A stretch of DNA of 64,000 bases, from positions 125,906 through 189,905 of the forward strand of contig JBMNLZ010000002.1 in assembly GCA_050953065.1 (NCBI GenBank). The letters run 5' to 3'. This document shows, one piece after another, positions 1-64,000 of this stretch (the first letter of the stretch is position 1; every line of letters begins with the position of its first letter). The notes under the pieces are model-generated. The model did not search any database, had not been told where the DNA came from, and saw nothing but the letters and a program-made list of their open reading frames with translations. Source of the DNA: Bacilli bacterium. GTDB taxonomy: Bacteria > Bacillota_I > Bacilli_A > ML615J-28 > CAG-698. The translations under genes were made by a program, and so were the position numbers.

Positions 1-1
1 T

Positions 2-385
2 TTGGGGAATCCTCCAATTAATACAATTAAAGGCTTTATTAAAAAGAATTCTTTATATGTTGAGGATAGTAAAAGTGTTGATTTAGAATTAAAGGATAAA
101 ACTGGTACTTTAATTGAAGAATTAAAAGCAGAAAATCAAGAAGTATATATTGGAATTAGACCAGAATTTTTTAAGGTTAGTAAAGATGGTAAGATAAAAG
201 GTTTAGTTGAAATTGTTGAACATATTGGTAGAGATGTAATGACGATTGTTAAAATAGTTGATACTGATCTTTCATTTAGAGCAATTATACCAAACGATAC
301 AAAAATTAAAGTTGGTGAAGAAATAAAATTTAGTTATTCTAAGTACTTTGTCTTTAATGCAAGTACAGGAGAAAGGATTAAATAA
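2..385 (+). CDS. ABC transporter ATP-binding protein, C-terminal fragment (MalK/MsmX-like regulatory domain); 5' end lies outside the window
   Basis: ORF track; C-terminal architecture resembles MalK/UgpC (GxPPxN, IGIRPE); followed directly by two permeases and a binding protein. Confidence 0.6.
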   Translation: MGNPPINTIKGFIKKNSLYVEDSKSVDLELKDKTGTLIEELKAENQEVYIGIRPEFFKVSKDGKIKGLVEIVEHIGRDVMTIVKIVDTDLSFRAIIPNDTKIKVGEEIKFSYSKYFVFNASTGERIK

Positions 386-1350
386 TGTTAGAGTATAAAA
401 AAGATGGATTAAAAGCAAGTGTTGCTTTAATGCCTACTTTACTACTAATGGCAGTCTTTACTTTCTGGCCTATCTTTAGAACTTTAGTAACTGCCTTTAT
501 GGAAGGCTATAATACTAATATGAGTTTTATAGAGTTCTTTCAAAGATTGGGTTCGTCAACTAAGCTTACTCTAAGATGGTTTAAAGATATCTTTGTAATT
601 CAAGATGGCTTGTTTTTAAAATCATTAAGGAACACTTTTGAAATGGCAATTATTTCAGTTCCAATTTCAATTATAGTTTCTTTGTTTATTGCAGTAGCAT
701 TAAATGGAATTAAAAAAGGTCAAGGAATTCTTCAAACAATTTTCTTTTTACCATATGTTACGAATTCAATTGCTTTAGGGATGGTATTCTCATTTATCTT
801 TAGTAGTAATTATGGACTAATTAATGCTTTAATTGAAGCATTTGGTGGAGAGCCTCAAGCTTGGATTTTTAGGATTACTTCAACGGGCGCTCAACCTACT
901 AGAGCATCGATTCTTTTTGTATTAATGGTCTATACAGTTTGGAATGGTCTTGCTTTTAAAATTATTGTGTTTTTATCGGGACTTCAAAGTATTGATAAAC
1001 AATATTATCAAGCTGCTCAAATTGATGGGGCATCTCGTTGGACTGTGTTTAGAAGAATTACAGTACCTCTATTATCACCAATGATACTTTATATTACGAT
1101 TACTTCTTTGATCGGTGCGTTTAAAGCGTATAATAGCGTTATCGCGATTTTTGGACATAATAAATTTGGACCATCATCTAGTCCAAATGAATTTATTACA
1201 GTAGTTGGGTTTATTTATAAATATTTGCCTTTACATAATAATACAAACTATTTAAGTGTAGTCTCAGCTGGTTCTTTAATTTTGTTTTCAATTATAATGC
1301 TTATCACTTTAATCCAATTTTATGTTGGTAAAAAGAGAGTGCATTATTAA
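385..1350 (+). CDS. ABC transporter permease (CUT1 sugar family, UgpA/MalF-like)
   Basis: Hydrophobic multi-TM ORF with a permease signature region; operon context. Confidence 0.8.
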   Translation: MLEYKKDGLKASVALMPTLLLMAVFTFWPIFRTLVTAFMEGYNTNMSFIEFFQRLGSSTKLTLRWFKDIFVIQDGLFLKSLRNTFEMAIISVPISIIVSLFIAVALNGIKKGQGILQTIFFLPYVTNSIALGMVFSFIFSSNYGLINALIEAFGGEPQAWIFRITSTGAQPTRASILFVLMVYTVWNGLAFKIIVFLSGLQSIDKQYYQAAQIDGASRWTVFRRITVPLLSPMILYITITSLIGAFKAYNSVIAIFGHNKFGPSSSPNEFITVVGFIYKYLPLHNNTNYLSVVSAGSLILFSIIMLITLIQFYVGKKRVHY

Positions 1351-1363
1351 GGGGGAATGAAAA

Positions 1364-2263
1364 ATGAACAGTAATTTATATTTAGAAGGCAAAGAATTAA
1401 GAAGATTTAAAACTAAGAGAATGATTAATCAAATATTGATTTATTTCTTCTTAGCTTTAATTGCATTGTTTGTTTTGATTCCTTTTTACTGGATGTTAGC
1501 AACTGCAGTTAAAAGTGATGCTGAGTTGGTTAAAGGCGTAACGTTTTTCCCTCAGGATTGGGCTTTTGAAAACTTTGGGAAAGTGTTTATAAGGGCACCA
1601 TATTTTGGAAGGTATTTTTTAAATACAATTATTGTTGGAACTTTAACTACAATTGGAACTTTAATAACTACAATTTTAGCAGCGTTTGCTTTTGCAAGAC
1701 TTAATTTCAAAGGTAAGAATGTTTTGTTTACAATTTTGCTTGCAACAATGATGATTCCAGGAGAGGTATTTGTTATTTCTAACTTTGTTACTATTGGAAG
1801 TTTTGGTAAAATTCCTTTCCTTAGTTGGGCAGGAAAAGAAACATTTGGAGCCTTAGTATTACCGTTTATTACAAGTGTCTTTTATATTTTCTTTTTAAGA
1901 CAAACATTTAAACAAATTCCAAATGAATTATATTTAGCAGCAAAAGTTGATGGAACTAGTGATTTTAAGTATTTATGGAAAGTTATGATTCCAATGGCGA
2001 AAGCTACTATTACAACGATTTTTATTTTAAGTATGATGGGGGCATGGAATGCTTATATTTGGCCAACTTTAGTTGCTAATAGTGAAAAGATGCGTTTAGT
2101 AACAAATGGACTAATGCAATCATTTACAGATGAATCTGGACAAACTCCAGACAACTTAAGAATGGCAGCAACAACTTTAGTTACCATCCCATTATTAATT
2201 GTTTTCATATGTTTAAGAAAGTATATTATGCGAGGAGTTTCTCGTAGTGGTATAAAAGGTTAA
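1364..2263 (+). CDS. ABC transporter permease (CUT1 sugar family, UgpE/MalG-like)
   Basis: Multi-TM ORF with a permease signature region; operon context. Confidence 0.8.
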   Translation: MNSNLYLEGKELRRFKTKRMINQILIYFFLALIALFVLIPFYWMLATAVKSDAELVKGVTFFPQDWAFENFGKVFIRAPYFGRYFLNTIIVGTLTTIGTLITTILAAFAFARLNFKGKNVLFTILLATMMIPGEVFVISNFVTIGSFGKIPFLSWAGKETFGALVLPFITSVFYIFFLRQTFKQIPNELYLAAKVDGTSDFKYLWKVMIPMAKATITTIFILSMMGAWNAYIWPTLVANSEKMRLVTNGLMQSFTDESGQTPDNLRMAATTLVTIPLLIVFICLRKYIMRGVSRSGIKG

Positions 2264-2278
2264 TGAAAGGAGAAAAAT

Positions 2279-3787
2279 ATGAAAAAACTTATTAGTGTAT
2301 TATTTATTTTAGGAATGGCTTTTATTTTAACTGCCTGTGGTGAAAAGCGAAGCAGTAAAGTTAATTTAGTTAGCATGGAAGAATTTGAAGCTCAAGAAAA
2401 TATTCAAATTACATTTAGAGTATCATTTGGTCAAGCAATTACACCATATGTTCAAGGCTTAATTGATAGTTTTAATGAAAAGTATGATAACGTTACTTGT
2501 ACAATGGAAGTAGTTGGTGGATATGATAATTTGTTAACTCAAACAAAATTAGATGTTCAAGGTAATACTGCACCAACTCTTGTAATTGGTTATCCTGACC
2601 ATATCGCAGCTTATCTATTATCAGATGGAGTTGTTCCGTTAGATGATTTTATGAATAGCGCTGAAGTTGGGTTTAGTGAAGCTGATATGGCTGATTTTAT
2701 TCCTGCGTATTTAGCAGAAAATAATAAATACGATAAAGGGGGAACTTATTATAGTTTGCCATTTAACAAATCAACAGAAGTATTAGTTTATAATAAAGCT
2801 TTCTTTGAACATTTTGAATTAGAGGCTCCTACTACTTGGCAAGAAATGGAAACTCTTACAAAAGATATTGTTGAGATTGTTAAATCAGGAGATGCTGATA
2901 ATACTTGGTCACCAGGACTTACAATGTCAACAATGAATGACTTTGTTCCATTAAACTATGACTCAGATTCTAACTTCTTTATTACAACTGCTCATCAATG
3001 GGGTGGTGTTTATACATCAAGTGCTTTAAAACTTGATGGAGGAGTTAATCTAGAAAAGGGTAAAATGGATTTTGCTGATAGCACACTTAATGCTAAAACT
3101 GTTGAAGGTTTAACATTTATGCAAAATATGGCAAGTTATACTTATGAATCAAAAGCTGCACCATTAGTAACAACACCTAAATATTGGGAAGAAGCTTATG
3201 GAAGCAATCCATTTAAACAAGGTAAATGTGTGATGACAATTGGTTCTACTGCAGGGGTTTCTCATAACCAAGGTGGAGTGGCTACTAATTTAGGCTATGC
3301 ACCAATTCCATATGATACGAATAGTGCTATTAAAACAGTTATTCAACAAGGAACAAATATTGCGATTCTTTCACAAGCAGATGATTATCAAAGAATGGCT
3401 GCATGGTTATTTGTTAAACATTGTTTAAGTTTAGAAGGAACTATTGAATTCGCAGTTGGAACTGGGTATTTCCCTGTAAGAAATTCTGCTTATAATTATA
3501 ATCCTGAAATTGCTGAAGGAGAAAATGAAATAAACGATAAAGCAAAAGTTTATTATGATTTTCTAACTACTCCAACAATTGAACAAATTGCTAAATCTAA
3601 AGTAGCTCAAGTTATTCAATCATATAAGGAATTAGGGTATGTTTATTATGTAGACCCTGCATGGAGTGGATCAGCTGATGTTAGAGTTGAAGTTGGTGTT
3701 GCAATGGAACAAATAGTAATTGATAAACTTGCAATTCAAACTGCTTTAACAGATGCTAAAAATAGAGTGCCTACACTAGATTTTTAG
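2279..3787 (+). CDS. Extracellular solute-binding lipoprotein of the ABC importer
   Basis: Signal peptide with lipobox (LTAC); about 500 aa; SD GAAAGGAG upstream; sits after the permeases. Confidence 0.7.
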   Translation: MKKLISVLFILGMAFILTACGEKRSSKVNLVSMEEFEAQENIQITFRVSFGQAITPYVQGLIDSFNEKYDNVTCTMEVVGGYDNLLTQTKLDVQGNTAPTLVIGYPDHIAAYLLSDGVVPLDDFMNSAEVGFSEADMADFIPAYLAENNKYDKGGTYYSLPFNKSTEVLVYNKAFFEHFELEAPTTWQEMETLTKDIVEIVKSGDADNTWSPGLTMSTMNDFVPLNYDSDSNFFITTAHQWGGVYTSSALKLDGGVNLEKGKMDFADSTLNAKTVEGLTFMQNMASYTYESKAAPLVTTPKYWEEAYGSNPFKQGKCVMTIGSTAGVSHNQGGVATNLGYAPIPYDTNSAIKTVIQQGTNIAILSQADDYQRMAAWLFVKHCLSLEGTIEFAVGTGYFPVRNSAYNYNPEIAEGENEINDKAKVYYDFLTTPTIEQIAKSKVAQVIQSYKELGYVYYVDPAWSGSADVRVEVGVAMEQIVIDKLAIQTALTDAKNRVPTLDF

Positions 3788-3797
3788 GTAATAAAAA

Positions 3798-5057
3798 ATG
3801 TTAAAAAAATATTTAAAAATTTTATTAATAATACTTCTTTTGGTTTTGTCTGCTTGTAAAAAAACAGAAGAACCTATAGAAGATAAACAAGACTTACAAC
3901 TAGATACTAGATATACTGATGCGTTAGAATTAACTACTAGTTTTGAAGGTAAAGAGTTTATTACTCATGGAATAGGCAAAGTATCTTTAGGGCTATGTGT
4001 TGATGGAGATACAATAACTGTAAGAAGTGGAGCATCTAATATTACTATTAGATTTTTAGGAATTAATACACCTGAATCAACAGGAAAAGTTGAACCTTGG
4101 GGGAAACCTGCTAGTGCTTTTGTCAAAGATAAACTTACCAATGCTGATGCTATTGTTTTAGAAGCAGAAGGCGAAAGGACAGATAACAATGGAAGATATT
4201 TAGCTTGGGTTTGGTATCAACCAAAAGGGCAAGATAAATATAGATTGCTTAACTTAGAAATTGTTGAAGAAGCATATTCGTTTTTTACAATGTCTTCTAC
4301 TAAATATCATGAAACTTTTATCTCAGCTCATTATAAAAATACAAATATTAAGAAAAGACTTTATGGAGAAACTGATCCAAGTTTTTCTACTTCAAAAGAA
4401 GCACTTGATACTACAATTGCATATGTTTTATCAGGTAAAGAAGAATATTTAACTGGAACAGTATTTAATTTAACTGTTCAAGTGTTAAGAACTGTTGGAG
4501 ATGATTTCTTTGTCAGAGACATTCAGGCTACCGATATTGATGGTGAAGTAGTTTATGGTGATATCTTTGTTTTTGGATTTTATGGAGTAAGTTATTATAC
4601 TTATTTACAAATTGGAGATATAGTTAATTTTGAATGTAAATTTGATATTGCTGGAAATTATGGAGACCAAATTACCGATGTTAGGAAACTAAAAATTCTT
4701 CGTAATGAAGAAGTTAATTTAGATATAATTGATTCAAGTGATATTACCAATTTAAGTGCATATAAAGGTAGAGTAATTACAGTTGATAATTTAATTTATA
4801 AAGGTTATTATCAATCTCAAAATGATAAAGCTGCTAACCCCGAACAATATACTTTAAAATTTGAATCAAATACTGGTAAAAAATTTGATGTAAGAATAGG
4901 GAACCGTCTTATCTCAAGATATGATGTAGATAGCTTAGTAGTAGATGAGGTATATGCTGTAACTGGCGGAGTAAGCTATTATGAGTTTGCTAATGATTCA
5001 TATCAATTATTATTAGGTGACAAAAACAAATCAAATGATATTGTTTTGAAAGAATAA
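3798..5057 (+). CDS. Lipoprotein with staphylococcal-nuclease (thermonuclease/SNase) domain plus a C-terminal OB-fold-like module
   Basis: Lipobox LSAC; SNase-like motifs DGDTITV, RFLGINTPE, GRYLAWVWY match the remembered SNase core DGDTVKL / RLLLVDTPE / GRGLAYIY. Confidence 0.75.
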   Translation: MLKKYLKILLIILLLVLSACKKTEEPIEDKQDLQLDTRYTDALELTTSFEGKEFITHGIGKVSLGLCVDGDTITVRSGASNITIRFLGINTPESTGKVEPWGKPASAFVKDKLTNADAIVLEAEGERTDNNGRYLAWVWYQPKGQDKYRLLNLEIVEEAYSFFTMSSTKYHETFISAHYKNTNIKKRLYGETDPSFSTSKEALDTTIAYVLSGKEEYLTGTVFNLTVQVLRTVGDDFFVRDIQATDIDGEVVYGDIFVFGFYGVSYYTYLQIGDIVNFECKFDIAGNYGDQITDVRKLKILRNEEVNLDIIDSSDITNLSAYKGRVITVDNLIYKGYYQSQNDKAANPEQYTLKFESNTGKKFDVRIGNRLISRYDVDSLVVDEVYAVTGGVSYYEFANDSYQLLLGDKNKSNDIVLKE

Positions 5058-5078
5058 AAAAGGAGGAAAATTTAAAAA

Positions 5079-7973
5079 ATGAATCTTAAAAAAATTATTA
5101 TTAGTTTTGTAGTATTGTTTTTAGGAGTAGTTTTGGTAGCATGTGATAAAGAGGTAGAAAACCTTGCTGAAACATATATCCAAAACATCAATCTTCTAAA
5201 TCCAGCAGCAATTGTTGATGATATTCAATTGCAAAAGAAAATCAGTGGCCAAGGAAGTGTTACTTGGGTATCTGATAATGAAGCGGTAGTTAAAATTGAG
5301 GAGTATGTTGATGAAACTTTAGCCGCAAGTTTCTTTAAAGGTAGTGTTACTAGACCAGCAGTTGGCGAAGAAGATGTTGTCGTAACATTAACAGTAACTT
5401 ATACATTAGATGGACAAACAGCAACTAGAGAAATTAAAATTAAAGTTTTAGCAGAACCAGCTGCTTTGTCAATTTCTGAAATTTTGTCAATGAGTGTAGG
5501 AGATGAAGTTTTAGCAGAAGGTGTTGTTGCAGCACTTACTCCTAAGGGATTCTTACTTAGTGATGAGACAGAAATGATTTATGTTTATCAAAATGCAACA
5601 CCTACAGTTTTAGTAGGTGATACAGTTAAGGTTAGTGGTAAAATTGCAGTATATCATAGCGCTAAACAAATCTCTAATCCAACTATTACTAAATTAAATA
5701 CAGAAGCAGGAACTTATACTTATCCTGAGGCTGTAAAGGTTACAGCAGATTCTTTAGCAAAGCTTTATAATAAAGACAGTAAAAACTTTAATAATCTTTA
5801 TGAAATTAAAGGCATTATTGAATTAAAAGGAACTTATAATGATATCTATATTAAGGATTTTGAAAATCCTGATATCGCAATCTATCTTCAATATAGTTAT
5901 ATTAACGCAGAAAATGCTACTTTATTTAAAGGTAAAAATGGCGCTGTAGTAAGTTTTAAAGCTTATTCAGTATGTCTTGATAATGATTATTATGATGATG
6001 TAGTAGCTTTGATGTATTTAGATCAAACTTTTGTTGAATACACTGATACTGTTGCTTACTTAACAGTTAGTGGAAGAAACATGATTGATATTGTTAATCC
6101 TCGTCAATATGAAGCAACTCTTTATCCTGCAGTAGAAGATACTACAGTTATTTGGTCAACAAGCGATGAAGAAATTGCAACAGTTGATGAAACTGGTAGA
6201 GTAACAGCACTTGCAGTAGGTGAGGTTGATATCATTGCTACAGTTGGTAATATTACTAATAAAAAAACAATTACAGTTGTAGAAGAGTTAGCAGATCCAA
6301 CTACAGTTAATATTGCAGGAGATGCAGAGATTGTTGAGTTTGGTATTGCAAACTATACATCAAGTGTAGAACCAGAAAATGCAGACCCTTCTGTAACATG
6401 GAGTGTTGATGATGAGACTATTGCAACAATAGATCAAACTGGTAAATTAATTGCTAATAAAGTTGGTAAAGTTACAGTTAAAGCAACTGCAACAGGAACT
6501 GAAGTGTTTGGAACTAAAGAAGTTAATGTTGTTGCGATGGAAATATCTGATATTTCAACTTTACTTCCAACATTAAGTGCAACTCCACAAACAGTATCTC
6601 TTAAGGGTGAAATAGTAGGTATTGCTGCTAAAGGTTGGTATTTAGCTGATAGTACTGGATATGTATACATACACCTAAATAAAACTCCAACTGGAGTTAC
6701 AGTAGGTGATACTGTAAGAATTGCAGTTAAGAAAGCTCAAATTTATTTGAATACTAATAACTATGTATATCAAATGGATGCAAGAGGCGATGGTGAAATA
6801 TATGTATATCCTATTGAAGAAGACTTTACTGAAATTCCAACAGTTGACAAAGCAATAGATACTTTTGAATATGATAATAAAACAGATGTAACAAAAGACT
6901 ATGTAGAAGCTATGGGAACTATGGAAGTATATGGCAAAAAGTGGGTTAGCGTTACTGGTAAATTAATTAAATTTGGAAGTTATAATAACCTATATTTAGA
7001 ATCAGCTACTAATAAAGTTATGATTGACTATAATACTGATGCTGAAGCTCTAGCAAGACTTGGATATTTAATAAATGAAACTATTACTTTAAAAGGTTTA
7101 GTATATGGATTTAATAAGACTAATGGTTGGAGTATTACATTCTTTAATAGAGATGGTGACTTAAAACAAGGTGACACTGTTTTAGAAGTTAAACCAACTA
7201 TTATGAAAGTTGATGAAATTAAAAATGAATTAAGAAATTACTATCCAAATCAAGTTGAAGAAAATATAACTCTTGATTTTGCATCAACTTTATATCCTGA
7301 TGCAGCGTTTACTTATTCATCAAATAAACCTGAATCATTAAGTAATGAAGGTATAGTTGTAAGAGGAACTGAAGATGTAGAAGTTACTTTAACTATGTCA
7401 GTTTATTTAGATGGAAATACAGCAGGTGATGCTGATGGAACAATTGACATTGTTATTAATGTAATAGCAGAAGGTGGTGTACCTCTTTCAACAATCTATT
7501 CAACTGGATTTGAAGCAGATGAAGGATTTGTAGCAACTTCAAGTTATCAAAATACTGATCCTAGATACCAAGGAGCAGAAGGTGCACAATGGGCTATCAT
7601 TATGGGTGCTGTTACTACTACAGGTAAAATTACAGATTTACAAAGCTTACAAATGAGATCTTATACTTCGTTACCAGATACATATGGTTCAGCTATTACG
7701 AATTTTAATATCGCTAATGCTCATAAAGTGACATTTAAAGCTAATGCTTATAATAACCCAGGAACTGCATTAAAGGTCTATTACTCAACTGATGGTGGGA
7801 CAACTTGGCTTGGCGAAGAAACATTTACAATTGTTAAAGCAGTAGGCGAATTCACATACAACTTACCAGAAGGCGGAGTTAATAATGTAAGATTTAAGCT
7901 TGAACATGCCCTTAAAGGTGTAGATAATAGATTAACAATTGATGAATTTACAGTAATTGGAATCTCATCATAA
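5079..7973 (+). CDS. Large surface lipoprotein with Ig-like (Big_2-type) domains and repeated OB-fold-like modules
   Basis: Lipobox LVAC; SD AAGGAGG; Big_2-like segments (TVIWSTSDEEIATVDETGRVTALAVGEVDI); repeated GxxVxVxG...GFxLxD...IYVY modules. Confidence 0.6.
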   Translation: MNLKKIIISFVVLFLGVVLVACDKEVENLAETYIQNINLLNPAAIVDDIQLQKKISGQGSVTWVSDNEAVVKIEEYVDETLAASFFKGSVTRPAVGEEDVVVTLTVTYTLDGQTATREIKIKVLAEPAALSISEILSMSVGDEVLAEGVVAALTPKGFLLSDETEMIYVYQNATPTVLVGDTVKVSGKIAVYHSAKQISNPTITKLNTEAGTYTYPEAVKVTADSLAKLYNKDSKNFNNLYEIKGIIELKGTYNDIYIKDFENPDIAIYLQYSYINAENATLFKGKNGAVVSFKAYSVCLDNDYYDDVVALMYLDQTFVEYTDTVAYLTVSGRNMIDIVNPRQYEATLYPAVEDTTVIWSTSDEEIATVDETGRVTALAVGEVDIIATVGNITNKKTITVVEELADPTTVNIAGDAEIVEFGIANYTSSVEPENADPSVTWSVDDETIATIDQTGKLIANKVGKVTVKATATGTEVFGTKEVNVVAMEISDISTLLPTLSATPQTVSLKGEIVGIAAKGWYLADSTGYVYIHLNKTPTGVTVGDTVRIAVKKAQIYLNTNNYVYQMDARGDGEIYVYPIEEDFTEIPTVDKAIDTFEYDNKTDVTKDYVEAMGTMEVYGKKWVSVTGKLIKFGSYNNLYLESATNKVMIDYNTDAEALARLGYLINETITLKGLVYGFNKTNGWSITFFNRDGDLKQGDTVLEVKPTIMKVDEIKNELRNYYPNQVEENITLDFASTLYPDAAFTYSSNKPESLSNEGIVVRGTEDVEVTLTMSVYLDGNTAGDADGTIDIVINVIAEGGVPLSTIYSTGFEADEGFVATSSYQNTDPRYQGAEGAQWAIIMGAVTTTGKITDLQSLQMRSYTSLPDTYGSAITNFNIANAHKVTFKANAYNNPGTALKVYYSTDGGTTWLGEETFTIVKAVGEFTYNLPEGGVNNVRFKLEHALKGVDNRLTIDEFTVIGISS

Positions 7974-7992
7974 TAAAGAAATTTAATTTTAA

Positions 7993-8034
7993 AAATACTT
8001 CTTTTAAAGAAATTTAAAAGAAGTATTTTTTATT
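7993..8034 (+). terminator. Rho-independent terminator after the lipoprotein gene
   Basis: Inverted repeat AAATACTTCTTTTAAA / TTTAAAAGAAGTATTT followed by a T-run. Confidence 0.6.
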
Positions 8035-8127
8035 TTATTAGATTAACTATAAACAAAATATTTATTTACATTAAAAAAAATGTTATAATAAAGTTAATCT
8101 TTTTATTATTATTTTAGGAGGCTTATT

Positions 8128-9252
8128 ATGGAATACCGCAAATGGAAAAAAATCCCAGTTGAAACATCTTTATTAGGATTTGGTTCAATGAGATTAAAAA
8201 CAGTTAATGATAAAATAGATGAAGAATTAGCTTTAAAATTAGTTGACTATGCATATAATAACGGAGTCAATTATTTTGATATGGCGATGCCATATTTAGA
8301 TGGTCAAAATGAAAGTTTTATGGGACGTGCTTTAAAACGATATAAAAGAGATACATTCTATATAGCTACAAAACTTTCGCTTTGGATGTTTGAGACTAAA
8401 GAAGAAATTGAACAAGTAATTGATAGGCAACTTGAAAACCTTCAAACTAGTTATATTGATTGTTATTTATTGCATGCTTTAAATAAAGAAAAGTTTGAAA
8501 AAATAAAAAGATTAGGTGTAATGGATATTGTTAGAAAATGGAAAAAAGAAGGAAAAATAAAATACATTGGTTTTTCTTTCCATGATGAATACGATATTTA
8601 TAAAGAAATTTTAAACTTTTATGATTGGGATTTTTGTCAGCTTCAACTTAACTATATGGACCAAGATACCCAACAAGGGATAAAAGGCTATTATGATGCA
8701 TTAAACAAGGGAATTCCTGTTATTGTAATGGAGCCAGTTAAAGGTGGAGATTTAGCTAAATTTAATGATAAAGTCTCTTCTATTTTTTATGATTATAATA
8801 AACAAGCAAGTCTTTCTAGTTGGGCTTTTAGATGGGTTGGAAGCTTAGTTGGCGTAAAGTTAATTTTAAGCGGGATGAATACATTAGAACAATTAAAAGA
8901 CAATTTAAAAACATTCGATAACTTTAAACCTCTTAATGAGGAAGAACAAGTATTAGTTTCTAAGGTGAAAGAGGAATTAAAGAAAATTGTTGAAGTGGGC
9001 TGTACAAGATGTGAGTATTGCTTGCCATGTCCTTATGGGGTTAATATTCCAAGAAACTTTAAAATTTTTAATAATTATGCTATGTATAAAAATGAAAATT
9101 CAGCTTTATTTAATTTTAAAGAATTAAAGAAAGAAAAAGCTGATGCATCAATTTGTGTTGCTTGTGGAGAATGCATTAGTAAATGTCCTCAAAAAATTAA
9201 TATTCCAGAAGAGTTATCTAGAATGCTTACTGAAATGAGGTTTTTAAAATGA
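8128..9252 (+). CDS. Aldo/keto reductase family oxidoreductase with C-terminal 2x[4Fe-4S] ferredoxin-like domain
   Basis: AKR-like N-terminal region; two Cys clusters (CTRCEYCLPCP and CVACGECISKCP); SD AGGAGG. Confidence 0.7.
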   Translation: MEYRKWKKIPVETSLLGFGSMRLKTVNDKIDEELALKLVDYAYNNGVNYFDMAMPYLDGQNESFMGRALKRYKRDTFYIATKLSLWMFETKEEIEQVIDRQLENLQTSYIDCYLLHALNKEKFEKIKRLGVMDIVRKWKKEGKIKYIGFSFHDEYDIYKEILNFYDWDFCQLQLNYMDQDTQQGIKGYYDALNKGIPVIVMEPVKGGDLAKFNDKVSSIFYDYNKQASLSSWAFRWVGSLVGVKLILSGMNTLEQLKDNLKTFDNFKPLNEEEQVLVSKVKEELKKIVEVGCTRCEYCLPCPYGVNIPRNFKIFNNYAMYKNENSALFNFKELKKEKADASICVACGECISKCPQKINIPEELSRMLTEMRFLK

Positions 9253-10115
9253 TTGGAAATTTAAAAACTACAATCGAGATCTTACAAAAATATAATCTTT
9301 ATACTAAGAAAAAAGTAGGTCAAAACTTTTTAATTGATGAGAATGTATTAAATAAGATTGGTGAAGCTGCTTCTTTAGATAAAGAAACAGGAGTGATTGA
9401 AATTGGTGCAGGACTTGGTAGTTTAACTGAAGTTCTAGCTTTAAAAGCTAAAAGGGTTTTAGCTTATGATATAGATTTAGATATGATAGTAGTATTAAAC
9501 GATGTTTTAAGTAAATATGATAATATTATTATTACACATGAGGACTTTTTAAAAGTTAATTTAAATGAAGCTTTAAAAGTGTTTAAAGATTGTAAAACAG
9601 TAAAGGTAGTTTCAAACCTACCTTACTATATTACAACACCAATTATCTTTAAATTATTAACTGATGATGTAGAAATTAGTGAATATTATTTTATGGTTCA
9701 AAAGGAATTAGCGCAACGTCTAACTGCTGATATCAACACAAAAGATTATAATGCTTTAAGTGTTTTAATGAGATATAAGACTGATACTTCAATTTTGTTT
9801 GATGTCTCAAGAAATGTCTTCTTACCAATGCCAAATGTTGATAGTGCATTCATTAAGATGGCGCTTGTTAAAAGAGAGTTAGGAATCGAAAATGAGGCCC
9901 ATTTTGGGGCCTACCTTCAAAAGATCTTTGCTAGTAGGAGAAAAACCTTAGTCAACAATCTAAATACAGCCTACGGCTTTAATAAAGAAAAGCTAAATAC
10001 TTTAATTGAAGAATTTGGCTATGATTTTAGAATTAGAGCTGAGAATTTAAGTTTAGAAGAAATTGTAAAACTTTATTTAGCTTTGGTTGATAAAGCAGAA
10101 GAGTTAAGAGAATAA
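9249..10115 (+). CDS. rsmA: 16S rRNA (adenine1518/1519-N6)-dimethyltransferase
   Basis: KsgA motifs (VGQNFLID, EIGAGLGSLT, NLPY); 4-nt overlap with upstream gene. Confidence 0.9.
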   Translation: MIGNLKTTIEILQKYNLYTKKKVGQNFLIDENVLNKIGEAASLDKETGVIEIGAGLGSLTEVLALKAKRVLAYDIDLDMIVVLNDVLSKYDNIIITHEDFLKVNLNEALKVFKDCKTVKVVSNLPYYITTPIIFKLLTDDVEISEYYFMVQKELAQRLTADINTKDYNALSVLMRYKTDTSILFDVSRNVFLPMPNVDSAFIKMALVKRELGIENEAHFGAYLQKIFASRRKTLVNNLNTAYGFNKEKLNTLIEEFGYDFRIRAENLSLEEIVKLYLALVDKAEELRE

Positions 10116-10118
10116 TTT

Positions 10119-10955
10119 ATGAAAAAAAAAGCATATGCTAAAATAAATTTAAGCCTAAGAGTCTTAAGAAAAAGAGAAGATAATTATCATGATTTAGAGT
10201 CTGTAATGTGTAAGATAAATTTATTTGATAAATTAACTTTTAAAAAAAATAAACTTAAAATAAATAGAATCATAAATGATATATACCCTGATAATTTAGT
10301 TTTAAAAACTGCTAATTTAATTAAAGAAAAATATAAAATAAAACAAGGTCTTGATATAAAAATCAAAAAACAAATTCCAACCCAAGCAGGGCTTGGTGGT
10401 GGGAGTAGTGATGCTGCTTGTACAATCATTGCTTTAAACAAACTATTTAAACTAAACTTAAACATTAATGAAATGATTGAAATTGCTGCTAATTTAGGTA
10501 GTGATATAGCGTATTGTTTATTTGATGAAATAGCTCTAGTAAGCGGTAAGGGTGAAAAAATAAAAGTTATAAATACTAAATTAAATCCTTACTTAGTCTT
10601 AATAAAACCTGATTTTAAATGTAGCACTAAAACAATTTTTGAAAATCATAAAATTACTGAAAGTAATAATTTAGAAGTTTTAATTAAAGCCTTTGAAGAA
10701 AACAATTTAAAAGAAGTTTGTAATAATTTATCTAATGATTTAGAAACAACTGTTAATAATTTGTTTGATAATGAAATAGCTTTAATTAAAGAGACTTTAA
10801 TTAAAGCGGGTGCACTTAATGCTTTGATGACAGGAAGTGGATCAGTTGTTTTTGGTGTTTTTGAAAACAAAAAAACAGCAAAAACATCATACTTAAAATT
10901 AAAAAAAGAAGTAAAAAATAAAAAAGTGTATTTTTGTAAAATTAAAAATAACTAA
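10119..10955 (+). CDS. ispE: 4-diphosphocytidyl-2-C-methyl-D-erythritol kinase
   Basis: GHMP kinase motif PTQAGLGGGSSDA; conserved position after rsmA as in Bacillus. Confidence 0.85.
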   Translation: MKKKAYAKINLSLRVLRKREDNYHDLESVMCKINLFDKLTFKKNKLKINRIINDIYPDNLVLKTANLIKEKYKIKQGLDIKIKKQIPTQAGLGGGSSDAACTIIALNKLFKLNLNINEMIEIAANLGSDIAYCLFDEIALVSGKGEKIKVINTKLNPYLVLIKPDFKCSTKTIFENHKITESNNLEVLIKAFEENNLKEVCNNLSNDLETTVNNLFDNEIALIKETLIKAGALNALMTGSGSVVFGVFENKKTAKTSYLKLKKEVKNKKVYFCKIKNN

Positions 10956-11047
10956 AAATAAAAAATGATTTTTAATAAAAGGGTTGAATTATTTTTACTT
11001 AATGATATAATTTAAGTATCAGTGTAAGAAAGGGTGGAGAAGTAAGG

Positions 11048-11332
11048 ATGCAAATTACAGATGTTAGAATGAGAAAAGTAGACAATGGAAGTAGATTAAA
11101 AGCTGTTGCTACGATTACTTTTGATAATGTTTTTGTTGTTCATGAATTGAGAGTTATTGAGGGAACTAATGGACTATTTGTAGCAATGCCTAACAGAAAA
11201 AACAATAAAGGTTTGTTTAAAGACATAGCTCATCCTATCGAAAAATCAATGCGTGAAGAAATTGAAAGAGTTGTACTTGATAAGTATAATTCTGGCGATC
11301 TAGAAGAAGCTTCAGCAGAAGACGAAGAATAA
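11048..11332 (+). CDS. spoVG: Septation/regulatory protein SpoVG
   Basis: Characteristic N-terminus MQITDVRMRKV...FVVHELRVIEG; acidic C-terminus. Confidence 0.9.
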   Translation: MQITDVRMRKVDNGSRLKAVATITFDNVFVVHELRVIEGTNGLFVAMPNRKNNKGLFKDIAHPIEKSMREEIERVVLDKYNSGDLEEASAEDEE

Positions 11333-11344
11333 GATTGTAATTTT

Positions 11345-11376
11345 TAAAAAAATACCATTCTTTGGTATTTTTTTTA
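11345..11376 (+). terminator. Rho-independent terminator after spoVG
   Basis: 8-bp perfect stem AAATACCA / TGGTATTT followed by a T-run. Confidence 0.6.
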
Positions 11377-11392
11377 AGAAAGAGGAAAAAGT

Positions 11393-12349
11393 ATGAATAT
11401 ATATGCTATTATACTGGCAGCCGGCAAAGGCATAAGAATGAATTCTACCCTACCAAAATGTGCTCATAAAGTAATTGGCAAACCAATGGTAGAATATGTT
11501 GTTGATGCTATAAGACATCAAGAAATTACAGAAATTTATACGGTAGTTGGATATCAAAAAGAAGTAATTGAAGAAATACTAAAAAATAAAACTAAATTTG
11601 CTTTTCAAAAAGAACAACTTGGGACTGCTAATGCTGTAAAAAGTTGTGAAGAGTTTTTAAAAGGAAAAGAAGGTGTTACTTTAATTGCGATTGGTGATAT
11701 GCCTTTTATAACTAAAGAAACTTATAAAGAATTACTTGATTTTCATATCAAAAGTAAATCTGATTTAACTGTTTTAACTACGATTCATAAAGACCCAAGT
11801 GGGTATGGAAGAATTGTTAGAAACAGTAAAGGTCAGGTTATGGCAATTGTAGAAGATAAGGATTGTGTTGGCGAACAACGAAACATTAAAGAAATAAATG
11901 CATCTGTATATGTAATAGATAATAAAAAACTTTTTATTTATTTAGAAAAGATTCAAAACGTTAATAAACAAAATGAATATTATTTAACGGATTTAGTGAG
12001 CCTATTTTATGAAGACAATCTAAAAGTTTCAACTTATATTGTAAATGATTATGATGAAATAAGTGGAATCAATGATCAAAATCAACTGGTTAAATTAGAA
12101 GCAATGCTTCAAAAAAGAATTCTAGATAAACATATAATTAATGGTGTTGATATTGTTGATATCAACAGTGTTAAAATAGGTTATGATGTAGAGATTGGCG
12201 AGAATGTTACGATTATGGAAAACGTTGAGATTTTAGGTAAAACTGTAATTGGTAATAATTCAAGCGTTGGACCTAATGCTAGTGTAATTGATTCAAATAT
12301 TTTAGAAGGTTCTAAAATATTTGATACAAAAATTATCAATAATAAATAA
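11393..12349 (+). CDS. GlmU-like sugar-phosphate nucleotidyltransferase, short form (uridyltransferase domain plus only the start of the left-handed beta-helix)
   Basis: N-terminal AIILAAGKGIRM nucleotidyltransferase motif; 318 aa versus about 450 aa expected for GlmU; sits in the glmU position between spoVG and prs. Confidence 0.65.
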   Translation: MNIYAIILAAGKGIRMNSTLPKCAHKVIGKPMVEYVVDAIRHQEITEIYTVVGYQKEVIEEILKNKTKFAFQKEQLGTANAVKSCEEFLKGKEGVTLIAIGDMPFITKETYKELLDFHIKSKSDLTVLTTIHKDPSGYGRIVRNSKGQVMAIVEDKDCVGEQRNIKEINASVYVIDNKKLFIYLEKIQNVNKQNEYYLTDLVSLFYEDNLKVSTYIVNDYDEISGINDQNQLVKLEAMLQKRILDKHIINGVDIVDINSVKIGYDVEIGENVTIMENVEILGKTVIGNNSSVGPNASVIDSNILEGSKIFDTKIINNK

Positions 12350-12379
12350 AATTTTAAATTTAAAAGAAAGAGTTGATTT

Positions 12380-12412
12380 AGATGTGTTTTTAAAAAAACA
12401 CATCTTTTTAAA
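12380..12412 (+). terminator. Rho-independent terminator after the glmU-like gene
   Basis: Stem AGATGTG / CACATCT followed by a T-run. Confidence 0.55.
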
Positions 12413-12504
12413 TGATAACGTTTTAAAATTGCATTTTTTTAATAAAAGAGTTATAATATAAATAGGTTTTTCTTTTTTATATATGAGGAGGTTTTCTATA
12501 AGTT

Positions 12505-13473
12505 ATGGCCAGTATTCGCGATGCTAAAGTTAAGTTGTTTACTTTGAATTCTAACCCAGAATTAGCACAAGAGATTGCTGATTATATGGGAATTGGATTA
12601 TCTGATTGTGTGCTTACAAGATTTGCTGATGGTGAGGTAAGTTTAAATATTGCTGAGACAGTTAGAGGTCATCATGTCTTTGTAGTTCAATCTACTTCAA
12701 AGCCAGTTAATGAGCATTATATGGAATTGTTAATTATGATTGATGCTTTAAAAAGAGCATCTGCTAAAACAATTAATGTTATTATGCCTTATTATGGTTA
12801 TTCAAGGCAAGATAGAAAGGCCTTAGCTAGACAACCAATTTCTGCTAAGTTAGTAGCAGATTTATTAGAAGTAGCAGGTGCTACAAGAATAATTTGCCTA
12901 GATTTACATGCAGCTCAAATTCAAGGATTCTTTAATATTCCGATTGATAACTTCCAAGCTTCGGCTATTATGGTTAAGTATTTTAAAGAAAAAGGAATTG
13001 AAGATATAGTGGTTGTTTCACCTGACCATGGTGGTACTACTAGAGCAAGAAGATTTGCAATTAACTTTGATGCGCCTATTGCAATTATTGATAAAAGAAG
13101 ACCAAAACCAAATGTTGCAGAAGTTATGAATATAATTGGAGATGTACAAGATAAGAATGTTATCATTGTAGATGATATCGTAGATACAGCGGGAACTATT
13201 ACAGTAGCAGCCAAAGCTTTAAAAGAAGCTGGAGCCAAAGATATTTATGTAACGTGTTCTCATCCAGTATTATCTGATCCTGCGATGGAAAGAATTAATG
13301 AATCTCCTATTACAGAACTTGTAACTACTAACTCAATTAGAATACCTAAAGCTAAATTAAGTCCAAAGATTGTCCAATTATCAATTGCTGAAATGTTAGG
13401 ACAAGGAATAATCAATATAGTTCAAGATAAACCTATTAGTGATTTATTTGTTTATAAGCCAAATAAAAAATAG
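12505..13473 (+). CDS. prs: Ribose-phosphate pyrophosphokinase (PRPP synthetase)
   Basis: PRPP-binding motif [13 protein letters not shown]; strong SD GAGGAGG. Confidence 0.95.
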
Positions 13474-13480
13474 TAAATTT

Positions 13481-13513
13481 AAACTCTCTAAAGTTAATTT
13501 AGAGAGTTTTTTT
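13481..13513 (+). terminator. Rho-independent terminator after prs
   Basis: Stem AAACTCTCTAAA / TTTAGAGAGTTT followed by a T-run. Confidence 0.7.
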
Positions 13514-13550
13514 ATTTATTTTTTAAAGAAAAACTTAATAAAGATATTGA

Positions 13551-13579
13551 TTGACTTAGAAAATGTAAAGTAGTATAAT
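13551..13579 (+). promoter_or_regulatory. rRNA operon promoter P1 (sigma-A type)
   Basis: TTGACT, 17-nt spacer, TATAAT. Confidence 0.6.
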
Positions 13580-13630
13580 GTATAAGGTTGCCTAAAAATG
13601 GGTAATTTAGTAAAAAAAGTAAAATAAATG

Positions 13631-13658
13631 TTGACAATACCCCTGAATGTGGTATAAT
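13631..13658 (+). promoter_or_regulatory. rRNA operon promoter P2 (sigma-A type)
   Basis: TTGACA, 16-nt spacer, TATAAT; about 70 nt upstream of the 16S 5' end. Confidence 0.6.
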
Positions 13659-13727
13659 GATAAATGCTCTAACAAAAAAATAAGGTCTTTGAAAACTAAA
13701 TAGAACAGGTGGAGTAAGGAATAAACT

Positions 13728-15263
<1,536 letters not shown>

Positions 15264-15463
15264 AAGGAGAAAGGTTAAACCTTTAACCAAAAATTATTTT
15301 AAATTTCTTTGATTTTTTACTCCATCATGTTCTATTTAGTTTTGAGAGACTTTGTCTTTCTAAAATATAGTTTTATTAATAGATCTTTGAAAATTGAATA
15401 GTACTTGTCGCAAGAAAGTAAGAACACTTTTTAAAAATTTTAGTGTTTAAATAAAAAGAATAA

Positions 15464-18327
<2,864 letters not shown>

Positions 18328-18364
18328 TAAAGCGATGAAGTACTATTCAATTTTGAAAGAGAAG

Positions 18365-18475
18365 TATGGTGACAACAGCAAAGTGGAAACACCTGTTCCC
18401 ATCTCGAACACAGAAGTTAAGCACTTTAACGCCGATGATAGTTGGGCTTCCCCGCAAAAGTAGGAAGTTGCCTTA
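18365..18475 (+). rRNA. rrf: 5S ribosomal RNA (ends approximate)
   Basis: Conserved CCTGTTCCCATCTCGAACACAGAAGTTAAGC and GCCGATGATAGT blocks; terminal helix pairing. Confidence 0.9.
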
Positions 18476-18572
18476 CTTCCTTTCTATTAATAAAAAAATA
18501 TATACATTTTAATATTTTTGTGTTAATATCTAATGTAGATAAAAGAGTTACAGATAATTTCACGCAAAAAAT

Positions 18573-18648
18573 GGAGGATTAGCTCAGCTGGGAGAGCATC
18601 TGCCTTACAAGCAGAGGGTCGGCGGTTCGATCCCGTCATCCTCCACCA
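18573..18648 (+). tRNA. tRNA-Val (anticodon TAC)
   Basis: Cloverleaf read by eye; anticodon loop CTTACAA; 3' CCA encoded. Confidence 0.85.
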
Positions 18649-18652
18649 TTGT

Positions 18653-18728
<76 letters not shown>

Positions 18729-18734
18729 TTCTTT

Positions 18735-18810
18735 GTCTCCGTAGCTCAGAAGGTAGAGCAACTGACTTTTAATCAGTGGGTCGGACGTTCGAATCGTCTC
18801 GGAGACACCA
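18735..18810 (+). tRNA. tRNA-Lys (anticodon TTT)
   Basis: Acceptor GTCTCCG/CGGAGAC; anticodon loop CTTTTAA; CCA encoded. Confidence 0.85.
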
Positions 18811-18833
18811 TTTCTCTACCAGATGAAAAATGC

Positions 18834-18920
18834 GCTTGAGTGGCGGAATAGGTAGACGCGCAGGACTTAAAATCCTGTGGTAGCAATACCGTGTGGGTTC
18901 AATTCCCACCTTAAGCACCA
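18834..18920 (+). tRNA. tRNA-Leu (anticodon TAA), long variable arm
   Basis: Anticodon loop CTTAAAA; class II variable arm; CCA encoded. Confidence 0.8.
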
Positions 18921-18936
18921 AAAGTTTTTAAAAGAT

Positions 18937-19012
18937 GGGTCCTTAGCTCAGCTGGGAGAGCGCCTGTTTTGCAAGCAGGAGGCCGACGGTTCGATCCCGT
19001 TAGGATCCACCA
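18937..19012 (+). tRNA. tRNA-Ala (anticodon TGC)
   Basis: Acceptor with G3:U70; anticodon loop TTTGCAA; CCA encoded. Confidence 0.85.
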
Positions 19013-19033
19013 TTTTTTTAAAGATTAGTAACT

Positions 19034-19110
19034 GGCGGTGTAGCTTAGCTGGCTAGAGCGTACGGTTCATACCCGTGAGGTCGGGGGTTCAAATCCCTCC
19101 ACCGCTACCA
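19034..19110 (+). tRNA. tRNA-Met, elongator (anticodon CAT)
   Basis: Close to the remembered Bacillus elongator tRNA-Met (GGCGGTGTAGC...GGTTCATACCCGT). Confidence 0.7.
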
Positions 19111-19115
19111 TAAGC

Positions 19116-19192
19116 GGACCCGTAGCTCAGTTGGTTAGAGCTACCGGCTCATAACCGGTCGGTCGCAGGTTCGAGTCCTGCTGGGTCCACCA
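19116..19192 (+). tRNA. tRNA-Ile2 (anticodon CAT, lysidine-type); Met not excluded
   Basis: CAT anticodon; body resembles the remembered Bacillus tRNA-Ile(LAU) (GGACC...GGCTCATAACCG...GGTTCGAGTCC). Confidence 0.6.
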
Positions 19193-19206
19193 GTTTTAAA
19201 ATGTAC

Positions 19207-19297
19207 GGAGGAATACCCAAGTCCGGCTGAAGGGATCGGTCTTGAAAACCGACAGGCGTGCGAGCGCGCGGGGGTTCGAATCCCTCTTCCTCCGCCA
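19207..19297 (+). tRNA. tRNA-Ser (anticodon TGA)
   Basis: GGAGGAATACCCAAGTCCGGCTGAAGG start; anticodon loop CTTGAAA; long variable arm. Confidence 0.85.
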
Positions 19298-19339
19298 TTT
19301 TATTAAAAATAAATTAAGTTAAATATATAAGCATAACAT

Positions 19340-19415
<76 letters not shown>

Positions 19416-19419
19416 AAAT

Positions 19420-19495
19420 GGTCCCATGGTGTAGTGGTTAACATGCCAGTCTGTCACACTGGAGATCGCGGGTTCAAGTCCCGTTGGGACCGCCA
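19420..19495 (+). tRNA. tRNA-Asp (anticodon GTC)
   Basis: Anticodon loop CTGTCAC; acceptor GGTCCCA/TGGGACC. Confidence 0.85.
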
Positions 19496-19501
19496 TTTTT
19501 T

Positions 19502-19577
19502 GGCTCAGTAGCTCAGTTGGTAGAGCGAAGGACTGAAAATCCTTGTGTCGGTGGTTCAATTCCGCCCTGAGCCACCA
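19502..19577 (+). tRNA. tRNA-Phe (anticodon GAA)
   Basis: Anticodon loop CTGAAAA; acceptor GGCTCAG/CTGAGCC; CCA encoded. Confidence 0.85.
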
Positions 19578-19591
19578 TGTGTTGGAAAAGT

Positions 19592-19627
19592 AAAGGTTTG
19601 ATAATAAAATATCAAACCTTTTTTATA
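19592..19627 (+). terminator. Rho-independent terminator ending the rRNA-tRNA operon
   Basis: Stem AAGGTTTGAT / ATCAAACCTT followed by a T-run. Confidence 0.75.
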
Positions 19628-19641
19628 AAAAAATTATTAAA

Positions 19642-19669
19642 ATAAATGTGGCTTTTAATGCACATTTAT
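19642..19669 (+). promoter_or_regulatory. Perfect 9-bp inverted repeat (ATAAATGTG-N10-CACATTTAT) beside a -10-like element; candidate operator for the HTH-methylase
   Basis: Palindrome read directly; TGATATTAT follows at 19669-19677; about 20 nt upstream of the HTH-methyltransferase start. Confidence 0.45.
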
Positions 19670-19695
19670 GATATTATCTATTTGGGTGATACAAT

Positions 19696-20736
19696 ATGAT
19701 TTTAGATATATTTGGAAATAGAGTTAGAGATTTAAGAAATTCAAAAATGCTTTCTCAAGTAGAGTTTTCTCATTTATCAGGAATAGATAGAACTCAAATT
19801 TCAAAAATAGAACAAGGAAAAATAAATGTGACGCTAGTAACGATTGAAAAAATAAGTGAAGCACTAAATGTTGAAATTAAAGATTTGATGAATATTTCAA
19901 ATGAAAAAAAGATGCGCCCCTTTGTAAAATGGGCAGGAGGTAAAACTCAAATTCTTAGTAAAATTTGTGAGTTAATGCCAAATGAATTTGAAACTTATTT
20001 TGAGCCCTTCGTAGGTGGTGGAGCGTTGTTTTTATATCTTGCTCCTGAAAAAGCATATATAAATGATTCTAATAGTGAATTGATGGGTGCTTACGAATGT
20101 CTAAAAGATCTTAATAAATATACAAAACTATTAAAAATCCTAGAGGAGCATGAAGTAAATCATAGCGAAGAATATTATTATGAAATTCGCGCTTTAGATA
20201 GAAATGATGACTTTGAAAAAATGCCAGTCTATGAAAGAGCTGCTAGAATGATTTATTTAAATAAAGCTTGTTATAATGGACTTTATAGAGTTAATTCTAA
20301 AGGCTATTTTAATGTTCCATCAGGAAGAAAAACTAATGTTAATACATACGACAGAGACAATATGTTATTATTACGAAATTACTTTTTAAATAACGACATC
20401 AATATTTTAAATACTGATTTTGAGGAAGCAGTAAAATCTGCTAAAGAAGGTGATTTTGTATACTTTGATCCTCCATATGATACGTTAGATGAAAAAGATA
20501 CTTTTACTTCTTATTCAAAAGATTCTTTTGGAAAAGAAGCCCAAACAAGGCTTGCTAGAGTTTATCAAGAATTATCTGATAAGGGAGTCAAAGTAATGTT
20601 GAGCAATCACAATACACGATATATAAATGAGTTATACAAAGAATTTAATAAGACGATTATTAAGGCCAAAAGAATGATTAATTCTAACGCAGATGGTCGT
20701 GGAGAAGTAGAAGAAATAATAATCACTAATTATTAG
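19696..20736 (+). CDS. dpnM: N6-adenine DNA methyltransferase, Dam/DpnM family (D12 class), with N-terminal XRE-type HTH domain
   Basis: N-terminal HTH (LSQVEFSHLSGIDRTQISKIEQG); then KWAGGK, FEPFVGGGALF, NGLYRVNSKG, DFVYFDPPY, MLSN motifs matching remembered DpnM. Confidence 0.8.
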   Translation: MILDIFGNRVRDLRNSKMLSQVEFSHLSGIDRTQISKIEQGKINVTLVTIEKISEALNVEIKDLMNISNEKKMRPFVKWAGGKTQILSKICELMPNEFETYFEPFVGGGALFLYLAPEKAYINDSNSELMGAYECLKDLNKYTKLLKILEEHEVNHSEEYYYEIRALDRNDDFEKMPVYERAARMIYLNKACYNGLYRVNSKGYFNVPSGRKTNVNTYDRDNMLLLRNYFLNNDINILNTDFEEAVKSAKEGDFVYFDPPYDTLDEKDTFTSYSKDSFGKEAQTRLARVYQELSDKGVKVMLSNHNTRYINELYKEFNKTIIKAKRMINSNADGRGEVEEIIITNY

Positions 20737-20746
20737 GAGTTAGTAA

Positions 20747-21568
20747 ATGAACTTAAATAGTTTAGAAAAAGATCTATACATAGATTATCCTGAGTTTAAG
20801 TTATTGCTTGGTGATTCTTTTGAAGTATTAAAAAAATTTGAAGTAAAATCTGTTGATATGGTTTTTGCTGATCCACCATATTTCTTATCTAGTGGCGGGA
20901 TATCTTGTCAAAATGGAAAGCAAGTCTTGGTTAATAAAGGTGATTGGGATATAGCAAAAACAATAGAAGAAAAAATTACATATCACCGTGAATGGATAAG
21001 GCTTTGTAGAAATGTATTAAAAGATGATGGGGCTATCTGGATTTCTGCAACTCTACATAGTGTATATGCAATAGGGGTAGCTTTAGAGATGGAAGGTTTT
21101 TCAATTATAAATAATATTATATGGCAGAAAACCAATCCTGCTCCTAATTTAGGATGTAGATGTTTTACGCACTCAACTGAAACAATTATTTGGGCAAGAA
21201 AACAACTGACTAAAAAAAAGAAAGGTAAACATTGTTTTGATTATCAGTTAATGAAAGAAGTTAATGACGGGAAACAAATGAAAGATGTTTGGGAGTTTAG
21301 TGAAGAAGAACCAATCATTTGGAAAATAAGTACTACGCCAAAAAGAGAGAAAAAAGAAGGAAGGCATCCAACTCAAAAGCCGTTAGAACTTTTAAAAAGA
21401 ATTATTCTTGCTTCTACAAAAGAAAACGATATTGTATTAGACCCTTTTAATGGTAGTGGTACAACTGGAATTGCATGTAAAATCTTGAATAGAAATTATA
21501 TAGGAATTGATAATGACGAAGAGTATTTAAATCTAACAAAGAAAAGATATGAGGTAATAAAAGGATGA
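20747..21568 (+). CDS. dpnA: DNA methyltransferase, N4/N6 family, DpnA-like (second methylase of DpnII-type systems)
   Basis: Motifs FADPPYF, WQKTNPAPN, DGKQMKDVW, HPTQKP, LDPFNGSGTTG resembling remembered DpnA. Confidence 0.75.
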   Translation: MNLNSLEKDLYIDYPEFKLLLGDSFEVLKKFEVKSVDMVFADPPYFLSSGGISCQNGKQVLVNKGDWDIAKTIEEKITYHREWIRLCRNVLKDDGAIWISATLHSVYAIGVALEMEGFSIINNIIWQKTNPAPNLGCRCFTHSTETIIWARKQLTKKKKGKHCFDYQLMKEVNDGKQMKDVWEFSEEEPIIWKISTTPKREKKEGRHPTQKPLELLKRIILASTKENDIVLDPFNGSGTTGIACKILNRNYIGIDNDEEYLNLTKKRYEVIKG

Positions 21569-22410
21569 GAAATTTTGAAGAATGGTTAAGCAAATTTAGA
21601 GAAAGTATAGCTGATTATAAATATTACGTTGATTTTGATAAAGTATATAAAGAAGTTGATGAAATAAAAGTTGAATTAAATATAATGAACAGTTTAATCG
21701 GTTCAAAAAATATTGAAACTGATTTTGAAAAGCTACTTAAAGAATATCCTAAAATTTTAAAATGTATTCCCATTTTGCTTGCAAAAAGAGAACGAGAAAT
21801 TATTGCGATAGATGAAGATGGTTCATATAATTTTAATTTTAATAAAATGAATTATTCAATAGATGAATATAAAATGTTTATGAGAAAAACTGGACTTTTT
21901 GAACTTATAGCAAATAGAATAGTTAATAATTTAGTAGATTACGTATTGGGTGTTGAATCGGGGTTAAGTTCAAACGGTAGAAAAAATCGCGGTGGACATT
22001 TAATGGAAAATATCGTTGAAGGTTATTTGAAAAAAGCTAAGTTAACATACGTTAAAGAAATGCTTTCAAAAGATATTGAAAAAACATGGGGGATAGATTT
22101 GTCTAGTATTTCTAGTGATGGTAAAGCTTTAAAAAGATTTGATTTTGTTGTAAAAACAAATGCTTGTATTTATGCTATCGAATGTAATTTTTATAGTAGT
22201 GGAGGTTCAAAATTAAATGAAACTGCACGTAGTTATAAAATGCTTGCCTTAGAGTCAAAAGATATTAAAGGATTTAAGTTTGTTTGGTTTACTGATGGGC
22301 TTGGTTGGAAAACAGCAAAAAACAATCTAAAAGAAACATTTGATGTGTTAGAAGATTTGTACTCCATTGATGATTTAGAGAAGGACATAATTTTAAAAAA
22401 ATTTAAATAA
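21565..22410 (+). CDS. dpnB: Type II restriction endonuclease, DpnII/MboI family (predicted GATC specificity)
   Basis: Colinear with remembered DpnII (NIMNSLIGSKNI, NGRKNRGG, KRFDFV, SKLNETARSYKM); 4-nt overlap with upstream methylase. Confidence 0.75.
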   Translation: MRNFEEWLSKFRESIADYKYYVDFDKVYKEVDEIKVELNIMNSLIGSKNIETDFEKLLKEYPKILKCIPILLAKREREIIAIDEDGSYNFNFNKMNYSIDEYKMFMRKTGLFELIANRIVNNLVDYVLGVESGLSSNGRKNRGGHLMENIVEGYLKKAKLTYVKEMLSKDIEKTWGIDLSSISSDGKALKRFDFVVKTNACIYAIECNFYSSGGSKLNETARSYKMLALESKDIKGFKFVWFTDGLGWKTAKNNLKETFDVLEDLYSIDDLEKDIILKKFK

Positions 22411-22456
22411 AAGTAAAAACCATTTCTTTAATAATATATATTAAAGAGGTGGTTTT

Positions 22457-23173
22457 TTGTTATATAATGGTGATTGTATAGAAGTAATGAAATCTATTGA
22501 AAGTAAGAGTGTCGATATGATCTTTGCAGATCCGCCCTACTTTCTTTCTAATGATGGTAAAAGTATTTCAAGTGGTAAGATAGTATCTGTTAATAAGGGT
22601 GAATGGGATAAAAGAAAGAATTATGAAAGTGTTGAAGTGTTCACTAAAGAATGGTTAAGTGAATGTTTTAGAATATTAAAAGATAAGTGTAGTATTTGGG
22701 TATCAGGAACACATCACAATATTTTTAATGTTAAAAGAATAATGGATGAAATAGGATTTAAAATAATAAATATAGTGATATGGAAAAAGATAGATCCGCC
22801 GCCTTTAATATATAAAAACAAATTAAGATTTTCGTATGAGTTTATTATTTGGGCTGATAAGGGTAAGGGGCATATTTTTAATTATAATGATATGTATAAA
22901 ATTGCTAATGAGGAGTTAGAAGATGTTTGGATTTTACCGTCTGTTCATATGAACGAAAAGAAATATGGCTATCATCCTACTCAAAAACCAGAATGTCTAT
23001 TAGAAAGAATTATAAAAGCATCTACGAATAAAGGTCAGTTAGTATTAGATCCTTTTATGGGAAGTGGAACAACTTGTGTGGTTGCTAAAAGATTAGGTAG
23101 AAAATTTATAGGAATAGAAAAAGAAAAAATGTTTTATTTAAATTCATGCAAAAGGATTGAAAATCAACTATAA
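22457..23173 (+). CDS. Second N4/N6-family DNA methyltransferase (DpnA paralog); probable TTG start
   Basis: N-terminus LYNGDCIEVMK; FADPPYF, HPTQKP, LDPFMGSGTT motifs; SD AAAGAGGTGG upstream. Confidence 0.7.
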   Translation: MLYNGDCIEVMKSIESKSVDMIFADPPYFLSNDGKSISSGKIVSVNKGEWDKRKNYESVEVFTKEWLSECFRILKDKCSIWVSGTHHNIFNVKRIMDEIGFKIINIVIWKKIDPPPLIYKNKLRFSYEFIIWADKGKGHIFNYNDMYKIANEELEDVWILPSVHMNEKKYGYHPTQKPECLLERIIKASTNKGQLVLDPFMGSGTTCVVAKRLGRKFIGIEKEKMFYLNSCKRIENQL

Positions 23174-23268
23174 TGGAAAAACAATATAAACCCACTTTTA
23201 TTTTTATTTAAAGTAGGTTTATTTTTTTTAATTAATGCTTAAACTATTAAGTTAAATATGGTAAAATT

Positions 23269-25668
23269 ATGAGAGTGGAGGTAGATATGAAAAAAACTTT
23301 ATTGATGATATTAGTATTATTAAGTGTAGTACTAGTTGGATGTAAAAAGGTGGAAGCAATTTTTACTATAACTTATAATTTAAATGAAGGAATATTACCT
23401 AGTGGGGCTAAAGAATCTTTTACAGAAAAAGAACTTCCTTTACAGTTAGATATACCAACTAAAGAAGGTTATATTTTTTGGGGATGGTATGAAAAAGTTG
23501 ATTTTAGTGGTGATGCGATTACTGCTTTAACTGAGGCTAAAAACTATATATTATTTGCTTTATGGGAGGAAGAAGAAGTAATTCCTGCAACATATACTAT
23601 AACTTATAATTTAAATGGTGGTAAGAATGTAAAAGCAAATAAGGATAGTTTTAAAGAAAGTGATTTACCACTTGAATTAAGAGGTGCTACTAAACAATAT
23701 TTTACATTTTTAGGATGGTATAAGACTCCTGATTTTAGCGGTGAAGTAGTTACATCTATTACTAAAGAAGGTAATGTTACACTTTATGCTAAGTGGGATA
23801 AAGGTCAAAATATAATTGATTATGATTTAGATGGTGGCGATTGGCCTTATACATATCCTTTTGAAGATAGAAGTGATATGGTAGGTGAGTTTATTACTGA
23901 TATTAATGCAGCGCTTGGTTTATCAACTTCAGCTTCATCTTTCTTTTCAACAGGAACATATGGAAAAGATGTTGCAAGTTTTTTTACAATGGAAGCTTAT
24001 AAAGATAAGTGGGGTTGGTTTAAAACTTATATTATAAATGTTGCAACAAGTCAAGGATATGCTAGTATGTCAGGTCTTAATTCAGGAGATAGTGCAATTT
24101 GGAGAAGTAATATTGATTCGTTTTTAAATAGCACTCAAAGAAGCGAATATCCAGTTAGTGCTAATTTTACAACTGAGGCTGCAGCAAATGGTTTTTGGGA
24201 TTTAATTAAAATAGGTCCTATTATTACTACAACTTATGTTGAAATTACTGAAGATATTACTTTAATTAATCCAGTTAGAAATGGCTATAATTTTTCTTGT
24301 TGGGTTGATGAAGATAACAATCCTATTACAGTAATTAAAAAAGGGACAGAAGGTTACTATAAAGTAAGGGCTGTTTGGGATGCAAGAATTTTCCCAACTG
24401 AAATTGTTATTAATAATCCTCTAACTGCATCTTTAGATAAAGGCGATACTTGGGATTTAGATATTAGCCTATTACCATTTAATGTTGAAGAAACAGACCT
24501 TAATATGGTAAGTAGTAATGAACATATTGTTAGTATTGAGGATGGTATTTTAGAAGCATATGCATATGGGGCAGTTACTATTACAATAGCATCTGTTTAT
24601 AATAGTAGTGCTACTACTACATTTAATGTTACAGTTGCTCCAGCCTTAACTGAAGGAGTTCCTGTAATCTTTAATTCATATGGAACATATCTAAATGCTG
24701 TTATTAAAAAAGGTGAAGCATTTGATTTGTCTGAAGGAATTTATGCATATGAATTAAATGCAGGCGATGTAACTAAAGATATTACAATTAAACTTAATGG
24801 CTATTCTAATCAAGTAGTTGGAAACTATAAAGTCGAATATGAAGTTTTAGTTGGTGGTGCTAAAGCAACACTTGAAAGAAATATAATCGTTAATGAATTT
24901 ATTTGGGTCGGACATCGTGGCTGTAATGATGAATGTGTAAGTAATACAATTGAGGCTTTTGAAAAAGGCATTGCAAGAGGCTATAAAGCTTTAGAATGTG
25001 ATATTAAAGTAACTAAAGATAATCAGTTTGTAATCTTCCATAATGGTTATTTAAATGATGCAACAGGAGAAAAAGTATTAACTGAACCATATCAAGCAAC
25101 AACACCAGAATCTAAAACACTAGCAGAACTACAAGCTATGACAGTTAGTCAAACAAGAACTACTCCATCAGGAACATATACTGGTCAAATTGCAAGTTTA
25201 GGAGAGTTTTTAGATTTATGTAAAACAAATGATATCATTGCTGTTATTGAAATCAAATGGACAACAGGGTTAAATACTAGTGATACTAGTAATGTTGAAA
25301 CATTAGTTGAGTTTGTTAAGAGTAAGGGATGGTATGAAAAAACTGTCTTTATGACTTCAATGAGAGCTGTATTAGATGCTATTAGAATAAAATACAGTGA
25401 TGCTACACTCCAATGGTTATGTGGTGCTCAGGCAACCTATGATTCATATAAAGATTGGGCTATTACAAATAGAATTTCTCTTGATATTGCATATGGACTT
25501 TTAACTGAAGATATAGTTACTGAATTCCATAGTAATGGTTTATTAGTAAATTCATATACTCTAAACACTACAAATATTGCTACTACTCAAATTAATTATG
25601 GAGTTGATATGATCACGACTGATTATTTATATCATAATGGTGGTGTAGTTGCTAAAAAATTCTCTTAA
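23269..25668 (+). CDS. Surface lipoprotein with Listeria-Bacteroides-type repeats and a C-terminal glycerophosphodiester phosphodiesterase (GDPD) domain
   Basis: Lipobox LVGC; repeats (TYNLNGG...GWY...LYAKW); GDPD-like HRGCNDECVSNTIEAFE...ECDIKVTKDNQFVIFHN. Confidence 0.65.
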   Translation: MRVEVDMKKTLLMILVLLSVVLVGCKKVEAIFTITYNLNEGILPSGAKESFTEKELPLQLDIPTKEGYIFWGWYEKVDFSGDAITALTEAKNYILFALWEEEEVIPATYTITYNLNGGKNVKANKDSFKESDLPLELRGATKQYFTFLGWYKTPDFSGEVVTSITKEGNVTLYAKWDKGQNIIDYDLDGGDWPYTYPFEDRSDMVGEFITDINAALGLSTSASSFFSTGTYGKDVASFFTMEAYKDKWGWFKTYIINVATSQGYASMSGLNSGDSAIWRSNIDSFLNSTQRSEYPVSANFTTEAAANGFWDLIKIGPIITTTYVEITEDITLINPVRNGYNFSCWVDEDNNPITVIKKGTEGYYKVRAVWDARIFPTEIVINNPLTASLDKGDTWDLDISLLPFNVEETDLNMVSSNEHIVSIEDGILEAYAYGAVTITIASVYNSSATTTFNVTVAPALTEGVPVIFNSYGTYLNAVIKKGEAFDLSEGIYAYELNAGDVTKDITIKLNGYSNQVVGNYKVEYEVLVGGAKATLERNIIVNEFIWVGHRGCNDECVSNTIEAFEKGIARGYKALECDIKVTKDNQFVIFHNGYLNDATGEKVLTEPYQATTPESKTLAELQAMTVSQTRTTPSGTYTGQIASLGEFLDLCKTNDIIAVIEIKWTTGLNTSDTSNVETLVEFVKSKGWYEKTVFMTSMRAVLDAIRIKYSDATLQWLCGAQATYDSYKDWAITNRISLDIAYGLLTEDIVTEFHSNGLLVNSYTLNTTNIATTQINYGVDMITTDYLYHNGGVVAKKFS

Positions 25669-25694
25669 AAAAAGTTTTTAAAAAGGAAAAAAGA

Positions 25695-26498
25695 ATGAGA
25701 AAATTAGGAATTTGTTTATCAGGTGGTGGCGGAAGAGGTGCCTATCAAATAGGTGCCTTAGTAGCCTTAAAAGAATTAGGAATATTAGATAAAGCGAGTT
25801 ATTATTCAGGAACATCAATTGGCTCGGTAAATGCTGTAATGGTTGCGACTTCATCTTTAGAAAATGCAAGAGATATTTGGTTAAATATACCAGAAGACTC
25901 TTTAAAAAAGAATGAAAATTTTTTTAAAGAATTAAGAGAAGTAGGGTATAAGTTTCCAAAAAGCGGTCTATATGAAATGGATTTATTAGAAGAGATTCTA
26001 ATAGAAAATGTTGATATCGACAAATTAAATGTAGAGGATATATTTGTAGCGATTGGATATGGTGGAGATAGTGAGAAAGGCTTTAGATTAATAAAAAACA
26101 CATATAAACACTATATAAAAAAAGAATCTAGAATTATTTATAAAAGTTTGAAAAACTTAAATCAAAAAGATGCAATTGAAGCTGTTAGAATGTCTTGTTC
26201 AATTCCAATAGTTTTTCCAAGCGTTATAAAAGATGGCAAGAAATATTATGATGGTGGAATCTATGATAATGTTCCAGTAGAACCTTTAGTAAAAGCAGGG
26301 TGTGAAGAAATCATAGTAATACATTTACATAAGATACATTTCTTTAGGCCTAAGAAATATCCTAAAGTTGTATTTCATGAAATAAAACATAAAGGACTAA
26401 TGGGAAGCATTTTAAATTTTACTAAAGAACATTCTCAAAAATTATATCAATATGGCTATGATGATGTAATGAATTATTATAATAAAAAAGAAAAATAA
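25695..26498 (+). CDS. Patatin-like phospholipase
   Basis: Oxyanion-hole glycine motif LSGGGGRGAYQIG; nucleophile elbow GTSIGS; DGG near C-terminal part. Confidence 0.8.
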   Translation: MRKLGICLSGGGGRGAYQIGALVALKELGILDKASYYSGTSIGSVNAVMVATSSLENARDIWLNIPEDSLKKNENFFKELREVGYKFPKSGLYEMDLLEEILIENVDIDKLNVEDIFVAIGYGGDSEKGFRLIKNTYKHYIKKESRIIYKSLKNLNQKDAIEAVRMSCSIPIVFPSVIKDGKKYYDGGIYDNVPVEPLVKAGCEEIIVIHLHKIHFFRPKKYPKVVFHEIKHKGLMGSILNFTKEHSQKLYQYGYDDVMNYYNKKEK

Positions 26499-26504
26499 AA
26501 GGGG

Positions 26505-26801
26505 GTGAGGAAAATGGGGGAAAATAAAGGTAAAAAAAGTTTTGAGGCAAGATTAAGATTTTATCAAGTCGTTTTAATAAATATAAGTATAGTTATAGTT
26601 TTGTTAATGTATTTTTTTGGTGGATTATTTTTAATCAAATTAGAAACATATGGTGATGTTGATTTTACAACACATTTATTAATAGCTTCTCTTGTTATAG
26701 TCTTGTTTGCAATGGTGTTAACTTTTGGAATTATAATTATAATTAACAAGACTCTTAAATCAAGTGCTGAAAACAAATCTGAAAAAGAAAGTGTTAATTA
26801 A
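26505..26801 (+). CDS. Small hypothetical membrane protein (two predicted TM helices)
   Basis: ORF track; hydrophobic segments; 7 nt after the patatin gene; no recognisable motif. Confidence 0.4.
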   Translation: MRKMGENKGKKSFEARLRFYQVVLINISIVIVLLMYFFGGLFLIKLETYGDVDFTTHLLIASLVIVLFAMVLTFGIIIIINKTLKSSAENKSEKESVN

Positions 26802-26811
26802 ATAAAGGGAA

Positions 26812-26852
26812 AAGAAAAAAAGATGAATCAAACGGTTCATCTTTTTTTAAAA
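26812..26852. terminator. Bidirectional terminator between convergent genes
   Basis: Stem AAGATGAA / TTCATCTT flanked by an A-run and a T-run. Confidence 0.6.
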
Positions 26853-26865
26853 CATTTAAATATTT

Positions 26866-27744
26866 TTACCATCCACGATTAGATGTTTTTTTCTCATCAG
26901 CTAACTCAGAAACAGCAATACCACTCATTGCTTCGCCTAAGTCTTCAGAAAGTTCTGCTAATACTTTAGGGTTGTTATAATTAGCAACAGCTTTTACAAT
27001 TGCTTCAGCTCTTTTTTTAGGATTTCCTGATTTGAAAATACCAGAACCAACAAAGACACCATCACAACCAAGTTGCATCATTAATGCAGCATCGGCTGGA
27101 GTTGCGATTCCACCAGCTGCGAAGTTTACAACAGGTAAAGTCTTATGTTCTTTCACCCATAAAGCAAGTTCATATGGAACTCTCATTTCTTTTGCTTTTT
27201 CTTTTAGTTCGCTATCACTTAATTTAGATAAGTTGTCGATATCTTCAAGCATAGTTCTCATATGAGTTACAGCTTCAACCACATCTCCTGTTCCAGCTTC
27301 ACCTTTAGTTCTAATCATTGAAGCACCTTCATTAATTCTTCTTAGGGCTTCACCTAAATTTCTAGCCCCACAAACAAATGGAACGCTAAATTTTTTCTTA
27401 TCAACATGATAAGTATTATCAGCTGGAGTTAAAACTTCACTTTCATCAACATAGTCAACTTTTAAAGCTTCTAGAATTTGAGCTTCTACGAAGTGGCCAA
27501 TTCTAACTTTAGCCATTACAGGGATTGAAACAGCTTTTTGGATTTCTTTAATCATTTTAGGATCAGACATTCTAGCGACTCCGCCTTCACGTCTAATATC
27601 AGCTGGGACTCTTTCTAAAGCCATTACAGCAACCGCACCTGCAGCTTCAGCTATTTTTGCTTGTTCTGCGTTAGTTACGTCCATAATAACTCCGCCTTTA
27701 AATGTTTCTGCTAACTTTTTATTGAATTCATTTTTTTTAGTCAT
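26866..27744 (-). CDS. pdxS: Pyridoxal 5'-phosphate synthase lyase subunit PdxS
   Basis: Highly conserved PdxS/SNZ sequence ([43 protein letters not shown]). Confidence 0.95.
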
Positions 27745-27920
27745 ATCTATATCTCCTTAAATTGATACTTAGTTTAATGTATATATATTAACATAAATAA
27801 AAAAAATATTCAAGATGATAATTGAATAATTATAAAAATAACCTTAAAGGCTTAATTAAAAAGGTTTATTAAAGTTTAAAGTTATGATACAATTTAAACA
27901 AAGGAAGGGGGGATCTCTTT

Positions 27921-30128
27921 ATGAAGAAATGCTTATTTTTATTTAGTATATGTTTATTTGTTTTAAGTGGATGTTTGTATAAAGTAGAACAACCTCCTAA
28001 AGTAGATATAGTTATTTCTTTTACTAATGAAGGAGATTCATTAGATAAAGTAACTGGAGATTTAATTTTACCAAGTGAATATAAAGAAGAAAGTATTACT
28101 TGGCAATCAAGTAATGAAAGTATTTTATCTAATGATGGAATTCTTTTAGTAGATAAAACAGAAGAAGATATTCCTATAATGATGACTGCAACTCTTTCAA
28201 GTGGTGAGAAGATAAAATTTTTATTAACAATTAAAGCTAACGTTAATGATGAAGAAGATACTGATGTTTTAGCAGTTGAAGTGAAAGCATTTTTAAATGT
28301 GCTTAATAGTATTACTGAAGTTGATTTAGGATCAAGAAACCAAATTGAACTGGCTAGAACATTATTTGATAGATTAGATAGTACTAAAAAAAGGCAAGTT
28401 TCAGGGAAGGATTATTTAAGATTAGTTACGATTGAAAGCACATATAATAGTCTTTTAGTAAATCAAGCAGCAGTAGAAGTTTGCAATATGATTTCTAGTA
28501 TTATAGATGGTTCCCTAACAAATGAACAAGCAATCTTAAATGCTAGATCTAGTTATAATAATTTAAACGATGATTTAAAAAAAGAAGTAAACAATCATGA
28601 TAGATTGCTTGCTTTAGAAGTTGAATTACAATCAAATAAAGATATTGCTTTTGTTGAAGAAAAGATACGTGAAATAGGGCCTGTTGATATGAACAGCGAA
28701 ATAAAAATCAACATTGCTTTAGCTTTTTATAATCATTTAAGTGAAACAGAAAAAGCTAAAGTTTCAAACAAAGATGTTTTGTCTAACGCAGTTAGTGCAT
28801 ATCAAAATTTGATTACGGAATTTAGAGTTGTTTTTTTAGATAGTGATGAGACTGTTTTAAAAATTGAGTCAGTTAAAACAAATCAAAGTGCAACACCTCC
28901 TGTTGTTGATAAAATAGGCTATACATTTATTGCATGGTCAAGTAATGAATATCAAAACGTTACAAAAGATGTAACAGTTAAAGCAAGTTATTCTCTTACA
29001 ACTTATGATATTGTTTATAATTTAAATGGTGGAGTATTAAGTAATTCAGTTAATAGTTATACTGTTTTAGATGAAGTAAATTTAAAAACTCCGACTAAAA
29101 CTAATCATATATTTTTAGGTTGGTATACAGAAAGTAGTTTTACTCATAAAGTAACATCTATTTCAGTTAACTCAATTGGAAATAAAACATTTTATGCTAA
29201 ATGGGTTTCTTTAACAGAAGAGTTTAATATTACATATAATTTAAATGGTGGTTATTGGGGATTTTTAAGTAAGGCTGAACTGACTAGTAGTTTTTTTAAT
29301 GATTTAAAAACATATTTAGGAGCAAGTGAAACATATAATACTTTTGTTCATGGAGTAGGTAAAACAAGTGGCTTTGCAGGGCTTTGGTATACAGATGCTA
29401 GATATAAGGATAAAATATATAAAGTAAATTCTAAACTACCAAATAGTGATCCATACTTTATTAATCATCCAACATATAATGCTAAGTGGCTGGCTTTCTT
29501 TAACTTAATTGATGAAATGGTAAAACAAGTAAATTCTACTCAAAGTTTTTGGGGAGAAGTATATGTTGGAAGACTTAGACTTAAAAACTATTTTGCTGGA
29601 GAGACATTTATTGCATCTCAGTTAGCAAGAATGCCTAATTATAATGGAACAATAGTTAATAAGATTAAGTATAACGATAATTTAACACTAAGAAGACCGT
29701 GTGGAGTTAATAAGGAATTTTTGGGTTGGAGTTTAACTAATACCTCTTCAACAAATTACCTTACTAATCTAACTAATATTTCAAGTAATGTTACACTATA
29801 TGCAATATGGAGAAATATGCAAGCAGTTGAAGTGTCTTTAGGTATTTTTGAAATAACAGCATATTGTCCTTGTAGTATTTGTTGTGGAGAATATTCTGAT
29901 GGTATTACATATTCTGGAACTGTTACTACAGCTGGAAGAACTATTGCAGTTGATCCTAGTGTGATTGCCCTTGGAACTAGTGTTATTATTAATAATCATA
30001 CTTATGTTGCAGAAGATATTGGTAGCGCAATAAAGGGAAAACGAATTGATATTTATTTTAATACTCATCAAGAAGCATTAAATTTTGGCAGAAGACAATT
30101 AGAAGTTAAAGTAATTCAATATCAATAA
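27921..30128 (+). CDS. Surface lipoprotein with Listeria-Bacteroides-type repeats and a C-terminal 3D (MltA/YuiC-like) domain
   Basis: Lipobox LSGC; YNLNGG...GWY...YAKW repeats; C-terminal 3D-like AYCPCSICCGEYSDGITYSGT...DIGSAIKGKRIDIYF. Confidence 0.6.
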   Translation: MKKCLFLFSICLFVLSGCLYKVEQPPKVDIVISFTNEGDSLDKVTGDLILPSEYKEESITWQSSNESILSNDGILLVDKTEEDIPIMMTATLSSGEKIKFLLTIKANVNDEEDTDVLAVEVKAFLNVLNSITEVDLGSRNQIELARTLFDRLDSTKKRQVSGKDYLRLVTIESTYNSLLVNQAAVEVCNMISSIIDGSLTNEQAILNARSSYNNLNDDLKKEVNNHDRLLALEVELQSNKDIAFVEEKIREIGPVDMNSEIKINIALAFYNHLSETEKAKVSNKDVLSNAVSAYQNLITEFRVVFLDSDETVLKIESVKTNQSATPPVVDKIGYTFIAWSSNEYQNVTKDVTVKASYSLTTYDIVYNLNGGVLSNSVNSYTVLDEVNLKTPTKTNHIFLGWYTESSFTHKVTSISVNSIGNKTFYAKWVSLTEEFNITYNLNGGYWGFLSKAELTSSFFNDLKTYLGASETYNTFVHGVGKTSGFAGLWYTDARYKDKIYKVNSKLPNSDPYFINHPTYNAKWLAFFNLIDEMVKQVNSTQSFWGEVYVGRLRLKNYFAGETFIASQLARMPNYNGTIVNKIKYNDNLTLRRPCGVNKEFLGWSLTNTSSTNYLTNLTNISSNVTLYAIWRNMQAVEVSLGIFEITAYCPCSICCGEYSDGITYSGTVTTAGRTIAVDPSVIALGTSVIINNHTYVAEDIGSAIKGKRIDIYFNTHQEALNFGRRQLEVKVIQYQ

Positions 30129-30155
30129 TTTGATTTATAAAGTATTAAAAAAGAT

Positions 30156-30190
30156 AAGGATTTTGTTTTAAAAACAAAGTCCTTTTTTTG
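30156..30190 (+). terminator. Rho-independent terminator after the lipoprotein gene
   Basis: Stem AAGGATTTTGTTTT / AAAACAAAGTCCTT followed by a T-run. Confidence 0.6.
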
Positions 30191-30227
30191 TTTAATCGTT
30201 TTCAAGTTAAATATTTTCATAAAGTTC

Positions 30228-30256
30228 TTAACAAAGAAAGGCTTATGTGTTATAAT
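30228..30256 (+). promoter_or_regulatory. Putative promoter of the hydrogenase operon
   Basis: TTAACA, 17-nt spacer, TATAAT (with TGT just upstream). Confidence 0.45.
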
Positions 30257-30348
30257 ACTTAATGGAAAAATCAAAATTTTAGGTAGCATAAAAGACTATT
30301 TATGATTTTTTTAAAAAAGTAAACCATAAGAAAAGGAGTGAAAAGATT

Positions 30349-30846
30349 ATGGCAGTTAAAGTCGAATTGACTGAAGCTAAAATTAATGAGTTAAAGTCAA
30401 AAATTGCTGCACACAAGAAAAAACCAGGGCCATTAATGCCTACATTGCATGATGCTCAAAAGATTTTTGGTTGTGTACCTTTAGCAGTGCAAAAAATTAT
30501 TTCAGAAGAATTAGGAGAAAGTGTTGCTAAGATTAATGGTGTTGTTACTTTCTATTCAAATTTTTCAATTGAACCAAAAGGGAAATATGTAATTTCTGTT
30601 TGTTTAGGAACAGCATGCTACGTAAGAAGCGCGCAACAAATCCTTGATGTATTTACAAAAGAATTAAATATTGCTCCAGGTGAAACAACTGAAGATGGTA
30701 AATTTACAATAGAAGCTACAAGATGTATAGGTGCTTGTGGACTAGCTCCTGTTTTTACTATTAATGGTAAAGTTTATGGTTCAGCTACACCTGATATTGC
30801 TAGAAAAGCTTTAAAAGAATGTAAAGAATGTGAAGAAAAGGAGTAG
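30349..30846 (+). CDS. hndA: [FeFe]-hydrogenase NuoE-like subunit (thioredoxin-like [2Fe-2S])
   Basis: NuoE/HndA-like Cys pattern (CLGTAC...CIGACGLAP); first gene of a four-gene hydrogenase operon. Confidence 0.8.
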   Translation: MAVKVELTEAKINELKSKIAAHKKKPGPLMPTLHDAQKIFGCVPLAVQKIISEELGESVAKINGVVTFYSNFSIEPKGKYVISVCLGTACYVRSAQQILDVFTKELNIAPGETTEDGKFTIEATRCIGACGLAPVFTINGKVYGSATPDIARKALKECKECEEKE

Positions 30847-30854
30847 TGTGAAAA

Positions 30855-31214
30855 ATGAAACTTGCAGATTTAAAAAAGATTAAAGAAGAAGGTAGTAAAA
30901 AACTTTTCTTAAAAGAAGATAAAAATTATAGAATCGTTGTTGGACTAGCAACTTGCGGGATTTCTGCTGGCGCTAATGTTGTTTATGATGAATTAAAAAA
31001 GATAATTAAAAAACAAAATCTTAACGTTGATTTAGTTTCAGTTGGTTGTATGGGTCAATGTGCATTAGAACCAATTGTAGAAGTATATGATAAAAAAGGT
31101 ACAAGAACTACATATGGTAAAGTTAAAGCACAAGATGCTATAAAAATAATTGAAAGTCATATTTTGGCAAACACAGTAGTTGAAGAATTATTGTTGTCAA
31201 AATTATTGAAATAG
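30855..31214 (+). CDS. hndB: Small thioredoxin-like [2Fe-2S] ferredoxin subunit (HndB-like)
   Basis: 119 aa; Cys motifs ATCGISAG and GCMGQCA; lies between the NuoE-like and NuoF-like genes. Confidence 0.65.
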   Translation: MKLADLKKIKEEGSKKLFLKEDKNYRIVVGLATCGISAGANVVYDELKKIIKKQNLNVDLVSVGCMGQCALEPIVEVYDKKGTRTTYGKVKAQDAIKIIESHILANTVVEELLLSKLLK

Positions 31215-31226
31215 GAGGATAGTATA

Positions 31227-32693
31227 ATGGTACAAGGAAAACAAGTAAGAATTGCTTTAAGAAATTGTGGTATTATTAATCCTATTTCTTTAGAAGAATA
31301 TGTGGCTTGTGATGGATTCTTTGCTTTAGAAAAAGTGTTGCATCATATGACGCCAGAAGAAGTATGTAAAGTAATTAAGGATTCTGGTTTAAGAGGACGT
31401 GGAGGCGGAGGGTTTCCAACTGGACTTAAATGGGAATTTGAAGCTAAAAATTCTGCCAAACAAAAATATATAATTTGTAATGCTGATGAGGGCGACCCAG
31501 GTGCATTTATGGATAGAGCTGTTTTAGAAGGCGATCCATTCTCAGTAATTGAAGCGTTAATTATTGGTGGGTATGCAACGGGCTCTACTCAAGGTTATGT
31601 TTATATTAGAGCAGAATATCCTTTAGCAGTTGAACGTCTTAATACGGCTATTAAAATTTGTTATAAGAATAACTTGTTAGGTAAAAATATTTTAGAATCA
31701 AACTTTTCATTTAATTTAGAAGCTCGTCTTGGAGCAGGAGCGTTTGTATGTGGTGAGGAGACTGCTTTAATGGCTTCTATTGAAGGTGAAAGAGGAATGG
31801 CTAGAACTAAACCACCATTTCCTGCTGAAAAGGGCTTATGGGGAATGCCAACAAGCATTAATAATGTTGAAACATTTGCAAACATTGCACCAATTATTTT
31901 AAAAGGTGCTGAATGGTTTAAGCAATATGGGACTGAAAAATCTAAAGGTACTAAAGTATTTGCTTTAGGTGGAAAAATTAATAATACTGGTCTTTTAGAA
32001 ATTCCAATGGGAACTACTTTAAGAGAAGTTATATATGACATTGGTGGTGGGATACCTGGTGGGAAAGCTTTTAAAGCTGTTCAAACAGGTGGACCTAGTG
32101 GAGGATGTTTAACTGCAAAACATCTTGACACTGGAATTGATTATGATAACTTAGTTGCACTTGGCTCAATGATGGGGTCTGGTGGAATGATTGTTATGGA
32201 TGAAGATAATTGTATGGTTGATGTTGCAAGATTTTTCTTAGATTTTACAGTTGATGAGTCATGTGGTAAATGTACTCCTTGTAGAGAAGGTACTAAGAGA
32301 ATGCTTGAAATTTTAGAAAAGATTATTGCTGGAAAAGGTGAAATGAGTGATTTAGACGAATTAGAAAGCCTAGCTCATTCAATTAAAGACTCAGCACTTT
32401 GTGGTTTAGGTCAAACTGCTCCAAACCCAGTATTATCAACTCTAAATAATTTTAGAGATGAATATATTGCTCATATCGTTGAGAAGAGATGTCCTGCTGG
32501 AGTATGTAAGGATTTAATTAAATATCATATATTAGCGGATAAATGTATTGGTTGTACAAGATGTGCTAAAGTTTGTCCAACTGGTGCTATTAAAGGCGAA
32601 TTAAAACAAGCACATGTAATTGATGTTAATAAATGCATTAAATGTGGAGCATGTAAACAAGCGTGTCCTGTTCATGCGATTGTTACTAAGTAG
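31227..32693 (+). CDS. hndC: NuoF-like NAD(P)H-binding flavoprotein subunit with FMN and Fe-S sites
   Basis: [16 protein letters not shown] motif; C-terminal 2x[4Fe-4S] ([24 protein letters not shown]). Confidence 0.85.
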
Positions 32694-32710
32694 AAGGAGG
32701 TATATAAAAC

Positions 32711-34501
32711 ATGGAAAAATTAGTCAAATTAACTATTGATGGAAGAAGTGTCGAAGTACCTAGTAATTCTACTGTAATGGAAGCAGCGGATAAACTTGGG
32801 ATTAGTATCCCACGTATCTGTTTCTTAAAAGGAATTAATGAAACATCTGCTTGTAGATTATGTGTAGTAGAAGTTGAAGGTATAAAAGCATTAAAAAGCT
32901 CTTGTACATTACAAGTAGCTGAAGGAATGAAAGTTAAAACTAATACTGAAAGAATTAGAAATGCAGTTAAGTTTAACTTAAAATTATTAGCAGCTAGTCA
33001 TAAATTTGAATGTTGGGTTTGCCCTAGAGAACATAATTGTGAACTATTAAGATTGTTAAGAATTTATGGTATTCCTAATGAAATGGGAGAAGATAATACT
33101 TTCTCTAAAAAGCATATTATTTCAAATATTAATGAAGCAATTGCAATTGATAGTTCTAAGTGCTTACTTTGTGGTAGATGTATTGCTACTTGTGATAAGT
33201 TAGCTGGAACGGGAATTCTAGATTTTAACTATCGTGGCTTTGAAGCTTTTGTTGGACCAGCCTTAAACCATCCTATGGGAGATACTGGATGTATTCTTTG
33301 TGGGAAATGTATTCAAGCATGTCCAGTTGGAGCTATTAAAGAAAAAGATGATGTTGATAGAGTAATGGAAGTATTAAAAGATCCAGAAGTTTATACAATT
33401 GCTCAAATCGCTCCAGCCGTAAGAGCAGGAGTTGGTGAGGAGTTTGGTTATCCAATGGGCACTAATGTTGAAGGTAAAATCTATCATGCCTTACATAAAT
33501 TAGGTTTTGATGATATTACAGATACTAACTTTGCGGCTGACTTAACTATTCTAGAAGAAGGAACAGAATTTATTGGTAGAGTTAAAGACTATTTAGCTGG
33601 TAAAAAAGCTGTTCTACCTATGTTTACTTCATGTTCGCCTGGTTGGATTAATTATCTTGAAACTTATTATCCTGAATTTATTCCAAACCTTTCAACATGT
33701 AAATCGCCTCAACAAATGCAAGGAGCGATAATTAAGAATTACTATGCTAAGAAGATTGGAGTTCCAAAAGAAAAGATTAGAGTAGTTTCAATCATGCCAT
33801 GTATTGCTAAGAAGAAAGAAGCGCTTCGTCCTGAAATGGAAGTAGATGGCGTTAGAGATGTTGATTATGTATTAACATCTAGAGAATTTGCTCGCTTAGT
33901 AAAACGTAATCTAATTGACTTTAATGCTTTAACTGATTTTGTTCCACAAAGTCCACTTGCTAAGTATACTGGTGCTGCAGTAATCTTTGGGGCAACTGGT
34001 GGAGTAATGGAAGCGGCTTTAAGAACTGTTAAAGAAGTTTTAGAAGAAAAAGATATGGGTAAAGTTGATATCACTGCAGTTCGTGGAATGAAGGATATCA
34101 AAGAAGCTACAGTTAAGATTGAATTAAAAGGAGCTAAAGAACCTCTAGAAGTACTTGTTGCTGTAGTTCATGGTGCTGCTAATGTTCCTGAAATGATGGA
34201 AAGAATCAAGAAGGGTAAAAAGCAATATGCCTTTATTGAATTTATGGCATGTACTGGTGGATGTATCAATGGTGGTGGTCAACCAGTAGTTTCAGCTGAA
34301 GTTCAAGATAAAGTAGATGTTAGAGCAGTTCGTGCTAAAGCATTATACAATATGGATAAACGCGCTCAAATTAGAAAGTCTCATGAAAACGAAGCAGTTA
34401 GCACATTGTATAAAGAGTTCTTAGGTGAACCTGGAAGTAATGTATCTCATAAATTACTTCATACACATTATAAAAAACAAGATAAGTTTACTAAAATTTA
34501 A
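32711..34501 (+). CDS. hndD: [FeFe]-hydrogenase catalytic subunit
   Basis: N-terminal [2Fe-2S] and Fe-S domains; H-cluster motifs TSCSPGW (variant), MPCIAKKKE, EFMACTGGCINGGGQP. Confidence 0.85.
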   Translation: MEKLVKLTIDGRSVEVPSNSTVMEAADKLGISIPRICFLKGINETSACRLCVVEVEGIKALKSSCTLQVAEGMKVKTNTERIRNAVKFNLKLLAASHKFECWVCPREHNCELLRLLRIYGIPNEMGEDNTFSKKHIISNINEAIAIDSSKCLLCGRCIATCDKLAGTGILDFNYRGFEAFVGPALNHPMGDTGCILCGKCIQACPVGAIKEKDDVDRVMEVLKDPEVYTIAQIAPAVRAGVGEEFGYPMGTNVEGKIYHALHKLGFDDITDTNFAADLTILEEGTEFIGRVKDYLAGKKAVLPMFTSCSPGWINYLETYYPEFIPNLSTCKSPQQMQGAIIKNYYAKKIGVPKEKIRVVSIMPCIAKKKEALRPEMEVDGVRDVDYVLTSREFARLVKRNLIDFNALTDFVPQSPLAKYTGAAVIFGATGGVMEAALRTVKEVLEEKDMGKVDITAVRGMKDIKEATVKIELKGAKEPLEVLVAVVHGAANVPEMMERIKKGKKQYAFIEFMACTGGCINGGGQPVVSAEVQDKVDVRAVRAKALYNMDKRAQIRKSHENEAVSTLYKEFLGEPGSNVSHKLLHTHYKKQDKFTKI

Positions 34502-34510
34502 ATGAGTTTT

Positions 34511-34543
34511 AAGATTCTAAGGAAAACCTTAGAATCTTTTTTA
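34511..34543 (+). terminator. Rho-independent terminator after the hydrogenase operon
   Basis: Stem AAGATTCTAAGG / CCTTAGAATCTT followed by a T-run. Confidence 0.7.
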
Positions 34544-34619
34544 TAAAATGATATCTATTTGCATAAGAAAGTACAAAATATTTGTACTTATAGGAGCAAA
34601 TAATATCTATAAATAATTA

Positions 34620-34650
34620 AAAGATTCTAAATAAAATTTTAGAATCTTTT
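34620..34650. terminator. Second hairpin (AAGATTCTAAA / TTTAGAATCTT), likely terminator for the convergent minus-strand regulator
   Basis: Inverted repeat read directly; shares the AAGATTCTAA arm with the hairpin at 34511. Confidence 0.45.
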
Positions 34651-34653
34651 AAT

Positions 34654-35283
34654 TTAATCTAATAATTTGATATAGTCTTTTGAATAATCAATTAAGCCTA
34701 AATCTTTTAAAAGGATTAACTCTCTTGATAAAGATGGCCTTGGAATATTTAAAAAAAGTGCTAGTTGTTCTTTTGATTTAATTTTGATTGTTTTTGATTT
34801 GGTCCTTTTACTAGTTTCAGATAAAAAGAATAAGATTTTATCTTTAATACTTTTTTGAGAAAGTATTTTAATTTTTTGTTGGAAAGCAATACTTTTATTG
34901 GACATAATAGATAAATAATTATTTAAGAATGTTTTATCGTTTTGCAAGATGTTTAATAGTTTATCTTTAGTAATCAAAGCAAGTTCAGTTGATTTAAAAG
35001 CACTAACATCTCCTAAAAAGAAAGGATTAGAATGGAAGAGTAAAAACTCTCCAAATAAATCATTTTCGTTTATTGTAATAATATTATATTCTTCTTCAAA
35101 GAATGTATAAGTATTAATTAAAACAGAACCTTTTAAAACTAAAGATAAATATTTACATTCATCTCCTTCATTAAAGATCATATCGTTTTTATTAAAAGTT
35201 TTGATTATAAAGAGATTACTATAGTCTTTTATAACATTTTCAAATAGTGGATGATTTTTCATTGTTTTTCCTTTCTGTAACAA
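34654..35283 (-). CDS. Crp/Fnr-family transcriptional regulator
   Basis: N-terminal cNMP-binding-like region; C-terminal HTH (RPSLSRELILLKDLGLI). Confidence 0.7.
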   Translation of the reverse strand: MLQKGKTMKNHPLFENVIKDYSNLFIIKTFNKNDMIFNEGDECKYLSLVLKGSVLINTYTFFEEEYNIITINENDLFGEFLLFHSNPFFLGDVSAFKSTELALITKDKLLNILQNDKTFLNNYLSIMSNKSIAFQQKIKILSQKSIKDKILFFLSETSKRTKSKTIKIKSKEQLALFLNIPRPSLSRELILLKDLGLIDYSKDYIKLLD

Positions 35284-35332
35284 ATGTTACGGCTATTTAA
35301 TTCTAACATATGTATAATGGTTTTGTAAAGAG

Positions 35333-36289
35333 GTGAAATGTATTATGAAAAAAATTATTGTAAGTTTAATGGTTATTGTCTTAGGGTTTTTCTTAGGCGC
35401 ATGTAGTAAAGAGGAAAAAGTTTATGGAGAGATTGATATCTTAGCACCATTTGGGACTCCTTTAATTGCAGTAGGAGGTTTGCTTGGAAAAGATAATATT
35501 AATATAGAAGCAGTCAATGATCCAAGTTTGTTAACAGCTGCGATGGTAACTAAAGAAAAAGATATTATCATTGCTCCAATTACTGCTGGGACTGCTAGTT
35601 ATATTAAGGGTGGGTCTGTTTATAAAATGGCTGGAATTGTTACTTTGGGGAATACTTATATTGTATCAAGAGAAAGTTCTACTTTAACAAGTGTTAATGA
35701 TTTAGAAGGGAAAACTATTACAGCTTATGGTAGAAATAATACTCCTGATATTGCTTTAAAACTTTTACTTGATAATGCTAATGTTACTGCAACAATTGAT
35801 TATCAAAACAGTGTTGGTGATGTTGTAGCGCTATTTAATGGAACTACTCCACCTGAATATATTTTAGTTGCAGAACCTTTCTTAACGCAGTTAAAGAATA
35901 AAAATACTTTAAATGTTTTAAATGTGGAAAGAGTTTTACAAGAAAAAGATGTTTTAGATAATATCTATCAAGCAGCAATCTTTGTTAATCCAGAAAGCGT
36001 TAAAGAAGATCTTAATCATGCTATTAGTTTAATTGAAGAAAACTTAAATTCTTTAAATAATAATCCAGAAAGTTATGCTGAAAGTGTTGTTGATAAACAT
36101 GCTTATTTTACTAATCTAGGAGTTGCAGTTTTAAAGAAAAGCCTACCTTCTGCAAATTTAGATTTTGTTGGAGCATTTGAAAATAAAACTGCAATTGAAA
36201 ATTACTATAATATTATAAATACCTATAACGATAAGCTATTTAATAATCAATTGCCTAATAGTGATTTTTATTATGAATATAATAAATAA
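35333..36289 (+). CDS. ABC transporter substrate-binding lipoprotein (NMT1/SsuA-like, tentative)
   Basis: Lipobox LGAC; about 300 aa; followed by an overlapping permease. Confidence 0.5.
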   Translation: MKCIMKKIIVSLMVIVLGFFLGACSKEEKVYGEIDILAPFGTPLIAVGGLLGKDNINIEAVNDPSLLTAAMVTKEKDIIIAPITAGTASYIKGGSVYKMAGIVTLGNTYIVSRESSTLTSVNDLEGKTITAYGRNNTPDIALKLLLDNANVTATIDYQNSVGDVVALFNGTTPPEYILVAEPFLTQLKNKNTLNVLNVERVLQEKDVLDNIYQAAIFVNPESVKEDLNHAISLIEENLNSLNNNPESYAESVVDKHAYFTNLGVAVLKKSLPSANLDFVGAFENKTAIENYYNIINTYNDKLFNNQLPNSDFYYEYNK

Positions 36290-37013
36290 AACATTTTATT
36301 TTATTGGAATTTTAATTATCTTTTTAGCTTGGTTTATAGGTAGTATAGTTATTCAAAATGAACTTGCTTTACCAAAGATTTCTTCAACATTTGAAAGTTT
36401 AATTAATCTATTAAAAAACAAAGAAACTTATTTAATAATTCTTAATACAATTTTTAGATTAATTATAACGATTATAATAACTTATTTAATTGCCTTTGTT
36501 TTAGTATTATTATCTAGTATTAGCATAAAAATAGAACAACTAATAAAACCACTTGTAGCGTTAATGAAGACATTGCCAGTGGCTGCGATTATTATAGTAT
36601 TACTAGTTAGTGTTGGAAGAAATAATAGTCCATATTTTATTACAGGTTTAGTTGTTTTACCTTTAATGTATGAAACTACTTTTATTGGAATTAAAAGTAT
36701 CAATAAAGGAATCACTGAAGAGATTAAAATGGATAGTAATGTTAATTGGTTAGTAGTAAGTAAAGTCTTTATTCCAATGACAATGCCATATATTCTAGCA
36801 GGGACAATCCAGTCTTTAGGATTAGGTTTAAAAGTAATGGTCATGAGTGAGTTTATTACTCAACCTAACCTTACAATTGGAGCTAAAATGTCAGAAGAAA
36901 GAGTCTATCAAAATCTAGATAATATCTTTGCTTGGACTATAATTTTGGTTGTGTTTATCTTTTTGGTTGAATACTTTTTAAAGAAAATTAAATTAAATGA
37001 GAATACTTATTAA
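36273..37013 (+). CDS. ABC transporter permease (six predicted TM segments)
   Basis: Hydrophobic ORF; start adjusted to ATG 36273 (MNIINK), overlapping the binding-protein gene by 17 nt. Confidence 0.6.
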   Translation: MNIINKTFYFIGILIIFLAWFIGSIVIQNELALPKISSTFESLINLLKNKETYLIILNTIFRLIITIIITYLIAFVLVLLSSISIKIEQLIKPLVALMKTLPVAAIIIVLLVSVGRNNSPYFITGLVVLPLMYETTFIGIKSINKGITEEIKMDSNVNWLVVSKVFIPMTMPYILAGTIQSLGLGLKVMVMSEFITQPNLTIGAKMSEERVYQNLDNIFAWTIILVVFIFLVEYFLKKIKLNENTY

Positions 37014-37148
37014 TGAAATTTAATTTTAAAAAATCTATAACTTATGTTGTAGATTTTTCTTTATATGTGTGCTAAAATGAAATAGCTTTGAAAAGCGATT
37101 TAAGGTGAAATTTAGGGCCTTAGAAAGAGAAATTAGAGGTGTTTAACG

Positions 37149-38906
37149 ATGAAAATATCTAAAACTATGTTTAAAGAATTTAGTAGATGTAATAGAGTGT
37201 ATCACTTAGATGAATTATACAAAAAACAAGGTTTTTCATCTAAATTTGATTTAGATAATGAAGAGATTTTAGAAATTCTTAATTTAATGTTTGATAGTGA
37301 AGGTGAAGACTTAATCGCTGATAATGCTAAAGTTGAAGCAATGATGGAATATTATAATGAAGTTGAAGTTTTAGCTATGGAAATGGCTAAGGAAAAGTTT
37401 AATTTAAATATTTTATATGGTGATACTTTTAAAAGCCAAGCTAAATGTTTTTTTGTAGATGAGGCTAATCATGAGTTTTATAGTTATCTAGATGGATTTT
37501 CTATAGAAAAAGATACTGTTTATGCTTTTGAAGTAAAAGCTACAACTAGTAAAAAATTTAGAGAAGAATTTAAAACTAAAGATAGCGGGAAAGAGTCTTT
37601 ATTTATTTATAATCATTTAGATGTTTTAGTTTTTAATCCTAATTTTATTCAAACTAAACATGTTGAAAAACTATTTAATAAATTAGGTGATATTGGTATG
37701 TATATTTATGACTGTGCCATAACTTATTATTATTTAAAAAATGATTTAAAATATAAAGATAAAAAGGTTAAATTTTATTTAGCAGTTTTAAATAGTGATT
37801 ATGTATATGATGGAAGTTTAATAAATAAAGAAAATAAAGACTTTAAAAAGGTCATTGACTATATCGACATAACAAGTATTTTAGAAGAATACTATCCAAC
37901 AATTTTTAAAGAAAAAGAATTGTTAGTTAACAATTTAAAATTAAAAGAAATTCCCAAATTAGTTTATGGAAAGAAGTGTGGTTTTAAAGGACAAGAATGT
38001 AAGTTTTTCCCTGTTTGTTGGGAGAAGTTAAAAGGTAGGGGAAGTATTCTAGAATACTTCAGGGTTACAGCTTCTAGCAAAATAGATTTATATGAAAAAT
38101 TAAATAATGAAGAAACGAGTCTATTAGATGTAGAAGATATCAATCTAACACCTAATCAATTAATTCAAAAAGAAGTCTTTATAAGTGGCAGTGTTCATAT
38201 GAACAAAGAAAAAATTTCTAAAGCAATTAGCCTAATTAAGCATCCGATTTATTATTTAGATTTTGAAACATTTGCTTCTCCATTACCTAGATTTATTGGC
38301 GAAAAACCATATGCTCAATCTTTATTTCAATATTCACTTCATGTAGAAAAAACTCCTTTTAAATGTGATTTTGATAAAGACCATTATGAATATTTAGTAA
38401 AAGATGCTAAAGACTACCGAAGAGAATTAATTGAAAAGCTAATTAAAGATATTGATTTAAAAAAAGGTGGAAGCGTGATAGTTTATAATGCATCGTTTGA
38501 GTCTACAAGATTAAAAGAAATGGCTTTGATTTTTCCAGAATATGAAAAAGAAATAAATAAGATAAGAGATAGTTTGTTTGATCTTCAAAATCTATTGAAA
38601 GCTAAATCATCTTTATATGAAGCACTAGGTTATGATGAAGAAGAAGCAAAAATTAATCCGTATTATCATAATGATTTAGCAGGAAGTTATTCAATTAAAA
38701 AAGTTTTACCGATTTTTTCTAATCTTACTTATTCTTCTTTAGATATTAAAAATGGAGGAGAAGCTATCATTGCTTATGCAATGCTTGCTAGGTTAGAAAA
38801 AGAAGACAGAGAAATTTTAAGAAGCAATTTAATTAAATATTGTAAGCAAGATACTTGGGCAATGGTTCTAATCTTACATAATATTATAAAGGAAATAAGA
38901 AGATGA
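37149..38906 (+). CDS. Hypothetical two-domain protein, DUF2779-like: N-terminal PD-(D/E)XK-like region plus C-terminal DEDD/RNase-H-like region (predicted nuclease)
   Basis: Motifs DGF...YAFEVKAT (D...E.K) N-terminally; YYLDFETFASP (exonuclease motif I-like) C-terminally; the DUF2779 name is from memory. Confidence 0.4.
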   Translation: MKISKTMFKEFSRCNRVYHLDELYKKQGFSSKFDLDNEEILEILNLMFDSEGEDLIADNAKVEAMMEYYNEVEVLAMEMAKEKFNLNILYGDTFKSQAKCFFVDEANHEFYSYLDGFSIEKDTVYAFEVKATTSKKFREEFKTKDSGKESLFIYNHLDVLVFNPNFIQTKHVEKLFNKLGDIGMYIYDCAITYYYLKNDLKYKDKKVKFYLAVLNSDYVYDGSLINKENKDFKKVIDYIDITSILEEYYPTIFKEKELLVNNLKLKEIPKLVYGKKCGFKGQECKFFPVCWEKLKGRGSILEYFRVTASSKIDLYEKLNNEETSLLDVEDINLTPNQLIQKEVFISGSVHMNKEKISKAISLIKHPIYYLDFETFASPLPRFIGEKPYAQSLFQYSLHVEKTPFKCDFDKDHYEYLVKDAKDYRRELIEKLIKDIDLKKGGSVIVYNASFESTRLKEMALIFPEYEKEINKIRDSLFDLQNLLKAKSSLYEALGYDEEEAKINPYYHNDLAGSYSIKKVLPIFSNLTYSSLDIKNGGEAIIAYAMLARLEKEDREILRSNLIKYCKQDTWAMVLILHNIIKEIRR

Positions 38907-39613
38907 GATTAGATAAGTTTTTATCTTTTAATAGATATGGTTCTAGAAGACATGTTAAGAAGTTGATTAGAGAAGGTGTAGTTAGTGTCAATGATAAAAT
39001 AATTAGAAATGATGATTTTATTATTGATGAGGAAAATGATGTAGTAAGAGTTTTTGAAGAAGAAGTAATTTACCAAAAAGATATCTATATTATGTTAAAC
39101 AAGCCTCAAGGAGTAATTTGTGCAACTATTGATGAGTTTAAAAAAACTGTTATAGATTTATTAGAAAATGTTAGAAAAGAAGGATTAATAATTTTAGGTA
39201 GGCTTGACAAAGATACTGAAGGATTATTAATTATTACTAATAATAAGAGCTTGCAACACGAATTACTTTCTCCTAAGCATCATGTTGCTAAAAAGTATTA
39301 TGTAGAGTTTAGTGGAACTTGGCAAGATGATTATATAAATCTTTTTAAAGAAGGGATCATAATAAGAGAAAGTAGGGGAGAATATAAAACAAAAGCATCT
39401 TTAATTGAAAAACTAGATGATAATAAAGCATATCTTACTTTATATGAAGGTAGATACCATCAAGTAAAAAAGATGTTTATTGCACTTGGTTTAAAAGTTA
39501 CTTATTTAAAAAGAGTAGAGTTTAACAATTTAAAATTAGATGAAACATTAGCTTTAGGTGAATATAGAAATTTAACAAAAGAAGAAATTGAAATATTAAA
39601 AAAAGTACTTTAA
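38903..39613 (+). CDS. rsuA: 16S rRNA pseudouridine synthase (RsuA family) with S4 domain
   Basis: S4-like N-terminus (LDKFLS...GSRR); catalytic motif ILGRLDKDTEGLLIITN; 4-nt overlap with upstream gene. Confidence 0.8.
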   Translation: MRLDKFLSFNRYGSRRHVKKLIREGVVSVNDKIIRNDDFIIDEENDVVRVFEEEVIYQKDIYIMLNKPQGVICATIDEFKKTVIDLLENVRKEGLIILGRLDKDTEGLLIITNNKSLQHELLSPKHHVAKKYYVEFSGTWQDDYINLFKEGIIIRESRGEYKTKASLIEKLDDNKAYLTLYEGRYHQVKKMFIALGLKVTYLKRVEFNNLKLDETLALGEYRNLTKEEIEILKKVL

Positions 39614-39636
39614 AAGATATTTTAAAGTACTTTTAT
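39603..39636. terminator. Bidirectional terminator between rsuA and the convergent lipoprotein gene
   Basis: Near-perfect palindrome AAGTACTTTAAAA / TTTTAAAGTACTT. Confidence 0.6.
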
Positions 39637-39639
39637 TTA

Positions 39640-41478
39640 TTATTCTATAACATAAATTATCTTACTCCAAACAACACTAAATGTTGTAAGACTATATTCG
39701 ATATAAACATCACTTACATTTGGATCATTACAAATAATGAAAGTTCCATTATCAGTAATTTTGTATCCTCTAACAACTAGTAAGTGTCCTGGTACATCAT
39801 AATTAGCTTCTACCATATTACCTCTTACAGTGGTTGAGATTGGACCAACTGTTTCTAAGTGGTGGAAAAGTTCTTCAAATGAATAAAGTCTTTTAACATA
39901 ACTTATCTCTCCAAAGGAAGACATTGTTACACAGTTATATACCCAGTTACCATAAATTTGATGTCCGTAGTCTCTTGAAAGCCCTGCAATGTATCTGTGT
40001 TCATATGTGTCCATATGAGCAAAACTATAACCTTTATATTTTAGAAGCATTGTAGCGCTTGTTGGGCTACAAATACTATTACCAATTGTTGGAACAATTT
40101 TTTGATTTAGTTTTGGAACCTCATAATCTTTAAAGCCGCTGATAATACTTTCGTCTACTTCAAAGGTATAATCTGGAATTTTTAAAGCAGCAGTAACAAA
40201 ACTTGCAACAGGGAAAGGATCAGATAAAAAGTTTCTTTTTAAAATCAGTTTATATTGGAAAGCATTAGCTGTTTTATCGTTTTGAACTTTTATTTCATCA
40301 ACTGCCATTTTAGCGATTGGTTTGTCTTGGTCAGTATAAGCATTTTGAAGATGTAATCCCCATGCTCCGTATGTTAAGTATTCACTCCAAACATCATCAA
40401 CTCTAACTCTAATTTGAAGTTCACAAGTTCCTTTGTTTTCATTCTCATCAGATGTAAGTGCTCCCCAAGAACCAATTAATTCTGAAAAGTTTAGAGTTTG
40501 GATTACTTTAGAAGTATAAGTCCCAGTTAGTGCATTGTCATCTAAAATTAATTTTTCATTGAATAATTTAACATTGTCAAATGTTCCATTGAAGTTTTCA
40601 GCAAGTCCTTTATATAAATGTCCGTTGAATTGTTCGATACCATCGGGTAGTTTTGAAATGTTTAAATTAAAAGTATGTGTCATTGTTAAATCTCCTTGAG
40701 TTTTTAGAGTTACTGTTAGATTAACTATCTTTTCTTCATCTTGCATAAAGACATAGCCTTTATTTGATAAAATCTCTTCATTGCTTGACTGCCAAGTAGC
40801 AGTTACATTATATAAAAAATTAGTTGGAAGTAAAACTGAAGAATTTAGTGTCTCAGGAAAAGAGATACTGTTTAAGGCAATTTCTAATTTTTTATCATCA
40901 TCTGGTGGTAAGACATCGATTGTAAAAGATTTAGTAATAGTAGCATTTGAAAATCTTAAAGTAGCCATTAAAGTAACTGTAGTTGGTTTTAAAACAACGC
41001 CAACAATTCCATCTTTGTTTAAAACGCCACTTGCAGTAGAAGTCCAAGTGATTCTAGCAAAGCCAATTGTTGTTGGCAGGTTTAAATTTTCGCTAGTTTC
41101 TGTTGGTAGAGCAAGTTCAAGTGCTAGTGTTTCTAAGTCGTTGTGATAATCAGGAGTATATAAGAAAACATCAAATGTTTTAGTAACGGTCTTACTCTTA
41201 TAAGATAGTGTTAAAGTGAGTGCAACTAATTGATCTTCTTCAAATGGATAAATTACTCCAGTATTATCAATTACAGTGGGGATGTTTGATTCCCAAGTAG
41301 CAGTAACGCCTTCTTCAAAAACTGTAGGTAGGGTAATGTTTTCTTTAATATCAACAATTTCTTCAGGGATTGAAACTGAGTTTATTATTTTGGTTAAATC
41401 TATTTTTTTCTTACACCCTGTTAAAAATAATAAACTAAAACCAAACAAAATTAAAAATATTTTTTTCAAAATAATCAC
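39640..41478 (-). CDS. Surface lipoprotein with Ig-like repeats and a C-terminal papain-like cysteine peptidase (C39-like) domain
   Basis: Lipobox LTGC; repeated modules (TATWQSSNEEILSNKGYV); C-terminal NSICSPTSATMLL with later His. Confidence 0.6.
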   Translation of the reverse strand: MIILKKIFLILFGFSLLFLTGCKKKIDLTKIINSVSIPEEIVDIKENITLPTVFEEGVTATWESNIPTVIDNTGVIYPFEEDQLVALTLTLSYKSKTVTKTFDVFLYTPDYHNDLETLALELALPTETSENLNLPTTIGFARITWTSTASGVLNKDGIVGVVLKPTTVTLMATLRFSNATITKSFTIDVLPPDDDKKLEIALNSISFPETLNSSVLLPTNFLYNVTATWQSSNEEILSNKGYVFMQDEEKIVNLTVTLKTQGDLTMTHTFNLNISKLPDGIEQFNGHLYKGLAENFNGTFDNVKLFNEKLILDDNALTGTYTSKVIQTLNFSELIGSWGALTSDENENKGTCELQIRVRVDDVWSEYLTYGAWGLHLQNAYTDQDKPIAKMAVDEIKVQNDKTANAFQYKLILKRNFLSDPFPVASFVTAALKIPDYTFEVDESIISGFKDYEVPKLNQKIVPTIGNSICSPTSATMLLKYKGYSFAHMDTYEHRYIAGLSRDYGHQIYGNWVYNCVTMSSFGEISYVKRLYSFEELFHHLETVGPISTTVRGNMVEANYDVPGHLLVVRGYKITDNGTFIICNDPNVSDVYIEYSLTTFSVVWSKIIYVIE

Positions 41479-41646
41479 CTCTTTTTTAATGATTATATCA
41501 TTATTTAATTAAATATAAAAGTTAATTATAGAAACTTTTATTTTATAAATTTGCTAGTTTTAAAGAAAAATGATAATTTTATTAAAAGCTTTAAAAAAGA
41601 TAAAAAAAGGGTTTAAAACGTTTTCTTTTTGTGGTATAATGCTTTT

Positions 41647-42744
41647 ATGAGCGCTTTCATTTTAGAAAAAATAGATAAGAATTTTAAAGATAGTAAGTTT
41701 ATTGATAGTAATCTTGATTGGTATGATGTCTTAAAAATGAAAGATTACGTAAAGGGACTATATTGGTTTAAAACTAATAATAGTTTTTCAAGGCTAGATG
41801 ATAATTTAGAAGTAAGAGATAATCTAAAGGTTTTATCTTTAATGCCAAGTGGAGGATATCTTGAGTTTGAAAGTGATACTGATGAGATATCTTTAGATGT
41901 TGAATTAGAGGATAGTTACTTCATGCCACATATGACTGCAATAGGTCAAGCGGGCTTTGATTTATATGCAAAGTTTGGTGAAAAGTTTATTTATTTAGCT
42001 AGTACTAAAACAAAAGAGATAAAATATCGATATAATCTTTATAAAAGTGATAAAAAAGAGTTAAGAACCTATAGAATTTATCTACCAATGTACATAAAAA
42101 TTTTAAGTTTAAGTTTAGGTTTAGGTAAGGATGGTATAATAAGAGGTACATCGGAGAATAAAGGCGCATATATTGTGTGTTATGGAACTTCTATTACTCA
42201 AGGTGGATGTGCAACAAGACCTGGTATGAATTATACAAGCATCTTAGAAAGGCATATTGATTATAGAGTTTTAAATTTTGGCTTTTCTGGGAATGCTCAT
42301 TTAGATAGTGTAATAGCTAAAGAAATTGTAAAAATTAATCCTGAAATAGTTATAATAGAGGCTATTGCAAATTGTTTAGGTAAAGATTTCTTTGAAGAAA
42401 ATTTGAAAGAATTTATAAAAATTGTTTCAAGAAAAGCCAGTGTTATTGTTACTAGTTATTTTCCAAGTTCTAGTGCTTTAATTGATATTAATAAAGATAA
42501 GTTAATTAAAGAAAGCACTAAAATTGTTAAAAAAGTTATCAAAGAAATTAATAATGAGAATGTGTATTTTTTAGATGGTTTTGAAATATTAAAAGAACTA
42601 GACTATGAAGAAACAGTAGATGGCATACATCTAACTGATTTAGGCTTTTATTTCTTAGCTATGAAGTTAAGAGACAAAATAAAAAAAATAAAACGTGAGG
42701 TGGAAAGAAAAAAATGTTTAAGCAAAAAAGATTTTTCGTATTAG
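41647..42744 (+). CDS. SGNH/GDSL-type hydrolase (esterase/acylhydrolase) with an N-terminal extra domain
   Basis: Block I GTSITQGG (Ser nucleophile) and later DGIH; track start 41629 is a TTG inside a TATAAT box, so ATG 41647 is preferred. Confidence 0.6.
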   Translation: MSAFILEKIDKNFKDSKFIDSNLDWYDVLKMKDYVKGLYWFKTNNSFSRLDDNLEVRDNLKVLSLMPSGGYLEFESDTDEISLDVELEDSYFMPHMTAIGQAGFDLYAKFGEKFIYLASTKTKEIKYRYNLYKSDKKELRTYRIYLPMYIKILSLSLGLGKDGIIRGTSENKGAYIVCYGTSITQGGCATRPGMNYTSILERHIDYRVLNFGFSGNAHLDSVIAKEIVKINPEIVIIEAIANCLGKDFFEENLKEFIKIVSRKASVIVTSYFPSSSALIDINKDKLIKESTKIVKKVIKEINNENVYFLDGFEILKELDYEETVDGIHLTDLGFYFLAMKLRDKIKKIKREVERKKCLSKKDFSY

Positions 42745-45419
42745 TATTCATGTTATTGGTGGGCTTACTATTAGTGGCTTGTGATAAGCCAGTTGCTGTT
42801 GGCCCTGGAATCAGCTTTGTTGATGGTGAAATTACTATGGAAGTTGGAGCAGAAATTAATCTAAGCTCTAGTTTAACTCTAACTGGTATTGATAATATTA
42901 GTTTGATTACTTTTACAACAACTAAACCTGGTTTAATTCAAATTAGCGGTACAACAATTAAAGCTCTTGCTGCAGGTAATGGAACAGTTACAGCTGCTCT
43001 AGCAAGTGATAGTAGTATATCAGATACTGTAATTGTTAGAATAACTGCAGGTTCAAACACTTTAAGTGCTTTAGAAGTTAGTGCAGTTGATACGTTCTTA
43101 GGAATAGGTGGAAGTGCAATGTTATCAGTTACTCCAACTCCTGCTACTGCATCAAATGCAGTTACATGGAGTAGTAGTGATAATACAGTTGCTACAGTTT
43201 CTGCAACAGGATTAGTTAATGCTGTTGGATTAGGTGCAGCTACAATTACTGCAACTTCAAGTGTTTCTAGTTCAATCACTGGTTCAATTAATATTTATGT
43301 AAATGAAGCAAGTGAACCTGGTGAAATTACAATTAATGGTAATTCATCAGTTGCTGCTGGTAGTTCTACTCAATTAATGGCAGCATTTGAAAATACTTAT
43401 TATTCTAGTGTTACTTGGACTTCAGCAAACAATGCAATTGCAACTGTTAGTGCTAGTGGCGTTGTTACTGGTGTAACTCAAGGTAGTGTAATTATTACAG
43501 CAATGGCAGGGCCTGCTAATGAATATACAAAAACTATTACAATTACAGTAACTGCTGGAACTGGTGCTCCTACAATTAATATTACTGGAAATAGTAGTGT
43601 TCAAGTAGGTGCGACTGCTCAATTAACTGCTCAAGTAAATGGTGGAGCAGGAAATGTTCTTTGGTCATCTAGCGATAATGAAAAAGCTACAGTTTCAACA
43701 ACTGGGCTTGTAACTGGTATTGAAGCTGGTCCAGTAGTAATTACTGCGACTTTAGCAACAAATCCAAGTGTTACAGCAACATTTAATATAACTGTAATTG
43801 CTGGTGGGTCTGCGACTATTTCTATTTCAGGATCTACTTCAGTTAATAAAAATTCAACAATCTCATTGACTGCTAGTGCATCTGTAAATGGTACTCCTGT
43901 AAGTGGTACTATTCAATGGAGTTCAAGTGATGTTAATATAGCAATCGTTAATAATGGTCAAGTTTATGGTGTTGAAGCAGGTACTGCAATTATTACAGCT
44001 GCTTTAGCAGATAATACAAGTGTTTACTCAACTATTAGTATTCAAGTTATTGATCCAAACTCTGGTGGTGGTGGTGGAGATGAACCTACTTCACTTGCTA
44101 TTACTGGTGTAAGTGGTGTTAACGTTGGTTCAACTCTTCAATTAGGTTATACTATTACTCCGACTCCAAGTGGAGCGGTTACTATTGAATGGGTTTCAAG
44201 CAACTCATTAATCGCAAGCGTTTCTGCTACTGGTCTTGTTACTGGTGTATCAGTAGGTACTGCTGTTATTTATGCAACTATTGAAGGAACTTCAGTTACT
44301 GGTACTGCAAATATTAGTGTAACTAATCCTCCTGCTGATCCTACTATTCAAGCATCAGCATCAAATTCAACAATCGTAGTTGGTGGATATACTCAAATTA
44401 GTGCGACAACTGATCCAGCTGGTGCGGATGTTCAATATACATCTGATAATACAAGTATAGCTACAGTTGATCAAACTGGTAAAGTTACAGGTGTTGCTGC
44501 TGGTAACGCAGTAATCACTGTTTCATTAGTAAGTAACTCTGCAATTAAAGCTACTGTTGCAATTAAGGTTGACCCTGCTCCTGCAACTTCAATTACACTT
44601 ACTTTAAGATTAGAAGATATGAGCAATAATCCTGTTGCTTATGCATTAATCGGTGGAGCTGATACTCAAGTAACAATTACTAATATCGCTCAAACAGGTT
44701 CTTCTACAAGATATGACTTTGACTGGTCAAGTAGTGCAACAAATATAGCAACAATTTCTAGTGCTGGTACAATTACTCCAGTTGCTGCTGGTAAGACAAC
44801 AATTACAGCTGAATTGAAGTCAAATCCTCAAACAAAAGGATCTGTAGAAATTCAAATTTTAGCAACACCGCCTGCAACATTAACTTTAACTGCAACTAAG
44901 ACAAGCTTTGCAGTTGGTGAAACTTCTCAAGTTAGTGTAACTGGTGGAACTGCAGCGACATTCAGTCTTCCAGAAGGCGATGAATGGAAAGCATCAATTG
45001 ATGCAAGTACTGGACTTGTTACAGCTAAAGCTCCTTCAATAGTTGTAGTTACTGCAACTTCTACAGCTGATCCATTAGTTAAGGGTACTATTACTTTAAC
45101 AATCACAGCTGCTGCTGGTGCCTTAAATGTTAAGGTATATCAAAGCAGTGCTCAAGGTGGATCTACTGGTACAAGTTTAACTGAAATTTCTAAGGCAGCT
45201 GCTGATGGCGGTGGAGCTGGATATTATCAAGTTTATGTTTATGACTCAAGTGGTGTTGCAATCAGCCGTACAGCATGTACATTCACTACTACTGATGGTA
45301 ATGTTTGTACAGTAAGTATTTATGGTTCAATTACTGCAGTAGCAATTGGTGGTCCAGTAACAATCAAAGCTGTTTATGGTAGCCAAGAAGGAACTGTAAC
45401 TATTTCAGTTGTAGCGTAA
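42714..45419 (+). CDS. Large surface lipoprotein with multiple Ig-like (Big_2) repeats
   Basis: Lipobox LVAC; about 10 tandem 80-90 aa Ser/Thr/Ala/Gly-rich modules (e.g. WSSSDNxxATVSxTGLVTGVxxG). Confidence 0.7.
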   Translation: MFKQKRFFVLVFMLLVGLLLVACDKPVAVGPGISFVDGEITMEVGAEINLSSSLTLTGIDNISLITFTTTKPGLIQISGTTIKALAAGNGTVTAALASDSSISDTVIVRITAGSNTLSALEVSAVDTFLGIGGSAMLSVTPTPATASNAVTWSSSDNTVATVSATGLVNAVGLGAATITATSSVSSSITGSINIYVNEASEPGEITINGNSSVAAGSSTQLMAAFENTYYSSVTWTSANNAIATVSASGVVTGVTQGSVIITAMAGPANEYTKTITITVTAGTGAPTINITGNSSVQVGATAQLTAQVNGGAGNVLWSSSDNEKATVSTTGLVTGIEAGPVVITATLATNPSVTATFNITVIAGGSATISISGSTSVNKNSTISLTASASVNGTPVSGTIQWSSSDVNIAIVNNGQVYGVEAGTAIITAALADNTSVYSTISIQVIDPNSGGGGGDEPTSLAITGVSGVNVGSTLQLGYTITPTPSGAVTIEWVSSNSLIASVSATGLVTGVSVGTAVIYATIEGTSVTGTANISVTNPPADPTIQASASNSTIVVGGYTQISATTDPAGADVQYTSDNTSIATVDQTGKVTGVAAGNAVITVSLVSNSAIKATVAIKVDPAPATSITLTLRLEDMSNNPVAYALIGGADTQVTITNIAQTGSSTRYDFDWSSSATNIATISSAGTITPVAAGKTTITAELKSNPQTKGSVEIQILATPPATLTLTATKTSFAVGETSQVSVTGGTAATFSLPEGDEWKASIDASTGLVTAKAPSIVVVTATSTADPLVKGTITLTITAAAGALNVKVYQSSAQGGSTGTSLTEISKAAADGGGAGYYQVYVYDSSGVAISRTACTFTTTDGNVCTVSIYGSITAVAIGGPVTIKAVYGSQEGTVTISVVA

Positions 45420-45437
45420 GCTAATTAAAAATAAATT

Positions 45438-45476
45438 TAGGTATCTATTTTAAAAAATAGATACCTATTTTTTTAT
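45438..45476 (+). terminator. Rho-independent terminator after the Big_2 lipoprotein gene
   Basis: Stem AGGTATCTATTT / AAATAGATACCT followed by a T-run. Confidence 0.75.
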
Positions 45477-45531
45477 TGAATAAAAAGATTAATGATAGTA
45501 TAATTTATAATTGGATGGAGTAATAAAAATT

Positions 45532-46398
45532 ATGGATTATTATACAATAGATTTTGAAACTGCGAACTCTTCATTAACTAGTGCTTGTAGTATTGGGATT
45601 GTTGGAGTAAAAAATGGAGTTATTAAATTAGAAGAATATTATTTAATAAATCCTGAAGAAGAGTTTTGTGAGCAAAATATTTTAATACATAATATTAAAG
45701 AAAATGATGTAAAAGATGCCCTAAAATTTAGTGAAGTTTGGAAGAAAATAAAACATTATTTTACTGAAACATATGTTTTTGCACATAATGCACATTTTGA
45801 TATCAGTGTCTTAAAAGCATGTCTTGAAAAATATAATCTTGAAAAACCAAGTTTTAATTTTGGGTGTACTGTAAGAATTGCTCAAAAACTTTGGAAAGAA
45901 GAATTGCCTAATGTTAAGCTTCAAACTATTTCAAGATATTTAAACTTAAATCACAATCACCATAATGCATTAAGTGATGCATATGTTTGTGCTGAGATTG
46001 TAATTTTGGCTGAAAGGATACATTCAGTAGCAACCCATACTGAATTATATGAAGCGCTAGGACTTTCTTTTGGAGTTTTAAATAAAGAGAAGTTTTTAAA
46101 TACTACCAGTAAATATAAAAATAAAATTAAACCAAAAGTTAATAATAAAGCATTAAAAGAAAAAGTAATTGTAATTTCTGGAAAACCTAAAAATTTAACT
46201 AGGAAATCATTGATTGAAAAATTATTAATTAATGGGGCATATATTGATAAAAACATTAATCGAAGAACTGATTATTTTGTTGAATTAGATAATTGTGTAA
46301 AAACACTAAAAGATAAAGCTTTAAGGATGAAAGAAGAAAGTCATTTAGAAATTATCGATGAAGCTAAACTTTTAAGACTATTGGAGATAGAATGTTAA
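45532..46398 (+). CDS. DnaQ-like 3'-5' exonuclease (DEDDh) fused to a C-terminal BRCT-like domain
   Basis: Exo motifs IDFETAN, FAHNAHFD, HNALSDA; C-terminal KVIVISGKPKNLTRKSL; start adjusted to ATG 45532. Confidence 0.7.
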   Translation: MDYYTIDFETANSSLTSACSIGIVGVKNGVIKLEEYYLINPEEEFCEQNILIHNIKENDVKDALKFSEVWKKIKHYFTETYVFAHNAHFDISVLKACLEKYNLEKPSFNFGCTVRIAQKLWKEELPNVKLQTISRYLNLNHNHHNALSDAYVCAEIVILAERIHSVATHTELYEALGLSFGVLNKEKFLNTTSKYKNKIKPKVNNKALKEKVIVISGKPKNLTRKSLIEKLLINGAYIDKNINRRTDYFVELDNCVKTLKDKALRMKEESHLEIIDEAKLLRLLEIEC

Positions 46399-47234
46399 GA
46401 TATGAAATAGATAGTGTGTTTTTAGGTTTAACAATAGCTGAATTTTTTGAAAAGTTTCATCTTTCAAAAAAGTTAATTTATTTATTAAAAGTAAATAAAG
46501 ATGTTTTTGTTAATTGCGAAAACAAGAATTTTGATTATTGTTTAAAACTAGGTGATATTTTAGAAATCGATGAAACAAAATATGAGTTTAATAATTGTGT
46601 TCCTTGGAAAAATTCTTTAGATATTGTTTATGAAGATGAGGATATCTTAATCGTTAATAAACCAGTTAATATGTTAGTTCATCCTGATGGGAATACTGAT
46701 TTTACTTTAAACAATATTGTTAGTTTTTATTACCAAACAATTGGTTTAGATAGAATGCCAAGACATATTCATAGACTTGATTTTCAAACTAGCGGAATTG
46801 TAGTATATGCTAAAAGTTTTTTAGTTAGTAGTAATTTATCTTGGCAGTTAGAAAATGGTTTAATAGAAAAGACGTATTTGGCTTTAGTTGAAAATTTCAA
46901 AGGAGATTATTTAGAGATTAATTCTAAGATTGCAAGAGATAGACATACTAATAATAAATATATGATTTCAAAAAAAGGTAAAGATGCAATAAGTATTGTA
47001 AAAAAGATAGAAGAAATAAATAAAAAACCTCTTTTAGAAGTAAAGATAATAACTGGAAGAACTCATCAGATTAGAGTTCACTTAGCATCAGTGGGTTCTC
47101 CCATTATAGGTGATAATATATATGGTGGTAAAATATCTAAAGAGATGTTTTTGCATCATTACAAAATATCTTTTATTCATCCTAGAAGTTTAGTAAGAGC
47201 AGAATATGTTTGTAAGAAGGAATTTAAATGTTAG
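46392..47234 (+). CDS. RluA-family pseudouridine synthase
   Basis: Catalytic motif HRLDFQTSG; C-terminal HQIRVH motif. Confidence 0.8.
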   Translation: MLRYEIDSVFLGLTIAEFFEKFHLSKKLIYLLKVNKDVFVNCENKNFDYCLKLGDILEIDETKYEFNNCVPWKNSLDIVYEDEDILIVNKPVNMLVHPDGNTDFTLNNIVSFYYQTIGLDRMPRHIHRLDFQTSGIVVYAKSFLVSSNLSWQLENGLIEKTYLALVENFKGDYLEINSKIARDRHTNNKYMISKKGKDAISIVKKIEEINKKPLLEVKIITGRTHQIRVHLASVGSPIIGDNIYGGKISKEMFLHHYKISFIHPRSLVRAEYVCKKEFKC

Positions 47235-47767
47235 ATAAAGTTTTAGAATTTCAAAGAATTAAAATAAAAGAAGTTTTAACCAAAGCTGATGTTGCAATTG
47301 ATGCAACATGTGGAAATGGTTTTGATACGCATTTTTTAGCAGACCTTGCTAAGAAAGTATATGCATTTGATATCCAAGAAGAAGCATTTAATAATACTAA
47401 AGAAAAGTTAAAGGATTATAAGAACGTATGTTTTTGTAAAACTTCACATGAGAATATTAAAGACTATGTTAAAGAAGAAATCAAAGTTTGTATGTTTAAT
47501 TTAGGGTTTTTACCAAAAGGAGATAAGAATATTACTACTAAAGCAGAAACTACTTTAATTGCCTTAAAGCAAACACTTGCTTTATTAAAAAAACAAGGTA
47601 TAATAACTTTGGTATGTTATGAAGGACATCCTGAAGGGGAAAAAGAAAGCATAGTTATTCAAAGCTTTCTTAAGACTTTAAACCAAAAAGAGTTTCAAGT
47701 TTTAAAATATGAATTCATTAATCAAGTTAATTATCCACCGTATTTATTGATTATTGAAAAAATATAG
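47228..47767 (+). CDS. Class I SAM-dependent methyltransferase (putative rRNA methylase, YtqB-like)
   Basis: SAM-binding motif IDATCGNGFDT; about 180 aa; follows the pseudouridine synthase. Confidence 0.6.
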   Translation: MLDKVLEFQRIKIKEVLTKADVAIDATCGNGFDTHFLADLAKKVYAFDIQEEAFNNTKEKLKDYKNVCFCKTSHENIKDYVKEEIKVCMFNLGFLPKGDKNITTKAETTLIALKQTLALLKKQGIITLVCYEGHPEGEKESIVIQSFLKTLNQKEFQVLKYEFINQVNYPPYLLIIEKI

Positions 47768-47782
47768 TAAGGGAGAATAAAA

Positions 47783-48985
47783 TTGGGAAATAAAAAAATA
47801 TCTTCGGTGCAATTTGTGGATGTATATTTTCCGGTAATAGATGGGGTTGTAAGAGTAGTAGACAATTATGCTAGTACTTTTACAAAAATGGGAAATGAGT
47901 GTCGTGTTGTTGCTCCTAGAATGAAAGGTTATACGGATAAAAGTATCTATGAGGTTTTAAGAGTCTCTAGTTTTAGGCTACCTGGTTTTGGATATAATAT
48001 CCCTGCACCAAATATAAAGGGGCGAAAAATAAAAAGATATCTAAAAGAACACAAGTTTGATATCTATCATTTACATTCACCTTTTACAGTTGGAAAATTT
48101 GCGATTAAAATGGCACGGAAAAATAAAGTTCCGGTTGTAGCACACTTTCATTCTAAGTATTATGATGATTTTTTAAATATTACTAAAAGTAAAGTTATTT
48201 CTAAGTTATTAGTAAAGATAATTTTAAGAACTTATAATAAAGCAGATGCTGTTTGGACTGTTAATGAAAGCTCAGCTAATACTTTAAGAGAATATGGTTT
48301 TAAAAAAGAAATTACAGTTGTTCCTAATGGGACTGAATTTGTAATACCTGAAAATATTTTAGAGTTAGAAGAAGAAGTATTAAAAAAGTATAACTTGAAA
48401 AAAGATGAGAATTTAATATTATATGTTGGCCAATTAATCTGGCAAAAAAATTTAAAGCTAATCTTTGATACTTTAAAGGTTTTAAAAGATGAAAGTTTTC
48501 CTTTTAAAATGTTAGTAGTAGGGGCTGGATATAATGAAAAAGCTATTAAGAAATACGCTAGTAATTTAGGGCTTGATGATATGGTTTTCTTTTTAGGAGG
48601 AATTACTAATAAAGAAGAATTGTCCGCAATTTATAGTGTAAGTGATTTGTTTTTCTTTCCATCACTTTATGATACGTTTTCTTTAGTGGTGCGGGAGGCT
48701 GCAGTTTTAAAGACTCCATCTCTTCTTTCAAAAGATTCAAATGCATGCGAAGGGATAACTAATAATGTAGATGGTTTTATCGAAGAAACAGATCCTAAAA
48801 AGATGGCTTTTAGAATTAAAGAAATATTAAAGGATAAAAAAACATTAATAGAAATTGGTGAAAAAGCTGCTTTAAACATACCGTTTAGATGGAATGATGT
48901 TATCAAAAGGGCAGAAAAAAACTATCAAGAAATCATTAATAAATATAAAAAAAGTAAAATAAAAAATAAAAGCAAAAAAAGTTAA
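47783..48985 (+). CDS. Glycosyltransferase family 4 (possible glycolipid synthase)
   Basis: GT-B fold size and a C-terminal E-x7-E-type region (FPSLYDTFSLVVREA); substrate not determinable. Confidence 0.6.
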   Translation: MGNKKISSVQFVDVYFPVIDGVVRVVDNYASTFTKMGNECRVVAPRMKGYTDKSIYEVLRVSSFRLPGFGYNIPAPNIKGRKIKRYLKEHKFDIYHLHSPFTVGKFAIKMARKNKVPVVAHFHSKYYDDFLNITKSKVISKLLVKIILRTYNKADAVWTVNESSANTLREYGFKKEITVVPNGTEFVIPENILELEEEVLKKYNLKKDENLILYVGQLIWQKNLKLIFDTLKVLKDESFPFKMLVVGAGYNEKAIKKYASNLGLDDMVFFLGGITNKEELSAIYSVSDLFFFPSLYDTFSLVVREAAVLKTPSLLSKDSNACEGITNNVDGFIEETDPKKMAFRIKEILKDKKTLIEIGEKAALNIPFRWNDVIKRAEKNYQEIINKYKKSKIKNKSKKS

Positions 48986-48993
48986 AATAATAC

Positions 48994-49022
48994 TTGCTTT
49001 TATTTTTTTTTGTTATATAATA
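48994..49022 (+). promoter_or_regulatory. S10 operon promoter (sigma-A type)
   Basis: TTGCTT, 17-nt spacer, TATAAT. Confidence 0.55.
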
Positions 49023-49147
49023 TACGAGGCTGTTTTTTAGGCGATGATATCCGAGGTTGCTGACACGCTCGGGAACGTTGTAGTGTGTTAGGGAATTTGG
49101 GTTTAGCCAAGCTACATTAAAAATGGATGCGAAAGGAGAAAAACAAA
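49023..49147 (+). promoter_or_regulatory. Structured 5' leader of the S10 ribosomal protein operon (candidate autoregulatory element)
   Basis: About 125-nt leader, GC-richer than surroundings, with hairpin CCGAGGTTGCTGACACGCTCGG. Confidence 0.4.
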
Positions 49148-49459
49148 ATGGCAAAACATGCTTTAAGAATTAGACTGATCTCATATGATCACCGCTTAAT
49201 TGATGAGGCGGCAAAAAAAATCGTAGAAGCGGCGAAAAGAACAGGTGCTACTGTATCTGGACCGATCCCTCTTCCAACAGAAAAGGAAGTTTTTACAGTT
49301 ATTCGTTCACCACATAAATATAAAGATAGTCGTGAACAATTTCAAAGAAAAACTCACAAAAGGCTTATTGACATTGTTAAGATGGAACCTAGTACTATTG
49401 ATACATTAGTACATTTAGAAATTCCAGCTGGTGTTGATATTAGTATAAGAAACAAATAA
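49148..49459 (+). CDS. rpsJ: 30S ribosomal protein S10
   Basis: [19 protein letters not shown]; SD AAAGGAGAA; start adjusted from track. Confidence 0.95.
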
Positions 49460-49489
49460 GAAATGAGTAAAAATAGGAGGTGAACACTC

Positions 49490-50149
49490 ATGGCCAAAGG
49501 AATCTTAGGTAAAAAAATTGGTATGACACAAATTTTTTCTGAAGAAGGTAAACTAATACCTGTTACTGTAATTGATGTTACAGGGAATGTTGTTCTTCAA
49601 AAGAAAACAGTTGAAACAGATGGTTACCAAGCTGTTCAACTAGGCTTTAGCGATAAAAGAGAAAAATTAGCTAATAAGCCTGAAATGGGACATACTTCTA
49701 AAGCTAACACTACCCCTAAGCGCTTCGTTAAAGAAATACTTGGGGCTGAGATGCAGGCTTTCGAGGTAGGTCAAGAGGTAAAAGCAAATATATTTGCAAC
49801 TGGTGAAATCGTAGATGTTACTGGAACATCAAAAGGGAAAGGGTATCAAGGAGTTATTAAAAGACATAACTTTGCAAGAGGCCCTATGGCTCATGGTTCT
49901 GGATATCACAGAGGAACTGGTGGAATGGGTTCAATTGATTCTGCTAGAATTAAGAAAGGTAGAAAAATGCCTGGAAGAATGGGTGGAGAAACTAAAACCA
50001 TTCAAAATTTAGAAGTTGTTAAAATTGATTTAGAAAAAAATGTAATGCTTATTAAAGGTAATGTACCAGGAGCTAGAAACTCTTTTGTAATTATTTCAAA
50101 TGGAGTTAAAAAAGGCACTAGTACAGTTAATCCTGAAGCATTCGCATAG
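49490..50149 (+). CDS. rplC: 50S ribosomal protein L3
   Basis: Conserved L3 sequence; operon order. Confidence 0.95.
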
Positions 50150-50162
50150 GAAGGAGACTACA

Positions 50163-50786
50163 ATGCCAAAAGTTAAGGTTTTAAACCAAAGCGGTGCAGA
50201 AGTCGGGAAAATGAATTTAAGTGATGAAGTATTCGCAATCACTCCTAATATGCAATCTGTATACGATGTTGTATATGCTCAAAGAGCAGCTATGCGTCAA
50301 GGAACACATTCTACTAAAAATAGAGTAGATGTTAGAGGTGGTGGAGCTAAACCATGGCGTCAAAAAGGAACAGGACGTGCTCGTCAAGGTTCTAATAGAG
50401 CCCCTCAATGGCGTGGTGGTGGAGTTGTATTTGGCCCTGCACCAAGAAGTTATAATGTAAAGGTAAATAAAAAAGTTGTTCAATTAGCGCTTAAATCACT
50501 TTTATCAGATAGACTTGCTAATAACAAGCTAGTAGTTGTTGATAAAATTGAGTTAGAAAGTTTTAAAACAAAAGGTTTAGTTGAAGTATTAACTGCTTTA
50601 AATGCTAGCGGAAAAATCTTAGTTATTACAGAAGAAGAAGATTTTAATTTATCACAAGCTGGTAGAAATATACCTAATGTATATGTTCAAACAAAATCAC
50701 ATTTAAGTGTTTATGATTTGATTAATGCTGATATGTATATTGCTACTCAAGATGCAGTAAGTAAGTATGAGGAGGAATTGAAATAA
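50163..50786 (+). CDS. rplD: 50S ribosomal protein L4
   Basis: Conserved L4; start set at MPKVKVLNQ with SD GGAAGGAG. Confidence 0.95.
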   Translation: MPKVKVLNQSGAEVGKMNLSDEVFAITPNMQSVYDVVYAQRAAMRQGTHSTKNRVDVRGGGAKPWRQKGTGRARQGSNRAPQWRGGGVVFGPAPRSYNVKVNKKVVQLALKSLLSDRLANNKLVVVDKIELESFKTKGLVEVLTALNASGKILVITEEEDFNLSQAGRNIPNVYVQTKSHLSVYDLINADMYIATQDAVSKYEEELK

Positions 50787-51070
50787 TGAAAAATCCATAT
50801 GATGTAATTATTCGTCCTTTAGTTACTGAAAAAACTACAAAACTAGCTGAAGCACATAAGTATACTTTTGAAGTAAAACAAGGCGTAAATAAAATTGAAG
50901 TAAAACAAGCAATTGAAGAATTATTTAAAGTTAATGTGACTAAGGTTAATATTATTAATGTAAGAAAAAAAGAACGTAAAGTTGGTAAATATGCTGGCTT
51001 TCGTGCAGCTGTTAAAAAAGCTGTTATTACCTTAGCTGAAGGTCAAACACTAGATGTGTTTGAAGTATAG
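50786..51070 (+). CDS. rplW: 50S ribosomal protein L23
   Basis: Conserved L23; operon order. Confidence 0.95.
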   Translation: MKNPYDVIIRPLVTEKTTKLAEAHKYTFEVKQGVNKIEVKQAIEELFKVNVTKVNIINVRKKERKVGKYAGFRAAVKKAVITLAEGQTLDVFEV

Positions 51071-51082
51071 GAGGTTTTAGTA

Positions 51083-51913
51083 ATGGGAATTAAAAAATAT
51101 AAACCAACGACGAATGGTCGCCGTGGTATGACAACTCTAGCAAATGAAGAAATAACATCTACAACTCCTGAGAAAAGCTTACTTGCTCCTTTATATAAAA
51201 AGGGTGGTAGAAATAATACTGGTAAAATTACTGTTCGCCATCATGGTGGTGGAAGTAAGAGAAAATATCGTATTATTGATTTCAAAAGAGATAAAGATGA
51301 TATTATCGGAAGAGTTGCAACTATTGAATATGATCCAAATAGATCTGCCAATATTGCACTAATCAATTATGCAGATGGTGAAAAACGTTATATCATTGCT
51401 CCTAAAGGAATTCAAGTTGGTCAAGAAATTATTTCTGGAGTAGATGTTGATATTAGAGTAGGAAATGCATTACCACTTGAAAAAATTCCAGTTGGTACGA
51501 CAATTCATAATATTGAAATGCATCCTGGTAAAGGTGGTCAAATAGCTAGATCTGCTGGAGCATATGCTCAAATTTTAGGCCGTGAAGGAAAATACGTACT
51601 TATACGTTTAACAAGCGGTGAAGTTAGAAAAATATTAAATACTTGTAAAGCAACGATTGGTGAAGTTGGAAATTCTGATCATGAATTAATCAATATTGGT
51701 AAAGCTGGAAGAACACGTCATATGGGAATTAGACCTACTGTACGTGGTTCTGTAATGAACCCAGTTGATCACCCACATGGTGGTGGTGAAGGTCGTACAC
51801 CGATTGGTCGTAAGGCTCCACTTACTCCTTGGGGTAAAATGGCTTTAGGATTAAAGACACGTGATAAGAATAAGAAATCAACAGATCTAATTGTACGCCG
51901 TCGTAAAGGCTAA
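51083..51913 (+). CDS. rplB: 50S ribosomal protein L2
   Basis: Conserved L2 ([24 protein letters not shown]). Confidence 0.97.
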
Positions 51914-51929
51914 GAAAGGAGAAAAATAA

Positions 51930-52202
51930 ATGGCACGTAGTTTAAAAAAAGGACCATTTTGTGATGAACATTTAATGAAAAAAGTAGAAGCTCTAGCTTC
52001 AAGTAATAAAAAAGTTATCCAAACTTGGTCACGTAGATCAACAATTTTTCCCGAATTCGTAGGTTTTACTATTGCGGTATACAATGGTAAAGAACATGTT
52101 CCTGTGTATATAACTGAAGATATGGTTGGGCATAAATTAGGTGAATTTGCTCCAACAAGAACTTTTAGAGGACACGGAAAAGATAAGAAGGCAGGTAAAT
52201 AA
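51930..52202 (+). CDS. rpsS: 30S ribosomal protein S19
   Basis: Conserved S19 ([23 protein letters not shown]). Confidence 0.97.
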
Positions 52203-52203
52203 T

Positions 52204-52554
52204 ATGGAAAATATGGCAACAGAATCAATTGCAATCGCCAAAATGGTACGTATTTCTGCTAGGAAAGTAAGGTTGGTTGTTGATTTAATTAGAGGGAAAA
52301 GTTTAGCTGAAGCATTAGCAATTTTAAAATTAACTCCAAGAGCAGCTAGCGTTCCAGTTAGTAAAGTTGTAAAATCGGCTGCAGCAAATGCAGAACATAA
52401 TGATAAATTAGATAAGAATAAATTATATATTAAAAAAATCGTTGTTGATGAAGGACCAACAATGAAAAGATTCCTTGCAAGAGCAAAAGGAAGAGCTGGT
52501 TCAATTTTTAAAAGAACAAGTCACATTACTGTAGTCCTTGCAGAGAAAGAATAA
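52204..52554 (+). CDS. rplV: 50S ribosomal protein L22
   Basis: Conserved L22; start adjusted (track start 52141 lies inside rpsS). Confidence 0.93.
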
Positions 52555-52567
52555 AGGAGGGAACTTA

Positions 52568-53218
52568 ATGGGTCAAAAAGTTAATCCAAATGGAATGCGT
52601 TTAGGTATAATTCGTACTTGGGATTCTAAGTGGTATGCAAGCAAGTTAGAAGTTCCTAGTTTATTACATGAAGATTTGAAACTTAGAGAATTTGTAAGTG
52701 AATTTTATAAGAAAGCCTATGTTTCAAAAATTGAAATAGAAAGAGCTAAACAACGTATTATGTTAACAATCTATACAGCTAAGCCTGGGATTGTTATTGG
52801 ACGTGAAGGCTCTACAAAAAAAGAATTGGTATCAATTCTAGAAAAGAAAACTGGTAAAACAGTATTCATTAATATTGTTGAAATCAAAAATCCAGACTTA
52901 GATGCAGCACTTGTTGCAAGAAATATCGCTGAACAATTAGAAAGCAGAGCATCTTTTAGACGTGTTCAAAAAATGGCAATCCAAAGAACTATGAAAGCAG
53001 GAGCTAAAGGAATTAAAACTTCTATTTCAGGACGTTTAGGTGGAGCTGAAATGGCACGTAGAGAAGGTTATAGTGAAGGGACTGTTCCTTTACATACTCT
53101 AAGAGCAGATATTGATTTTGCTATAGCTGAGGCTAATACTACTTATGGTAAATTAGGTGTAAAAGTATGGATTTGTAAAGGAGAAGTTTTACCAACTAAG
53201 AAGAAGGAGGCAAAGTAA
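52568..53218 (+). CDS. rpsC: 30S ribosomal protein S3
   Basis: [13 protein letters not shown]; SD AAGGAGGG; start adjusted. Confidence 0.97.
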
Positions 53219-53219
53219 T

Positions 53220-53645
53220 ATGTTAATGCCTAAAAGAACAAAATTTCGTAGACCTCATCGTGTTAGTTACGAAGGTAAAGCAAAAGGCGCAACAGCTTTA
53301 GAATATGGTGAATATGGCTTACAAGCAACAAAAGGCGCTTGGATTACAAGTAGACAAATCGAAGCATCGCGTATTGCTATTACTCGTTATATGAAACGTG
53401 TAGGTAATGTTTGGATAAGAATCTTCCCTCATATGGGACTTACTAAAAAACCTTTAGAAGTTCGTATGGGTGGTGGGAAAGGTGCTCCTGAGGAATTCGT
53501 TGCAGTTGTTAAAAAAGGTACTATCATGTTTGAAGTTGGTGGTGTAGATGATGCAACTGCTCGTGAAGCATTAAGATTAGCATCTCATAAATTACCAGTT
53601 ACAACTAAAATAGTTGTTAAAGAAAGTGGTGAGTTAAATGGCTAA
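53220..53645 (+). CDS. rplP: 50S ribosomal protein L16
   Basis: Conserved L16. Confidence 0.97.
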
Positions 53646-54111
53646 TACAAAAACTGAAACTAAAAAAGAAGTAACTACTAGTTCAACAGCTACTGCGAAA
53701 ACTACTACTAAAGCTACTCCAAAAGCAACTGCAAAAGCAGCTGAAAAAGCTACTCCAAAAACAGCTTCTAAAACTACAGTAAAAGCTACTCCGAAAGTAG
53801 CAGAAAAAGCAACTGCAAAAACAGCTTCTAAAACTACTGTTAAAGCTGATGCTTCAAAAGCAAGTGCTAAAAAAGAAACTAAAAAGGAAACTAAAAAAGA
53901 AGTAGTTCGCCAACCAAAAACTGCTGTAATTAGAGAAATGGATGTTGTAAGTATTGAAAAAGAAATTGCAGAATTAAAGAAAGAATTATTTAATATGCGT
54001 TTCCAAAGCGCTGTTGGAAAATTAGAAAATACAGCAGCAATTAAAAAAGCTAGAAAGCAAATTGCACGTATGAAAACTATTCTTACTGAACGTGCTGATG
54101 CGCTTAAATAG
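53638..54111 (+). CDS. rpmC: 50S ribosomal protein L29 with an about 100-aa N-terminal Lys/Ala/Thr-rich repeat extension
   Basis: C-terminal 57 aa is a typical L29; in-frame upstream low-complexity repeat; ATG overlaps the rplP stop. Confidence 0.8.
53690..53870 (+). repeat. Imperfect tandem nucleotide repeats (about 60 nt unit) encoding K/A/T-rich peptide repeats inside rpmC
   Basis: Repeated AAAGCTACTCC(A/G)AAAG...GCAACTGCAAAA...ACAGCTTCTAAAACTAC units read directly. Confidence 0.7.
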
Positions 54112-54123
54112 GAGGCTTATATT

Positions 54124-54384
54124 ATGGAAAGAAATAGACGTAAAGTATATGTTGGCAAAGTTGTTGCTGATGTAGAAGATAAAACAATTAAAGTTGAAAT
54201 AACTACTTATAAAAAGCATGCTTTATATAGCAAAAGAGTTATTTACACAAAGAAATTTACTGCTCATGATGAAGAAAATCAAGCAAAAGTAGGCGATATT
54301 GTTAAAATAATGGCTACAAGACCTCTTTCAAAAACTAAGAGATATCGTTTGATTGAAATTGTTGAAAAAGCAGTAGTTCTATAA
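54124..54384 (+). CDS. rpsQ: 30S ribosomal protein S17
   Basis: Conserved S17. Confidence 0.95.
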
Positions 54385-54397
54385 GGAGGCATAAGAT

Positions 54398-54766
54398 ATG
54401 ATACAACAAGAATCGAGATTGCGTATAGCTGATAATTCAGGGGCCAAAGAAATTTTAACAATTAAAGTTTTAGGTGGTACTAGAAGACGTTATGCTAACA
54501 TTGGAGATATTATTGTAGCTACAGTTAAATCTTCAACTCCTGGTGGAACAGTTAAAAAAGGTGAAATTGTAAAAGCAGTTATAGTAAGAACAAAAAGCGG
54601 TTTAAGAAGAAGTGATGGAAGTTATATTAAGTTTGATGATAACGCTGCTGTTATTATTAAAGAAGATAAATCTCCAAAAGGTACTCGTATTTTCGGGCCA
54701 GTTGCTCGTGAATTAAGAGATAAGGATTTTACAAAAATCATTTCTTTGGCCCCTGAAGTTCTATAA
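54398..54766 (+). CDS. rplN: 50S ribosomal protein L14
   Basis: Conserved L14 ([18 protein letters not shown]). Confidence 0.97.
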
Positions 54767-54777
54767 GGAGGTCCTAA

Positions 54778-55089
54778 ATGAAGATTAAAAAAGGTGATAC
54801 TGTTAAGATTATTAGCGGGAATCATAAAAATCAAACAGGAAAAGTATTAAAAGTATTAGTAAAAGAAAATAGGGTTGTAGTTGAAGGAATGAATGTTGCA
54901 TCTCGCCATACAAAACCATCTAACGCACACCCTAATGGTGGTATTGTTAAAAAAGAAATGCCAATGGATGTTTCTAATGTACAATTGATAGATCCATCTA
55001 CTAATAAAGCAGGGCGTGTTGGTTATAAAATAGAAAATGGTAAAAAGATTCGCGTTTTCAAAAAAACTAATACTGCACTAGATAAGTAG
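54778..55089 (+). CDS. rplX: 50S ribosomal protein L24
   Basis: Conserved L24 ([14 protein letters not shown]). Confidence 0.95.
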
Positions 55090-55104
55090 TTAGGAGGAAG
55101 AAGA

Positions 55105-55644
55105 ATGAATCGTGTCTTAGGAAATTATAAAAAAAATATACAAAAGGCTTTAATGAAACAATTCTCATATACATCTATTATGCAAGTTCCTAAACTTGAA
55201 AAAATAGTTGTTAATATGGGTGTTGGAGATGCTATTCAAAACGCTAAATTAATTGAAGCTGCGTTTGAAGATTTAAAAACAATTACTGGTCAAAAACCTG
55301 TAATCACATATGCTAAAAAATCAATCGCTGCTTTTAAATTAAGAGAAGGTGTTGCTATTGGATGTAAGGTAACTTTACGAGGTGAGAGAATGTATGAGTT
55401 CTTTGATAAACTTATATCAGTATCTTTACCACGTGTTCGTGACTTTAGAGGTTTAAGCAAAGAGTCTTTTGATGGCCGTGGCAATTATACTTTAGGGATC
55501 AAGGAACAATTAATCTTCCCAGAAATAGTTTACGACAAGGTTGTAAAGGTTAGAGGGATGGATATTGTAATTGTAACTACAGCTAAGTCTGATGAAGAAG
55601 GCAGAGCACTACTTGGTCAACTAGGTATGCCATTTAAGAAATAA
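55105..55644 (+). CDS. rplE: 50S ribosomal protein L5
   Basis: Conserved L5. Confidence 0.97.
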
Positions 55645-55655
55645 GGAGGCGACTT

Positions 55656-55841
55656 ATGGCTAAAACATCTTTAAGAATTAAAAATAAACGTAAACCTAAA
55701 TTTAAGGTTAGAGAATATACACGTTGTGAGCGCTGTGGAAGACCTCATGCTGTGTATCGTAAATTTAAACTATGCCGCTTGTGTTTTAGAGAATTAGCGC
55801 AAAAGGGACAAATCCCTGGCGTTACTAAAGCAAGTTGGTAA
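55656..55841 (+). CDS. rpsN: 30S ribosomal protein S14, type Z (zinc-binding)
   Basis: 61 aa; [20 protein letters not shown] zinc ribbon. Confidence 0.95.
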
Positions 55842-55867
55842 TAATAAATTGGAAGGAGGCCATATAA

Positions 55868-56266
55868 ATGGTAATGACTGATCCAATTGCTGATATGCTT
55901 ACACGTATTAGAAATGCTAATCAAGCAAAACAAGAAACTGTAATGATACCAGCATCAAAAATCAAGTTAGAAATTTTAAATGTTATTAAAAATGAAGGTT
56001 ACATTACTGACATTGAAAAAATCGAAGATGGTGTTCAAGGTCAATTAAAAGTAACAATGAAGTATACTGATAAAAAAGAAAGAGTAATTAAAGGAATTAC
56101 GCGTATTTCTAAACCTGGATTACGTGTTTATGCAAAAGCTGTGGAATTACCAAAAGTATTAAATGGTTTAGGCATTGCAATAGTATCAACATCAAATGGA
56201 GTTATGACTGATCGCGAAGCTCGTCAAAAGAGCTATGGCGGTGAAGTTATTGCTTACGTTTGGTAG
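55868..56266 (+). CDS. rpsH: 30S ribosomal protein S8
   Basis: Conserved S8 ([13 protein letters not shown]). Confidence 0.97.
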
Positions 56267-56279
56267 AAAAGGGGGAAAT

Positions 56280-56819
56280 ATGTCTCGTATAGGAAATAAA
56301 ATTATTCAACTTAAAAGTGGAGTTAGTGTGGATGTAAAGGATAATTTAGTATCTGTAAAGGGTCCTAAAGGTGAATTATCTTATGCAATAAATCCGGAAA
56401 TGAAAATTGAAATCGATGGTACTGAATTAAAAATAATTAGACCAAGTGATTCAATTAGACATAAAACTCTTCATGGAACAACTAGAGCATTAATTCATAA
56501 TATGGTAGAAGGTGTTTCAGAAGGATATACTAAAACACTTGAAATTACTGGTGTTGGATACAGAGCAAAAGCAAATGGTAGAGTATTAGAAGTTAACGCT
56601 GGATATTCTCATCCTGTTAATTTAAATGTTCCAGAAGGATTAAATGCAGATACTCCAAGTCCAACTGAAATAATAATTACTGGAATTGATAAACAAAAAG
56701 TTGGTCAATTTGCATCTGAAGTTAGAGCTATTCGTCTTCCTGAACCTTATAAAGGAAAAGGTATCCGTTATAAAGGTGAAGTTATTCGTCGTAAAGAAGG
56801 CAAGAAAGAAAAGAAATAG
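56280..56819 (+). CDS. rplF: 50S ribosomal protein L6
   Basis: Conserved L6 (MSRIGNKII); start adjusted. Confidence 0.95.
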
Positions 56820-56836
56820 AAAGGAGCATTATAAAA

Positions 56837-57199
56837 GTGATTATAAAAAAGTCGCGTAATGAAACAAGACAAAAACGTCATTTACGCATTCGTCAAAGTA
56901 TAATTGGGACATCTGATATTCCACGTTTAAATGTTTTCCGTTCTAACACTAATATTTATGCTCAAATAATTGATGACAGCAAAGGAGTAACATTAGTTAG
57001 TGCTTCAAGTGGTGAAAAAGAATTGAAATTAAAAAACGGTTCAAATATTGAAGCTGCCAAAGCTGTTGGCAAATTAGTCGCTGAAAGAGCAAAAGAAAAG
57101 AAAATTAAAGCTATCGTATTCGATCGTGGTGGTTATTTATATCATGGTAGAGTAAAAGCGTTAGCTGAAGCTGCTCGTGAAGCTGGCTTGAAGTTTTAG
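56837..57199 (+). CDS. rplR: 50S ribosomal protein L18 (GTG start)
   Basis: Conserved L18. Confidence 0.93.
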
Positions 57200-57211
57200 G
57201 GGGTAATATTT

Positions 57212-57745
57212 ATGATGCGTGATGCAAAAGAAAAAAGACCTAATAAAAAAGAGGCAGTTAGTGTTGTTGATAAAACGTTTGAAGAACGTGTTGTAAGCAT
57301 TAACCATGTAACAAAAGTTGTTAAAGGTGGTAGAAGATATCGTTTTAACGCTGTTGTTGTGGTTGGTGATAAAAATGGACGTGTAGGCGTAGGGACTGGT
57401 AAGGCTAATGAAGTTCCTGATGCAGTTAAAAAAGCAGTAGAAGACGCTAAAAAGAATTTGATTAAAGTAGAAATGGTTAATAGTACAATTCCTCATGCTG
57501 TAACTGGTGTTTATGGTGGTGGAAAAGTATTTTTAAAACCTGCAAAAGATGGTACGGGAGTTATCGCAGGAGGACCTGTCAGAGCCGTAGTAGAACTTGC
57601 TGGAATTTCTAATATTCTTTCAAAATCATTAGGATCAAACACTCCTATTAATATTGTTAGAGCAACAATTGAAGGCTTAAGAGAATTAAGAACAGTTGAA
57701 CAAGTTGCAGCTATTCGTGGGAAAGATGTAAAGGAGATTGTTTAA
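57212..57745 (+). CDS. rpsE: 30S ribosomal protein S5
   Basis: Conserved S5. Confidence 0.97.
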
Positions 57746-57746
57746 T

Positions 57747-57938
57747 ATGGCAAAGAAAGAAAAGTTTATTACAATCAAATTAGTTAAAAGTGGAATTGCT
57801 AGAAAACCAAATCAAACAAAGACTTTAAAAGCTTTAGGTTTAAACAAGATTAATCAACAAGTAACTAAAACTGATAATGAAGCTGTTAGAGGAATGATCG
57901 CTACAGTTAGTCATTTAGTTGAAGTTGTTGAGAACTAG
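57747..57938 (+). CDS. rpmD: 50S ribosomal protein L30
   Basis: [15 protein letters not shown]; start adjusted. Confidence 0.93.
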
Positions 57939-57948
57939 GAGGTTTAGC

Positions 57949-58389
57949 ATGAAATTACATGAATTAAAACCTGTTGAAGGTGCTCGTCATAGTAAAAAAC
58001 GTGTTGGTCGTGGGACTGGTTCTGGGCATGGAAAAACAAGTGGACGTGGCCATAAAGGACAAAACGCAAGAAGTGGCGGCGGAGTAAGAATTGCTTTTGA
58101 GGGTGGACAAACACCATTATTCAAAAGATTACCAAAAAGAGGCTTTACGAATATTAATCGTAAAGAATATGCAATCATTAATGTAGAAGAATTAAATTGT
58201 TTTAAAGACGGTAGTGAAGTTTCAATTAATGATTTTGTAAAACAAGGCTTAATTAATAAAAGATATGATGGTATCAAAGTTTTAGGAAATGGTAAGTTAA
58301 ACGTTAAGTTAACTGTTAAGGCTAATAAATTTTCTAAATCAGCTGAAAAGATTATTACAGATGCTGGTGGAAAAACAGAGGTGATTTAA
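57949..58389 (+). CDS. rplO: 50S ribosomal protein L15
   Basis: MKLHELKP...; SD AGGAGG; start adjusted. Confidence 0.95.
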
Positions 58390-59702
58390 TGGCTGCTTTT
58401 AAAAACTCGAAATTTTGGGGTAAGGTTAAGGCTTTTTTCAAAAATAAGATAACAATAATGTTATTATTTACTGCATTGTTTTTGCTTATTTATAGATTAG
58501 GAGTTTTCATCCAACTACCATTTATAGATAGAGATTTTTATACAGATATATCTTCTTCAATGTTTGGATTTTTAGATGTATTTAGTGGTGGAGCACTATC
58601 TAATTTTTCAATTTTAGCATTAGGTATTAGCCCATATATTACTTCATCTATTATTATTCAACTTTTAAAAATGGATATTATTCCAGTTTTAAAGGAATGG
58701 GATGAAGAAGGTGAAACAGGAAAACAAAAATTAAATCAATTAACTAAATATTTAGCACTTGGTTTGGCTTTTGTTCAATCACTAACTTTAACTGTTGGAA
58801 TTTCAGTTACATATGAAAATACATTATTCATCGCTGGTACTGATGTTACACCATTCTTATTCGTGTATTTAGCAATTGTTGCAACTGCAGGTACTGCATT
58901 TGTTTTATGGCTTGCTGAAAAAATCACTCAAAAAGGAATTGGTAATGGTACTAGTATGATTATCGTAGCTGGTATTTTAGCATCTTATCCTGAAATGTTT
59001 AGTGAATTAATTAAGAAATATTTAATTCAAGGCGGAGGAAAGGCTAGCAATATTATTACTTTCTTTGTAGTATTAATTCTATTTATAGCAATCATCGTTG
59101 GTGTTGTTTATATGGAAGCAGCACAAAGAAAAGTTCCAATTCAATATGCAAACAGACCAGCAACTTCTGCTTTTAGAGGAAAACATGATTCAAATATTCC
59201 AATTAAATTAAATTCGGCATCTGTAATTCCAGTTATCTTTGCTGGTACTTTAATGAGTATTCCAACAACGATAGTTAACTTTATGGATGAAACTAATACA
59301 ACATATTGGATTAAAGAAATCTTCAGTTATACAAAACCAATTGGCTTTGTATTATATATCATTTTAATTTTTGTGTTTTCATTCTTTTATTCATTCTTAC
59401 AAATGGATCCAGATAGAATGTCTGAAAACCTACAAAAACAAAATGCTTATATTCCAGGGATTAGACCAGGAGCTGAAACTGCATCTTATATTTCAAGATT
59501 AATTTTTAAGATTACAATGTTAGGTGCAACATATCTTGCAATTATTGCAGCGATTCCAATTGTTATGAGTTTAATATTTGATCTACCACCATCATTCCAA
59601 ATTGGTGGAACAAGTTTAATCATTGTTGTAGGTGTAGCTACTGAAACTGTTAAACAATTAAAAACTGAAAAACAAGAAAAGCAATATCGCGGATTTATAT
59701 AA
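58389..59702 (+). CDS. secY: Preprotein translocase subunit SecY
   Basis: 10-TM protein with SecY conserved regions; operon position. Confidence 0.97.
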   Translation: MAAFKNSKFWGKVKAFFKNKITIMLLFTALFLLIYRLGVFIQLPFIDRDFYTDISSSMFGFLDVFSGGALSNFSILALGISPYITSSIIIQLLKMDIIPVLKEWDEEGETGKQKLNQLTKYLALGLAFVQSLTLTVGISVTYENTLFIAGTDVTPFLFVYLAIVATAGTAFVLWLAEKITQKGIGNGTSMIIVAGILASYPEMFSELIKKYLIQGGGKASNIITFFVVLILFIAIIVGVVYMEAAQRKVPIQYANRPATSAFRGKHDSNIPIKLNSASVIPVIFAGTLMSIPTTIVNFMDETNTTYWIKEIFSYTKPIGFVLYIILIFVFSFFYSFLQMDPDRMSENLQKQNAYIPGIRPGAETASYISRLIFKITMLGATYLAIIAAIPIVMSLIFDLPPSFQIGGTSLIIVVGVATETVKQLKTEKQEKQYRGFI

Positions 59703-59715
59703 GAGGGTGAATATT

Positions 59716-60366
59716 GTGCGTTTGTTATTAATGGGAGCTCCTGGCGCAGGCAAGGGAACTCAAGCTGCTGTATTAAAAGATGCGTATAATATTCCCCACA
59801 TTTCTACCGGTGATATGTTTAGAGAAGCAATTAAACTTGATTCTTTGCTAGGGAAGAAAGTCAAAGCTTATATGGACAAGGGTGAATTAGTACCAGATAT
59901 GGTTACAGTTGAAGTAATGGAAGAGCGTCTAATGAAAGATGACTGTAAGAATGGTTTTTTACTAGATGGCTATCCTAGAACTTTACAACAAGGTTATGAA
60001 TTAGACAAACTACTTAAAAAACTTAATATTAAATTAGATAAAGTACTGTACTTTAAAGTAGAGGAAGATTTATTAATTAAAAGAATTTTAGGTAGAAGAG
60101 TTTGTACGAAGTGTGGCGCTGGCTACAATGTCGTTTCTTTAAAACCACAAGTTGATGGAGTATGCGATGTTTGTGGCGGTGAACTAGTTTCAAGAAAAGA
60201 TGATACTTATGAAACAATTAAAAATAGAATCTTAGTTTATAAAAATCAAACTAAGCCTTTGTTTAAGTATTATGCTAAACAAGGAATTCTTGTAGAGTTA
60301 GATGGTTCTAAAGATTATCAGGATACATTTCTTGAAATTAAAGAAATTCTTGGAGGAATTGAATGA
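59716..60366 (+). CDS. adk: Adenylate kinase (zinc-lid type)
   Basis: P-loop GAPGAGKGTQ; lid CTKCGAGYN...CDVCGGEL; probable GTG start; TGA stop. Confidence 0.95.
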   Translation: MRLLLMGAPGAGKGTQAAVLKDAYNIPHISTGDMFREAIKLDSLLGKKVKAYMDKGELVPDMVTVEVMEERLMKDDCKNGFLLDGYPRTLQQGYELDKLLKKLNIKLDKVLYFKVEEDLLIKRILGRRVCTKCGAGYNVVSLKPQVDGVCDVCGGELVSRKDDTYETIKNRILVYKNQTKPLFKYYAKQGILVELDGSKDYQDTFLEIKEILGGIE

Positions 60367-61133
60367 TCACAATTAAAAGTGAACGCGAAATTCAATTAAT
60401 GAAAAAGGCTGGCCAAATTGTAGCTTTAGCTTTAAAAGAAGTAGAAAAAGCAATTAAGCCTGGTGTCAGTACTTATGAATTAGACAAGTTAGTTGAAAGA
60501 ATAATTTTGGAAAATGATGCTACGCCTTCATTTAAGGGGTATGGTGGATTTCCTGGGTCTATTTGCGCGTCAGTTAATAATGTTGTGGTTCACGGTATTC
60601 CTAGTAAAAAAATGATTTTAAAAGAGGGTGACATTATTGCTATTGATGTAGGTGCTTGTTATCAAGGCTATCATGGCGATAGTGCAGTAACGTTTGCTGT
60701 TGGTAAGATTAGTGAGGCTCGTCAAAGATTAATTAATGTAACCAAAGAGGCGTTATATGAAGGACTCAAATTTGCTCAACCCAATAATCGTTTATCAGAT
60801 GTTTCTCACGCTATTGAAAAGTATGTTTTAGAAAACAATTTTAATGTTGTTAAAGAATTTACTGGACATGGTATCGGGAAAGCATTGCATGAGGATCCTT
60901 ACATTCCAAATTTCGGAGAACCAGGACAAGGTCCGTTATTAAAAGAAGGAATGGCTTTAGCCATTGAACCAATGGTTAATGCAGGGACTTCCAAAGTAAA
61001 GATATTACAAGATAATTGGACTACTGTAACACTAGATAAATCAGATAGTGCACATTTTGAACATACAGTAGTGATAACTAAAACAGGTCATATGATCTTA
61101 ACAAAGTTAGAAGGGAGTGAATTTGATGTCTAA
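60363..61133 (+). CDS. map: Methionine aminopeptidase type I
   Basis: Conserved MetAP-I sequence; operon position. Confidence 0.95.
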
Positions 61134-61344
61134 AGAAGACGTTATTGAATTAAAAGGTACAGTTACAGATGCCTTGCCTAATGCAATTTTTAAAGTTACA
61201 TTAGAAAATGGGCATCAAATAGTGGCACACGTTTCTGGTAAAATACGTATGCATTACATAAATATTCTACCAGGTGATAAAGTAACTGTAGAACTGTCAC
61301 CATATGATGTAACACGTGGCCGTATTACTTATAGACATAAGTAG
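61126..61344 (+). CDS. infA: Translation initiation factor IF-1
   Basis: [13 protein letters not shown]...; start adjusted. Confidence 0.95.
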
Positions 61345-61367
61345 TTTTTAAGGAGGAAACAAAGAAT

Positions 61368-61481
61368 ATGAAAGTTAGACCATCGGTAAAACCGATTTGT
61401 GATCAATGTAAAATTATAAACCGTAAAGGTAAAGTTATGGTAATTTGTCAAAATCCAAAACATAAACAAAAACAAGGATAA
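61368..61481 (+). CDS. rpmJ: 50S ribosomal protein L36 (absent from the ORF track)
   Basis: [37 protein letters not shown]; SD AGGAGG; conserved infA-rpmJ-rpsM position. Confidence 0.95.
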
Positions 61482-61496
61482 TTAGGAGGAAAATAA

Positions 61497-61862
61497 ATGG
61501 CACGTATTGCTGGTGTTGATATTCCGCGTGATAAAAGAGTAGTTATTTCATTAACTTATATTTTTGGTATTGGAAAAACAACATCTATTAAAATATTAGA
61601 AAAAGCAGGCGTTGATCAAAACAAACGCGTGAAGGATTTAAGTGAAGAAGAAATGGCGAATATTCGTCGTGAAATTGGTCTTTTAAAGGTTGAAGGAGAT
61701 TTACGACGTGACGTTTCTTTAAATATTAAAAGATTAATGGAAATTGGATGCTATAGTGGTATTCGTCATCGTCGTGGAATGCCTGTTAGAGGACAAAACA
61801 CAAGATGTAATGCTAGAACTCGTAAGGGTAAAGCTAAAACTGTAGCTAATAAAAGGAAGTAG
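61497..61862 (+). CDS. rpsM: 30S ribosomal protein S13
   Basis: [15 protein letters not shown]. Confidence 0.97.
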
Positions 61863-61873
61863 GTGAGTAGATA

Positions 61874-62263
61874 ATGGCCGTTAAGAAAGTTCGTGCTAAA
61901 CGTAAAGTTAAAAAGAATATTCCGAATGGGATAGCTCATATTCACTCAACCTTTAATAATACAATTGTTACTATTACTGATGTTGATGGTAATGCAGTAA
62001 CATGGTCAAGTGCTGGTTCTTTAGGATTTAAGGGTAGTAAAAAATCTACTCCATTTGCTGCACAAATGGCATCTGAAGCTTGTGCAAAAGCTGCACTAGA
62101 TAGCGGAATGATGAAAGTTGAAGTAACTGTAAGAGGACCTGGTCCTGGTCGTGAGGCTGCTATTAGATCACTTCAAATTGCTGGATTAGAAATTACATCA
62201 ATCAAAGATGTAACTCCAATTCCACACAATGGTTGTAGACCACCGAAAAGACCTCGTGGTTAA
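61874..62263 (+). CDS. rpsK: 30S ribosomal protein S11
   Basis: Conserved S11. Confidence 0.97.
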
Positions 62264-62286
62264 TTGAAAAATAAGGAGGGTAACGA

Positions 62287-63435
62287 TTGAGAAAGTTTGA
62301 ATTTATTAAACCCAAAATTTCAGCTGAAATAAATGAAGCAGGAGATTATGGTAGATTTGTTATTGAACCATTAGAAAGAGGTTATGGAATTACTTTAGGT
62401 AATTCTTTAAGAAGAGTTATGTTATCTTCGATGCCTGGTGTTGCAATTTATGCAATGGCTCTTGAAGGAGTTGAGCATGAATTTATGGCTTTACCTGGGA
62501 TTTTAGAAGATGTAACTGAAATTATTTTAAACCTTAAAAATGTAGTTTTAACAATCTCAGAGGATATACTTTTCAAAGCAATCCCTAATGCAACAGAAGA
62601 AGTATATCGTCTAGAATTAAATGAAGTTGGCCCAAAGACTGTTACTGCAAAAGATTTTATTTGTAGTAGCGAGTTAACAATTGTTAATCCAGACTTAGTT
62701 ATTGCTAATTTAGAAACAGGCGCTACTTTAAAAGGAGAATTCTTTGCTAGAAGAAGCGTTGGTTATATTAGTGCAGAGACTAATAAGTCTTTAAATAAAG
62801 ATAAATCTGGAAATAAAATAATTGGCAGAATTGCAATTGATTCAATTTGTACTCCAGTTACTAAAGTACAATATGAAGTTGAAAAAGTACGACATGAAGA
62901 TAGTGTTGACTGTGATAGATTAGTTATCAGAGTATGGACAAATAATGCTATCAAAGCTCAAGATGCTATGTCGCTTGCTTCTAAGTTTTTGATTGATCAC
63001 TATTCAGTAATTTCAGAATTAAACGAAGCAATTAATGAAGATGAATATATTTATGAAAAAGCTGAAAAAGTATCTAATAAAAAATTAGAAAAACGTATTG
63101 AAGAGTTGGATTTATCAGTTCGTTCATACAACTGTTTAAAACGCGCAAACATCAATACAGTTGGAGAGTTAACTCTTAAGACTGAAGAAGAAATGATGAG
63201 AGTACGTAATTTAGGTAGAAAATCATTAAAAGAAGTAGTTCAAAAATTAAGAGAAATTGGACTTGATTTAAAGAGAACTTATGATTCTGATTATGATGAT
63301 GAAGACGTGGAAGAAGAAGATTATGATCTTTCTAAAACAATTCTTGATTTACCTAAACCAGGAGAAGACTCAAAAACAAAAGAAGATCAAGATGATGATG
63401 AAGATATTCTTGATTTAGATAAACAAGAAAAATAA
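62287..63435 (+). CDS. rpoA: DNA-directed RNA polymerase alpha subunit with an about 60-aa acidic C-terminal tail (probable TTG start)
   Basis: Conserved alpha NTD and CTD; extra D/E-rich C-terminus; 382 aa. Confidence 0.93.
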   Translation: MRKFEFIKPKISAEINEAGDYGRFVIEPLERGYGITLGNSLRRVMLSSMPGVAIYAMALEGVEHEFMALPGILEDVTEIILNLKNVVLTISEDILFKAIPNATEEVYRLELNEVGPKTVTAKDFICSSELTIVNPDLVIANLETGATLKGEFFARRSVGYISAETNKSLNKDKSGNKIIGRIAIDSICTPVTKVQYEVEKVRHEDSVDCDRLVIRVWTNNAIKAQDAMSLASKFLIDHYSVISELNEAINEDEYIYEKAEKVSNKKLEKRIEELDLSVRSYNCLKRANINTVGELTLKTEEEMMRVRNLGRKSLKEVVQKLREIGLDLKRTYDSDYDDEDVEEEDYDLSKTILDLPKPGEDSKTKEDQDDDEDILDLDKQEK

Positions 63436-63447
63436 GAGGAGGATATT

Positions 63448-63813
63448 ATGTCAAGAGGATATCGTAAATTAGGTCGTAATAGAGCTCAAAGAAAAGCCTT
63501 ATTAAGAGACCTAGTAACAGACTTAATTATAAATGACCGTATTGAAACTACTCTTCAAAAAGCTAAAGAACTACAAAAACTAGCTGATAAAATGGTAACA
63601 TTAGGTAAAGCTAACACTTTAGCTTCACGCCGTCAAGCAGCTCAAATGATAAGATTTGAATTAGTTAATGAAGAAGGACAATATGCAATTCAAAAATTGT
63701 TTTCTGAAATTGCTCCTCGCTATACTGAACGAAAAGGCGGTTATACTAGAGTATTAAAATTAGGCCCACGTCGTGGTGACTCTGCGATGATGGCAATTAT
63801 TGAATTTGTATAA
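63448..63813 (+). CDS. rplQ: 50S ribosomal protein L17
   Basis: Conserved L17. Confidence 0.97.
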
Positions 63814-63845
63814 AACCTCAGAAATGAGGTTTTTTCTTTTTTTAA
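63812..63845 (+). terminator. Rho-independent terminator ending the alpha operon
   Basis: Stem AAAACCTCA / TGAGGTTTT followed by a T-run. Confidence 0.8.
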
Positions 63846-63920
63846 AAATATATGTATATGTATAAATATATTGTAAAAAACATCAAAAAATGATAGAATA
63901 AATAAGTAAATAGGTGTGCT

Positions 63921-64000
63921 ATGAAGAGATTAGATTTTTTAATAATATTCTTAATAGTTTTAATTTGTGTTTCTTTATATATAATATATTTTAATTATCA
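63921..64000 (+). CDS. 5' fragment of a hypothetical membrane protein (runs off the window)
   Basis: ATG followed by a hydrophobic open frame (MKRLDFLIIFLIVLICVSLYIIYFNY); no stop before the window end. Confidence 0.3.
   Translation, partial: MKRLDFLIIFLIVLICVSLYIIYFNY

Follow-up and report, generated by a model that had tools for sequence, protein, structure and literature searches.

A conserved six-gene cassette joining a Ugp-like ABC importer to a nuclease lipoprotein and a tandem-OB lipoprotein in an uncultured Bacilli lineage, with a likely role in nucleic-acid scavenging

In M. agalactiae, the genes for the binding protein P80, the SNase MAG_5040 and the ABC transporter are co-transcribed (PMC3585158), and the operon has been proposed to supply nucleotide precursors to the transporter (PMC3585158; PMC12115388). 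A syntenic locus of Izemoplasmatales was termed the 'DNA-degradation locus' (Wasmund et al. 2021; Xianfuyuplasma coldseepsis), and Wasmund et al. suggested nucleosides or nucleobases as the transported substrate. In Hujiaoplasma nucleasis, genes of what, judging by the paper's description, appears to be the same locus were upregulated when DNA and RNA were supplied. DUF5689 is a domain of the Riemerella protein RA0C_RS04920, which is needed for natural transformation; in the paper on the ddb locus, B. thetaiotaomicron DdbD was reported to be homologous to RA0C_RS04920, and the DdbD model was likened to a dsDNA-bound HIN domain. Within the CUT1 family, a T. thermophilus protein that binds the dinucleotide U3G adjoins UgpB (PMC12718374). 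The locus described here is already known in kind: it corresponds to the nuclease/ABC operons of Mycoplasma and to the Izemoplasmatales 'DNA-degradation loci', and operons of this type are common among wall-less bacteria and their low-GC relatives. The link to the Mycoplasma operons had been drawn in the initial annotation and is backed by the co-transcription in M. agalactiae (PMC3585158).

The stretch of DNA analysed (the window, 64,000 nucleotides) belongs to an uncultured low-GC Bacilli lineage, and the best genome match was the MAG STD2_143 (81% identity in the nuclease). Six genes lie on the + strand at positions 2-7973, with the following features:

2..385, + strand: ABC ATPase (tail), C-terminal regulatory domain of the MalK/UgpC type (PF17912 OB_MalK 5e-8; TOBE_2; NCBIfam UgpC 1.7e-8)
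385..1350, + strand: ABC permease 1, UgpA-like, CUT1 family (PF00528, BPD_transp_1, 4e-15)
1364..2263, + strand: ABC permease 2, UgpE-like (PF00528, BPD_transp_1, 1.4e-21)
2279..3787, + strand: substrate-binding lipoprotein, 502 aa, lipobox LTAC, Ugp-like CUT1 branch (SBP_bac_8 3.6e-32)
3798..5057, + strand: SNase lipoprotein, 419 aa (PF00565 42.3 bits, cut-off 21; NucI 1e-17)
3963..4367, + strand: SNase catalytic core, aa about 56-190
4407..5054, + strand: tandem-OB (DUF5689-like) unit at the nuclease C-terminus, aa about 204-419
5079..7973, + strand: surface lipoprotein, 964 aa, lipobox LVAC (Pfam aBig_2 1.6e-14; Big_2 1e-20)
5454..6053, + strand: tandem-OB unit 1, aa about 126-325
6054..6539, + strand: two Big_2 Ig-like spacer domains, aa about 326-487
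6540..7178, + strand: tandem-OB unit 2, aa about 488-700
7470..7970, + strand: C-terminal beta-rich domain, aa 798-964 (sub-threshold NCBIfam matches)
7991..8040, + strand: predicted intrinsic terminator, AT-rich, closing the operon (18-bp hairpin, then a U-run)

The ATPase gene begins upstream of the window and is cut by its edge; the complete protein has 385 aa in the 81%-identical locus. The ATPase stop codon overlaps the start codon of permease 1, and the intergenic distances within the operon range from -1 to 21 nt. Each gene is preceded by a Shine-Dalgarno-like sequence, a weak one in the case of the SNase gene. A consensus terminator scan revealed no plausible terminator on the + strand within the operon, the sole terminator-like match on that strand (5730-5746) lying inside the large gene and having no clear T-run. 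The hairpin at 7991-8040 was missed by the same scan because its stem contains few G-C pairs; it folded with -20.4 kcal/mol (z -5.6) and was equalled by 0 of 200 shuffles. The six genes are probably transcribed together, with the transcript ending at this terminator. All genes and motifs named in the initial annotation were found in place, and its main interpretation was supported with three refinements, concerning the membership of the cassette, the branch of the importer and the Asn variant of the nuclease.

Gene order was compared across related genomic loci, whose records are labelled Acholeplasmataceae, Izemoplasmatales, Haloplasma, Anaeroplasmataceae and 'Coprobacillus'. The ATPase-permease-permease-binding protein series lies directly 5' of the nuclease in 67/67 loci with enough upstream flank, and the OB-unit protein lies directly 3' of it in 75/75 loci with downstream flank. 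Both lipoproteins, which had been regarded as appended to the importer, are indeed present, but they are fixed members of the cassette in every related locus examined and not add-ons. Judged from its sequence, the locus is likely to be a conserved six-gene cassette that scavenges extracellular nucleic acid.

The importer had been described as sugar-type. It is a CUT1-type ABC importer; the typical sugar class did not hold, since Ugp models gave the top score for all four transporter components, every one of these scores being far under the equivalog cut-off (e.g. 70.8 against 411). For permease 1, UgpA (3.4e-22) beat MalF (1e-13), and for permease 2, UgpE (1.7e-33) beat MalG (4e-22). The binding lipoprotein matched the UgpB model at 8e-20, again far under the equivalog cut-off. 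Its best relatives among solved structures were the 7c0f series (2e-16), which we take to be the dinucleotide-binding protein of T. thermophilus, and then UgpB (2e-13), while oligosaccharide binders gave 1e-8 or worse. By these profile comparisons, the importer is placed in a Ugp-like organophosphate branch and is not a typical sugar importer. Glycerol-3-phosphate and glycerophosphodiesters are also ligands of Ugp-like binders.

The alternative that survives best, although it is unlikely, is that the importer serves glycerol-3-phosphate, glycerophosphodiesters or sugar, and that the nuclease and the large lipoprotein have a separate surface role with no common substrate flow, such as clearing or remodelling of biofilm extracellular DNA, escape from DNA traps, or adhesion. 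Such a division is consistent with the Ugp models as best matches of all four components, with UgpB structures among the closest solved relatives, with the four Ig-like domains of the large protein, which are typical of adhesins, and with reports of Mycoplasma SNase lipoproteins as cytotoxins and virulence factors (PMC12115388). However, the Ugp scores all fall far short of the equivalog level, many of the relatives are free-living in sediment or digesters, without a host, and in Hujiaoplasma, supplied nucleic acids elicit a response from genes of the nucleic-acid-degradation locus; a gene order that is invariant across deep lineages is also hard to explain without functional coupling.

The SNase lipoprotein, for which 632 homologues were found, is composed of a signal peptide with the lipobox LSAC (aa 1-20), the SNase core and the tandem-OB unit (AlphaFold model: pLDDT 93.9, pTM 0.86). 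The lipobox Cys is nearly invariant in the family alignment (at least 90% of sequences). All aligned homologues retain R35, E43 and R87 as catalytic residues and D21 and T41 as Ca2+ ligands, and Asn90 (nt 4065-4067), within the motif GINTPE, was aligned to SNase Asp40. The replacement of the VDTPE Asp is real, as initially annotated. It may shift the metal preference, as was suggested there, but is probably of little importance: Asn occupies the position in 36/118 homologues and Asp and Asn have been exchanged there at least 14 times independently on the tree, so that the change looks near-neutral.

A similar OB-like module had been noticed in both lipoproteins. The module is shared, but it spans about 200 aa and comprises two domains and not a single OB domain, with one copy in the nuclease (aa about 204-406) and two in the large protein (aa about 126-325 and 488-700). 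BLASTP gave no match between the nuclease and the 964-aa protein; with hhalign, the C-terminal region of the nuclease was aligned to the unit that is repeated in the large protein with 97% probability (E 1e-10, 166-172 columns), a likeness therefore far beyond chance. A profile iterated from unit 1 found the unit 2 stretch at 1.9e-45, its last round already holding unit-2-type sequences. Fold prediction bore out the suspected fold: the predicted structures resemble nucleic-acid-binding OB and HIN folds, HIN domains on dsDNA being among the closest. Relatives of the units match PF01336 (up to 61 bits) and DUF5689, while neither of the window's own units reaches the DUF5689 Pfam model and unit 1 matches PF01336 only below threshold (E 0.059, 13.8 bits against a cut-off of 27); the tie to PF01336/DUF5689 is made through homologues and profiles. 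The units are acidic (pI 4.2-5.2 in the window; family medians 4.4 to 4.5), which is seldom seen in proteins that bind nucleic acid non-specifically and argues against simple electrostatic binding. A weak match to the N-terminal part of ExeM/NucH extracellular nucleases was also obtained. In relatives, weak F5/8-type-C-like and BACON domains occur, and domains of these types are linked to glycan binding.

The 964-aa lipoprotein is ordered as aBig_2, tandem-OB unit 1, two Big_2 domains, tandem-OB unit 2, aBig_2 and the C-terminal beta domain, and no catalytic domain was found in it. Its lipobox Cys is invariant in the alignment. The AlphaFold model is only moderately confident overall (pLDDT 64.9, pTM 0.35), with about 75-85 for the OB units, and is unreliable over aa 798-964 (about 30-50). 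All NCBIfam matches of this last domain are sub-threshold (Riemerella T9SS surface endonuclease family 4.9e-5; choice_anch_J 0.005), and it is possibly, with low confidence, similar to choice-of-anchor J.

Slightly less probable than separate roles is a binding of other ligands by the tandem-OB units (oligosaccharides, another polyanion or DNA-coating proteins), which would make the large protein a general adhesin or carbohydrate binder. The strong acidity (family median pI 4.4), the oligosaccharide binding also known for OB folds, the glycan-linked domains of the relatives and the lack of a significant Pfam nucleic-acid-binding match for the window's units would all suit such ligands. Against them, the unit is fused straight onto the SNase core in 118 aligned homologues, relatives match PF01336 and DUF5689, and the resemblances to ExeM/NucH and to HIN domains on dsDNA point to nucleic acid. 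Capture of DNA for natural transformation and not for food is very improbable: RA0C_RS04920 is essential for transformation in Riemerella, an evolutionary relationship of the Ddb locus to this system has been described and the cassette adjoins dnaX-ybaB-recR in about 55 loci, but transforming DNA would be destroyed by a non-specific SNase, small solutes and not DNA strands are what CUT1 ABC importers transport, the cassette showed no competence genes, and dnaX-ybaB-recR is a common housekeeping arrangement.

If nucleic acid is scavenged, as we favour, the 964-aa lipoprotein, anchored at the outer face of the membrane, would capture surface DNA or RNA with its two tandem-OB units displayed on Ig-like spacers. 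The unit behind the SNase core would grip the polymer while the core cuts; if the enzyme acts like staphylococcal nuclease, it would release mono- and oligonucleotides that bear a 3'-phosphate. The Ugp-like binding lipoprotein would take the small products, most likely phosphate-bearing ones (3'-nucleotides or dinucleotides) and not sugars, and the permeases and ATPase may bring them into the cell, where they would be salvaged as sources of nucleotides, phosphorus, carbon and nitrogen. The Asn that replaces the second Ca2+-ligand Asp would be a tolerated family variant with no loss of function.

By analogy, the Mycoplasma operons (Mhp379, MAG_5030-5070, MG_186, Mpn133) resemble the locus in that the gene of a membrane-anchored thermonuclease lipoprotein adjoins those of a CUT1-type ATPase, of two permeases and of a lipoprotein that resembles a binding protein. 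The order differs, as the ABC genes come first in the window and the nuclease follows the binding protein, and the Mycoplasma enzymes are shorter (250-390 aa, against 419 aa). Neither a tandem-OB extension nor a large multi-OB partner lipoprotein is reported for Mycoplasma in reviews, whereas the window has both, and the second Ca2+-ligand Asp, described as strictly conserved in mycoplasmas, is Asn here. Compared with S. aureus nuclease A/NucI, the enzyme is lipid-anchored, has Asn at Asp40, a near-neutral and not basic core, and a 225-aa tandem-OB extension.

The loci of Ca. Izimaplasma HR1 and UBA5603 are syntenic with the cassette, encoding an ABC transporter, a thermonuclease and a large secreted protein in which nucleic-acid-binding domains are present, and lie 3' of dnaX-ybaB-recR. 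In about 16-18 related loci, the cassette is closely followed by a pair of DHH/DHHA1 (NrnA-like) genes and by the gene of a Na/Pi cotransporter; unlike the Izemoplasmatales loci, the cassette in the window stands alone, with no NrnA-like DHH phosphoesterase, extra nuclease or Na/Pi transporter genes beside it. The large protein ends in a putative choice-of-anchor-J-like domain in the window and in a lamin-tail domain in Izemoplasmatales.

The glycerol-3-phosphate/glycerophosphodiester importer UgpBAEC and the T. thermophilus U3G binder represent the CUT1 branch that best matches all four transporter components and that recognises phosphate esters; the scores are far under the equivalog cut-offs, and the window's binding protein exceeds theirs in length by about 80-100 aa. 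With ddbABCDEF and Riemerella RA0C_RS04915/04920, the locus shares surface nucleases, a DUF5689-type tandem-OB (HIN-like) lipoprotein and a dedicated importer, with the DUF5689 Pfam model reached only by homologues of the window's units. The phylum differs, and a TonB-dependent outer-membrane channel is used in ddb, in contrast to the cytoplasmic-membrane ABC importer of the window; the logic that the two appear to share is that of a polysaccharide-utilisation locus with DNA as its target.

The initial annotation described an ATPase-permease-permease-binding protein operon followed by a lipoprotein with a staphylococcal nuclease (SNase) core and a 964-aa lipoprotein, and six packed + strand frames were indeed found at positions 2-7973:

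2-385, + strand: C-terminal regulatory domain of a MalK/UgpC-type ABC ATPase; the gene starts outside the window
385-1350, + strand: permease 1 (BPD_transp_1)
1364-2263, + strand: permease 2 (BPD_transp_1)
2279-3787, + strand: substrate-binding lipoprotein, 502 aa, lipobox LTAC
3798-5057, + strand: SNase-domain lipoprotein, 419 aa, lipobox LSAC (Cys20)
5079-7973, + strand: large lipoprotein, 964 aa, with aBig_2 and Big_2 Ig-like domains, lipobox LVAC
7991-8040: predicted intrinsic terminator (AT-rich 18-bp hairpin, then a U-run), directly 3' of the last stop codon

Neighbouring genes overlap by 1 base or are separated by up to 21 nt, and each is preceded by a Shine-Dalgarno-like sequence (weak ahead of the SNase gene). 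Each of the three lipoproteins begins with a signal peptide that closes in its lipobox; the lipobox Cys is conserved in at least 90% of the sequences aligned for the nuclease family and is invariant in the alignment of the large protein. A consensus scan found no plausible terminator within the operon: the only + strand terminator-like match (5730-5746) had no clear T-run. The hairpin at 7991-8040 has a folding energy of -20.4 kcal/mol (z -5.6), which no sequence out of 200 shuffles equalled. This arrangement is consistent with a single operon, for which one transcript is predicted.

The first gene past the operon (8128-9252) encodes an aldo-keto reductase fused to a C-terminal 4Fe-4S dicluster domain and has its own promoter-like site (8065-8094). 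Further downstream, the window carries a complete rRNA operon (16S, 13728-15261; 23S, 15464-18328; 5S, 18365-18476) and, after it, 11 clustered tRNA genes (18573-19574). A GlmU-like frame (11393-12349) encodes only 318 aa and the usual bifunctional enzyme is longer; part of the acetyltransferase domain may be missing or the frame may be interrupted.

The nuclease has the SNase fold and matched PF00565 with 42.3 bits (cut-off 21) and SNase chains with E-values of about 1e-9 (phmmer). The catalytic residues Arg35, Glu43 and Arg87 of SNase correspond to R85, E93 and R133, which are invariant across 118 homologues, and the Ca2+ ligands Asp21 and Thr41 correspond to D71 and T91, kept in every aligned homologue. 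The remaining Ca2+ ligand, Asp40 (the second ligand Asp of SNase), is replaced by Asn90, so that the ligand set is incomplete; the Asn in the GINTPE motif had thus been read correctly in the initial annotation. The suggestion made there that it may change activity fared less well, and the replacement is probably neutral, with a shift in Ca2+/Mg2+ preference conceivable. The position is Asp in 82 and Asn in 36 of the 118 homologues, with at least 14 independent switches on a neighbour-joining tree, and a side chain that flips this frequently is most simply a tolerated variant. Asp and Asn are therefore probably exchangeable family-wide, and an inactivating or functionally special role of Asn90 was rejected on the ground of the repeated switching, which includes a 69%-identical homologue with Asp. 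Characterised mycoplasma SNases retain the Asp and yet differ in metal: MAG_5040 is most active with Mg2+, and Mhp379 needs Ca2+ (PMC3585158; PMC12115388). In a subgroup of nuclease homologues of approximately 510-540 aa (P0022, P0027-P0060), Flg_new (Listeria-Bacteroides repeat) domains were found N-terminally, together with an aBig_2 domain in P0022, so the nuclease family swaps surface-display modules.

The two terminal lipoproteins had been proposed to carry a similar, OB-fold-like module. No shared module was found by BLASTP of the nuclease against the large protein or of each protein against itself, and the window's own segments gave nothing significant against Pfam and NCBIfam, with sub-threshold matches to PF01336, S1_2 and ExeM/NucH. 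Both parts of the proposal were borne out by profile comparison and fold prediction. Iterated searches started from aa 126-325 or aa 488-700 of the large protein converged on each other, and the C-terminal region of the nuclease family matched a profile built from sequences of the large-protein type only (97% probability, E-value 1e-10, 166-172 columns). The nuclease has a single copy of this unit of approximately 200 aa (aa about 204-406) and the large protein has two; the predicted structure of the unit is a tandem-OB, HIN-like fold. Judged from these profiles, the nuclease and its partner lipoprotein share one homologous tandem-OB (DUF5689-like) module.

Relatives of the unit in multi-unit proteins matched PF01336 (OB-fold nucleic-acid-binding domain) with up to 61 bits, and relatives also reached PF18942 (DUF5689), a profile that covers both barrels. 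The PF18942 profile gave no match, at E-values up to 10, with the C-terminal region of the window nuclease or with the large-protein units; the homologue P0098 scored 28.7 bits (cut-off 28.6), a precomputed match was present for 21 of the 120 proteins among the homologues listed, and one unit of the large-protein type matched at 5.6e-5. Weak matches were those of the first barrel to the N-terminal part of ExeM/NucH extracellular endonucleases (8.6e-5) and of the large protein's C-terminal domain to a Riemerella surface-endonuclease family and choice-of-anchor J. The unit was present in 907 of 1.84 billion representative proteins searched, at up to 9-10 copies in some; those sampled for a domain scan usually had it beside aBig_2, without any catalytic domain. 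When the Big_2 region was cut out, the homologue search with the large protein returned 11 proteins only; the alignment for structure prediction was accordingly shallow, and the C-terminal domain (aa 801-964) was predicted with a pLDDT of about 30.

Both close and distant nuclease homologues lie in this same genomic setting. For the analysis of gene neighbourhoods, relatives of the nuclease were scanned in one genome per species (376 returned) and the best 80 loci were analysed. The nuclease gene directly follows the ATPase-permease-permease-binding protein genes in each of the 67 loci whose upstream sequence was long enough, and wherever at least 900 nt were available downstream (75 loci), the next frame on the same strand has one to four tandem-OB units. 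Record labels were Acholeplasmataceae, Izemoplasmatales, Haloplasma, Anaeroplasmataceae, 'Coprobacillus', Liberiplasma and unclassified Bacilli; MAG STD2_143 has the closest locus (nuclease identity 81%). The genes dnaX-ybaB-recR lie upstream of the cassette in about 55 loci of the best 80 of 376, which argues for an old, vertically inherited cassette and rules out a recent insertion. Between recR and the ABC ATPase gene, a small frame of 82-105 aa was observed in three distant loci (L001, 4995-5243; L004, 4957-5208; L006, 5180-5497), for which Pfam gave no match; in the window's genome it would fall just upstream of position 1.

In about 16-18 loci of the Izemoplasmatales type, two NrnA-like DHH/DHHA1 genes and one for a Na/Pi cotransporter-PhoU protein come after the cassette in the same orientation (L006, 15084-18897; also L041, L047, L050, L054, L055, L056, L062, L068, L075 and L076), often with an extra SNase paralogue. 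These downstream genes would suit the import of short phosphorylated oligonucleotides. No DHH or Na/Pi match with an E-value below 1e-8 was found in the entire 64-kb window. Since a riboswitch could have revealed what the importer carries, the region 5' of the ATPase gene was searched for one in 8 related loci, and none was detected. The only purine riboswitch (82.8 bits) lies about 5 kb 3' of the cassette in an Acholeplasma MAG (L024, 17787-17888).

The importer had been annotated as sugar-type, which holds only at the family level (CUT1). The Ugp models were the best matches for all four components. All scored far under the equivalog cut-offs: 70.8 bits against 411 for UgpB, 79.6 against 335 for UgpA, 116.5 against 297 for UgpE and 33.9 against 432 for the UgpC fragment. 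By these scores, the four proteins are not members of the UgpBAEC equivalogs, and the importer appears Ugp-like by nature. The binding protein also scored weakly against the P68 surface-lipoprotein model of NCBIfam (1e-12; 47 bits, cut-off 200), the sole hint of orthology to the mycoplasma proteins.

A recent analysis placed a Thermus thermophilus binder of the dinucleotide uridylyl-3'-5'-guanosine beside UgpB, among proteins that recognise phosphate esters (PMC12718374). Several UgpB structures matched the window's binding protein with E-values of about 1e-13 to 1e-11, and oligosaccharide binders with 1e-8 or worse. Its nearest solved relatives were the 7c0f series (2e-16), which we tentatively take to be that T. 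thermophilus dinucleotide-binding protein; a literature search for the entry gave only papers on other subjects. The products of staphylococcal nuclease are 3'-phosphorylated mono- and dinucleotides, so that a phosphate-ester-binding receptor would fit the output of the neighbouring enzyme, and we infer on this ground a match of receptor type to nuclease products. Candidate substrates of the importer are nucleotides or dinucleotides, nucleosides or bases (as suggested by Wasmund et al., 2021) and glycerophosphodiesters.

The cassette is best read as a surface nucleic-acid scavenging system, and the initial interpretation was largely right. The large lipoprotein would capture the polymer at the cell surface, the anchored nuclease would hold it with the same module and then cut it, and the Ugp-like system would take in the small products. 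The main misfit with this reading is charge: the tandem-OB units have a pI of 4.2-5.2 (family medians 4.4-4.5), and the mature nuclease and large lipoprotein, each taken as a whole, are likewise strongly acidic, which is odd for predicted binders of a polyanion. The SNase core is near neutral (pI 6.8), and the S. aureus enzyme is basic. Nucleic acid may be bound via divalent cations or by local aromatic and basic patches; alternatively, the acidic units may possibly have a ligand other than nucleic acid.

A more specific form of the scavenging reading, which we propose tentatively and consider rather doubtful as a whole, is that the Ugp-like ABC transporter is a dedicated importer of the 3'-nucleotides and dinucleotides released by the SNase, with the multi-OB lipoprotein as surface DNA receptor. 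If so, wall-less/low-GC bacteria would own an ABC-based counterpart of the Bacteroides DNA-utilisation (Ddb) locus with the same DUF5689-type module, the nuclease/ABC operons of pathogenic mycoplasmas would be its reduced descendants, and the acidic OB units would grip DNA through bridging divalent cations by means of the Asp that is invariant in the GF-x-L-x-D motif. In sediments and guts, much phosphorus, nitrogen and carbon is supplied by extracellular DNA, a major source of all three. Mycoplasma surface nucleases are virulence factors too (PMC12115388).

The locus is ordinary and well conserved, of a type known from mycoplasmas and Izemoplasmatales, and the window offers a clean, minimal example from a further uncultured lineage. 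The present analysis adds that the six genes for the nuclease, the multi-OB partner and the importer stay together without exception in Acholeplasma-, Izemoplasma-, Haloplasma- and Anaeroplasma-like genomes, that nuclease and partner share a single DUF5689-related module, that the importer appears Ugp-like rather than generically sugar-type, and that the Asp-to-Asn exchange is common and probably neutral.

SNase lipoproteins encoded together with a CUT1 ABC transporter and a binding-protein-like lipoprotein are well known from mycoplasmas (PMC3585158; review PMC12115388), and in M. agalactiae the genes are co-transcribed and were proposed to supply nucleotide precursors (PMC3585158). As known from the descriptions of Mhp379 and MAG_5040, that type shares with the window the lipoprotein signal peptide of the nuclease and the same-strand CUT1 ATPase, two permeases and binding-protein-like lipoprotein beside it; the gene order differs from that of M. 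agalactiae.

Izemoplasmatales, including the family UBA5603 (among the 80 loci), carry a syntenic putative 'DNA-degradation locus' with ABC transporters, nucleases, phosphohydrolases, phosphate transporters and a large protein with nucleic-acid-binding and lamin-tail (LTD) domains (PMC8289736). The ABC transporter, thermonuclease and large secreted protein are shared, in the same order in Ca. Izimaplasma HR1 (L006) and UBA5603 (L058), whereas the window has no adjacent DHH nuclease/phosphohydrolase genes or phosphate transporter. Tandem-OB units are present in the window's large protein; it had no LTD match, although relatives carry the domain. Cultured relatives break down DNA and grow on it (PMC8397711). 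A Hujiaoplasma locus that appears to correspond was described as encoding an extracellular ribonuclease, NrnA, a nucleoid-associated protein, RecR and ABC transporters, and genes belonging to it were upregulated upon addition of DNA and RNA (PMC10470597).

DUF5689 is a domain of a Riemerella surface protein (RA0C_RS04920) needed for natural transformation. Its B. thetaiotaomicron homologue DdbD, encoded in the DNA-utilisation locus ddbABCDEF, was modelled and likened to a HIN domain bound to dsDNA. [quoted passage not shown]

Follow-up and report, generated by a model that had tools for sequence, protein, structure and literature searches.

A DpnII-family restriction-modification operon with an HTH-fused Dam methylase and a third methylase behind a conserved hairpin in a Bacilli bacterium

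Gene content of the cassette

We analyzed a window of 64,000 nucleotides from a Bacilli bacterium (GCA_050953065.1, JBMNLZ010000002.1:125906-189905), in which an rRNA operon (13728-18476) and 11 tRNA genes (18573-19577) lie directly upstream of four intact open reading frames in one direction (19642-23173, plus strand). These code for an HTH domain fused to a Dam/DpnM methylase (M1), a DpnA-clade beta methylase (M2), a DpnII-family nuclease (R) and a second beta methylase (M3). The rRNA-tRNA operon is closed by a terminator-like hairpin with a T-run (19592-19625, plus strand; fold -13.0 kcal/mol, z = -4.3), and the block conserved at the DNA level with a related genome (L007) begins just past it, at 19628. 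Another terminator-like hairpin with a T-run, a weak one, lies 3' of M3 (23186-23229, plus strand; fold -8.9 kcal/mol, z = -3.2) and received no call in a consensus terminator scan. The first-pass annotation of this DNA had placed four co-directional genes right after the rRNA-tRNA operon, as the ORF calls and the genes directly upstream bear out, and had named their families as DpnM-like, DpnA-like, DpnII and a second DpnA-like methylase; Pfam and NCBIfam profile searches and matches to solved structures, all far beyond chance, agree for the first three and place the fourth as a further beta methylase. However, the four-gene architecture, taken there for an undescribed variant, is common: we found the exact M-M-R-M order in seven distinct genomic contexts, several of them GenBank assemblies. 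All four genes are under purifying selection (dN/dS = 0.08-0.15).

M2 (20747-21568, plus strand, 273 amino acids) is a beta-class N6-adenine methylase (N6_N4_Mtase, E 6e-62) that stands between the Dam gene and the nuclease gene, as a DpnA-type methylase does, and falls inside the DpnA clade in a neighbour-joining tree of 103 beta methylases. It is 59.4% identical to the beta methylase of the Lactococcus plasmid pSRQ700 and 59.8% identical to Staphylococcus plasmid homologs, which sit in Dam-Mbeta-R cassettes. Its stop codon overlaps the start of R by 4 nt (ATGA). R (21565-22410, plus strand, 281 amino acids) is a full-length type II restriction endonuclease that matches positions 1-276 of the 278 in the DpnII profile PF04556 (E 1.2e-106), with a dN/dS of 0.15 relative to its L007 ortholog. 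The predicted specificity of both M2 and R is GATC. Among 4-bp palindromes this one shows the strongest depletion in the 64-kb window, to a moderate degree (94 observed vs 156 expected, ratio 0.60), and no depletion of GANTC was found in the same window.

M3 (22457-23173, plus strand, 238 amino acids) is a short beta-class N6-adenine methylase (N6_N4_Mtase, E 5e-58) with the motifs DPPY and FxGxG. It starts with TTG 46 nt after the stop codon of R, directly downstream of this DpnII-family nuclease gene, and its N-terminus MLYNGDC is kept in homologs, some of which have ATG at the same codon. M3 is 44% identical to M2 in an alignment of the two and 46.6% identical to the pSRQ700 beta methylase, and its dN/dS is 0.09. 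It had been regarded as a duplicated, diverged DpnA, a view that the tree contradicts, since M3 belongs to a separate clade branching outside the DpnA clade and also outside the clade of post-nuclease methylases found in the MboI gene order, for which reason membership of the latter was rejected too. The M3 clade is linked to Dam-type methylases: one of these adjoins the M3-clade gene in 11 of 11 distinct cassettes, 7 of which are M-M-R-M. We came across no account of such a third methylase.

In families and order (alpha Dam-type methylase, beta methylase, PF04556 nuclease), the first three genes match the DpnII system of S. pneumoniae (dpnM-dpnA-dpnB), for which the composition and the roles of DpnM, DpnA and DpnII have been described (PMC3573125); here, however, the Dam methylase carries an N-terminal HTH and a fourth gene lies 3' of the nuclease. 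The cin-box TACGAATA, a competence promoter that precedes dpnA in S. pneumoniae, is not present upstream of M2, its only copy being inside M3 at 23023. The cin-box promoter is a streptococcal feature and does not define the DpnII family overall. Many metagenomic cassettes have the MboI-type order (Dam, nuclease, beta methylase), in which the beta methylase lies directly 3' of a DpnII-family nuclease, as M3 does. MboI, the named example, is reported to have two methylases (Ueno 1993). Apart from the different clade of M3, the cassette studied here is distinguished from this order by a hairpin at the M3 junction and by the extra methylase in the DpnA position. The three-gene arrangement (Dam, beta methylase, nuclease) is also that of LlaDCHI on the Lactococcus lactis plasmid pSRQ700 (NC_002798.1), the Dam methylase of which is 48% identical to M1; unlike the chromosomal cassette described here, LlaDCHI is plasmid-borne and lacks both the HTH on the Dam methylase and a third methylase gene. 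We take pSRQ700 to be the carrier of the LlaDCHI of Moineau 1995. That work is cited in PMC4132740.

The HTH domain of M1 and its candidate operator

In M1 (19696-20736, plus strand, 346 amino acids), a controller-protein-like HTH domain is joined in frame to an alpha-class Dam/DpnM N6-adenine methylase, and the product is thus not a small free-standing controller protein. The HTH part spans approximately residues 1-70 (nt 19696-19905), with a Pfam match to HTH_3 at residues 10-63 (E 1.7e-13), while the methylase part matches MethyltransfD12 (PF02086) at residues 79-327 (E 5e-61) and M1 scores 277 bits against the NCBIfam model TIGR00571 dam (cutoff, 115). The best solved structure for M1 is DpnM (2dpm, E 9e-76), and those for its HTH part are the controller proteins C.AhdI (E 4e-10) and C.BclI (E 1.6e-7), Xre-type HTH regulators of restriction-modification genes that occur as free proteins of ~80 amino acids, usually cotranscribed with R, whereas the domain is fused in M1. 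The GenBank record (MGI6710227.1) bears the name 'Dam family ... methyltransferase [Bacilli bacterium]'. The fusion had been put forward as an unrecognised variant; however, the HTH and Dam domains are both present in all of the 120 best homolog clusters (120/120), including Mycoplasmopsis synoviae and Bacteroidales, and controller-methylase fusions have been reported for Mollicutes (Fisunov et al., PMC5282649).

Upstream of M1, we found a palindrome, TGTGGCTTTTAATGCACA (19647-19664), which is predicted to be the binding site of the M1 HTH domain and has the extended form AAATGTG-N10-CACATTT (19644-19667). The pattern TGTG-N10-CACA occurs only once in the 64-kb window, at this candidate operator. 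It is conserved at, and exclusive to, the promoters of HTH-bearing Dam methylases, abutting the -10 box in 8 of 9 distinct HTH-Dam promoters vs 0 of 47 promoters of Dam genes without the HTH. The predicted extended -10 element, read from the sequence (TATGATATTAT, 19667-19677, plus strand), overlaps the right arm of the candidate operator with its first base, keeps its position in homologous loci, and fits the Mollicutes consensus TRTGNTAWAAT quoted in PMC5282649. The candidate operator is not a C-box, defined in that paper by a GACT/AGTC core, but is the same type of motif as the 'Type II fusion' site of M. mobile (PMC5282649).

The Mollicutes 'Type II fusion' proteins, in which a controller protein is joined to a type II methylase (Fisunov et al. 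2017, PMC5282649), resemble M1 in their N-terminal controller-like HTH, and the site predicted for them is an inverted GTGT...ACAC repeat adjoining the -10 box, as it is here; the M. mobile site TTGTATATTTTAACACACAAATGTTATAAT has a run of 17 nt in common with the promoter of another M3-bearing locus (L162). That study lists the fusions and only predicts their sites (its binding tests concerned HsdC, a stand-alone protein of a type I system), and it describes neither a DpnII gene set nor a third methylase. The HTH-fused methylase M.Ecl18kI offers a precedent for autoregulation (PMC2760811). Both M.Ecl18kI and M.SsoII are HTH-bearing autoregulatory methylases, as M1 is predicted to be, but they are C5-cytosine enzymes with divergent R and M genes, whereas an N6-adenine alpha-class methylase heads a co-directional operon here. 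By analogy of its domain and site, we infer that the M1 HTH would bind the palindrome and repress transcription.

The hairpin ahead of M3 and the specificity of M3

R and M3 are separated by a terminator-like hairpin of 19 pairs with a T-run (22415-22457, plus strand; -19.8 kcal/mol, z = -6.7), which had already been pointed out in the first-pass annotation and proved to be real. The Shine-Dalgarno sequence of M3 (GAGGTGG) lies within the 3' arm of this hairpin, and the T-run reaches into the TTG start codon. Hairpins of differing sequence that pair with the Shine-Dalgarno are present at 7 of 7 R-to-M3 junctions (z from -4.3 to -11.9), and an equivalent one was detected, by folds only, at two junctions in which M3 is preceded by X, a DUF6996/6997/7226 protein in the nuclease position. 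No hairpin was found at any of the seven measurable junctions of MboI-order cassettes, where the genes overlap or abut or the junction is unstructured. Compensatory changes were observed in six pairs of the R-M3 hairpin. The hairpin is thereby conserved before M3 where M3 follows a co-directional nuclease gene, and it may couple the expression of M3 to that of the nuclease.

Alternatively, the hairpin could be a plain terminator of M1-M2-R, with M3 as a separate unit that has its promoter in or near the loop and no coupling to R; the M3 mRNA would then lack the 5' arm and be freely translated. The stem and T-run suit an intrinsic terminator, the AT-rich loops hold -10-like hexamers that could give M3 its own transcript, and in two loci (L010 and L162) M3 is an independent unit, divergently transcribed. 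However, the stem sequences are unrelated among loci, yet the Shine-Dalgarno is always in the 3' arm and the T-run always extends into the start codon, which a plain terminator does not need, and the loops yielded no consistent promoter motif. We regard the plain terminator as possible but on balance doubtful. Coupling through the hairpin is the reading we prefer, but the spacing between the nuclease stop codon and the hairpin differs among loci, from about 4 nt to about 15 nt, weakening the case for coupling by the terminating ribosome.

A third GATC methylase beside M1 and M2 would appear redundant. The best solved structure for both M2 (E 2e-55) and M3 (E 1e-55) is CcrM of Caulobacter (GANTC, PDB 6pbd), which has the beta-class motif order in common with them; however, the C-terminal DNA-binding domain of CcrM is absent from both, and the match of M3 ends at residue 255 of the 366 in CcrM. 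There are 21 alignment columns in which the DpnA clade agrees with the MboI-order post-nuclease clade and both differ from CcrM-like proteins. At these columns M3 has the cassette-clade residue in 18, its own residue in 3 and the CcrM type in none, although the 18:0 count is partly confounded by shared ancestry. Lacking the C-terminal domain and with 0 of 21 discriminating columns CcrM-like, M3 was discarded as a GANTC methylase of the CcrM/HinfI type. In CcrM, Loop-2B reads G1-A2-N3 and Loop-45 reads T4 and C5, the last two bases (PMC6787082). Most of the columns that M3 shares with the cassette clades fall in the equivalent of Loop-2B, which is nearly identical in M3 and the DpnA-clade enzymes. 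The predicted specificity of M3 is likewise GATC.

M3 could instead read a non-GATC sequence or have relaxed specificity, as a solitary methylase that rides with the Dam cassette (for example, blunting other restriction systems or acting as an epigenetic regulator) and not as a third protector against R.DpnII. Its clade lies outside both beta-methylase clades of Dam/DpnII-type cassettes, L162 keeps Dam and M3 without a nuclease, and GATC would already be covered by M1 and M2. Furthermore, the Loop-45 equivalent of M3 is clade-specific (DPPPLIYKNKFRFSYE vs NPPPNLSCRCFTHSTE), resembling neither the CcrM type nor the other cassette clades, so recognition of the 3' half-site is not predictable from it. 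Nevertheless, the near identity of the Loop-2B equivalent argues against this alternative, and M3-clade genes were met only beside Dam-type methylases throughout the 11 cassettes. In two Dam-X-M3 cassettes (L080 and L082), M3 is the sole beta methylase and holds the position of the second methylase of MboI-order cassettes, and no close M3 homolog turned up by itself on a plasmid or phage. Considering both sides, we find a non-GATC role unlikely.

Probable long residence and proposed regulation

Recent arrival of the cassette as a genomic island inserted at the 3' end of the tRNA array, the view of the first-pass annotation, is very improbable: the cassette begins 51 nt past tRNA-Phe, its upstream flank differs from that of the closest relative (where it lies behind RmuC, not rRNA), and the same four genes occur in unrelated flanks of other lineages, which implies that the cassette moves over evolutionary time, but the GC content is 0.26-0.32 both inside and outside, no flanking direct repeat (tRNA-derived or other) and no integrase or recombinase gene was found, in L007 and L025 the same GDPD and patatin genes lie downstream of the cassette, dS is similar in the cassette genes (0.56-1.06) and the flanking genes (0.71-0.76), and the GATC depletion suggests long residence.

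We read the locus, with a probability of roughly 70%, as a chromosomal, long-resident DpnII-family type II restriction-modification operon, most likely directed at GATC, autoregulated by M1, with M2 as its DpnA ortholog and with a hairpin-gated third methylase. Both the HTH fusion and the third methylase recur widely in uncultured bacteria, and the cassette is a recurrent variant of a known system. In the proposed mechanism, a single extended -10 promoter would produce an M1-M2-R transcript, from which M1 would act as a Dam/DpnM-type methylase on double-stranded DNA, M2 would serve as the DpnA ortholog, and R would cleave unmethylated GATC. Once accumulated, M1 would bind TGTG-N10-CACA at the -10 box through its HTH and repress the whole operon (negative autoregulation). 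As a third N6-adenine methylase, M3 would also act on GATC; its separate beta-class clade accompanies Dam-type methylases. Expression of M3 would be gated by the terminator-like hairpin that pairs with its ribosome-binding site: only transcripts that read through the hairpin would yield M3, and even these probably only once the ribosomes finishing R open the stem.

A bolder proposal, which we offer tentatively and judge rather improbable as a whole, is that the M3 clade supplies Dam-type GATC systems with a third component of distinct function and not with a redundant copy, its synthesis being tied to translation of the nuclease through a hairpin that ends transcription, hides the ribosome-binding site and is opened by ribosomes. 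M3 might then be a fail-safe antidote or an enzyme specialised in another substrate (single-stranded or hemimethylated DNA), and the same module is also found after the uncharacterised DUF6996/6997/7226 nuclease candidate.

All the parts of this operon come from well-known families, so the understanding of restriction-modification is unchanged. However, many DpnII-type systems in uncultured Bacilli, Mollicutes-like bacteria and Bacteroidales are built unlike the textbook pneumococcal cassette, with a Dam methylase that has a built-in predicted repressor domain and a conserved candidate operator, and one sub-family adds a third methylase clade with a conserved RNA hairpin ahead of it. In practical terms, GATC restriction is to be expected when these organisms are transformed. 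If established, the specificity of M3 and the role of the hairpin would explain why some GATC systems have three methylases and would add a simple new case in which the methylase-nuclease balance is set post-transcriptionally.

Gene content of the cassette

Directly after the rRNA-tRNA operon (16S rRNA, 13728-15261; 23S rRNA, 15464-18328; 5S rRNA, 18365-18476; then 11 tRNA genes, the last of which, tRNA-Phe, ends at 19577) and a terminator-like hairpin (19592-19625, -13 kcal/mol, z = -4.3), ORF calling recovered four co-directional genes: M1 (19696-20736), M2 (20747-21568), R (21565-22410), and M3 (22457-23173, with a TTG start). Profile searches, which had been proposed as a check, identified all four. 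In M1 an HTH_3 domain (aa 10-63, E 1.7e-13) precedes MethyltransfD12 (E 5e-61), and the protein scores 277 bits against the NCBIfam Dam model, above its cutoff of 115; M2 and M3 match N6_N4_Mtase (E 6e-62 and 5e-58, respectively), and PF04556 (DpnII) spans the full length of R (E 1e-106). The nearest solved structure to M1 is DpnM (2dpm, E 9e-76), and those nearest to its HTH part are C.AhdI (E 4e-10) and C.BclI, both R-M controller proteins; CcrM is the top match for both M2 and M3 (~E 1e-55 each). By motif order, M1 belongs to the alpha class (FxGxG, then DPPY) and M2 and M3 to the beta class (DPPY N-terminal, FxGxG C-terminal). In GenBank, where the window belongs to a metagenome-assembled genome labelled "Bacilli bacterium", M1 is annotated as a Dam family methyltransferase (MGI6710227.1), and a look-up of cluster member names returned only generic ones. 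The cassette is a genuine DpnII-family R-M operon, as the first-pass annotation had proposed from its gene content, and the two architectural variants pointed out there (the HTH fusion and a third methylase) are real.

The three-gene cassettes (Dam, beta-methylase, nuclease) of Staphylococcus plasmids and of the Lactococcus plasmid pSRQ700, which carries the LlaDCHI system, encode beta methylases with 59-60% identity to M2, and M2 clusters with these enzymes in a tree of 103 beta methylases. Judging from its sequence, M2 is the DpnA ortholog. In Streptococcus pneumoniae, the substrate of DpnM is double-stranded DNA, and DpnA is a competence-induced enzyme that methylates single-stranded DNA (PMC3573125). 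The pneumococcal system differs from this one in having a cin-box; a sequence scan found none upstream of M2, and a pneumococcal-type competence promoter was therefore rejected.

Among the homologous loci retrieved from other genomes and metagenomes (L-numbers, each with its own coordinates), those of Mycoplasmopsis synoviae (L004-L006, 6001-8617) have ~720 nt between the HTH-Dam and DpnII genes with a DpnA-like gene remnant as sole content (7109-7546, 35% identity); M. synoviae appears to have lost its middle methylase by gene decay. Locus L122 carries two DpnII-family nuclease genes in tandem between the Dam gene and the beta methylase (3217-4897), reminiscent of SsuDAT1I, a system with two nucleases. 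Two Bacteroidales contigs have a Pycsar-like pair (Guanylate_cyc and PycTM) after an HTH-Dam/DpnA/DpnII cassette (L012, 5631-6948; L013, 5828-7145), which together look like a small defence island.

The third methylase

M3 had been taken for a duplicated, diverged DpnA. However, in the tree it forms a clade of its own, branching outside the DpnA clade as well as the large post-nuclease clade, whose methylases come from cassettes in MboI order (Dam methylase, nuclease, beta methylase); this also rules out an MboI-order methylase. Aligned with M2 it shows 44% identity. A further beta methylase is indeed present, but it did not arise by recent duplication of M2. No description of a three-methylase GATC system was found in the searchable literature (REBASE was outside the search), and the "third methyltransferase" of Streptococcus mutans is an unrelated orphan enzyme.

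Close homologs of M3 (66-98% identity) are abundant in metagenomes. Homologs in the plasmid and phage collections do not exceed 50% identity to M3, which leaves the M3 clade with no annotated or characterised relative there. A genome scan with M3 alone, whose peptide patterns were too query-specific, returned L025 as the only close relative, the rest being distant alphaproteobacterial CcrM-like genes that served only as an outgroup. The patterns of a metagenome scan based on an M3 alignment (ADPPYFLS, VSVNKGEW) are common to other beta methylases of Dam/DpnII-type cassettes; hence, most of its 80 loci were DpnA-clade or MboI-order cassettes, used as controls, and only three were new M3 loci.

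Every M3-clade gene with visible context adjoins a Dam-type methylase. The exact order M1-M2-R-M3 occurs in seven distinct cassettes (the window, L007/L025, L015, L017, L021, L081, and L163), and in two of them M1 lacks the HTH domain. M3 is divergent and upstream of M1-M2-R in L010, follows a protein with the domains DUF6996, DUF6997, and DUF7226 in L080 and L082, and accompanies HTH-Dam with the nuclease absent in L162. The GenBank assemblies with M3-clade cassettes include GCA_002398145.1, GCA_001577815.1, GCA_040364275.1, and GCA_965339485.1. The third methylase is a recurrent module that evolves separately.

The DUF6996/DUF6997/DUF7226 protein (422-427 aa; L080, 1629-2912; L082, 3682-4950) lies between the Dam-type and M3-clade methylases, in the position of R.DpnII elsewhere. 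Its D-x13-EAK motif resembles the PD-(D/E)xK nuclease signature, and it has no match among solved structures, NCBIfam, or the literature. The protein is an uncharacterised candidate for a restriction endonuclease that may target GATC. In L162 (1948-5720), HTH-Dam and M3 diverge from a single intergenic region that contains the candidate operator described below; the neighbouring genes encode a T5orf172 protein, an OLD-TOPRIM/ABC ATPase, and a zeta toxin. L017-L020 likewise have a T5orf172 gene, placed after M3.

Specificity was approached through 21 discriminating columns, in which a conserved residue common to the DpnA and post-nuclease clades differs from that of CcrM-like proteins. In M3, 18 columns show the residue of these cassette clades, 3 a residue particular to M3, and none that of the CcrM type; GANTC, moreover, is not depleted in the window, and a CcrM/HinfI-type GANTC enzyme was rejected on both grounds. 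Most of the cassette-type columns fall in the segment after DPPY, equivalent to Loop-2B, the loop with which CcrM reads G1, A2, and N3 (PMC6787082). We conclude that M3 would be an active N6-adenine methylase with a functional tie to Dam-type systems and that its target is most likely GATC. Alternatively, M3 may read a different 3' half-site, since its counterpart of Loop-45, which reads T4 and C5 in CcrM (PMC6787082), is specific to the M3 clade.

Candidate operator and hairpin

The HTH fusion had been regarded as an undescribed variant. However, M1 has at least 8000 matches, and HTH and D12 occur together in all of its 120 best clusters (59-100% identity, 329-370 aa), which include Mycoplasmopsis synoviae, Bacteroidales, and other Bacilli MAGs; the fusion is thus a large, established family. 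Type II controller-protein::methylase fusions in Mollicutes were already listed by Fisunov et al. 2017 (PMC5282649). Ahead of the fused gene, a palindrome of the form TGTG-N8-12-CACA (TGTGGCTTTTAATGCACA, 19647-19664), the only one in the 64-kb window, abuts an extended -10 box (TATGATATTAT). The strict palindrome is present at eight of nine distinct HTH-Dam promoters, the copy of the ninth (M. synoviae) being degenerate, and at none of 47 distinct HTH-less Dam promoters of the same cassette type. A site of the same motif type was predicted in Mycoplasma mobile (PMC5282649) and has a 17-nt run in common with L162. The related HsdC is a stand-alone protein shown experimentally to bind GTGTTA repeats that overlap a promoter of consensus TRTGNTAWAAT, with repressor-like behaviour (PMC5282649), whereas in M1 the HTH is fused and the operator predicted. 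From the distribution of the palindrome and this precedent, we infer that M1 negatively autoregulates the M1-M2-R transcript.

Upstream of the operator and the HTH-Dam gene, L022 (~1360-1500) and L024 (~2015-2160) carry ACAATTTAACGATTA as five direct repeats, set apart by short spacers. These fit the motif that Fisunov et al. 2017 give for controller proteins of the Acholeplasma type (AACGATT, N12, three copies), which points to a second regulator site there, or to an operator belonging to a neighbouring system.

The hairpin noticed ahead of the fourth gene proved well formed: in the 46 nt that separate R from M3, 19 base pairs form a stem, after which comes a T-run (22415-22457, -19.8 kcal/mol, z = -6.7), with the M3 Shine-Dalgarno in the 3' arm and the T-run extending to the TTG start codon. 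Single-sequence folds gave an equivalent hairpin at 7/7 R-to-M3 junctions (z -4.3 to -11.9) and at both junctions of the DUF6996/DUF6997/DUF7226 protein with M3. The stems are unlike in sequence between junctions, and the Shine-Dalgarno lies in the 3' arm every time. The alignment shows compensatory changes at six pairs, a partial support, as the MAFFT alignment behind the consensus folding is not structure-aware. In contrast, MboI-order junctions overlap, abut, or lack significant structure (z -0.5 to +0.9 at the seven measurable ones); hence, the hairpin belongs to the M3 module. It would restrict M3 synthesis to read-through transcripts and to times at which the stem has been opened, perhaps by ribosomes completing R. 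Alternatively, an internal promoter within the hairpin loop may drive M3.

Residence of the cassette in the genome

An island inserted at the tRNA side, as first proposed, is not borne out. GC content is equal inside and outside the cassette, and an ORF and repeat search found neither an integrase gene nor an att-like direct repeat. A 20-nt inverted match around it (19636-19655 and 23188-23207, 85%) was discarded as an island boundary and treated as chance, since its right arm lies within the downstream terminator and outside the conserved block. The comparison with related genomes, suggested for defining insertion boundaries, found instead that the nearest relatives (L007 and L025, cassette proteins 82-86% identical) keep the cassette ahead of the same Flg_new-GDPD and patatin genes, with RmuC upstream in place of the rRNA-tRNA operon. 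DNA homology to the relative covers 19628-23173 (84% identity) and resumes at 23179 (77%). dS values are similar in the cassette genes (0.56-1.06) and the flanking genes (0.71-0.76). These observations argue against a recent insertion.

L007 has 830 bp extra (11478-12306, versus 23174-23178 in the window) directly after the M3 stop codon and up to the conserved downstream region. This stretch contains a 177-aa ORF without Pfam match, and the junction has been remodelled in one of the two lineages. The genes directly downstream (23269-26498) encode a 799-aa protein with a signal-peptide-like N-terminus, in a near-identical copy of which (L001) Flg_new repeats and a GDPD domain were called, and a patatin-like protein; the relative keeps both (70% and 80% amino acid identity, respectively).

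All four cassette genes have a dN/dS of 0.08-0.15, and no other 4-bp palindrome in the window is as under-represented as GATC (94 observed versus 156 expected). Together with GC content, repeats, relatives, and dS, these values fit a long-resident, active GATC system that would have been rearranged on its rRNA side. Elsewhere the same cassette is found in unrelated flanks; therefore, it does move over longer evolutionary times.

Follow-up and report, generated by a model that had tools for sequence, protein, structure and literature searches.

Downstream of a complete rRNA operon and eleven tRNA genes, the window, by which we mean the whole stretch of 64,000 nucleotides of Bacilli DNA that was analyzed, contains four restriction-modification (R-M) genes. 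They are all encoded on the forward strand, lie 10 nt apart or overlap, and are placed behind one promoter (Table 1). A methylase with an N-terminal helix-turn-helix (HTH) domain is followed by a DpnA-like methylase, by an endonuclease of the DpnII family with a start codon that overlaps the stop of dpnA (ATGA), and by a second DpnA-like methylase. The Pfam assignments together with the gene order dpnM (D12), dpnA (N6_N4) and dpnB (DpnII endonuclease) identify a DpnII-type cassette, which by family membership would be specific for GATC. This tetranucleotide is rarer in the window than expected (94 occurrences versus about 178 predicted from base composition alone), a scarcity that fits long residence of a GATC-specific R-M system. 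The base composition of the cassette shows no contrast with the neighboring DNA.

Table 1. Coordinates of the cassette, its promoter region and its upstream neighbors in the window (strand "." denotes no strand assignment).
Feature	Position	Strand	Evidence or remark
rRNA operon, complete	13728-18476		upstream of cassette
Eleven tRNA genes	18573-19577		upstream of cassette
Intrinsic terminator, 12-bp stem AAAGGTTTGATA/TATCAAACCTTT plus T run	19592-19627	+	-13 kcal/mol, z -5.2
28-bp palindrome ATAAATGTG-N10-CACATTTAT	19642-19669	.	sequence and pattern search
Left arm, ATAAATGTG	19642-19650
Ten nt between the arms, GCTTTTAATG	19651-19660
Right arm, CACATTTAT	19661-19669
18-bp operator core TGTGGCTTTTAATGCACA, predicted fused-HTH dimer site	19647-19664	.	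cross-locus conservation and matrix
Extended -10 TGATATTAT (TG 19669-70 and TATTAT 19672-77)	19669-19677	+	sequence; TG kept in 27 of 30 homologous loci
Shine-Dalgarno GGGTGA	19684-19689	+	sequence; -10-to-SD distance 6-7 nt in most relatives
HTH::Dam gene (DpnM-like, D12 class N6-adenine methylase), 346 aa	19696-20736	+	ORF and Pfam
C-protein-like XRE HTH domain, aa 1-65, five helices	19696-19890	+	HTH_3 1.7e-13; structure matches; AF2
DpnA-like N6_N4 methylase, 273 aa, begins 10 nt past dpnM	20747-21568	+	ORF and Pfam
DpnII-family restriction endonuclease, 281 aa	21565-22410	+	PF04556, 1e-106
19-bp AT-rich hairpin plus T run	22415-22457	+	-19.2 kcal/mol, z -6.6
Second DpnA-like N6_N4 methylase, 238 aa, TTG start	22457-23173	+	44% identity to the first
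Terminator-like hairpin plus T run	23186-23229	+	-8.9 kcal/mol, z -3.4

The intrinsic terminator upstream of the cassette ends the rRNA/tRNA operon and shields the cassette promoter, which it precedes by only ~40 nt, from read-through. Between the endonuclease and the fourth gene, a second hairpin carries the Shine-Dalgarno (SD) sequence of the fourth gene in its 3' arm (AGAGGTGG), with the TTG start codon directly after it, and could act as an attenuator or a translational lock. The hairpin behind the fourth gene is the probable end of the operon. The same fourth methylase gene is found in the closest relative of the window locus (L161) and in L172. L161 also shares the cassette and the GDPD/Flg_new gene downstream of it, but there rmuC lies upstream in place of the rRNA/tRNA genes, and the upstream junction has therefore been rearranged.

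The first gene joins an HTH_3 domain (aa 10-63) and a MethyltransfD12 domain (aa 79-327) in one open reading frame, an architecture common to all 120 best database homologues. The catalytic domain belongs to the D12 class of N6-adenine methylases (PF02086, TIGR00571 dam). Residues 1-72 have their nearest solved structures among restriction-modification controller (C) proteins, namely C.AhdI (1.6e-11), C.BclI (8e-9) and, more weakly, C.Esp1396I (4e-4). An AlphaFold model of the fusion, built on 23 homologues, shows five helices within aa 2-64 (2-16, 21-28, 32-39, 47-57 and 61-64; pLDDT 83-96), an unstructured linker of 18 aa (65-82) and then the methylase fold. This layout of HTH, linker and methylase resembles that of M.SsoII, in which a flexible linker connects the regulatory domain and the enzyme (PMC3978073). 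We found no further HTH open reading frame in the cassette, in agreement with an earlier note on this DNA that had proposed regulation without a separate controller.

Reading the window sequence upstream of this gene, we found a 28-bp palindrome of two perfect 9-bp arms. The earlier note had described such a palindrome with a 10-nt gap abutting a -10-like element, and this arrangement is indeed present at 19642-19677. It lies upstream of the HTH::DpnM start as stated there, but the distance of about 20 nt has to be corrected, as 26 nt separate the end of the palindrome from the ATG at 19696. The search for further copies that had been suggested as a check returned none in the 64-kb window: the full pattern has a single occurrence even when up to three mismatches are allowed (0.13 expected). 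We counted 28 perfect inverted repeats with arms of 9 bp or more and a gap not exceeding 16 in the window, compared with ~8.9 in first-order Markov simulations, and the 9-bp palindrome alone is within chance expectation and not significant. Its weight thus comes from its position and its conservation at other loci rather than from the repeat itself. A second operator box near the central 18 bp was not found by inverted-repeat, motif and matrix scans of the window. A third exact copy of ATAAATGTG is located at 19822-19830 within the HTH coding region, where it encodes I-N-V. We considered this copy as a half-site and rejected it, as its GTG codon varies in relatives (GTT, GTA, GTC) and the match is probably due to chance.

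The two symmetric half-sites inside TGTGGCTTTTAATGCACA (TGTGG.. and ..GCACA) lie directly 5' of the TG-extended -10, and the right-hand TAT of the palindrome is part of the TRTG extension. No -35 element is recognizable in the window promoter, and the operator candidate fills that space. An extended -10 alone reportedly drives the unfused Streptococcus pneumoniae DpnII operon, a result attributed to Sabelnikov et al. in 1995. Mollicute promoters depend on the motif TRTGNTAWAAT (PMC5282649). In most homologous loci, GGGTGA or GGTGAT follows 6-7 nt after the -10; because this distance is so short, the predicted mRNA begins at the ribosome-binding site. Placing the start 6-7 nt past the -10, we predict that transcription initiates at ~19684, the first G of the SD sequence, leaving a leader of ~12 nt. 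Given this start, the 18-mer would span from about -37 to -20, with its center near -28.5. In 27 of 30 loci, 5-9 nt separate the end of the 18-mer from the -10 hexamer; in the other three (L009, L011 and L085), the distance is 16-17 nt, about one helical turn more, and the center falls near -38.5. The place of the operator relative to the -10 is a repressor position. In the subclade of L011 and L085, the -10 ends 6 nt before the start codon, from which a leaderless mRNA is predicted, and the operator lies 16 nt from the -10, one helical turn farther upstream than elsewhere. Two other arrangements were considered and rejected. An alternative promoter ATGATA-16-TACAAT at 19668-19695 would use 'TGATACAAT', which overlaps the conserved GGGTGAT ribosome-binding site, and its transcription start would follow the ATG. 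A methylation-controlled promoter is not compatible with the absence of GATC from 19465 to 20106.

We compared 160 loci from genomes and metagenomes, among them 19 with the fused gene and 137 with an unfused DpnM of similar catalytic-domain identity, 133 of which have enough upstream DNA for the test. TGTG-N10-CACA, with at most one mismatch and within 120 nt upstream, is present at 18 of 19 fused genes (14 exact) versus 1 of 133 unfused genes (none exact). The background of the motif over the 1.05 Mb of loci is 0.019 per 120 nt, and 0.002 for exact matches. Promoter sites of fused genes account for 14 of the 17 exact matches across all of this DNA. We also found the motif in extra fused loci identified by exact-protein look-up. 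In a scan of viral contigs with TGTGNATTTTAATNCACA, 56 matches were obtained, three of which lie upstream of HTH::Dam genes, on three viral contigs; nothing was seen that ties the remaining viral matches to HTH::Dam genes. The fused loci span Bacilli, Mollicutes, Erysipelotrichales and some viral contigs.

A motif-anchored alignment gives TGTG-y-ATTTTAAT-r-CACA as the consensus operator of the fused family; the anchoring overstates how conserved the four outer bases of either arm are, and the contrast between fused and unfused genes is independent of it. In the window operator, the left half-site TGTGGCTT deviates at two positions from the symmetric family consensus TGTGCATT. A weight matrix made from 24 other loci, with the window and its near-twin L161 left out, scores the window site at 20.9 bits; the next-best match in the window reaches 10.9 and the highest-scoring of 20 shuffles 16.9. 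In unanchored MAFFT alignments of upstream regions from loci with 60-82% protein identity, the sequences are unalignable up to the operator and then form an unbroken block through the -10. L161, the closest relative at 82% identity, shares the exact 18-mer although its genomic surroundings and its left flank differ. Since the 18-mer is shared and the left flank is not, the functional unit would be the inner 18 bp; the outer ATAAA/TTTAT arms show weaker conservation. The description of the site as 9-bp arms around a neutral N10 spacer is thus superseded: the conserved unit is the inner 18-mer, and the supposed spacer is part of the conserved site.

The unfused loci differ from the fused ones in their surroundings as well. 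A DpnII endonuclease gene lies downstream in all 15 fused loci that could be judged versus 58 of 113 unfused loci, and only about half of the unfused dpnM genes have it on the same strand; many unfused DpnM proteins may be orphan Dam methylases. The 133 unfused genes, nearly all of which lack the palindrome (the single case has one mismatch), have catalytic domains at most 63% identical to that of the window enzyme. Beside unfused dpnM, a search for a separate C gene gave no adjoining HTH match, save three weak, distant or out-of-frame ones.

The earlier note had assigned the palindrome to the fused HTH as its operator. That the motif tracks the fusion, that its distance to the -10 is fixed, that the HTH is C-protein-like and that the cassette encodes no second HTH protein argue in favor of this assignment. 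In our judgment the palindrome is very probably an operator at which the HTH-fused methylase represses its own operon; from sequence comparison we infer that the protein binds, how many molecules do so, where transcription starts and in which direction regulation acts.

Among other explanations, the one that survives best, although we regard it as unlikely, is that the fused HTH binds this site and activates a promoter without a -35, or switches between activation and repression. The missing -35 is consistent with such a role, and so is the homology of the HTH to C proteins, which are activator/repressors (PMC12707154). In L009, L011 and L085, the operator center is near class II activator positions, and an activator role is possible in these three loci. 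However, the 18-mers of the other 27 loci touch the TG extension, which is the repressor position, and the single operator contrasts with the paired OL and OR sites through which C proteins first activate and then repress. The unfused DpnII operon is also said to have an extended -10 that works with neither a -35 nor an activator, which again speaks against activation. The same independence from a -35 or an activator holds for extended -10 promoters in Mollicutes (PMC5282649), and the known methylase-HTH fusions are repressors (PMC3874152).

It is improbable, and more so than activation, that a host global regulator, for example of the CRP/FNR type, recognizes the site independently of the fused HTH. 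The CRP consensus is TGTGA-N6-TCACA, and the outer AAATGTG...CACATTT of the palindrome resembles its flanks, but the spacing is TGTG-N10-CACA and not N8. In addition, the motif follows the HTH fusion across Bacilli, Mollicutes, Erysipelotrichales and viral contigs, is retained in L161 despite its other genomic context, and has no further site in the 64 kb. Slightly less probable still is an RNA or DNA hairpin, acting as a back-up terminator of the tRNA operon or as a 5'-UTR structure, in place of a protein site. The RNA would fold into a 9-bp stem with a 10-nt loop (-12.5 kcal/mol and z = -1.9 for a 69-nt stretch). This stem is weak, AT-rich, without a T run and preceded by a strong terminator 20 nt away; the predicted transcription start is downstream of the palindrome, which would hence be outside the mRNA. 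The sequence is conserved including the 'loop' ATTTTAAT, with no compensatory changes in relatives, and L161 has the same element without an upstream tRNA operon. On the weak fold and the conservation without covariation, we rejected the hairpin reading. The idea that AT-rich intergenic DNA produced this inverted repeat by chance can practically be dismissed: although a 64-kb window should contain about nine perfect ones with arms of 9 bp or more and a short gap, chance explains neither why the site is conserved across loci nor why it accompanies the HTH fusion.

If the methylase represses its own operon, two fusion molecules would bind the 18-mer, by DNA-mediated or HTH-mediated dimerization, and would occlude RNA polymerase. 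The monomeric state of M.SsoII in solution counts against the dimerization assumed here (PMC3978073). The whole co-directional operon, comprising HTH::dpnM, dpnA, dpnB and probably the fourth methylase gene, would be under negative autoregulation. In a naive cell the promoter would be open, and the build-up of methylase would then close the operon, so that endonuclease and methylase levels would be capped without a separate controller gene. Simple autorepression by itself leaves unexplained how the endonuclease lags behind the methylase in a new host, because both are encoded on one transcript. Gene order, translational coupling and titration of the methylase by its substrate sites are candidates for this delay.

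Repressor and enzyme being one polypeptide, the operator might furthermore serve as a sensor of methylation demand, a tentative idea to which we give rather low credence. Abundant unmethylated or hemimethylated GATC, as in a new host, during fast replication or on phage DNA, would draw the methylase off the operator and derepress the M-M-R operon. On a fully methylated genome, free protein would return to the operator and turn the operon off. If true, this would extend the substrate-dependent repression of M.EcoRII to a Dam-type single-promoter R-M operon, and likewise the anticorrelation of functions proposed for M.SsoII.

We compared the window locus to systems for which regulation has been reported. 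The EcoRII, MspI, SsoII/Ecl18kI and ScrFI methylases have an HTH at the N-terminus and act as repressors of their own promoters (PMC3874152, PMC12707154). The fusion shares with the SsoII/Ecl18kI, EcoRII, MspI and ScrFIA type an N-terminal XRE HTH of ~70 aa, a flexible linker and a methylase (PMC3874152, PMC12707154, PMC3978073). It further shares an inverted-repeat operator in the methylase's own promoter and, as the expected outcome, autorepression by competition with RNA polymerase. At the sequence level, the 18-bp palindrome adjoins the gene's own extended -10 and is conserved at, and specific to, fused loci. The operator sequence differs from those of the SsoII-type systems, and these enzymes are C5-cytosine methylases, whereas the window enzyme is a D12 N6-adenine methylase (Dam/DpnM). 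In the SsoII type, the R and M promoters are divergent or overlapping, and autorepression of the methylase therefore indirectly raises R. In the window, by contrast, M, M2 and R are co-directional and share one promoter, and R and M should therefore be repressed together.

For Mollicutes, Fisunov et al. 2017 described fusions of C-protein homologues with modification subunits, together with a list of predicted sites (PMC5282649). Their C::methylase 'Type II fusion' loci resemble the window locus in that the sites overlap the extended -10 and center on a (G)TG core (PMC5282649); here, too, a C-like HTH is fused to a Type II methylase, and a TG-containing repeat overlaps the extended -10. The site listed for Mycoplasma mobile, TGTATATTTTAACACACA-aatgt-TATAAT (PMC5282649), fits the 18-mer family except for one mismatch, its end lying 5 nt from the TATAAT. 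Experimental binding (EMSA) in that work concerns only unfused HsdC on the direct repeats (GTGTTAN5)2, for which the TG dinucleotide is essential; HsdC, from Mycoplasma gallisepticum, is inferred to be a repressor (PMC5282649). The fusion sites of that study are from single species and come without a family-wide analysis, whereas the window represents an uncultured Bacilli genome assembled from metagenomic data with a complete DpnII-type cassette.

Classical C proteins such as C.AhdI, C.BclI, C.PvuII and C.Esp1396I share with the window fusion a homologous five-helix HTH and an element in the promoter of their own gene; leaders that are very short or lacking in relatives (L011 and L085) are a further resemblance. 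They are, however, free-standing proteins of ~8-11 kDa that are usually co-transcribed directly with R, whereas the HTH of the window is fused to M. Sorokin et al. 2009 describe C proteins as using a 35-bp double operator with GACT/AGTC boxes and a central GTG, activating first and repressing later (PMC2632904). In place of this double operator, the window has a single 18-bp TGTG...CACA palindrome in repressor position, and no GACT/AGTC boxes occur within the conserved 18-mer. Neither a free-standing protein nor a 35-bp double C-box was thus found. The text of Sorokin et al. mentions neither fusions nor the TGTG motif (PMC2632904). The S. pneumoniae DpnII cassette (dpnM-dpnA-dpnB) has the same gene order and families, but pneumococcal DpnM lacks the HTH domain and such an operator, and the window cassette has the additional fourth methylase gene. 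The window locus would work like the SsoII-type systems rather than the classical C systems.

Several related cassettes show further rearrangements. In L174-L176, GmrSD_N and HEPN (RiboL-PSP) proteins are inserted between HTH::dam and dpnA/dpnII (4557-6417), and two more defense genes thus lie behind the same operator-controlled promoter. In L166 (Mycoplasmopsis synoviae LS991953.1), the HTH::dam-DpnII genes are found between direct repeats of ~1.7 kb (1957-3645 and 7110-8799), each of which holds the same small open reading frames of 49, 97, 101 and 113 aa. Here, dpnA is missing, with a 700-nt gap, and the right half of the operator is degenerate (CATACT); this cassette may be decaying or mobile. 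For some cassettes (L172, at 2229-3392, L178, L185 and L230), transport by mobile elements or prophages is suggested by a neighboring gene for a Rep_trans replication initiator or by their location on IMG/VR viral contigs. A MazG-like gene lies between dpnII and an extra methylase in L172.

Methylase-borne control of this sort is already known, regulatory methylases and C::M fusions having been described (PMC12707154, PMC5282649), and established concepts are unchanged by our finding. What the comparison adds is a concrete operator consensus, TGTG-y-ATTTTAAT-r-CACA, for a large uncharacterized HTH::Dam family. Operator, extended -10, ribosome-binding site and start codon would together form a complete control module of ~50 bp that moves with the cassette. 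Methylase-borne autorepression would thereby be extended from C5 enzymes with divergent genes to N6-adenine, co-directional operons of the DpnII type.

What the first reader, a model, noticed from the sequence alone, without database searches (positions are those of the whole stretch)
30349..34501. Hnd-type four-subunit NAD(P)-linked [FeFe]-hydrogenase operon with no maturase genes nearby
Gene order NuoE-like, small [2Fe-2S] ferredoxin-like, NuoF-like, hydrogenase matches the HndABCD arrangement, implying a multimeric, possibly electron-bifurcating hydrogenase. No hydE/hydF/hydG is adjacent in this window, and a Crp/Fnr regulator is encoded convergently downstream. H2 metabolism in a lipoprotein-rich Mollicutes-like genome is physiologically notable.
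Basis: partly seen in the sequence, partly recalled or inferred. Interest (0 to 1): 0.45.

Follow-up and report, generated by a model that had tools for sequence, protein, structure and literature searches.

The report
Ordinary electron-bifurcating [FeFe]-hydrogenase operon
This is a well-formed four-gene operon for a known kind of NADH- and ferredoxin-linked hydrogen-producing enzyme, in an uncultured wall-less-type gut or digester bacterium; relatives carry the same operon, and the missing helper genes nearby are normal.

Summary
Four co-directional, tightly spaced ORFs (30349-34501) encode a NuoE-like [2Fe-2S] subunit, a 119-aa thioredoxin-fold protein, a NuoF-like flavoprotein and an M3-type [FeFe]-hydrogenase. 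A promoter-like site, a Shine-Dalgarno sequence before each gene and a terminator-like hairpin frame them. The three large subunits best match Acetobacterium woodii HydABC, a proven electron-bifurcating enzyme, and all metal-cluster ligands are conserved.

Three corrections apply. First, the small protein has only three Cys plus one Glu. It resembles the Zn-binding N-terminal domain of NfnB and the redox-silent HndB, so it is probably not a [2Fe-2S] ferredoxin. It is separated from the flavoprotein gene by a single in-frame TAG. Second, no hydE/F/G lies in the window, but that is the rule: only 1 of 80 related loci has them adjacent. The rest of the genome, an NCBI "Bacilli bacterium" MAG, could not be reached. 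Third, the Crp/Fnr gene's conserved palindrome faces a divergent ABC transporter, not the hyd promoter.

Orthologous operons occur in more than 30 Acholeplasma/Anaeroplasma-like MAG species, and [FeFe]-hydrogenases are already reported for RFN20, RF39, Izemoplasma and Peloplasma. This is a new member of a known kind, of low interest.

The parts
30156..30184 (+). Terminator-like hairpin plus T-run ending the upstream lipoprotein gene; it marks the 5' boundary of the hyd transcription unit.
   Evidence: 13-pair stem followed by TTTTTTGT.
30228..30256 (+). Sigma-70-type promoter-like site, TTAACA-17 nt-TATAAT with a TG extended -10, about 90 nt upstream of the first ATG.
   Evidence: 11 of 12 matches, the best in 30000-35500. 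The sequence was read. This is a consensus match only; no expression data exist.
30349..30846 (+). HydC/HndA/BfuC-like subunit (165 aa), a NuoE-type thioredoxin-like [2Fe-2S] protein with ligands Cys85, Cys90, Cys126 and Cys130 (cluster C1).
   Evidence: PF01257 at 1.4e-46. Best PDB match is 7q4v_C, A. woodii HydC, at 2.8e-43, and the HndA C-terminal domain 2auv matches at 1.8e-24. AAGGAG Shine-Dalgarno sequence.
30855..31214 (+). HndB-like small subunit (119 aa), a free-standing thioredoxin-fold module with Cys34, Cys65, Cys69 and Glu72. It is the paralogue of the N-terminal ('B5') domain of BfuB subunits. It probably binds Zn or is structural, rather than being a [2Fe-2S] ferredoxin.
   Evidence: matches 9bov_B residues 2-90 at 5.5e-14 and 8oh5_B at 3e-14. 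One search gives the alignment and tree separating the 3-Cys 'S-type' from the 4-Cys type. One search gives residue numbers. PMC11829005 describes the 3C1E Zn site.
31212..31226 (+). Junction between the small gene and the flavoprotein gene: a single in-frame TAG, four codons, then ATG. The GGAGG Shine-Dalgarno sequence overlaps the stop codon. Read-through translation is colinear with the fused 610-613-aa HydB of relatives.
   Evidence: frame difference 0, alignment to L005, L008, L011 and L015, and an identical junction in L001 and L003. One search shows the Shine-Dalgarno sequence.
31227..32693 (+). HydB/HndC/BfuB-like flavoprotein (488 aa). It has the FMN/NADH site (GRGGGGFP at residue 57, [10 protein letters not shown] at residue 85). 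Its metal sites are [4Fe-4S] B1 (Cys346/349/352/392), the 3Cys-1His site (Cys329/His416/Cys422/Cys427) and C-terminal 2x[4Fe-4S] B3/B4 (Cys440-450 and Cys470-480). It lacks the canonical 4-Cys N-terminal [2Fe-2S] domain.
   Evidence: 7q4v_B at 7.9e-230, with query residue 5 aligning to residue 114 of A. woodii HydB. One search gives residue positions. Searches show that relatives have a 596-600-aa HydB with the extra domain.
32711..34501 (+). HydA/HndD/BfuA catalytic [FeFe]-hydrogenase (596 aa, M3 architecture). It has [2Fe-2S] (Cys37/48/51/65) and a His-ligated [4Fe-4S] (His97, Cys101/104/110). It also has two [4Fe-4S] clusters (Cys151-161 and Cys194-204). The H-cluster motifs are TSCSPGW (Cys308 proton relay, Ser309 at the CpI Cys300 ligand position), MPCIAKKKE (Cys364) and EFMACTGGC (Cys514, Cys518).
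   Evidence: 7q4v_A at 1e-177, 8a6t_A at 4.5e-155, CpI at about 1e-148.. PMC10021017 reports Ser301 as a ligand in active A. woodii HydA. dN/dS against L032 is 0.15.
34511..34548 (+). Intrinsic-terminator-like hairpin (12-pair stem) plus T-run, 10 nt after the hydA stop codon.
   Evidence: sequence read.
34654..35262 (-). Crp/Fnr-family regulator, convergent with the operon. It is a neighbour and is not shown to regulate hyd.
   Evidence: cNMP_binding plus HTH_Crp_2. The 202-aa version starting at the ATG is the one called in L001 and L002. It lies convergent within 300 nt of hydA in 12 of 28 related loci.
35277..35290 (.). Perfect palindrome GTAACAAATGTTAC between crp and the divergent NMT1-like ABC-transporter genes. 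It is the likely operator of the Crp/Fnr protein.
   Evidence: GTAAC-N4-GTTAC occurs upstream of crp in 19 of 22 related loci. It is the only perfect copy in the 64 kb, and there is none upstream of hyd.

Best explanation
The locus is one transcription unit encoding a cytoplasmic, flavin-based electron-bifurcating (confurcating) [FeFe]-hydrogenase of the HydABC/Hnd/Bfu family, HydDB group A3. In a fermenting anaerobe it most likely runs in the confurcating direction. NADH is oxidised at the FMN of the 488-aa flavoprotein, and reduced ferredoxin donates electrons through that subunit's C-terminal 2x[4Fe-4S] domain. The [2Fe-2S] cluster of the 165-aa NuoE-like subunit gates between the two branches. 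Electrons then pass down the Fe-S chain of the 596-aa catalytic subunit to the H-cluster, where protons are reduced: NADH + 2 Fd(red) + 3 H+ gives 2 H2 + NAD+ + 2 Fd(ox). The 119-aa protein is the detached counterpart of the N-terminal thioredoxin-fold domain of the flavoprotein. With its 3Cys + 1Glu site it probably holds Zn or has a structural role, helping to form the ferredoxin-docking surface rather than carrying electrons. What is shown: gene structure, homology, conservation of every cofactor ligand, purifying selection, native codon composition and conservation of the operon across the lineage. What is inferred: bifurcation itself, NAD versus NADP specificity, direction of catalysis, the metal in the small subunit, expression, and the presence of HydE/F/G elsewhere in the genome.
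For: All three large subunits have A. woodii HydABC (7Q4V), a biochemically proven bifurcating enzyme, as best solved relative: E 1e-177, 7.9e-230 and 2.8e-43. NCBIfam NF040763 is passed above its curated cutoff. Every Fe-S, FMN and H-cluster ligand is conserved. The Bfu-defining domains are present: PF01512, SLBB, PF10589 and Fer4 in the B subunit, and PF01257 in the C subunit (definition in PMC9304861). The His/Cys site and the B3/B4 clusters that non-bifurcating homologues lack are also present (PMC9304861, PMC11829005). The Ser at the CpI Cys300 position is shared with active A. woodii HydA (PMC10021017) and with 83 of 84 clade members. Operon signals comprise a promoter-like site, four Shine-Dalgarno sequences and a terminator-like hairpin. 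dN/dS is 0.15 for hydA against the 87%-identical L032, and pN is far below pS for all four genes against L004. GC3 is 0.13-0.16, as in neighbouring genes. The operon, with a similar upstream lipoprotein gene in the loci examined (L004, L009) and a nearby downstream crp gene in most, recurs in more than 30 Acholeplasmataceae/Anaeroplasma/'Mollicutes'/Bacilli MAG species.
Against: No biochemical or expression data exist. No hydE/F/G was found in the window or in about 17 kb of added flank, and the rest of the MAG could not be searched. The flavoprotein lacks the canonical 4-Cys N-terminal [2Fe-2S] domain found in A. woodii, T. kivui and T. maritima HydB, which one model (PMC10021017) gives a role in NAD(P)+ binding affinity. 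The C. saccharolyticus NfnABC structure argues that this cluster is dispensable (PMC11829005). The NCBIfam name says 'NADH-dependent' without stating bifurcation.
Confidence: 0.8

Rival explanations
1. The enzyme is a non-bifurcating, ferredoxin-independent NADH-dependent [FeFe]-hydrogenase of the Syntrophomonas wolfei Hyd1ABC or Syntrophus aciditrophicus HydAB type. Such an enzyme makes H2 from NADH only at very low H2 partial pressure.
For: NCBIfam names the best model 'NADH-dependent [FeFe] hydrogenase'. The flavoprotein lacks the canonical N-terminal [2Fe-2S] domain.
Against: Non-bifurcating homologues lack the B2-B5 sites, and their beta subunits form a separate clade (PMC9304861, PMC7311640). 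Here the 3Cys-1His site (Cys329/His416/Cys422/Cys427) and the C-terminal 2x[4Fe-4S] are intact and align without gaps to bifurcating A. woodii HydB. A B5-type module is still encoded, as a separate protein.
Confidence: 0.1
2. The enzyme has the same architecture but works physiologically in the H2-oxidising, bifurcating direction. It would supply NADH and reduced ferredoxin from external H2, as Hnd can in Solidesulfovibrio and HydABC does in acetogens.
For: The family is reversible (PMC10084766, PMC10021017). The closest solved relative comes from an acetogen.
Against: The window and its flanks show sugar ABC transporters, hydrolases and lipoproteins typical of a reduced fermenter, and no Wood-Ljungdahl genes or respiratory acceptor genes. 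However, only about 80 kb of the genome was seen. Related lineages are described as H2 producers (PMC7301438).
Confidence: 0.07
3. The operon is a non-functional relic. It is intact in sequence, but the enzyme is never matured because the genome has lost hydE/F/G. Alternatively, the in-frame TAG between the small gene and the flavoprotein gene is a disabling nonsense mutation.
For: No maturase gene was found in 64 kb plus flanks. A single in-frame stop splits what is one gene in L005, L008, L011 and L015.
Against: All 20 Cys, the His and the motif residues of HydA are conserved, and dN/dS is about 0.15. Only 1 of 80 related loci has adjacent maturases, so non-adjacency is uninformative. The stop is followed by a well-placed GGAGG-8 nt-ATG, and the downstream ORF begins just before the conserved core, so both products can be made. 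The same composition, small subunit plus about 52-kDa flavoprotein, is the active form in Hnd (PMC10084766). Related Izemoplasma express hydEFG (PMC8397711).
Confidence: 0.03

Closest known systems
Acetobacterium woodii HydABC (PDB 7Q4V/7Q4W/8A5E), an electron-bifurcating [FeFe]-hydrogenase
   Same: It is the best solved relative of all three large subunits. HydA has the same M3 architecture and length (583 against 596 aa). It shares the unusual TSCSPGW motif, with Ser replacing one Cys ligand of the [4Fe-4S]H subcluster (Ser301 in A. woodii, Ser309 here), and the extra Cys in S(S/T)CKSP. HydB has the same FMN site, B1 cluster, His/Cys site and C-terminal 2x[4Fe-4S].
   Different: A. woodii HydB is 599 aa and has a 4-Cys N-terminal [2Fe-2S] thioredoxin-like domain. 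Here that domain is missing, and a paralogous 3Cys-1Glu module is encoded as a separate 119-aa protein.
Solidesulfovibrio (Desulfovibrio) fructosivorans HndABCD
   Same: It has four subunits in the order NuoE-like, small, NuoF-like, hydrogenase. The small subunit lacks an obvious redox centre (PMC10084766). The NuoE-like subunit matches the HndA C-terminal domain 2AUV at 1.8e-24. From my recollection of Malki et al. 1995, the subunit masses are about 19, 14, 52 and 63 kDa, against 165, 119, 488 and 596 aa here.
   Different: It comes from a different phylum. Orthology of the HndB/C/D sequences could not be tested here because no sequences were available. The nearest relatives of the window's genes are Bacilli and Clostridia HydABC, and the four-ORF form here appears to be a lineage-specific split of a fused gene. 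The resemblance is therefore probably convergent in gene structure.
Caldicellulosiruptor saccharolyticus NfnABC (PDB 9BOV), NfnB N-terminal thioredoxin-fold domain
   Same: The 119-aa protein aligns to NfnB residues 2-90 at E 5.5e-14. The motifs G-x-x-(S/T)-C-G and G-C-x-G-x-C-x-x-E-P are conserved, and these provide the 3Cys-1Glu Zn ('B5') site (PMC11829005).
   Different: In NfnB the domain is fused to the flavoprotein, and the third substrate is NADPH rather than H2. The metal content of the window's protein is untested.
HydABC operons of Acholeplasmataceae/Anaeroplasma/RFN20-like MAGs (L004-L033, L044, L076)
   Same: HydA identity is 61-68% (87% for partial L032). They share the TSCSP motif, and often the upstream aBig_2 lipoprotein, the downstream convergent crp and the NMT1-like transporter.
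   Different: Most have a 596-600-aa HydB with the 4-Cys domain plus a separate small protein. Sixteen also carry a five-gene cassette (histidine-kinase-like ATPases, PHP, DRTGG-like) between hydC and the small gene. Four have the small module fused to HydB. Among those sampled, only the window combines a free small module with a truncated HydB.

Membership tests
Bfu / HydABC electron-bifurcating [FeFe]-hydrogenase (HydDB group A3) | The catalytic subunit has an H-cluster domain (L1, L2 and L3 motifs) plus N-terminal [2Fe-2S] and [4Fe-4S] domains. | tested here: met
   L1 is TSCSPGW, the Ser variant known from active A. woodii HydA (PMC10021017).
Bfu / HydABC electron-bifurcating [FeFe]-hydrogenase (HydDB group A3) | BfuB has the FMN/NADH domain, SLBB, the NuoF [4Fe-4S] and a ferredoxin-type 4Fe-4S domain (IPR011538, IPR019554, IPR019575, IPR017896; PMC9304861). 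| tested here: met
   PF01512 at 2.7e-42, SLBB at 27.4 bits (cutoff 27), PF10589 at 9e-36 and Fer4 x2. One search gives the alignment to 7q4v_B.
Bfu / HydABC electron-bifurcating [FeFe]-hydrogenase (HydDB group A3) | A conserved His/Cys site next to B1 (a 3Cys-1His Zn site) and the C-terminal B3/B4 clusters. These are absent from non-bifurcating homologues. | tested here: met
   Cys329, His416, Cys422 and Cys427 have the same spacing as C438/H525/C531/C536 of A. mobile HydB quoted in PMC9304861. Cys440-450 and Cys470-480 provide B3/B4.
Bfu / HydABC electron-bifurcating [FeFe]-hydrogenase (HydDB group A3) | An N-terminal thioredoxin-like [2Fe-2S] ('B5') domain sits on BfuB. | tested here: not met
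   The 488-aa protein starts at the equivalent of A. woodii HydB residue 110. A 3Cys-1Glu paralogue is supplied as a separate ORF. PMC11829005 shows that a Zn-containing B5 is compatible with bifurcation, so this affects strict architecture rather than the likely mechanism.
Bfu / HydABC electron-bifurcating [FeFe]-hydrogenase (HydDB group A3) | BfuC is a NuoE-like [2Fe-2S] subunit (IPR002023). | tested here: met
   (Cys85/90/126/130).
Bfu / HydABC electron-bifurcating [FeFe]-hydrogenase (HydDB group A3) | Tightly coupled NAD(P)(H)- and ferredoxin-dependent H2 turnover. | not testable with these tools
   This requires enzyme assays.
Hnd (HndABCD) of Solidesulfovibrio fructosivorans | Four separate subunits in the order NuoE-like, small non-redox, NuoF-like, hydrogenase. 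| tested here: met
   PMC10084766.
Hnd (HndABCD) of Solidesulfovibrio fructosivorans | Sequence orthology to HndB, HndC and HndD. | not tested
   No Hnd sequences were available apart from the HndA C-terminal domain (2AUV, E 1.8e-24). The nearest relatives found are Bacilli and Clostridia HydABC.
Non-bifurcating NADH-dependent [FeFe]-hydrogenase (S. wolfei Hyd1ABC type) | The beta subunit lacks the B2-B5 sites. | tested here: not met
   The B2, B3 and B4 ligands are all present. The criterion comes from PMC9304861 and PMC7311640.
Complete [FeFe]-hydrogenase system (structural genes plus maturases) | hydE, hydF and hydG are present in the same genome. | not testable with these tools
   They are absent from the window and from about 17 kb of extra flank. 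The MAG's 639,747-bp contig and its other contigs could not be retrieved. A HydG search listed only its best 120 hits, all named ones from Clostridia-type taxa or unclassified Bacillota, so the lineage's own HydG was not retrievable.
Crp/Fnr-controlled hydrogenase operon | The regulator's binding motif lies in the hyd promoter region. | tested here: not met
   The conserved palindrome GTAACA-N2-TGTTAC lies upstream of crp itself in 19 of 22 relatives. The window has one perfect copy at 35277-35290 and none in 30129-30348. No shared palindrome was found upstream of hyd in 29 loci.

The most novel reading that the evidence does not exclude
The genome, and perhaps the whole Acholeplasma/Anaeroplasma-like clade, lacks hydE/F/G yet keeps a strongly constrained hydrogenase operon. 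That would imply an alternative route of H-cluster assembly or cofactor scavenging. A milder version is that this enzyme is a natural 'minimal' bifurcating core, with no Fe-S cluster at the B5 position and the B5 module acting in trans.
Probability: 0.03. Interest if true: 0.75.

Novelty: new member of a known kind. Interest (0 to 1): 0.15.

Why it matters
The finding matters little beyond annotation. It adds one more uncultured, reduced-genome Bacilli lineage to the list of probable H2 producers that use a confurcating HydABC-type enzyme, which bears on H2 budgets in guts and digesters. Two points could interest enzymologists. First, this clade has lost the canonical N-terminal [2Fe-2S] domain of the flavoprotein, apparently at least three times independently, while always keeping the 3Cys-1Glu thioredoxin-fold module, either fused or, as here, free. 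That supports the recent structural claim that the B5 cluster is dispensable for bifurcation. Second, the serine ligand of the [4Fe-4S]H subcluster, described once for A. woodii, is invariant in all 83 clade members in which the motif could be read (of 84 examined), and always comes with an extra Cys 21 residues downstream.

Tried and rejected
1. Maturase search. I looked for CxxxCxxC ORFs. I ran tblastn with HydG, HydE and HydF taken from the Alkaliphilus hydrothermalis locus L039 and confirmed by NCBIfam and Pfam. The targets were the window and all 83 loci fetched by then, and only L039 matched. I tried to reach the rest of the genome. An exact-protein look-up showed that the organism is an NCBI 'Bacilli bacterium' MAG with a 639,747-bp contig. 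However, the look-up of encoding contigs returned only short metagenome contigs, which extended the view by about 7 kb upstream and 10 kb downstream without maturases. A database search with HydG returned 7,962 hits but lists only the best 120. The named ones are all Clostridia-type taxa or unclassified Bacillota, so the lineage's HydG could not be picked out. I considered a degenerate-pattern scan of metagenome contigs for HydG motifs and dropped it. The expected thousands of hits against a small listing cap gave little chance of seeing the two relevant samples.

2. Crp/Fnr link. I searched 29 hyd upstream regions and 22 crp upstream regions for shared palindromes, then searched the window for the resulting motif. 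The motif belongs to the crp/transporter intergenic region, not to hyd.

3. Horizontal transfer. This was rejected because GC3 is native and flanking synteny is conserved.

4. Sequencing error as the cause of the split small/flavoprotein genes. This was rejected because the junction is identical in three independent assemblies. The frameshifted small gene in L001 is probably an artefact of 3x coverage, with five 1-nt deletions within 57 nt.

5. TSCSP as a sign of an inactive or sensory hydrogenase. This was rejected because the same Ser is a documented ligand in active A. woodii HydA.

Full report
**Observation.** All are on the + strand, with gaps of 8, 12 and 17 nt.

Pfam and NCBIfam assign them as follows:
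- ORF 1 is a NuoE-type thioredoxin-like [2Fe-2S] protein (PF01257, 1.4e-46).
- ORF 2 has a weak match to the same fold (26.5 bits, cutoff 24.8).
- ORF 3 is a NuoF-type flavoprotein (Complex1_51K, SLBB, NADH_4Fe-4S) with two C-terminal 4Fe-4S motifs.
- ORF 4 is an [FeFe]-hydrogenase with N-terminal 2Fe-2S/4Fe-4S domains, Fe_hyd_lg_C (6e-90) and Fe_hyd_SSU. It passes the curated cutoff of NF040763, 'NADH-dependent [FeFe] hydrogenase, group A6' (783 against 765 bits).

A Crp/Fnr-family gene lies convergently downstream at 34654-35283 on the minus strand. Its probable start is the ATG at 35262, the start called on metagenome contigs.

The unit has recognisable expression signals:
- An upstream terminator-like hairpin at 30156-30184.
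- The best promoter-like site of the region, TTAACA-17-TGtTATAAT, at 30228-30256.
- An AAGGAG, AGGAGG or GGAGG Shine-Dalgarno sequence 7-10 nt before each ATG.
- A 12-pair hairpin with a T-run at 34511-34538.

These are consensus matches, not evidence of expression.

**What the proteins are.** The best solved relatives of the three large subunits are chains A, B and C of Acetobacterium woodii HydABC. The E-values are 1e-177, 7.9e-230 and 2.8e-43. Thermoanaerobacter kivui HydABC and the Bfu-type Nfn and NiFe enzymes follow. Every cofactor ligand can be placed:
- The NuoE-like subunit has Cys85/90/126/130.
- The flavoprotein has the FMN/NADH motifs and the [4Fe-4S] next to FMN (Cys346/349/352/392).
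- The flavoprotein also has a 3Cys-1His site (Cys329/His416/Cys422/Cys427). Its spacing matches the C438/H525/C531/C536 site quoted in PMC9304861.
- Two C-terminal [4Fe-4S] motifs complete the flavoprotein (Cys440-450 and Cys470-480).
- The catalytic subunit has the [2Fe-2S], the His-ligated [4Fe-4S], two further [4Fe-4S] clusters and the H-cluster motifs.

According to PMC9304861 and PMC11829005, the His/Cys site and the C-terminal clusters are what non-bifurcating homologues lack (S. wolfei hydrogenase, complex I, R. capsulatus FDH). Deleting the C-terminal clusters abolished bifurcation in T. kivui. I therefore read this enzyme as a flavin-based bifurcating/confurcating hydrogenase. Homology and motif conservation are shown; the activity is inferred.

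**The H-cluster L1 motif.** The motif is TSCSPGW, not TSCCPxW. The Ser (Ser309) sits at the position of CpI Cys300, a ligand of the [4Fe-4S]H subcluster. This does not indicate an inactive or sensory enzyme. Katsyv et al. (PMC10021017) report the same substitution in A. woodii HydA (Ser301) and found normal FTIR signatures and activity. All 83 sequences in which the motif could be read, out of the 84 examined (window, L001-L003 and 80 GTDB loci), have TSCSP. All of these also have a Cys in the downstream S/T-S/T-C-K/R-S-P segment, where CpI and T. kivui have Ala. Whether that extra Cys (Cys330) takes part in cluster binding is unknown.

**The small protein.** It has three Cys and one Glu (Cys34, Cys65, Cys69, Glu72), not the four Cys of thioredoxin-like [2Fe-2S] ferredoxins. 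Its best solved relatives are the N-terminal domains of Bfu-type flavoprotein subunits: 8oh5_B at 3e-14, 9bov_B at 5.5e-14 and 9n5u_B at 6.7e-14. For 9BOV (C. saccharolyticus NfnABC) the authors show that this domain holds a Zn ion bound by three Cys and one Glu, in place of the [2Fe-2S] 'B5' cluster. They propose that the domain helps form the transient ferredoxin-binding tripod (PMC11829005). [quoted passage not shown]

An alignment and tree of 60 sequences separate two paralogous kinds of domain in this clade. The 4-Cys kind (VCGGTGC...GCFGLCE) forms the N-terminus of the 596-600-aa HydB of most relatives. The 3-Cys kind (VGMATCG...GCxGxCALEP) occurs either as a separate 120-140-aa protein or fused to HydB. 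The window's protein is of the 3-Cys kind.

**The flavoprotein is shorter than in relatives.** It starts at the equivalent of A. woodii HydB residue about 110 and has no 4-Cys domain. In a tree of the HydB core it pairs with L005, whose 613-aa HydB carries the 3-Cys module fused at the N-terminus. L008/L011 and L015 have the same fused form at two other places in the tree. Loss of the 4-Cys domain with retention of the 3-Cys module therefore appears to have happened at least three times.

In the window the small ORF and the flavoprotein ORF are in the same frame. They are separated by one TAG and four codons, and the GGAGG Shine-Dalgarno sequence overlaps the stop. The read-through translation aligns colinearly with the fused proteins, and the stop falls where L005 has Gln. 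The junction is identical in two independent metagenome assemblies (L001, L003), so it is real. The four-ORF 'Hnd-like' layout thus looks like a split of a fused hydB, or L005 is the fused form of it. The in-frame arrangement alone is weak evidence, since one in three random junctions would be in frame. Functionally the composition equals that of Hnd: NuoE-like, small non-redox module, about 53-kDa flavoprotein and hydrogenase.

**Organism and relatives.** The window uses TGA as a stop (4 of 59 ORFs), has about 30% GC and contains several lipobox proteins. It carries an rRNA operon followed by 11 tRNAs. Exact look-up of ribosomal proteins identifies an NCBI 'MAG: Bacilli bacterium' (accessions MGI67102xx) with a 639,747-bp contig. 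The same organism occurs in several JGI, ENA and Logan metagenomes.

The GTDB scan with HydA found no identical genome. It did find 34 species-level relatives at 61-68% identity (87% for partial L032). These are labelled Acholeplasmataceae, Anaeroplasma, Mollicutes, Tenericutes or Bacilli. More distant Clostridia follow at 47-52%.

In the close clade the flanks are also partly conserved: an aBig_2 lipoprotein upstream, crp downstream and an NMT1-like ABC transporter. The operon's GC3 (0.13-0.16) equals that of neighbouring genes. This points to vertical inheritance rather than recent transfer. dN/dS for hydA against L032 is 0.15, and all four genes show pN far below pS against L004.

**Maturases.** None is in the window or in the 7 kb and 10 kb of flank recovered from metagenome contigs. 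The comparison set shows this is uninformative. Among 80 related loci (1.2 Mb of flank, 50 with at least 5 kb on both sides), only Alkaliphilus hydrothermalis (L039) has hydG-hydE-hydF next to the operon.

I could not search the rest of the MAG. A HydG database search lists only its best 120 of 7,962 hits, and the named ones are all Clostridia-type taxa or unclassified Bacillota. Presence of hydEFG is therefore inferred from the strict conservation of the H-cluster site, from purifying selection, and from reports that related wall-less Bacilli possess and express them (Izemoplasma, PMC8397711). It is not shown.

**The Crp/Fnr neighbour.** The gene is convergent within 300 nt of hydA in 12 of 28 close relatives, so the synteny is real. 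However, the only conserved operator-like element is a palindrome GTAACA-N2-TGTTAC located just upstream of crp. It faces the divergently transcribed NMT1-like binding-protein and permease genes, and is present in 19 of 22 relatives. The window has one perfect copy (35277-35290) and none in the hyd upstream region. No palindrome is shared among 29 hyd upstream regions. The regulator more likely controls itself and the transporter.

**Comparison with what is known, and verdict.** The locus works like, and by domain criteria belongs to, the Bfu/HydABC (group A3) family. The one architectural criterion it fails, an N-terminal [2Fe-2S] domain on the flavoprotein, is also absent in Hnd and functionally replaced by Zn in C. 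saccharolyticus NfnB. [FeFe]-hydrogenases in Mollicutes-related lineages are already published:
- RFN20 and RF39 are described as probable H2 producers (PMC7301438).
- Izemoplasma has hydrogenases coupled to ferredoxin and NADP, and expresses hydEFG (PMC6256511, PMC8397711).
- Peloplasma has group A1 and A3 enzymes (PMC11122141).

The finding is therefore correct but ordinary: a new member of a known kind. The residual novelty lies in small evolutionary details, namely recurrent loss of the B5 [2Fe-2S] domain, a free 3Cys-1Glu module and the clade-wide Ser ligand.

Noticed in passing
window 31212-31226: The small gene and the flavoprotein gene are in the same frame, separated by a single TAG and four codons, with GGAGG overlapping the stop. 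Read-through translation is colinear with the fused HydB of L005, L008, L011 and L015. This looks like a gene split or fusion point in the interdomain linker.
   Followed up: yes
window 35277-35290; crp upstream regions of L004-L031: A perfect palindrome GTAACAAATGTTAC lies between crp and the divergent NMT1-like ABC-transporter genes. GTAAC-N4-GTTAC is conserved upstream of crp in 19 of 22 related loci. It is the likely operator of this Crp/Fnr-family regulator, whose effector and regulon are unknown.
   Followed up: partly
window 33632-33637 (Cys308-Ser309) and 33698-33700 (Cys330) in hydA; HydA of L001-L083: Ser replaces the CpI Cys300 ligand (TSCSPGW) in 83 of 84 clade members. It always co-occurs with an extra Cys in S/T-S/T-C-K/R-S-P, where CpI and T. 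kivui have Ala. The Ser is documented for A. woodii; I did not find the co-varying Cys discussed.
   Followed up: partly
L004, L006, L007, L009, L010, L013, L014, L017-L019, L024, L025, L028-L030, L033 (e.g. L009 5443-7817): Sixteen relatives carry a five-gene cassette between hydC and the small gene: an unknown 124-aa protein, a histidine-kinase-like ATPase, a DRTGG/HPr-kinase-N-like protein, a PHP-domain protein and a second HATPase. The window lacks it entirely.
   Followed up: partly
L005, L008, L011, L015 and window versus the other close loci: The canonical 4-Cys N-terminal [2Fe-2S] domain of HydB has apparently been lost at least three times in this Bacilli clade. Each time the 3Cys-1Glu module was retained, either fused or free.
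   Followed up: yes
L001 3567-3921 (window equivalent 30959-31015): One metagenome contig of the same organism (3x coverage) has five single-base deletions within 57 nt of the small gene and is otherwise 99.8% identical. This is probably an assembly artefact rather than a decaying gene.
   Followed up: partly
window 19696-23173: A DpnII-type restriction-modification cluster lies directly after the rRNA operon and tRNA array. It comprises a D12-class adenine methylase with an N-terminal HTH, an N6_N4 methylase, a DpnII endonuclease (1e-106) and a second N6_N4 methylase.
   Followed up: partly
window 13728-19574: A complete 16S-23S-5S rRNA operon is followed by 11 tRNA genes in one block.
   Followed up: no
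window 2279-7973, 23269-25668, 27921-30128, 39640-45419: A run of large lipobox proteins carries aBig_2, Listeria-Bacteroides repeat, Big_2, GDPD, 3D, SNase and C39-like peptidase domains. Relatives have an amidase-bearing homologue upstream of their hyd operon (L009 2614-4878).
   Followed up: no
window 8128-9252: An aldo/keto reductase is fused to a C-terminal 2x[4Fe-4S] ferredoxin-like domain (374 aa). It is another possible ferredoxin-linked redox enzyme in this small genome.
   Followed up: no

Follow-up and report, generated by a model that had tools for sequence, protein, structure and literature searches.

Natural and engineered serine variants of motif 1

HydABC complexes of Acetobacterium woodii and Thermoanaerobacter kivui are both active bidirectional hydrogenases (Katsyv et al. 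2023, PMC10021017). They differ in a ligand of the H-cluster cubane, which is Cys299 in T. kivui and Ser301 instead in A. woodii (PMC10021017). Ser301 was modelled as cubane ligand in HydA1 of the A. woodii HydABC(D) complex (PDB 7Q4V, 7Q4W, 8A5E; Katsyv et al. 2023, PMC10021017). The serine leaves the vibrational (FTIR) signature of the H-cluster canonical and unaffected, and the bifurcating enzyme is active, with a catalytic activity similar to that of the all-Cys T. kivui enzyme (PMC10021017). The cryo-EM maps of the A. woodii enzyme are of moderate resolution, with 3.49 Å for the aerobic map of T. kivui (PMC10021017), so that the Fe-O(Ser) ligation in A. woodii is modelled rather than proven. 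In the [FeFe]-hydrogenase CpI of Clostridium pasteurianum (4XDC and others), the proton-relay cysteine adjoining the azadithiolate bridge is Cys299 (PMC11376134).

The same exchange was introduced into the algal enzyme with a different outcome. Chlamydomonas HydA1 C115S bound little [4Fe-4S], showed no [2Fe] insertion and was inactive, and its authors were surprised by this inactive and cluster-poor variant (Kertess et al. 2017, PMC5855289). In that study the expressed protein is numbered, and C115, the neighbour of the proton-relay Cys114, is the motif 1 ligand. The active variant C170S concerns the motif 2 cysteine and is not comparable to the serine described below (Ser309; PMC5855289). The Cys-to-Ser exchange at the motif 1 ligand is thus inactive in the engineered HydA1, whereas the natural TSCSP enzyme of A. 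woodii is active, and the tolerance of serine therefore depends on the context. According to Kertess et al. 2017 (PMC5855289), who cite Winkler et al. 2013, about 20% of putative hydrogenase sequences have serine at this site. TSCSPGW was also noted already in two trimeric confurcating-type hydrogenases of Melainabacteria ACD20 (Di Rienzi et al. 2013, PMC3787301).

Motif 1 of the HydA studied here

A hydrogenase with this variant is encoded within the analysed stretch of 64,000 nucleotides (the window). The gene and its three H-cluster motifs are located as follows:

32711..34501, forward strand: hydA, 596-aa M3-type [FeFe]-hydrogenase catalytic subunit
33620..33646, forward strand: L1/P1 H-cluster motif MFTSCSPGW, in frame within the hydA ORF
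33794..33820, forward strand: L2 motif MPCIAKKKE, residues 362-370; Cys364 equals CpI Cys355, Met362 equals Met353 and Lys367 equals Lys358
34238..34285, forward strand: L3 motif EFMACTGGCINGGGQP, residues 510-525; Cys514 equals CpI Cys499, Cys518 equals Cys503 and Met512 equals Met497

The initial annotation had reported TSCSPGW instead of TSCCPxW at 33620-33646. This was confirmed by the DNA (ATG TTT ACT TCA TGT TCG CCT GGT TGG), which translates in frame to M-F-T-S-C-S-P-G-W. The codon TGT at 33632-33634 encodes Cys308 at the position of the proton-relay cysteine, and TCG at 33635-33637 encodes Ser309 at the position of the [4Fe-4S]H ligand. Compared with the textbook motif TSCCPxW with both cysteines, HydA keeps the first and has serine for the second.

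The equivalence of the two residues was derived from ungapped phmmer alignments. C308/S309 correspond to C299/C300 of CpI (row numbering, alignments to solved structures), to C298/C299 of T. kivui HydA and to C300/S301 of A. woodii HydA1. The flanks of L1 (PMxTS and PGW) are identical, and more than 25 ungapped residues on each side against CpI, T. kivui and A. woodii rule out a register shift or a misalignment of the two positions. The pairing proposed from the sequence, with the first cysteine as proton relay and the second position as cluster ligand, was upheld by these alignments and agrees with the assignments in the solved enzymes (PMC10021017, PMC11376134).

Domain architecture and conserved active-site residues

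HydA is composed of an N-terminal 2Fe-2S domain, a His-ligated 4Fe-4S site, two [4Fe-4S] clusters and an H-domain with a small-subunit-like C-terminus. Pfam assigned Fe_hyd_lg_C (6.3e-90) and Fe_hyd_SSU (3.6e-24), and the Pfam domains give the M3 architecture of CpI-type enzymes. The protein scored 506 bits with TIGR02512 (cutoff 406) and 783.1 bits with NCBIfam NF040763, ‘NADH-dependent [FeFe] hydrogenase, group A6’ (cutoff 765). Its best PDB match is A. woodii HydA1 (7q4v_A, E=1e-177, 49% identity). An AF2 model with a pLDDT of 73, in which the H-domain was predicted well and the ferredoxin domain poorly, superposed best on 7q4w_A, followed by 8a6t_A and CpI, with a TM of 0.84 for all. HydA thus has the domains and the CpI-like fold of a group-A [FeFe]-hydrogenase. 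No PAS or other sensory domain was found in HydA with Pfam.

Motifs 2 and 3 (MPCIAKKKE and EFMACTGGCINGGGQP) had been described as standard and both are present in this form, matching the patterns MPCxxKxxE and ExMACxxGCxxGGGxP with their three cysteines. The remaining cluster cysteines C364, C514 and C518 are accordingly conserved. Both motif 3 cysteines are kept, while the ACD20 proteins have isoleucine for one of them (PMC3787301). The proton pathway of CpI (E279, E282, R286, C299, S319) is complete in HydA with E283, E286, R290, C308 and S328, and the second-sphere residues A234, P235, M362, K367, F426 and M512 are conserved as well.

With serine at the position of CpI C300, an otherwise intact L1 and a score above the NF040763 cutoff, HydA falls by sequence into the Ser-ligated subgroup of the A. 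woodii HydA1 type. It resembles A. woodii HydA1, its best match in sequence and fold, in the TSCSPGW motif with serine at the [4Fe-4S]H ligand position, the M3 architecture and the L2 and L3 cysteines. The fold, the proton pathway and the second-sphere residues are also shared with T. kivui HydA (8A6T) and CpI, but these two carry TSCCP[S/G]W, with cysteine in place of Ser309 and an all-cysteine H-cluster.

Operon and partner subunits

hydA closes an operon of four genes in the order hydC - hydD-like - hydB - hydA. Besides hydA it comprises:

30228..30256, forward strand: promoter-like site TTAACA-17-TATAAT with TG extension upstream of hydC, a consensus match only
30349..30846, forward strand: hydC, 165-aa NuoE-like [2Fe-2S] subunit (Pfam 2Fe-2S_thioredx, 1.4e-46; NCBIfam NuoE/HoxE-like)
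30855..31214, forward strand: hydD-like gene, stand-alone 119-aa thioredoxin-like [2Fe-2S] protein (Pfam 2Fe-2S_thioredx)
31227..32693, forward strand: hydB, 488-aa NuoF-like FMN/NAD(H) subunit (Pfam Complex1_51K, NADH_4Fe-4S, Fer4)
34511..34538, forward strand: terminator-like hairpin with T-run directly past the hydA stop codon

The operon is flanked by the strong promoter-like site and by hairpin terminators, as predicted from the sequence. Immediately downstream, the opposite strand carries a gene for a Crp/Fnr-type regulator. Neither HydE, HydF or HydG maturase genes nor a second hydrogenase were found within the 64-kb window.

HydA is encoded together with both partners of a HydABC complex, the NuoE-like HydC and the NuoF-like HydB with its FMN/NAD site and C-terminal 2x[4Fe-4S] domain, as in A. 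woodii. HydB aligns to residues 114-596 of A. woodii HydB (E=8e-230). The latter has 599 aa and contains the B2 [2Fe-2S] domain in the same polypeptide, whereas HydB of the window begins at the equivalent of residue 114 and lacks this N-terminal thioredoxin-like domain of characterised HydB proteins. The 119-aa protein encoded directly upstream of hydB may supply the B2 domain in trans. Its PDB matches are the N-terminal domains of HoxF, NfnB and HydB, and its nearest relatives are likewise encoded by separate ORFs that precede hydB in related loci.

HydB contains GDPGAFMDR and GGPSG, which are identical in A. woodii HydB. GGPSG of the SLBB domain is a marker of bifurcating enzymes (Losey et al. 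2020), and the Ala and Met called for by the same criteria are present in the NADH-site motif GxPGxFxDR, onto which we mapped positions 232/234 of Losey et al. by our own inference. As the B2 domain is absent from HydB in cis, the case for bifurcation is weaker than that for hydrogenase activity.

Distribution of serine at the ligand position

Serine occupies this position across hundreds of homologues. A full HMMER scan covered 1.84 billion 50%-identity representatives, and the best 149 usable matches were scored. Among these best 149 cluster representatives, the position of CpI C300 is Cys in 119, Ser in 28 (19%) and Ala in one, and 23 of them have the Cys-Ser pair. The motif 2 and motif 3 cysteines are kept in the full-length Ser-type representatives. 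When each GTDB species was represented by one genome, the scan gave at least 600 stretches, of which 80 loci were kept and fetched together with the locus of a sister strain (81 in total). L1 was readable in 79 of the 81 loci with 80 motifs altogether, and 79 of these 80 read TSCSP[G/A]W among the matches listed. Of the 81 loci, at least 76 have hydB next to hydA. Among the matches listed, the loci come from Izemoplasmatales, Acholeplasmataceae, Erysipelotrichaceae (Holdemania massiliensis), Faecalicatena contorta, many Clostridia (Lachnospiraceae, Oscillospiraceae, Christensenellaceae), Thermoanaerobacteraceae and deltaproteobacterial MAGs.

Among the matches listed, TCN codes for the serine in 52 motifs of the fetched genome loci and AGY in 27, and the use of both codon families shows long-term selection of serine. 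TCY-TGY-AGY would be a path of consecutive single steps via cysteine, which would fit with Cys and Ser being interchangeable at this site. Monophyly of the Ser-type sequences was examined on a set of 152 sequences by neighbour joining and Fitch parsimony, and the tree, though crude (BLOSUM distance, deep divergences), required 19 changes at this position. A Cys-type sequence was the nearest neighbour of six of the 21 Ser-type representatives. A single origin of a serine clade was rejected; these data show no more than an interspersion of Ser and Cys forms, and the number of switches is not relied upon.

Glycine at x of TSCSPxW was found in 21 of 24 Ser enzymes versus 44 of 113 Cys enzymes at the corresponding position, and in 76 of the 79 motifs of the genome loci among the matches listed. 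Apart from this glycine, a column-wise search for association with serine gave only weak preferences at nearby positions, and no residue stood out clearly as compensating.

The initial annotation had named a TSCSP variant that is standard for a known active subgroup as an outcome that would refute it. TSCSP does prove to be such a variant, with about 20% of putative sequences and the A. woodii enzyme carrying serine here. The replacement of the motif 1 cysteine ligand by serine is widespread in nature and documented; it was already known and is not new. As about a fifth of related hydrogenases share it, including a solved and active enzyme, the motif has to be considered ordinary. TSCCPxW is failed by the proven A. 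woodii HydA1 and by 19% of the representatives and is therefore too narrow as a defining feature. Strict screening for it, as in some surveys, would wrongly drop about one fifth of genuine HydA, and with them the majority of the HydABC-type enzymes found in gut and sediment Clostridia, Erysipelotrichia and Izemoplasma/Acholeplasma-like Bacilli.

Proposed role of Ser309

HydA is very probably a functional group-A [FeFe]-hydrogenase, namely the subunit that forms or oxidises H2 in a HydABC-type complex linked to NAD(H) and probably to ferredoxin, in which the side-chain oxygen of Ser309 serves as cubane ligand. The other H-cluster ligands and the proton pathway are intact and the operon is of the HydABC type, which points to an enzyme that is most likely active, NADH/ferredoxin-linked and equipped with a Ser-ligated cubane. 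Both the Ser-O ligation and full activity would be expected by homology to A. woodii HydA1. The identity to this protein is only 49%, and the host, an uncultured low-GC (32%) Bacilli-type bacterium, is no acetogen, unlike A. woodii. Judging from a fermentative Bacilli-type physiology at such a low GC content, the most likely direction is confurcating, i.e. H2 formation from NADH and reduced ferredoxin.

Within the H-cluster, the oxygen of Ser309 would replace a cysteine thiolate as one of the four [4Fe-4S]H ligands. Cys364, Cys514 and Cys518 would be the other three, one of them bridging to the di-iron site. Cys308 would keep its normal role and pass protons to the azadithiolate bridge, and the hydrogen chemistry at the di-iron site as well as the proton delivery by Cys308 would be unchanged.

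It is conceivable, though rather doubtful, that the natural TSCSPGW enzymes form a co-adapted class. The Ser-O ligand would then be enabled by adaptations nearby, for instance the near-obligatory glycine, and it would shift the [4Fe-4S]H potential and tune the bias of (con)furcation, here with B2 in trans. If true, this would explain why serine recurs in multimeric HydABC-type enzymes while it kills algal HydA1. The effect of serine on the cluster potential, and the question of why it works here and fails in HydA1, concern the whole field and are not specific for this locus.

Ser309 might also be tolerated without being a real ligand, the cubane being held by three cysteines and water or hydroxide, or by Cys308 shifted onto it. 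Solvent coordination was discussed for Chlamydomonas HydA1 C115A, with Cys114 suggested as alternative ligand (Kertess et al., PMC5855289), the resolution of the A. woodii cryo-EM model is limited, and three TSCSP representatives (P0126, P0148, P0219) have an extra cysteine beside the motif 3 ligand (M-C-C). Motif 3 of the window has M-A-C, however, and thus no spare cysteine. A residue that is merely tolerated is also hard to reconcile with the invariance of the serine, with one Ala versus 28 Ser among the best 149 representatives, and with the use of both serine codon families. A shift of Cys308 would cost the proton relay, which conflicts with the activity and the canonical H-cluster states of the A. 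woodii enzyme. We consider this arrangement quite unlikely.

Ligation by Ser309 was one of two options in the initial annotation and is the one that agrees with the modelled Ser301 of A. woodii; the other, a non-canonical enzyme, possibly of low activity or of a sensory kind, was not supported. A sensory, regulatory or low-activity paralogue like the group C/D HydS would accord with the departure from the canonical L1 motif and with the neighbouring Crp/Fnr-type regulator gene. HydS-like proteins would be recognised by loss of the relay cysteine and by a sensory domain, but HydA has no PAS or other such domain, Cys308 and the entire proton pathway are intact, the second-sphere residues are kept, and the gene shares its operon with those of NuoE- and NuoF-like subunits. 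The nearest solved relative is moreover an active bifurcating enzyme with the identical motif, and a high turnover (hundreds or more µmol H2 per min per mg) has already been demonstrated for A. woodii HydABC. A sensory function is thus highly improbable and was rejected, given the domains present and an intact proton relay.

Authenticity of the serine codon

Two base changes would be needed to convert TCG to a cysteine codon (TGY). The sister strain, an independent ENA assembly (L001), differs in 26 of 1791 hydA bases and is identical in the motif DNA, and a relative with 89% identity (L011) has the motif codons TGT TCA. The 120 nearest homologues, drawn from a database of 5.8 billion sequences (63-99% identity), all have the serine, 119 of them in TSCSPGW and the remaining one in SSCSPGW. 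Since this distinct strain was assembled independently, the close homologues agree, and the hydA ORF is unbroken with its other active-site residues conserved, the probability of a sequencing or assembly error, which the initial annotation had considered, or of a recent inactivating mutation (pseudogenisation) is negligible, and nothing speaks for either except the departure from the textbook motif. S309 is also invariant in an alignment of 32 sequences with 63-87% identity, in which the mean column identity is 73%.

HydB and the stand-alone 2Fe-2S protein

Two genes of the hyd operon differ from the HydB organisation known from Acetobacterium woodii:
30855-31214, + strand, stand-alone thioredoxin-like 2Fe-2S protein (119 aa), directly upstream of hydB
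31227-32693, + strand, hydB product (488 aa)

The HydB of the window starts at the equivalent of residue 114 of A. woodii HydB, so that the thioredoxin-like [2Fe-2S] domain (B2) at the N-terminus is missing from it. This domain was likened by Katsyv et al. (PMC10021017) to cluster N1a of complex I, which has itself been suggested to make bifurcation possible. The short HydB arrangement was also found in two close relatives, the sister strain (L001) and the 89%-identity relative (L011). The 119-aa protein contains only three cysteines (C34, C65 and C69). In four relatives' loci (L002, L003, L006 and L008), a stand-alone ORF of ~127 aa sits before a full-length HydB, and the 119-aa protein is closer to these ORFs than to the HydB N-termini of the same loci.

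Motif 3 of Ser-type HydA

In motif 3, M-A-C is replaced by M-C-C in some representatives of the Ser-type (TSCSP) hydrogenases (P0126, P0148 and P0219), which places an additional cysteine beside the ligand corresponding to CpI-C499. This cysteine might stand in for the missing thiolate. Motif 3 of the window HydA does not contain the extra cysteine seen in these three representatives. The top match of the representative search, P0121, is a polypeptide of 4122 aa in which HydA-like sequence occurs in seven separate stretches. Several hydrogenases may have been concatenated or mis-assembled into one polypeptide here, and P0121 was left out of the analyses.

Region downstream of hydA

Directly downstream of the operon, a regulator gene lies in convergent orientation:
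34654-35283, - strand, Crp/Fnr-family regulator (cNMP-binding domain and HTH_Crp_2)

A Crp/Fnr-family regulator likewise adjoins the hyd operon in L001 (ENA ERZ2647956). The regulator of the window could be a candidate regulator of the operon. The interval between hydA and the regulator (window 34502-34653) was compared with its counterpart in the sister strain:
L001 4109-5568, 194-aa ORF and gene of an AbiEii-domain protein

Both genes are absent from the window; the two strains thus differ by the insertion or deletion of this gene pair, which is probably a toxin-antitoxin/abortive-infection module.

Other genes of the window

Several large surface proteins were predicted:
5079-7973
23269-25668
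27921-30128
39640-41478, - strand
42714-45419

Their repeat domains are of the Big_2, 'atrophied Ig' (aBig_2) and Listeria-Bacteroides types, and enzymatic modules (GDPD, 3D domain and C39-like peptidase) are fused to them. Such proteins are typically found in Bacilli lineages that are wall-less or host-associated.

A DpnII-type restriction-modification cluster is also present:
19696-23173, HTH-fused D12-class N6-adenine methyltransferase, N6_N4 methylase, DpnII endonuclease and second N6_N4 methylase

A full rRNA operon (16S, 23S, 5S) followed by 11 clustered tRNA genes, three of them tRNA-Met(CAT), occupies positions 13728-19577.
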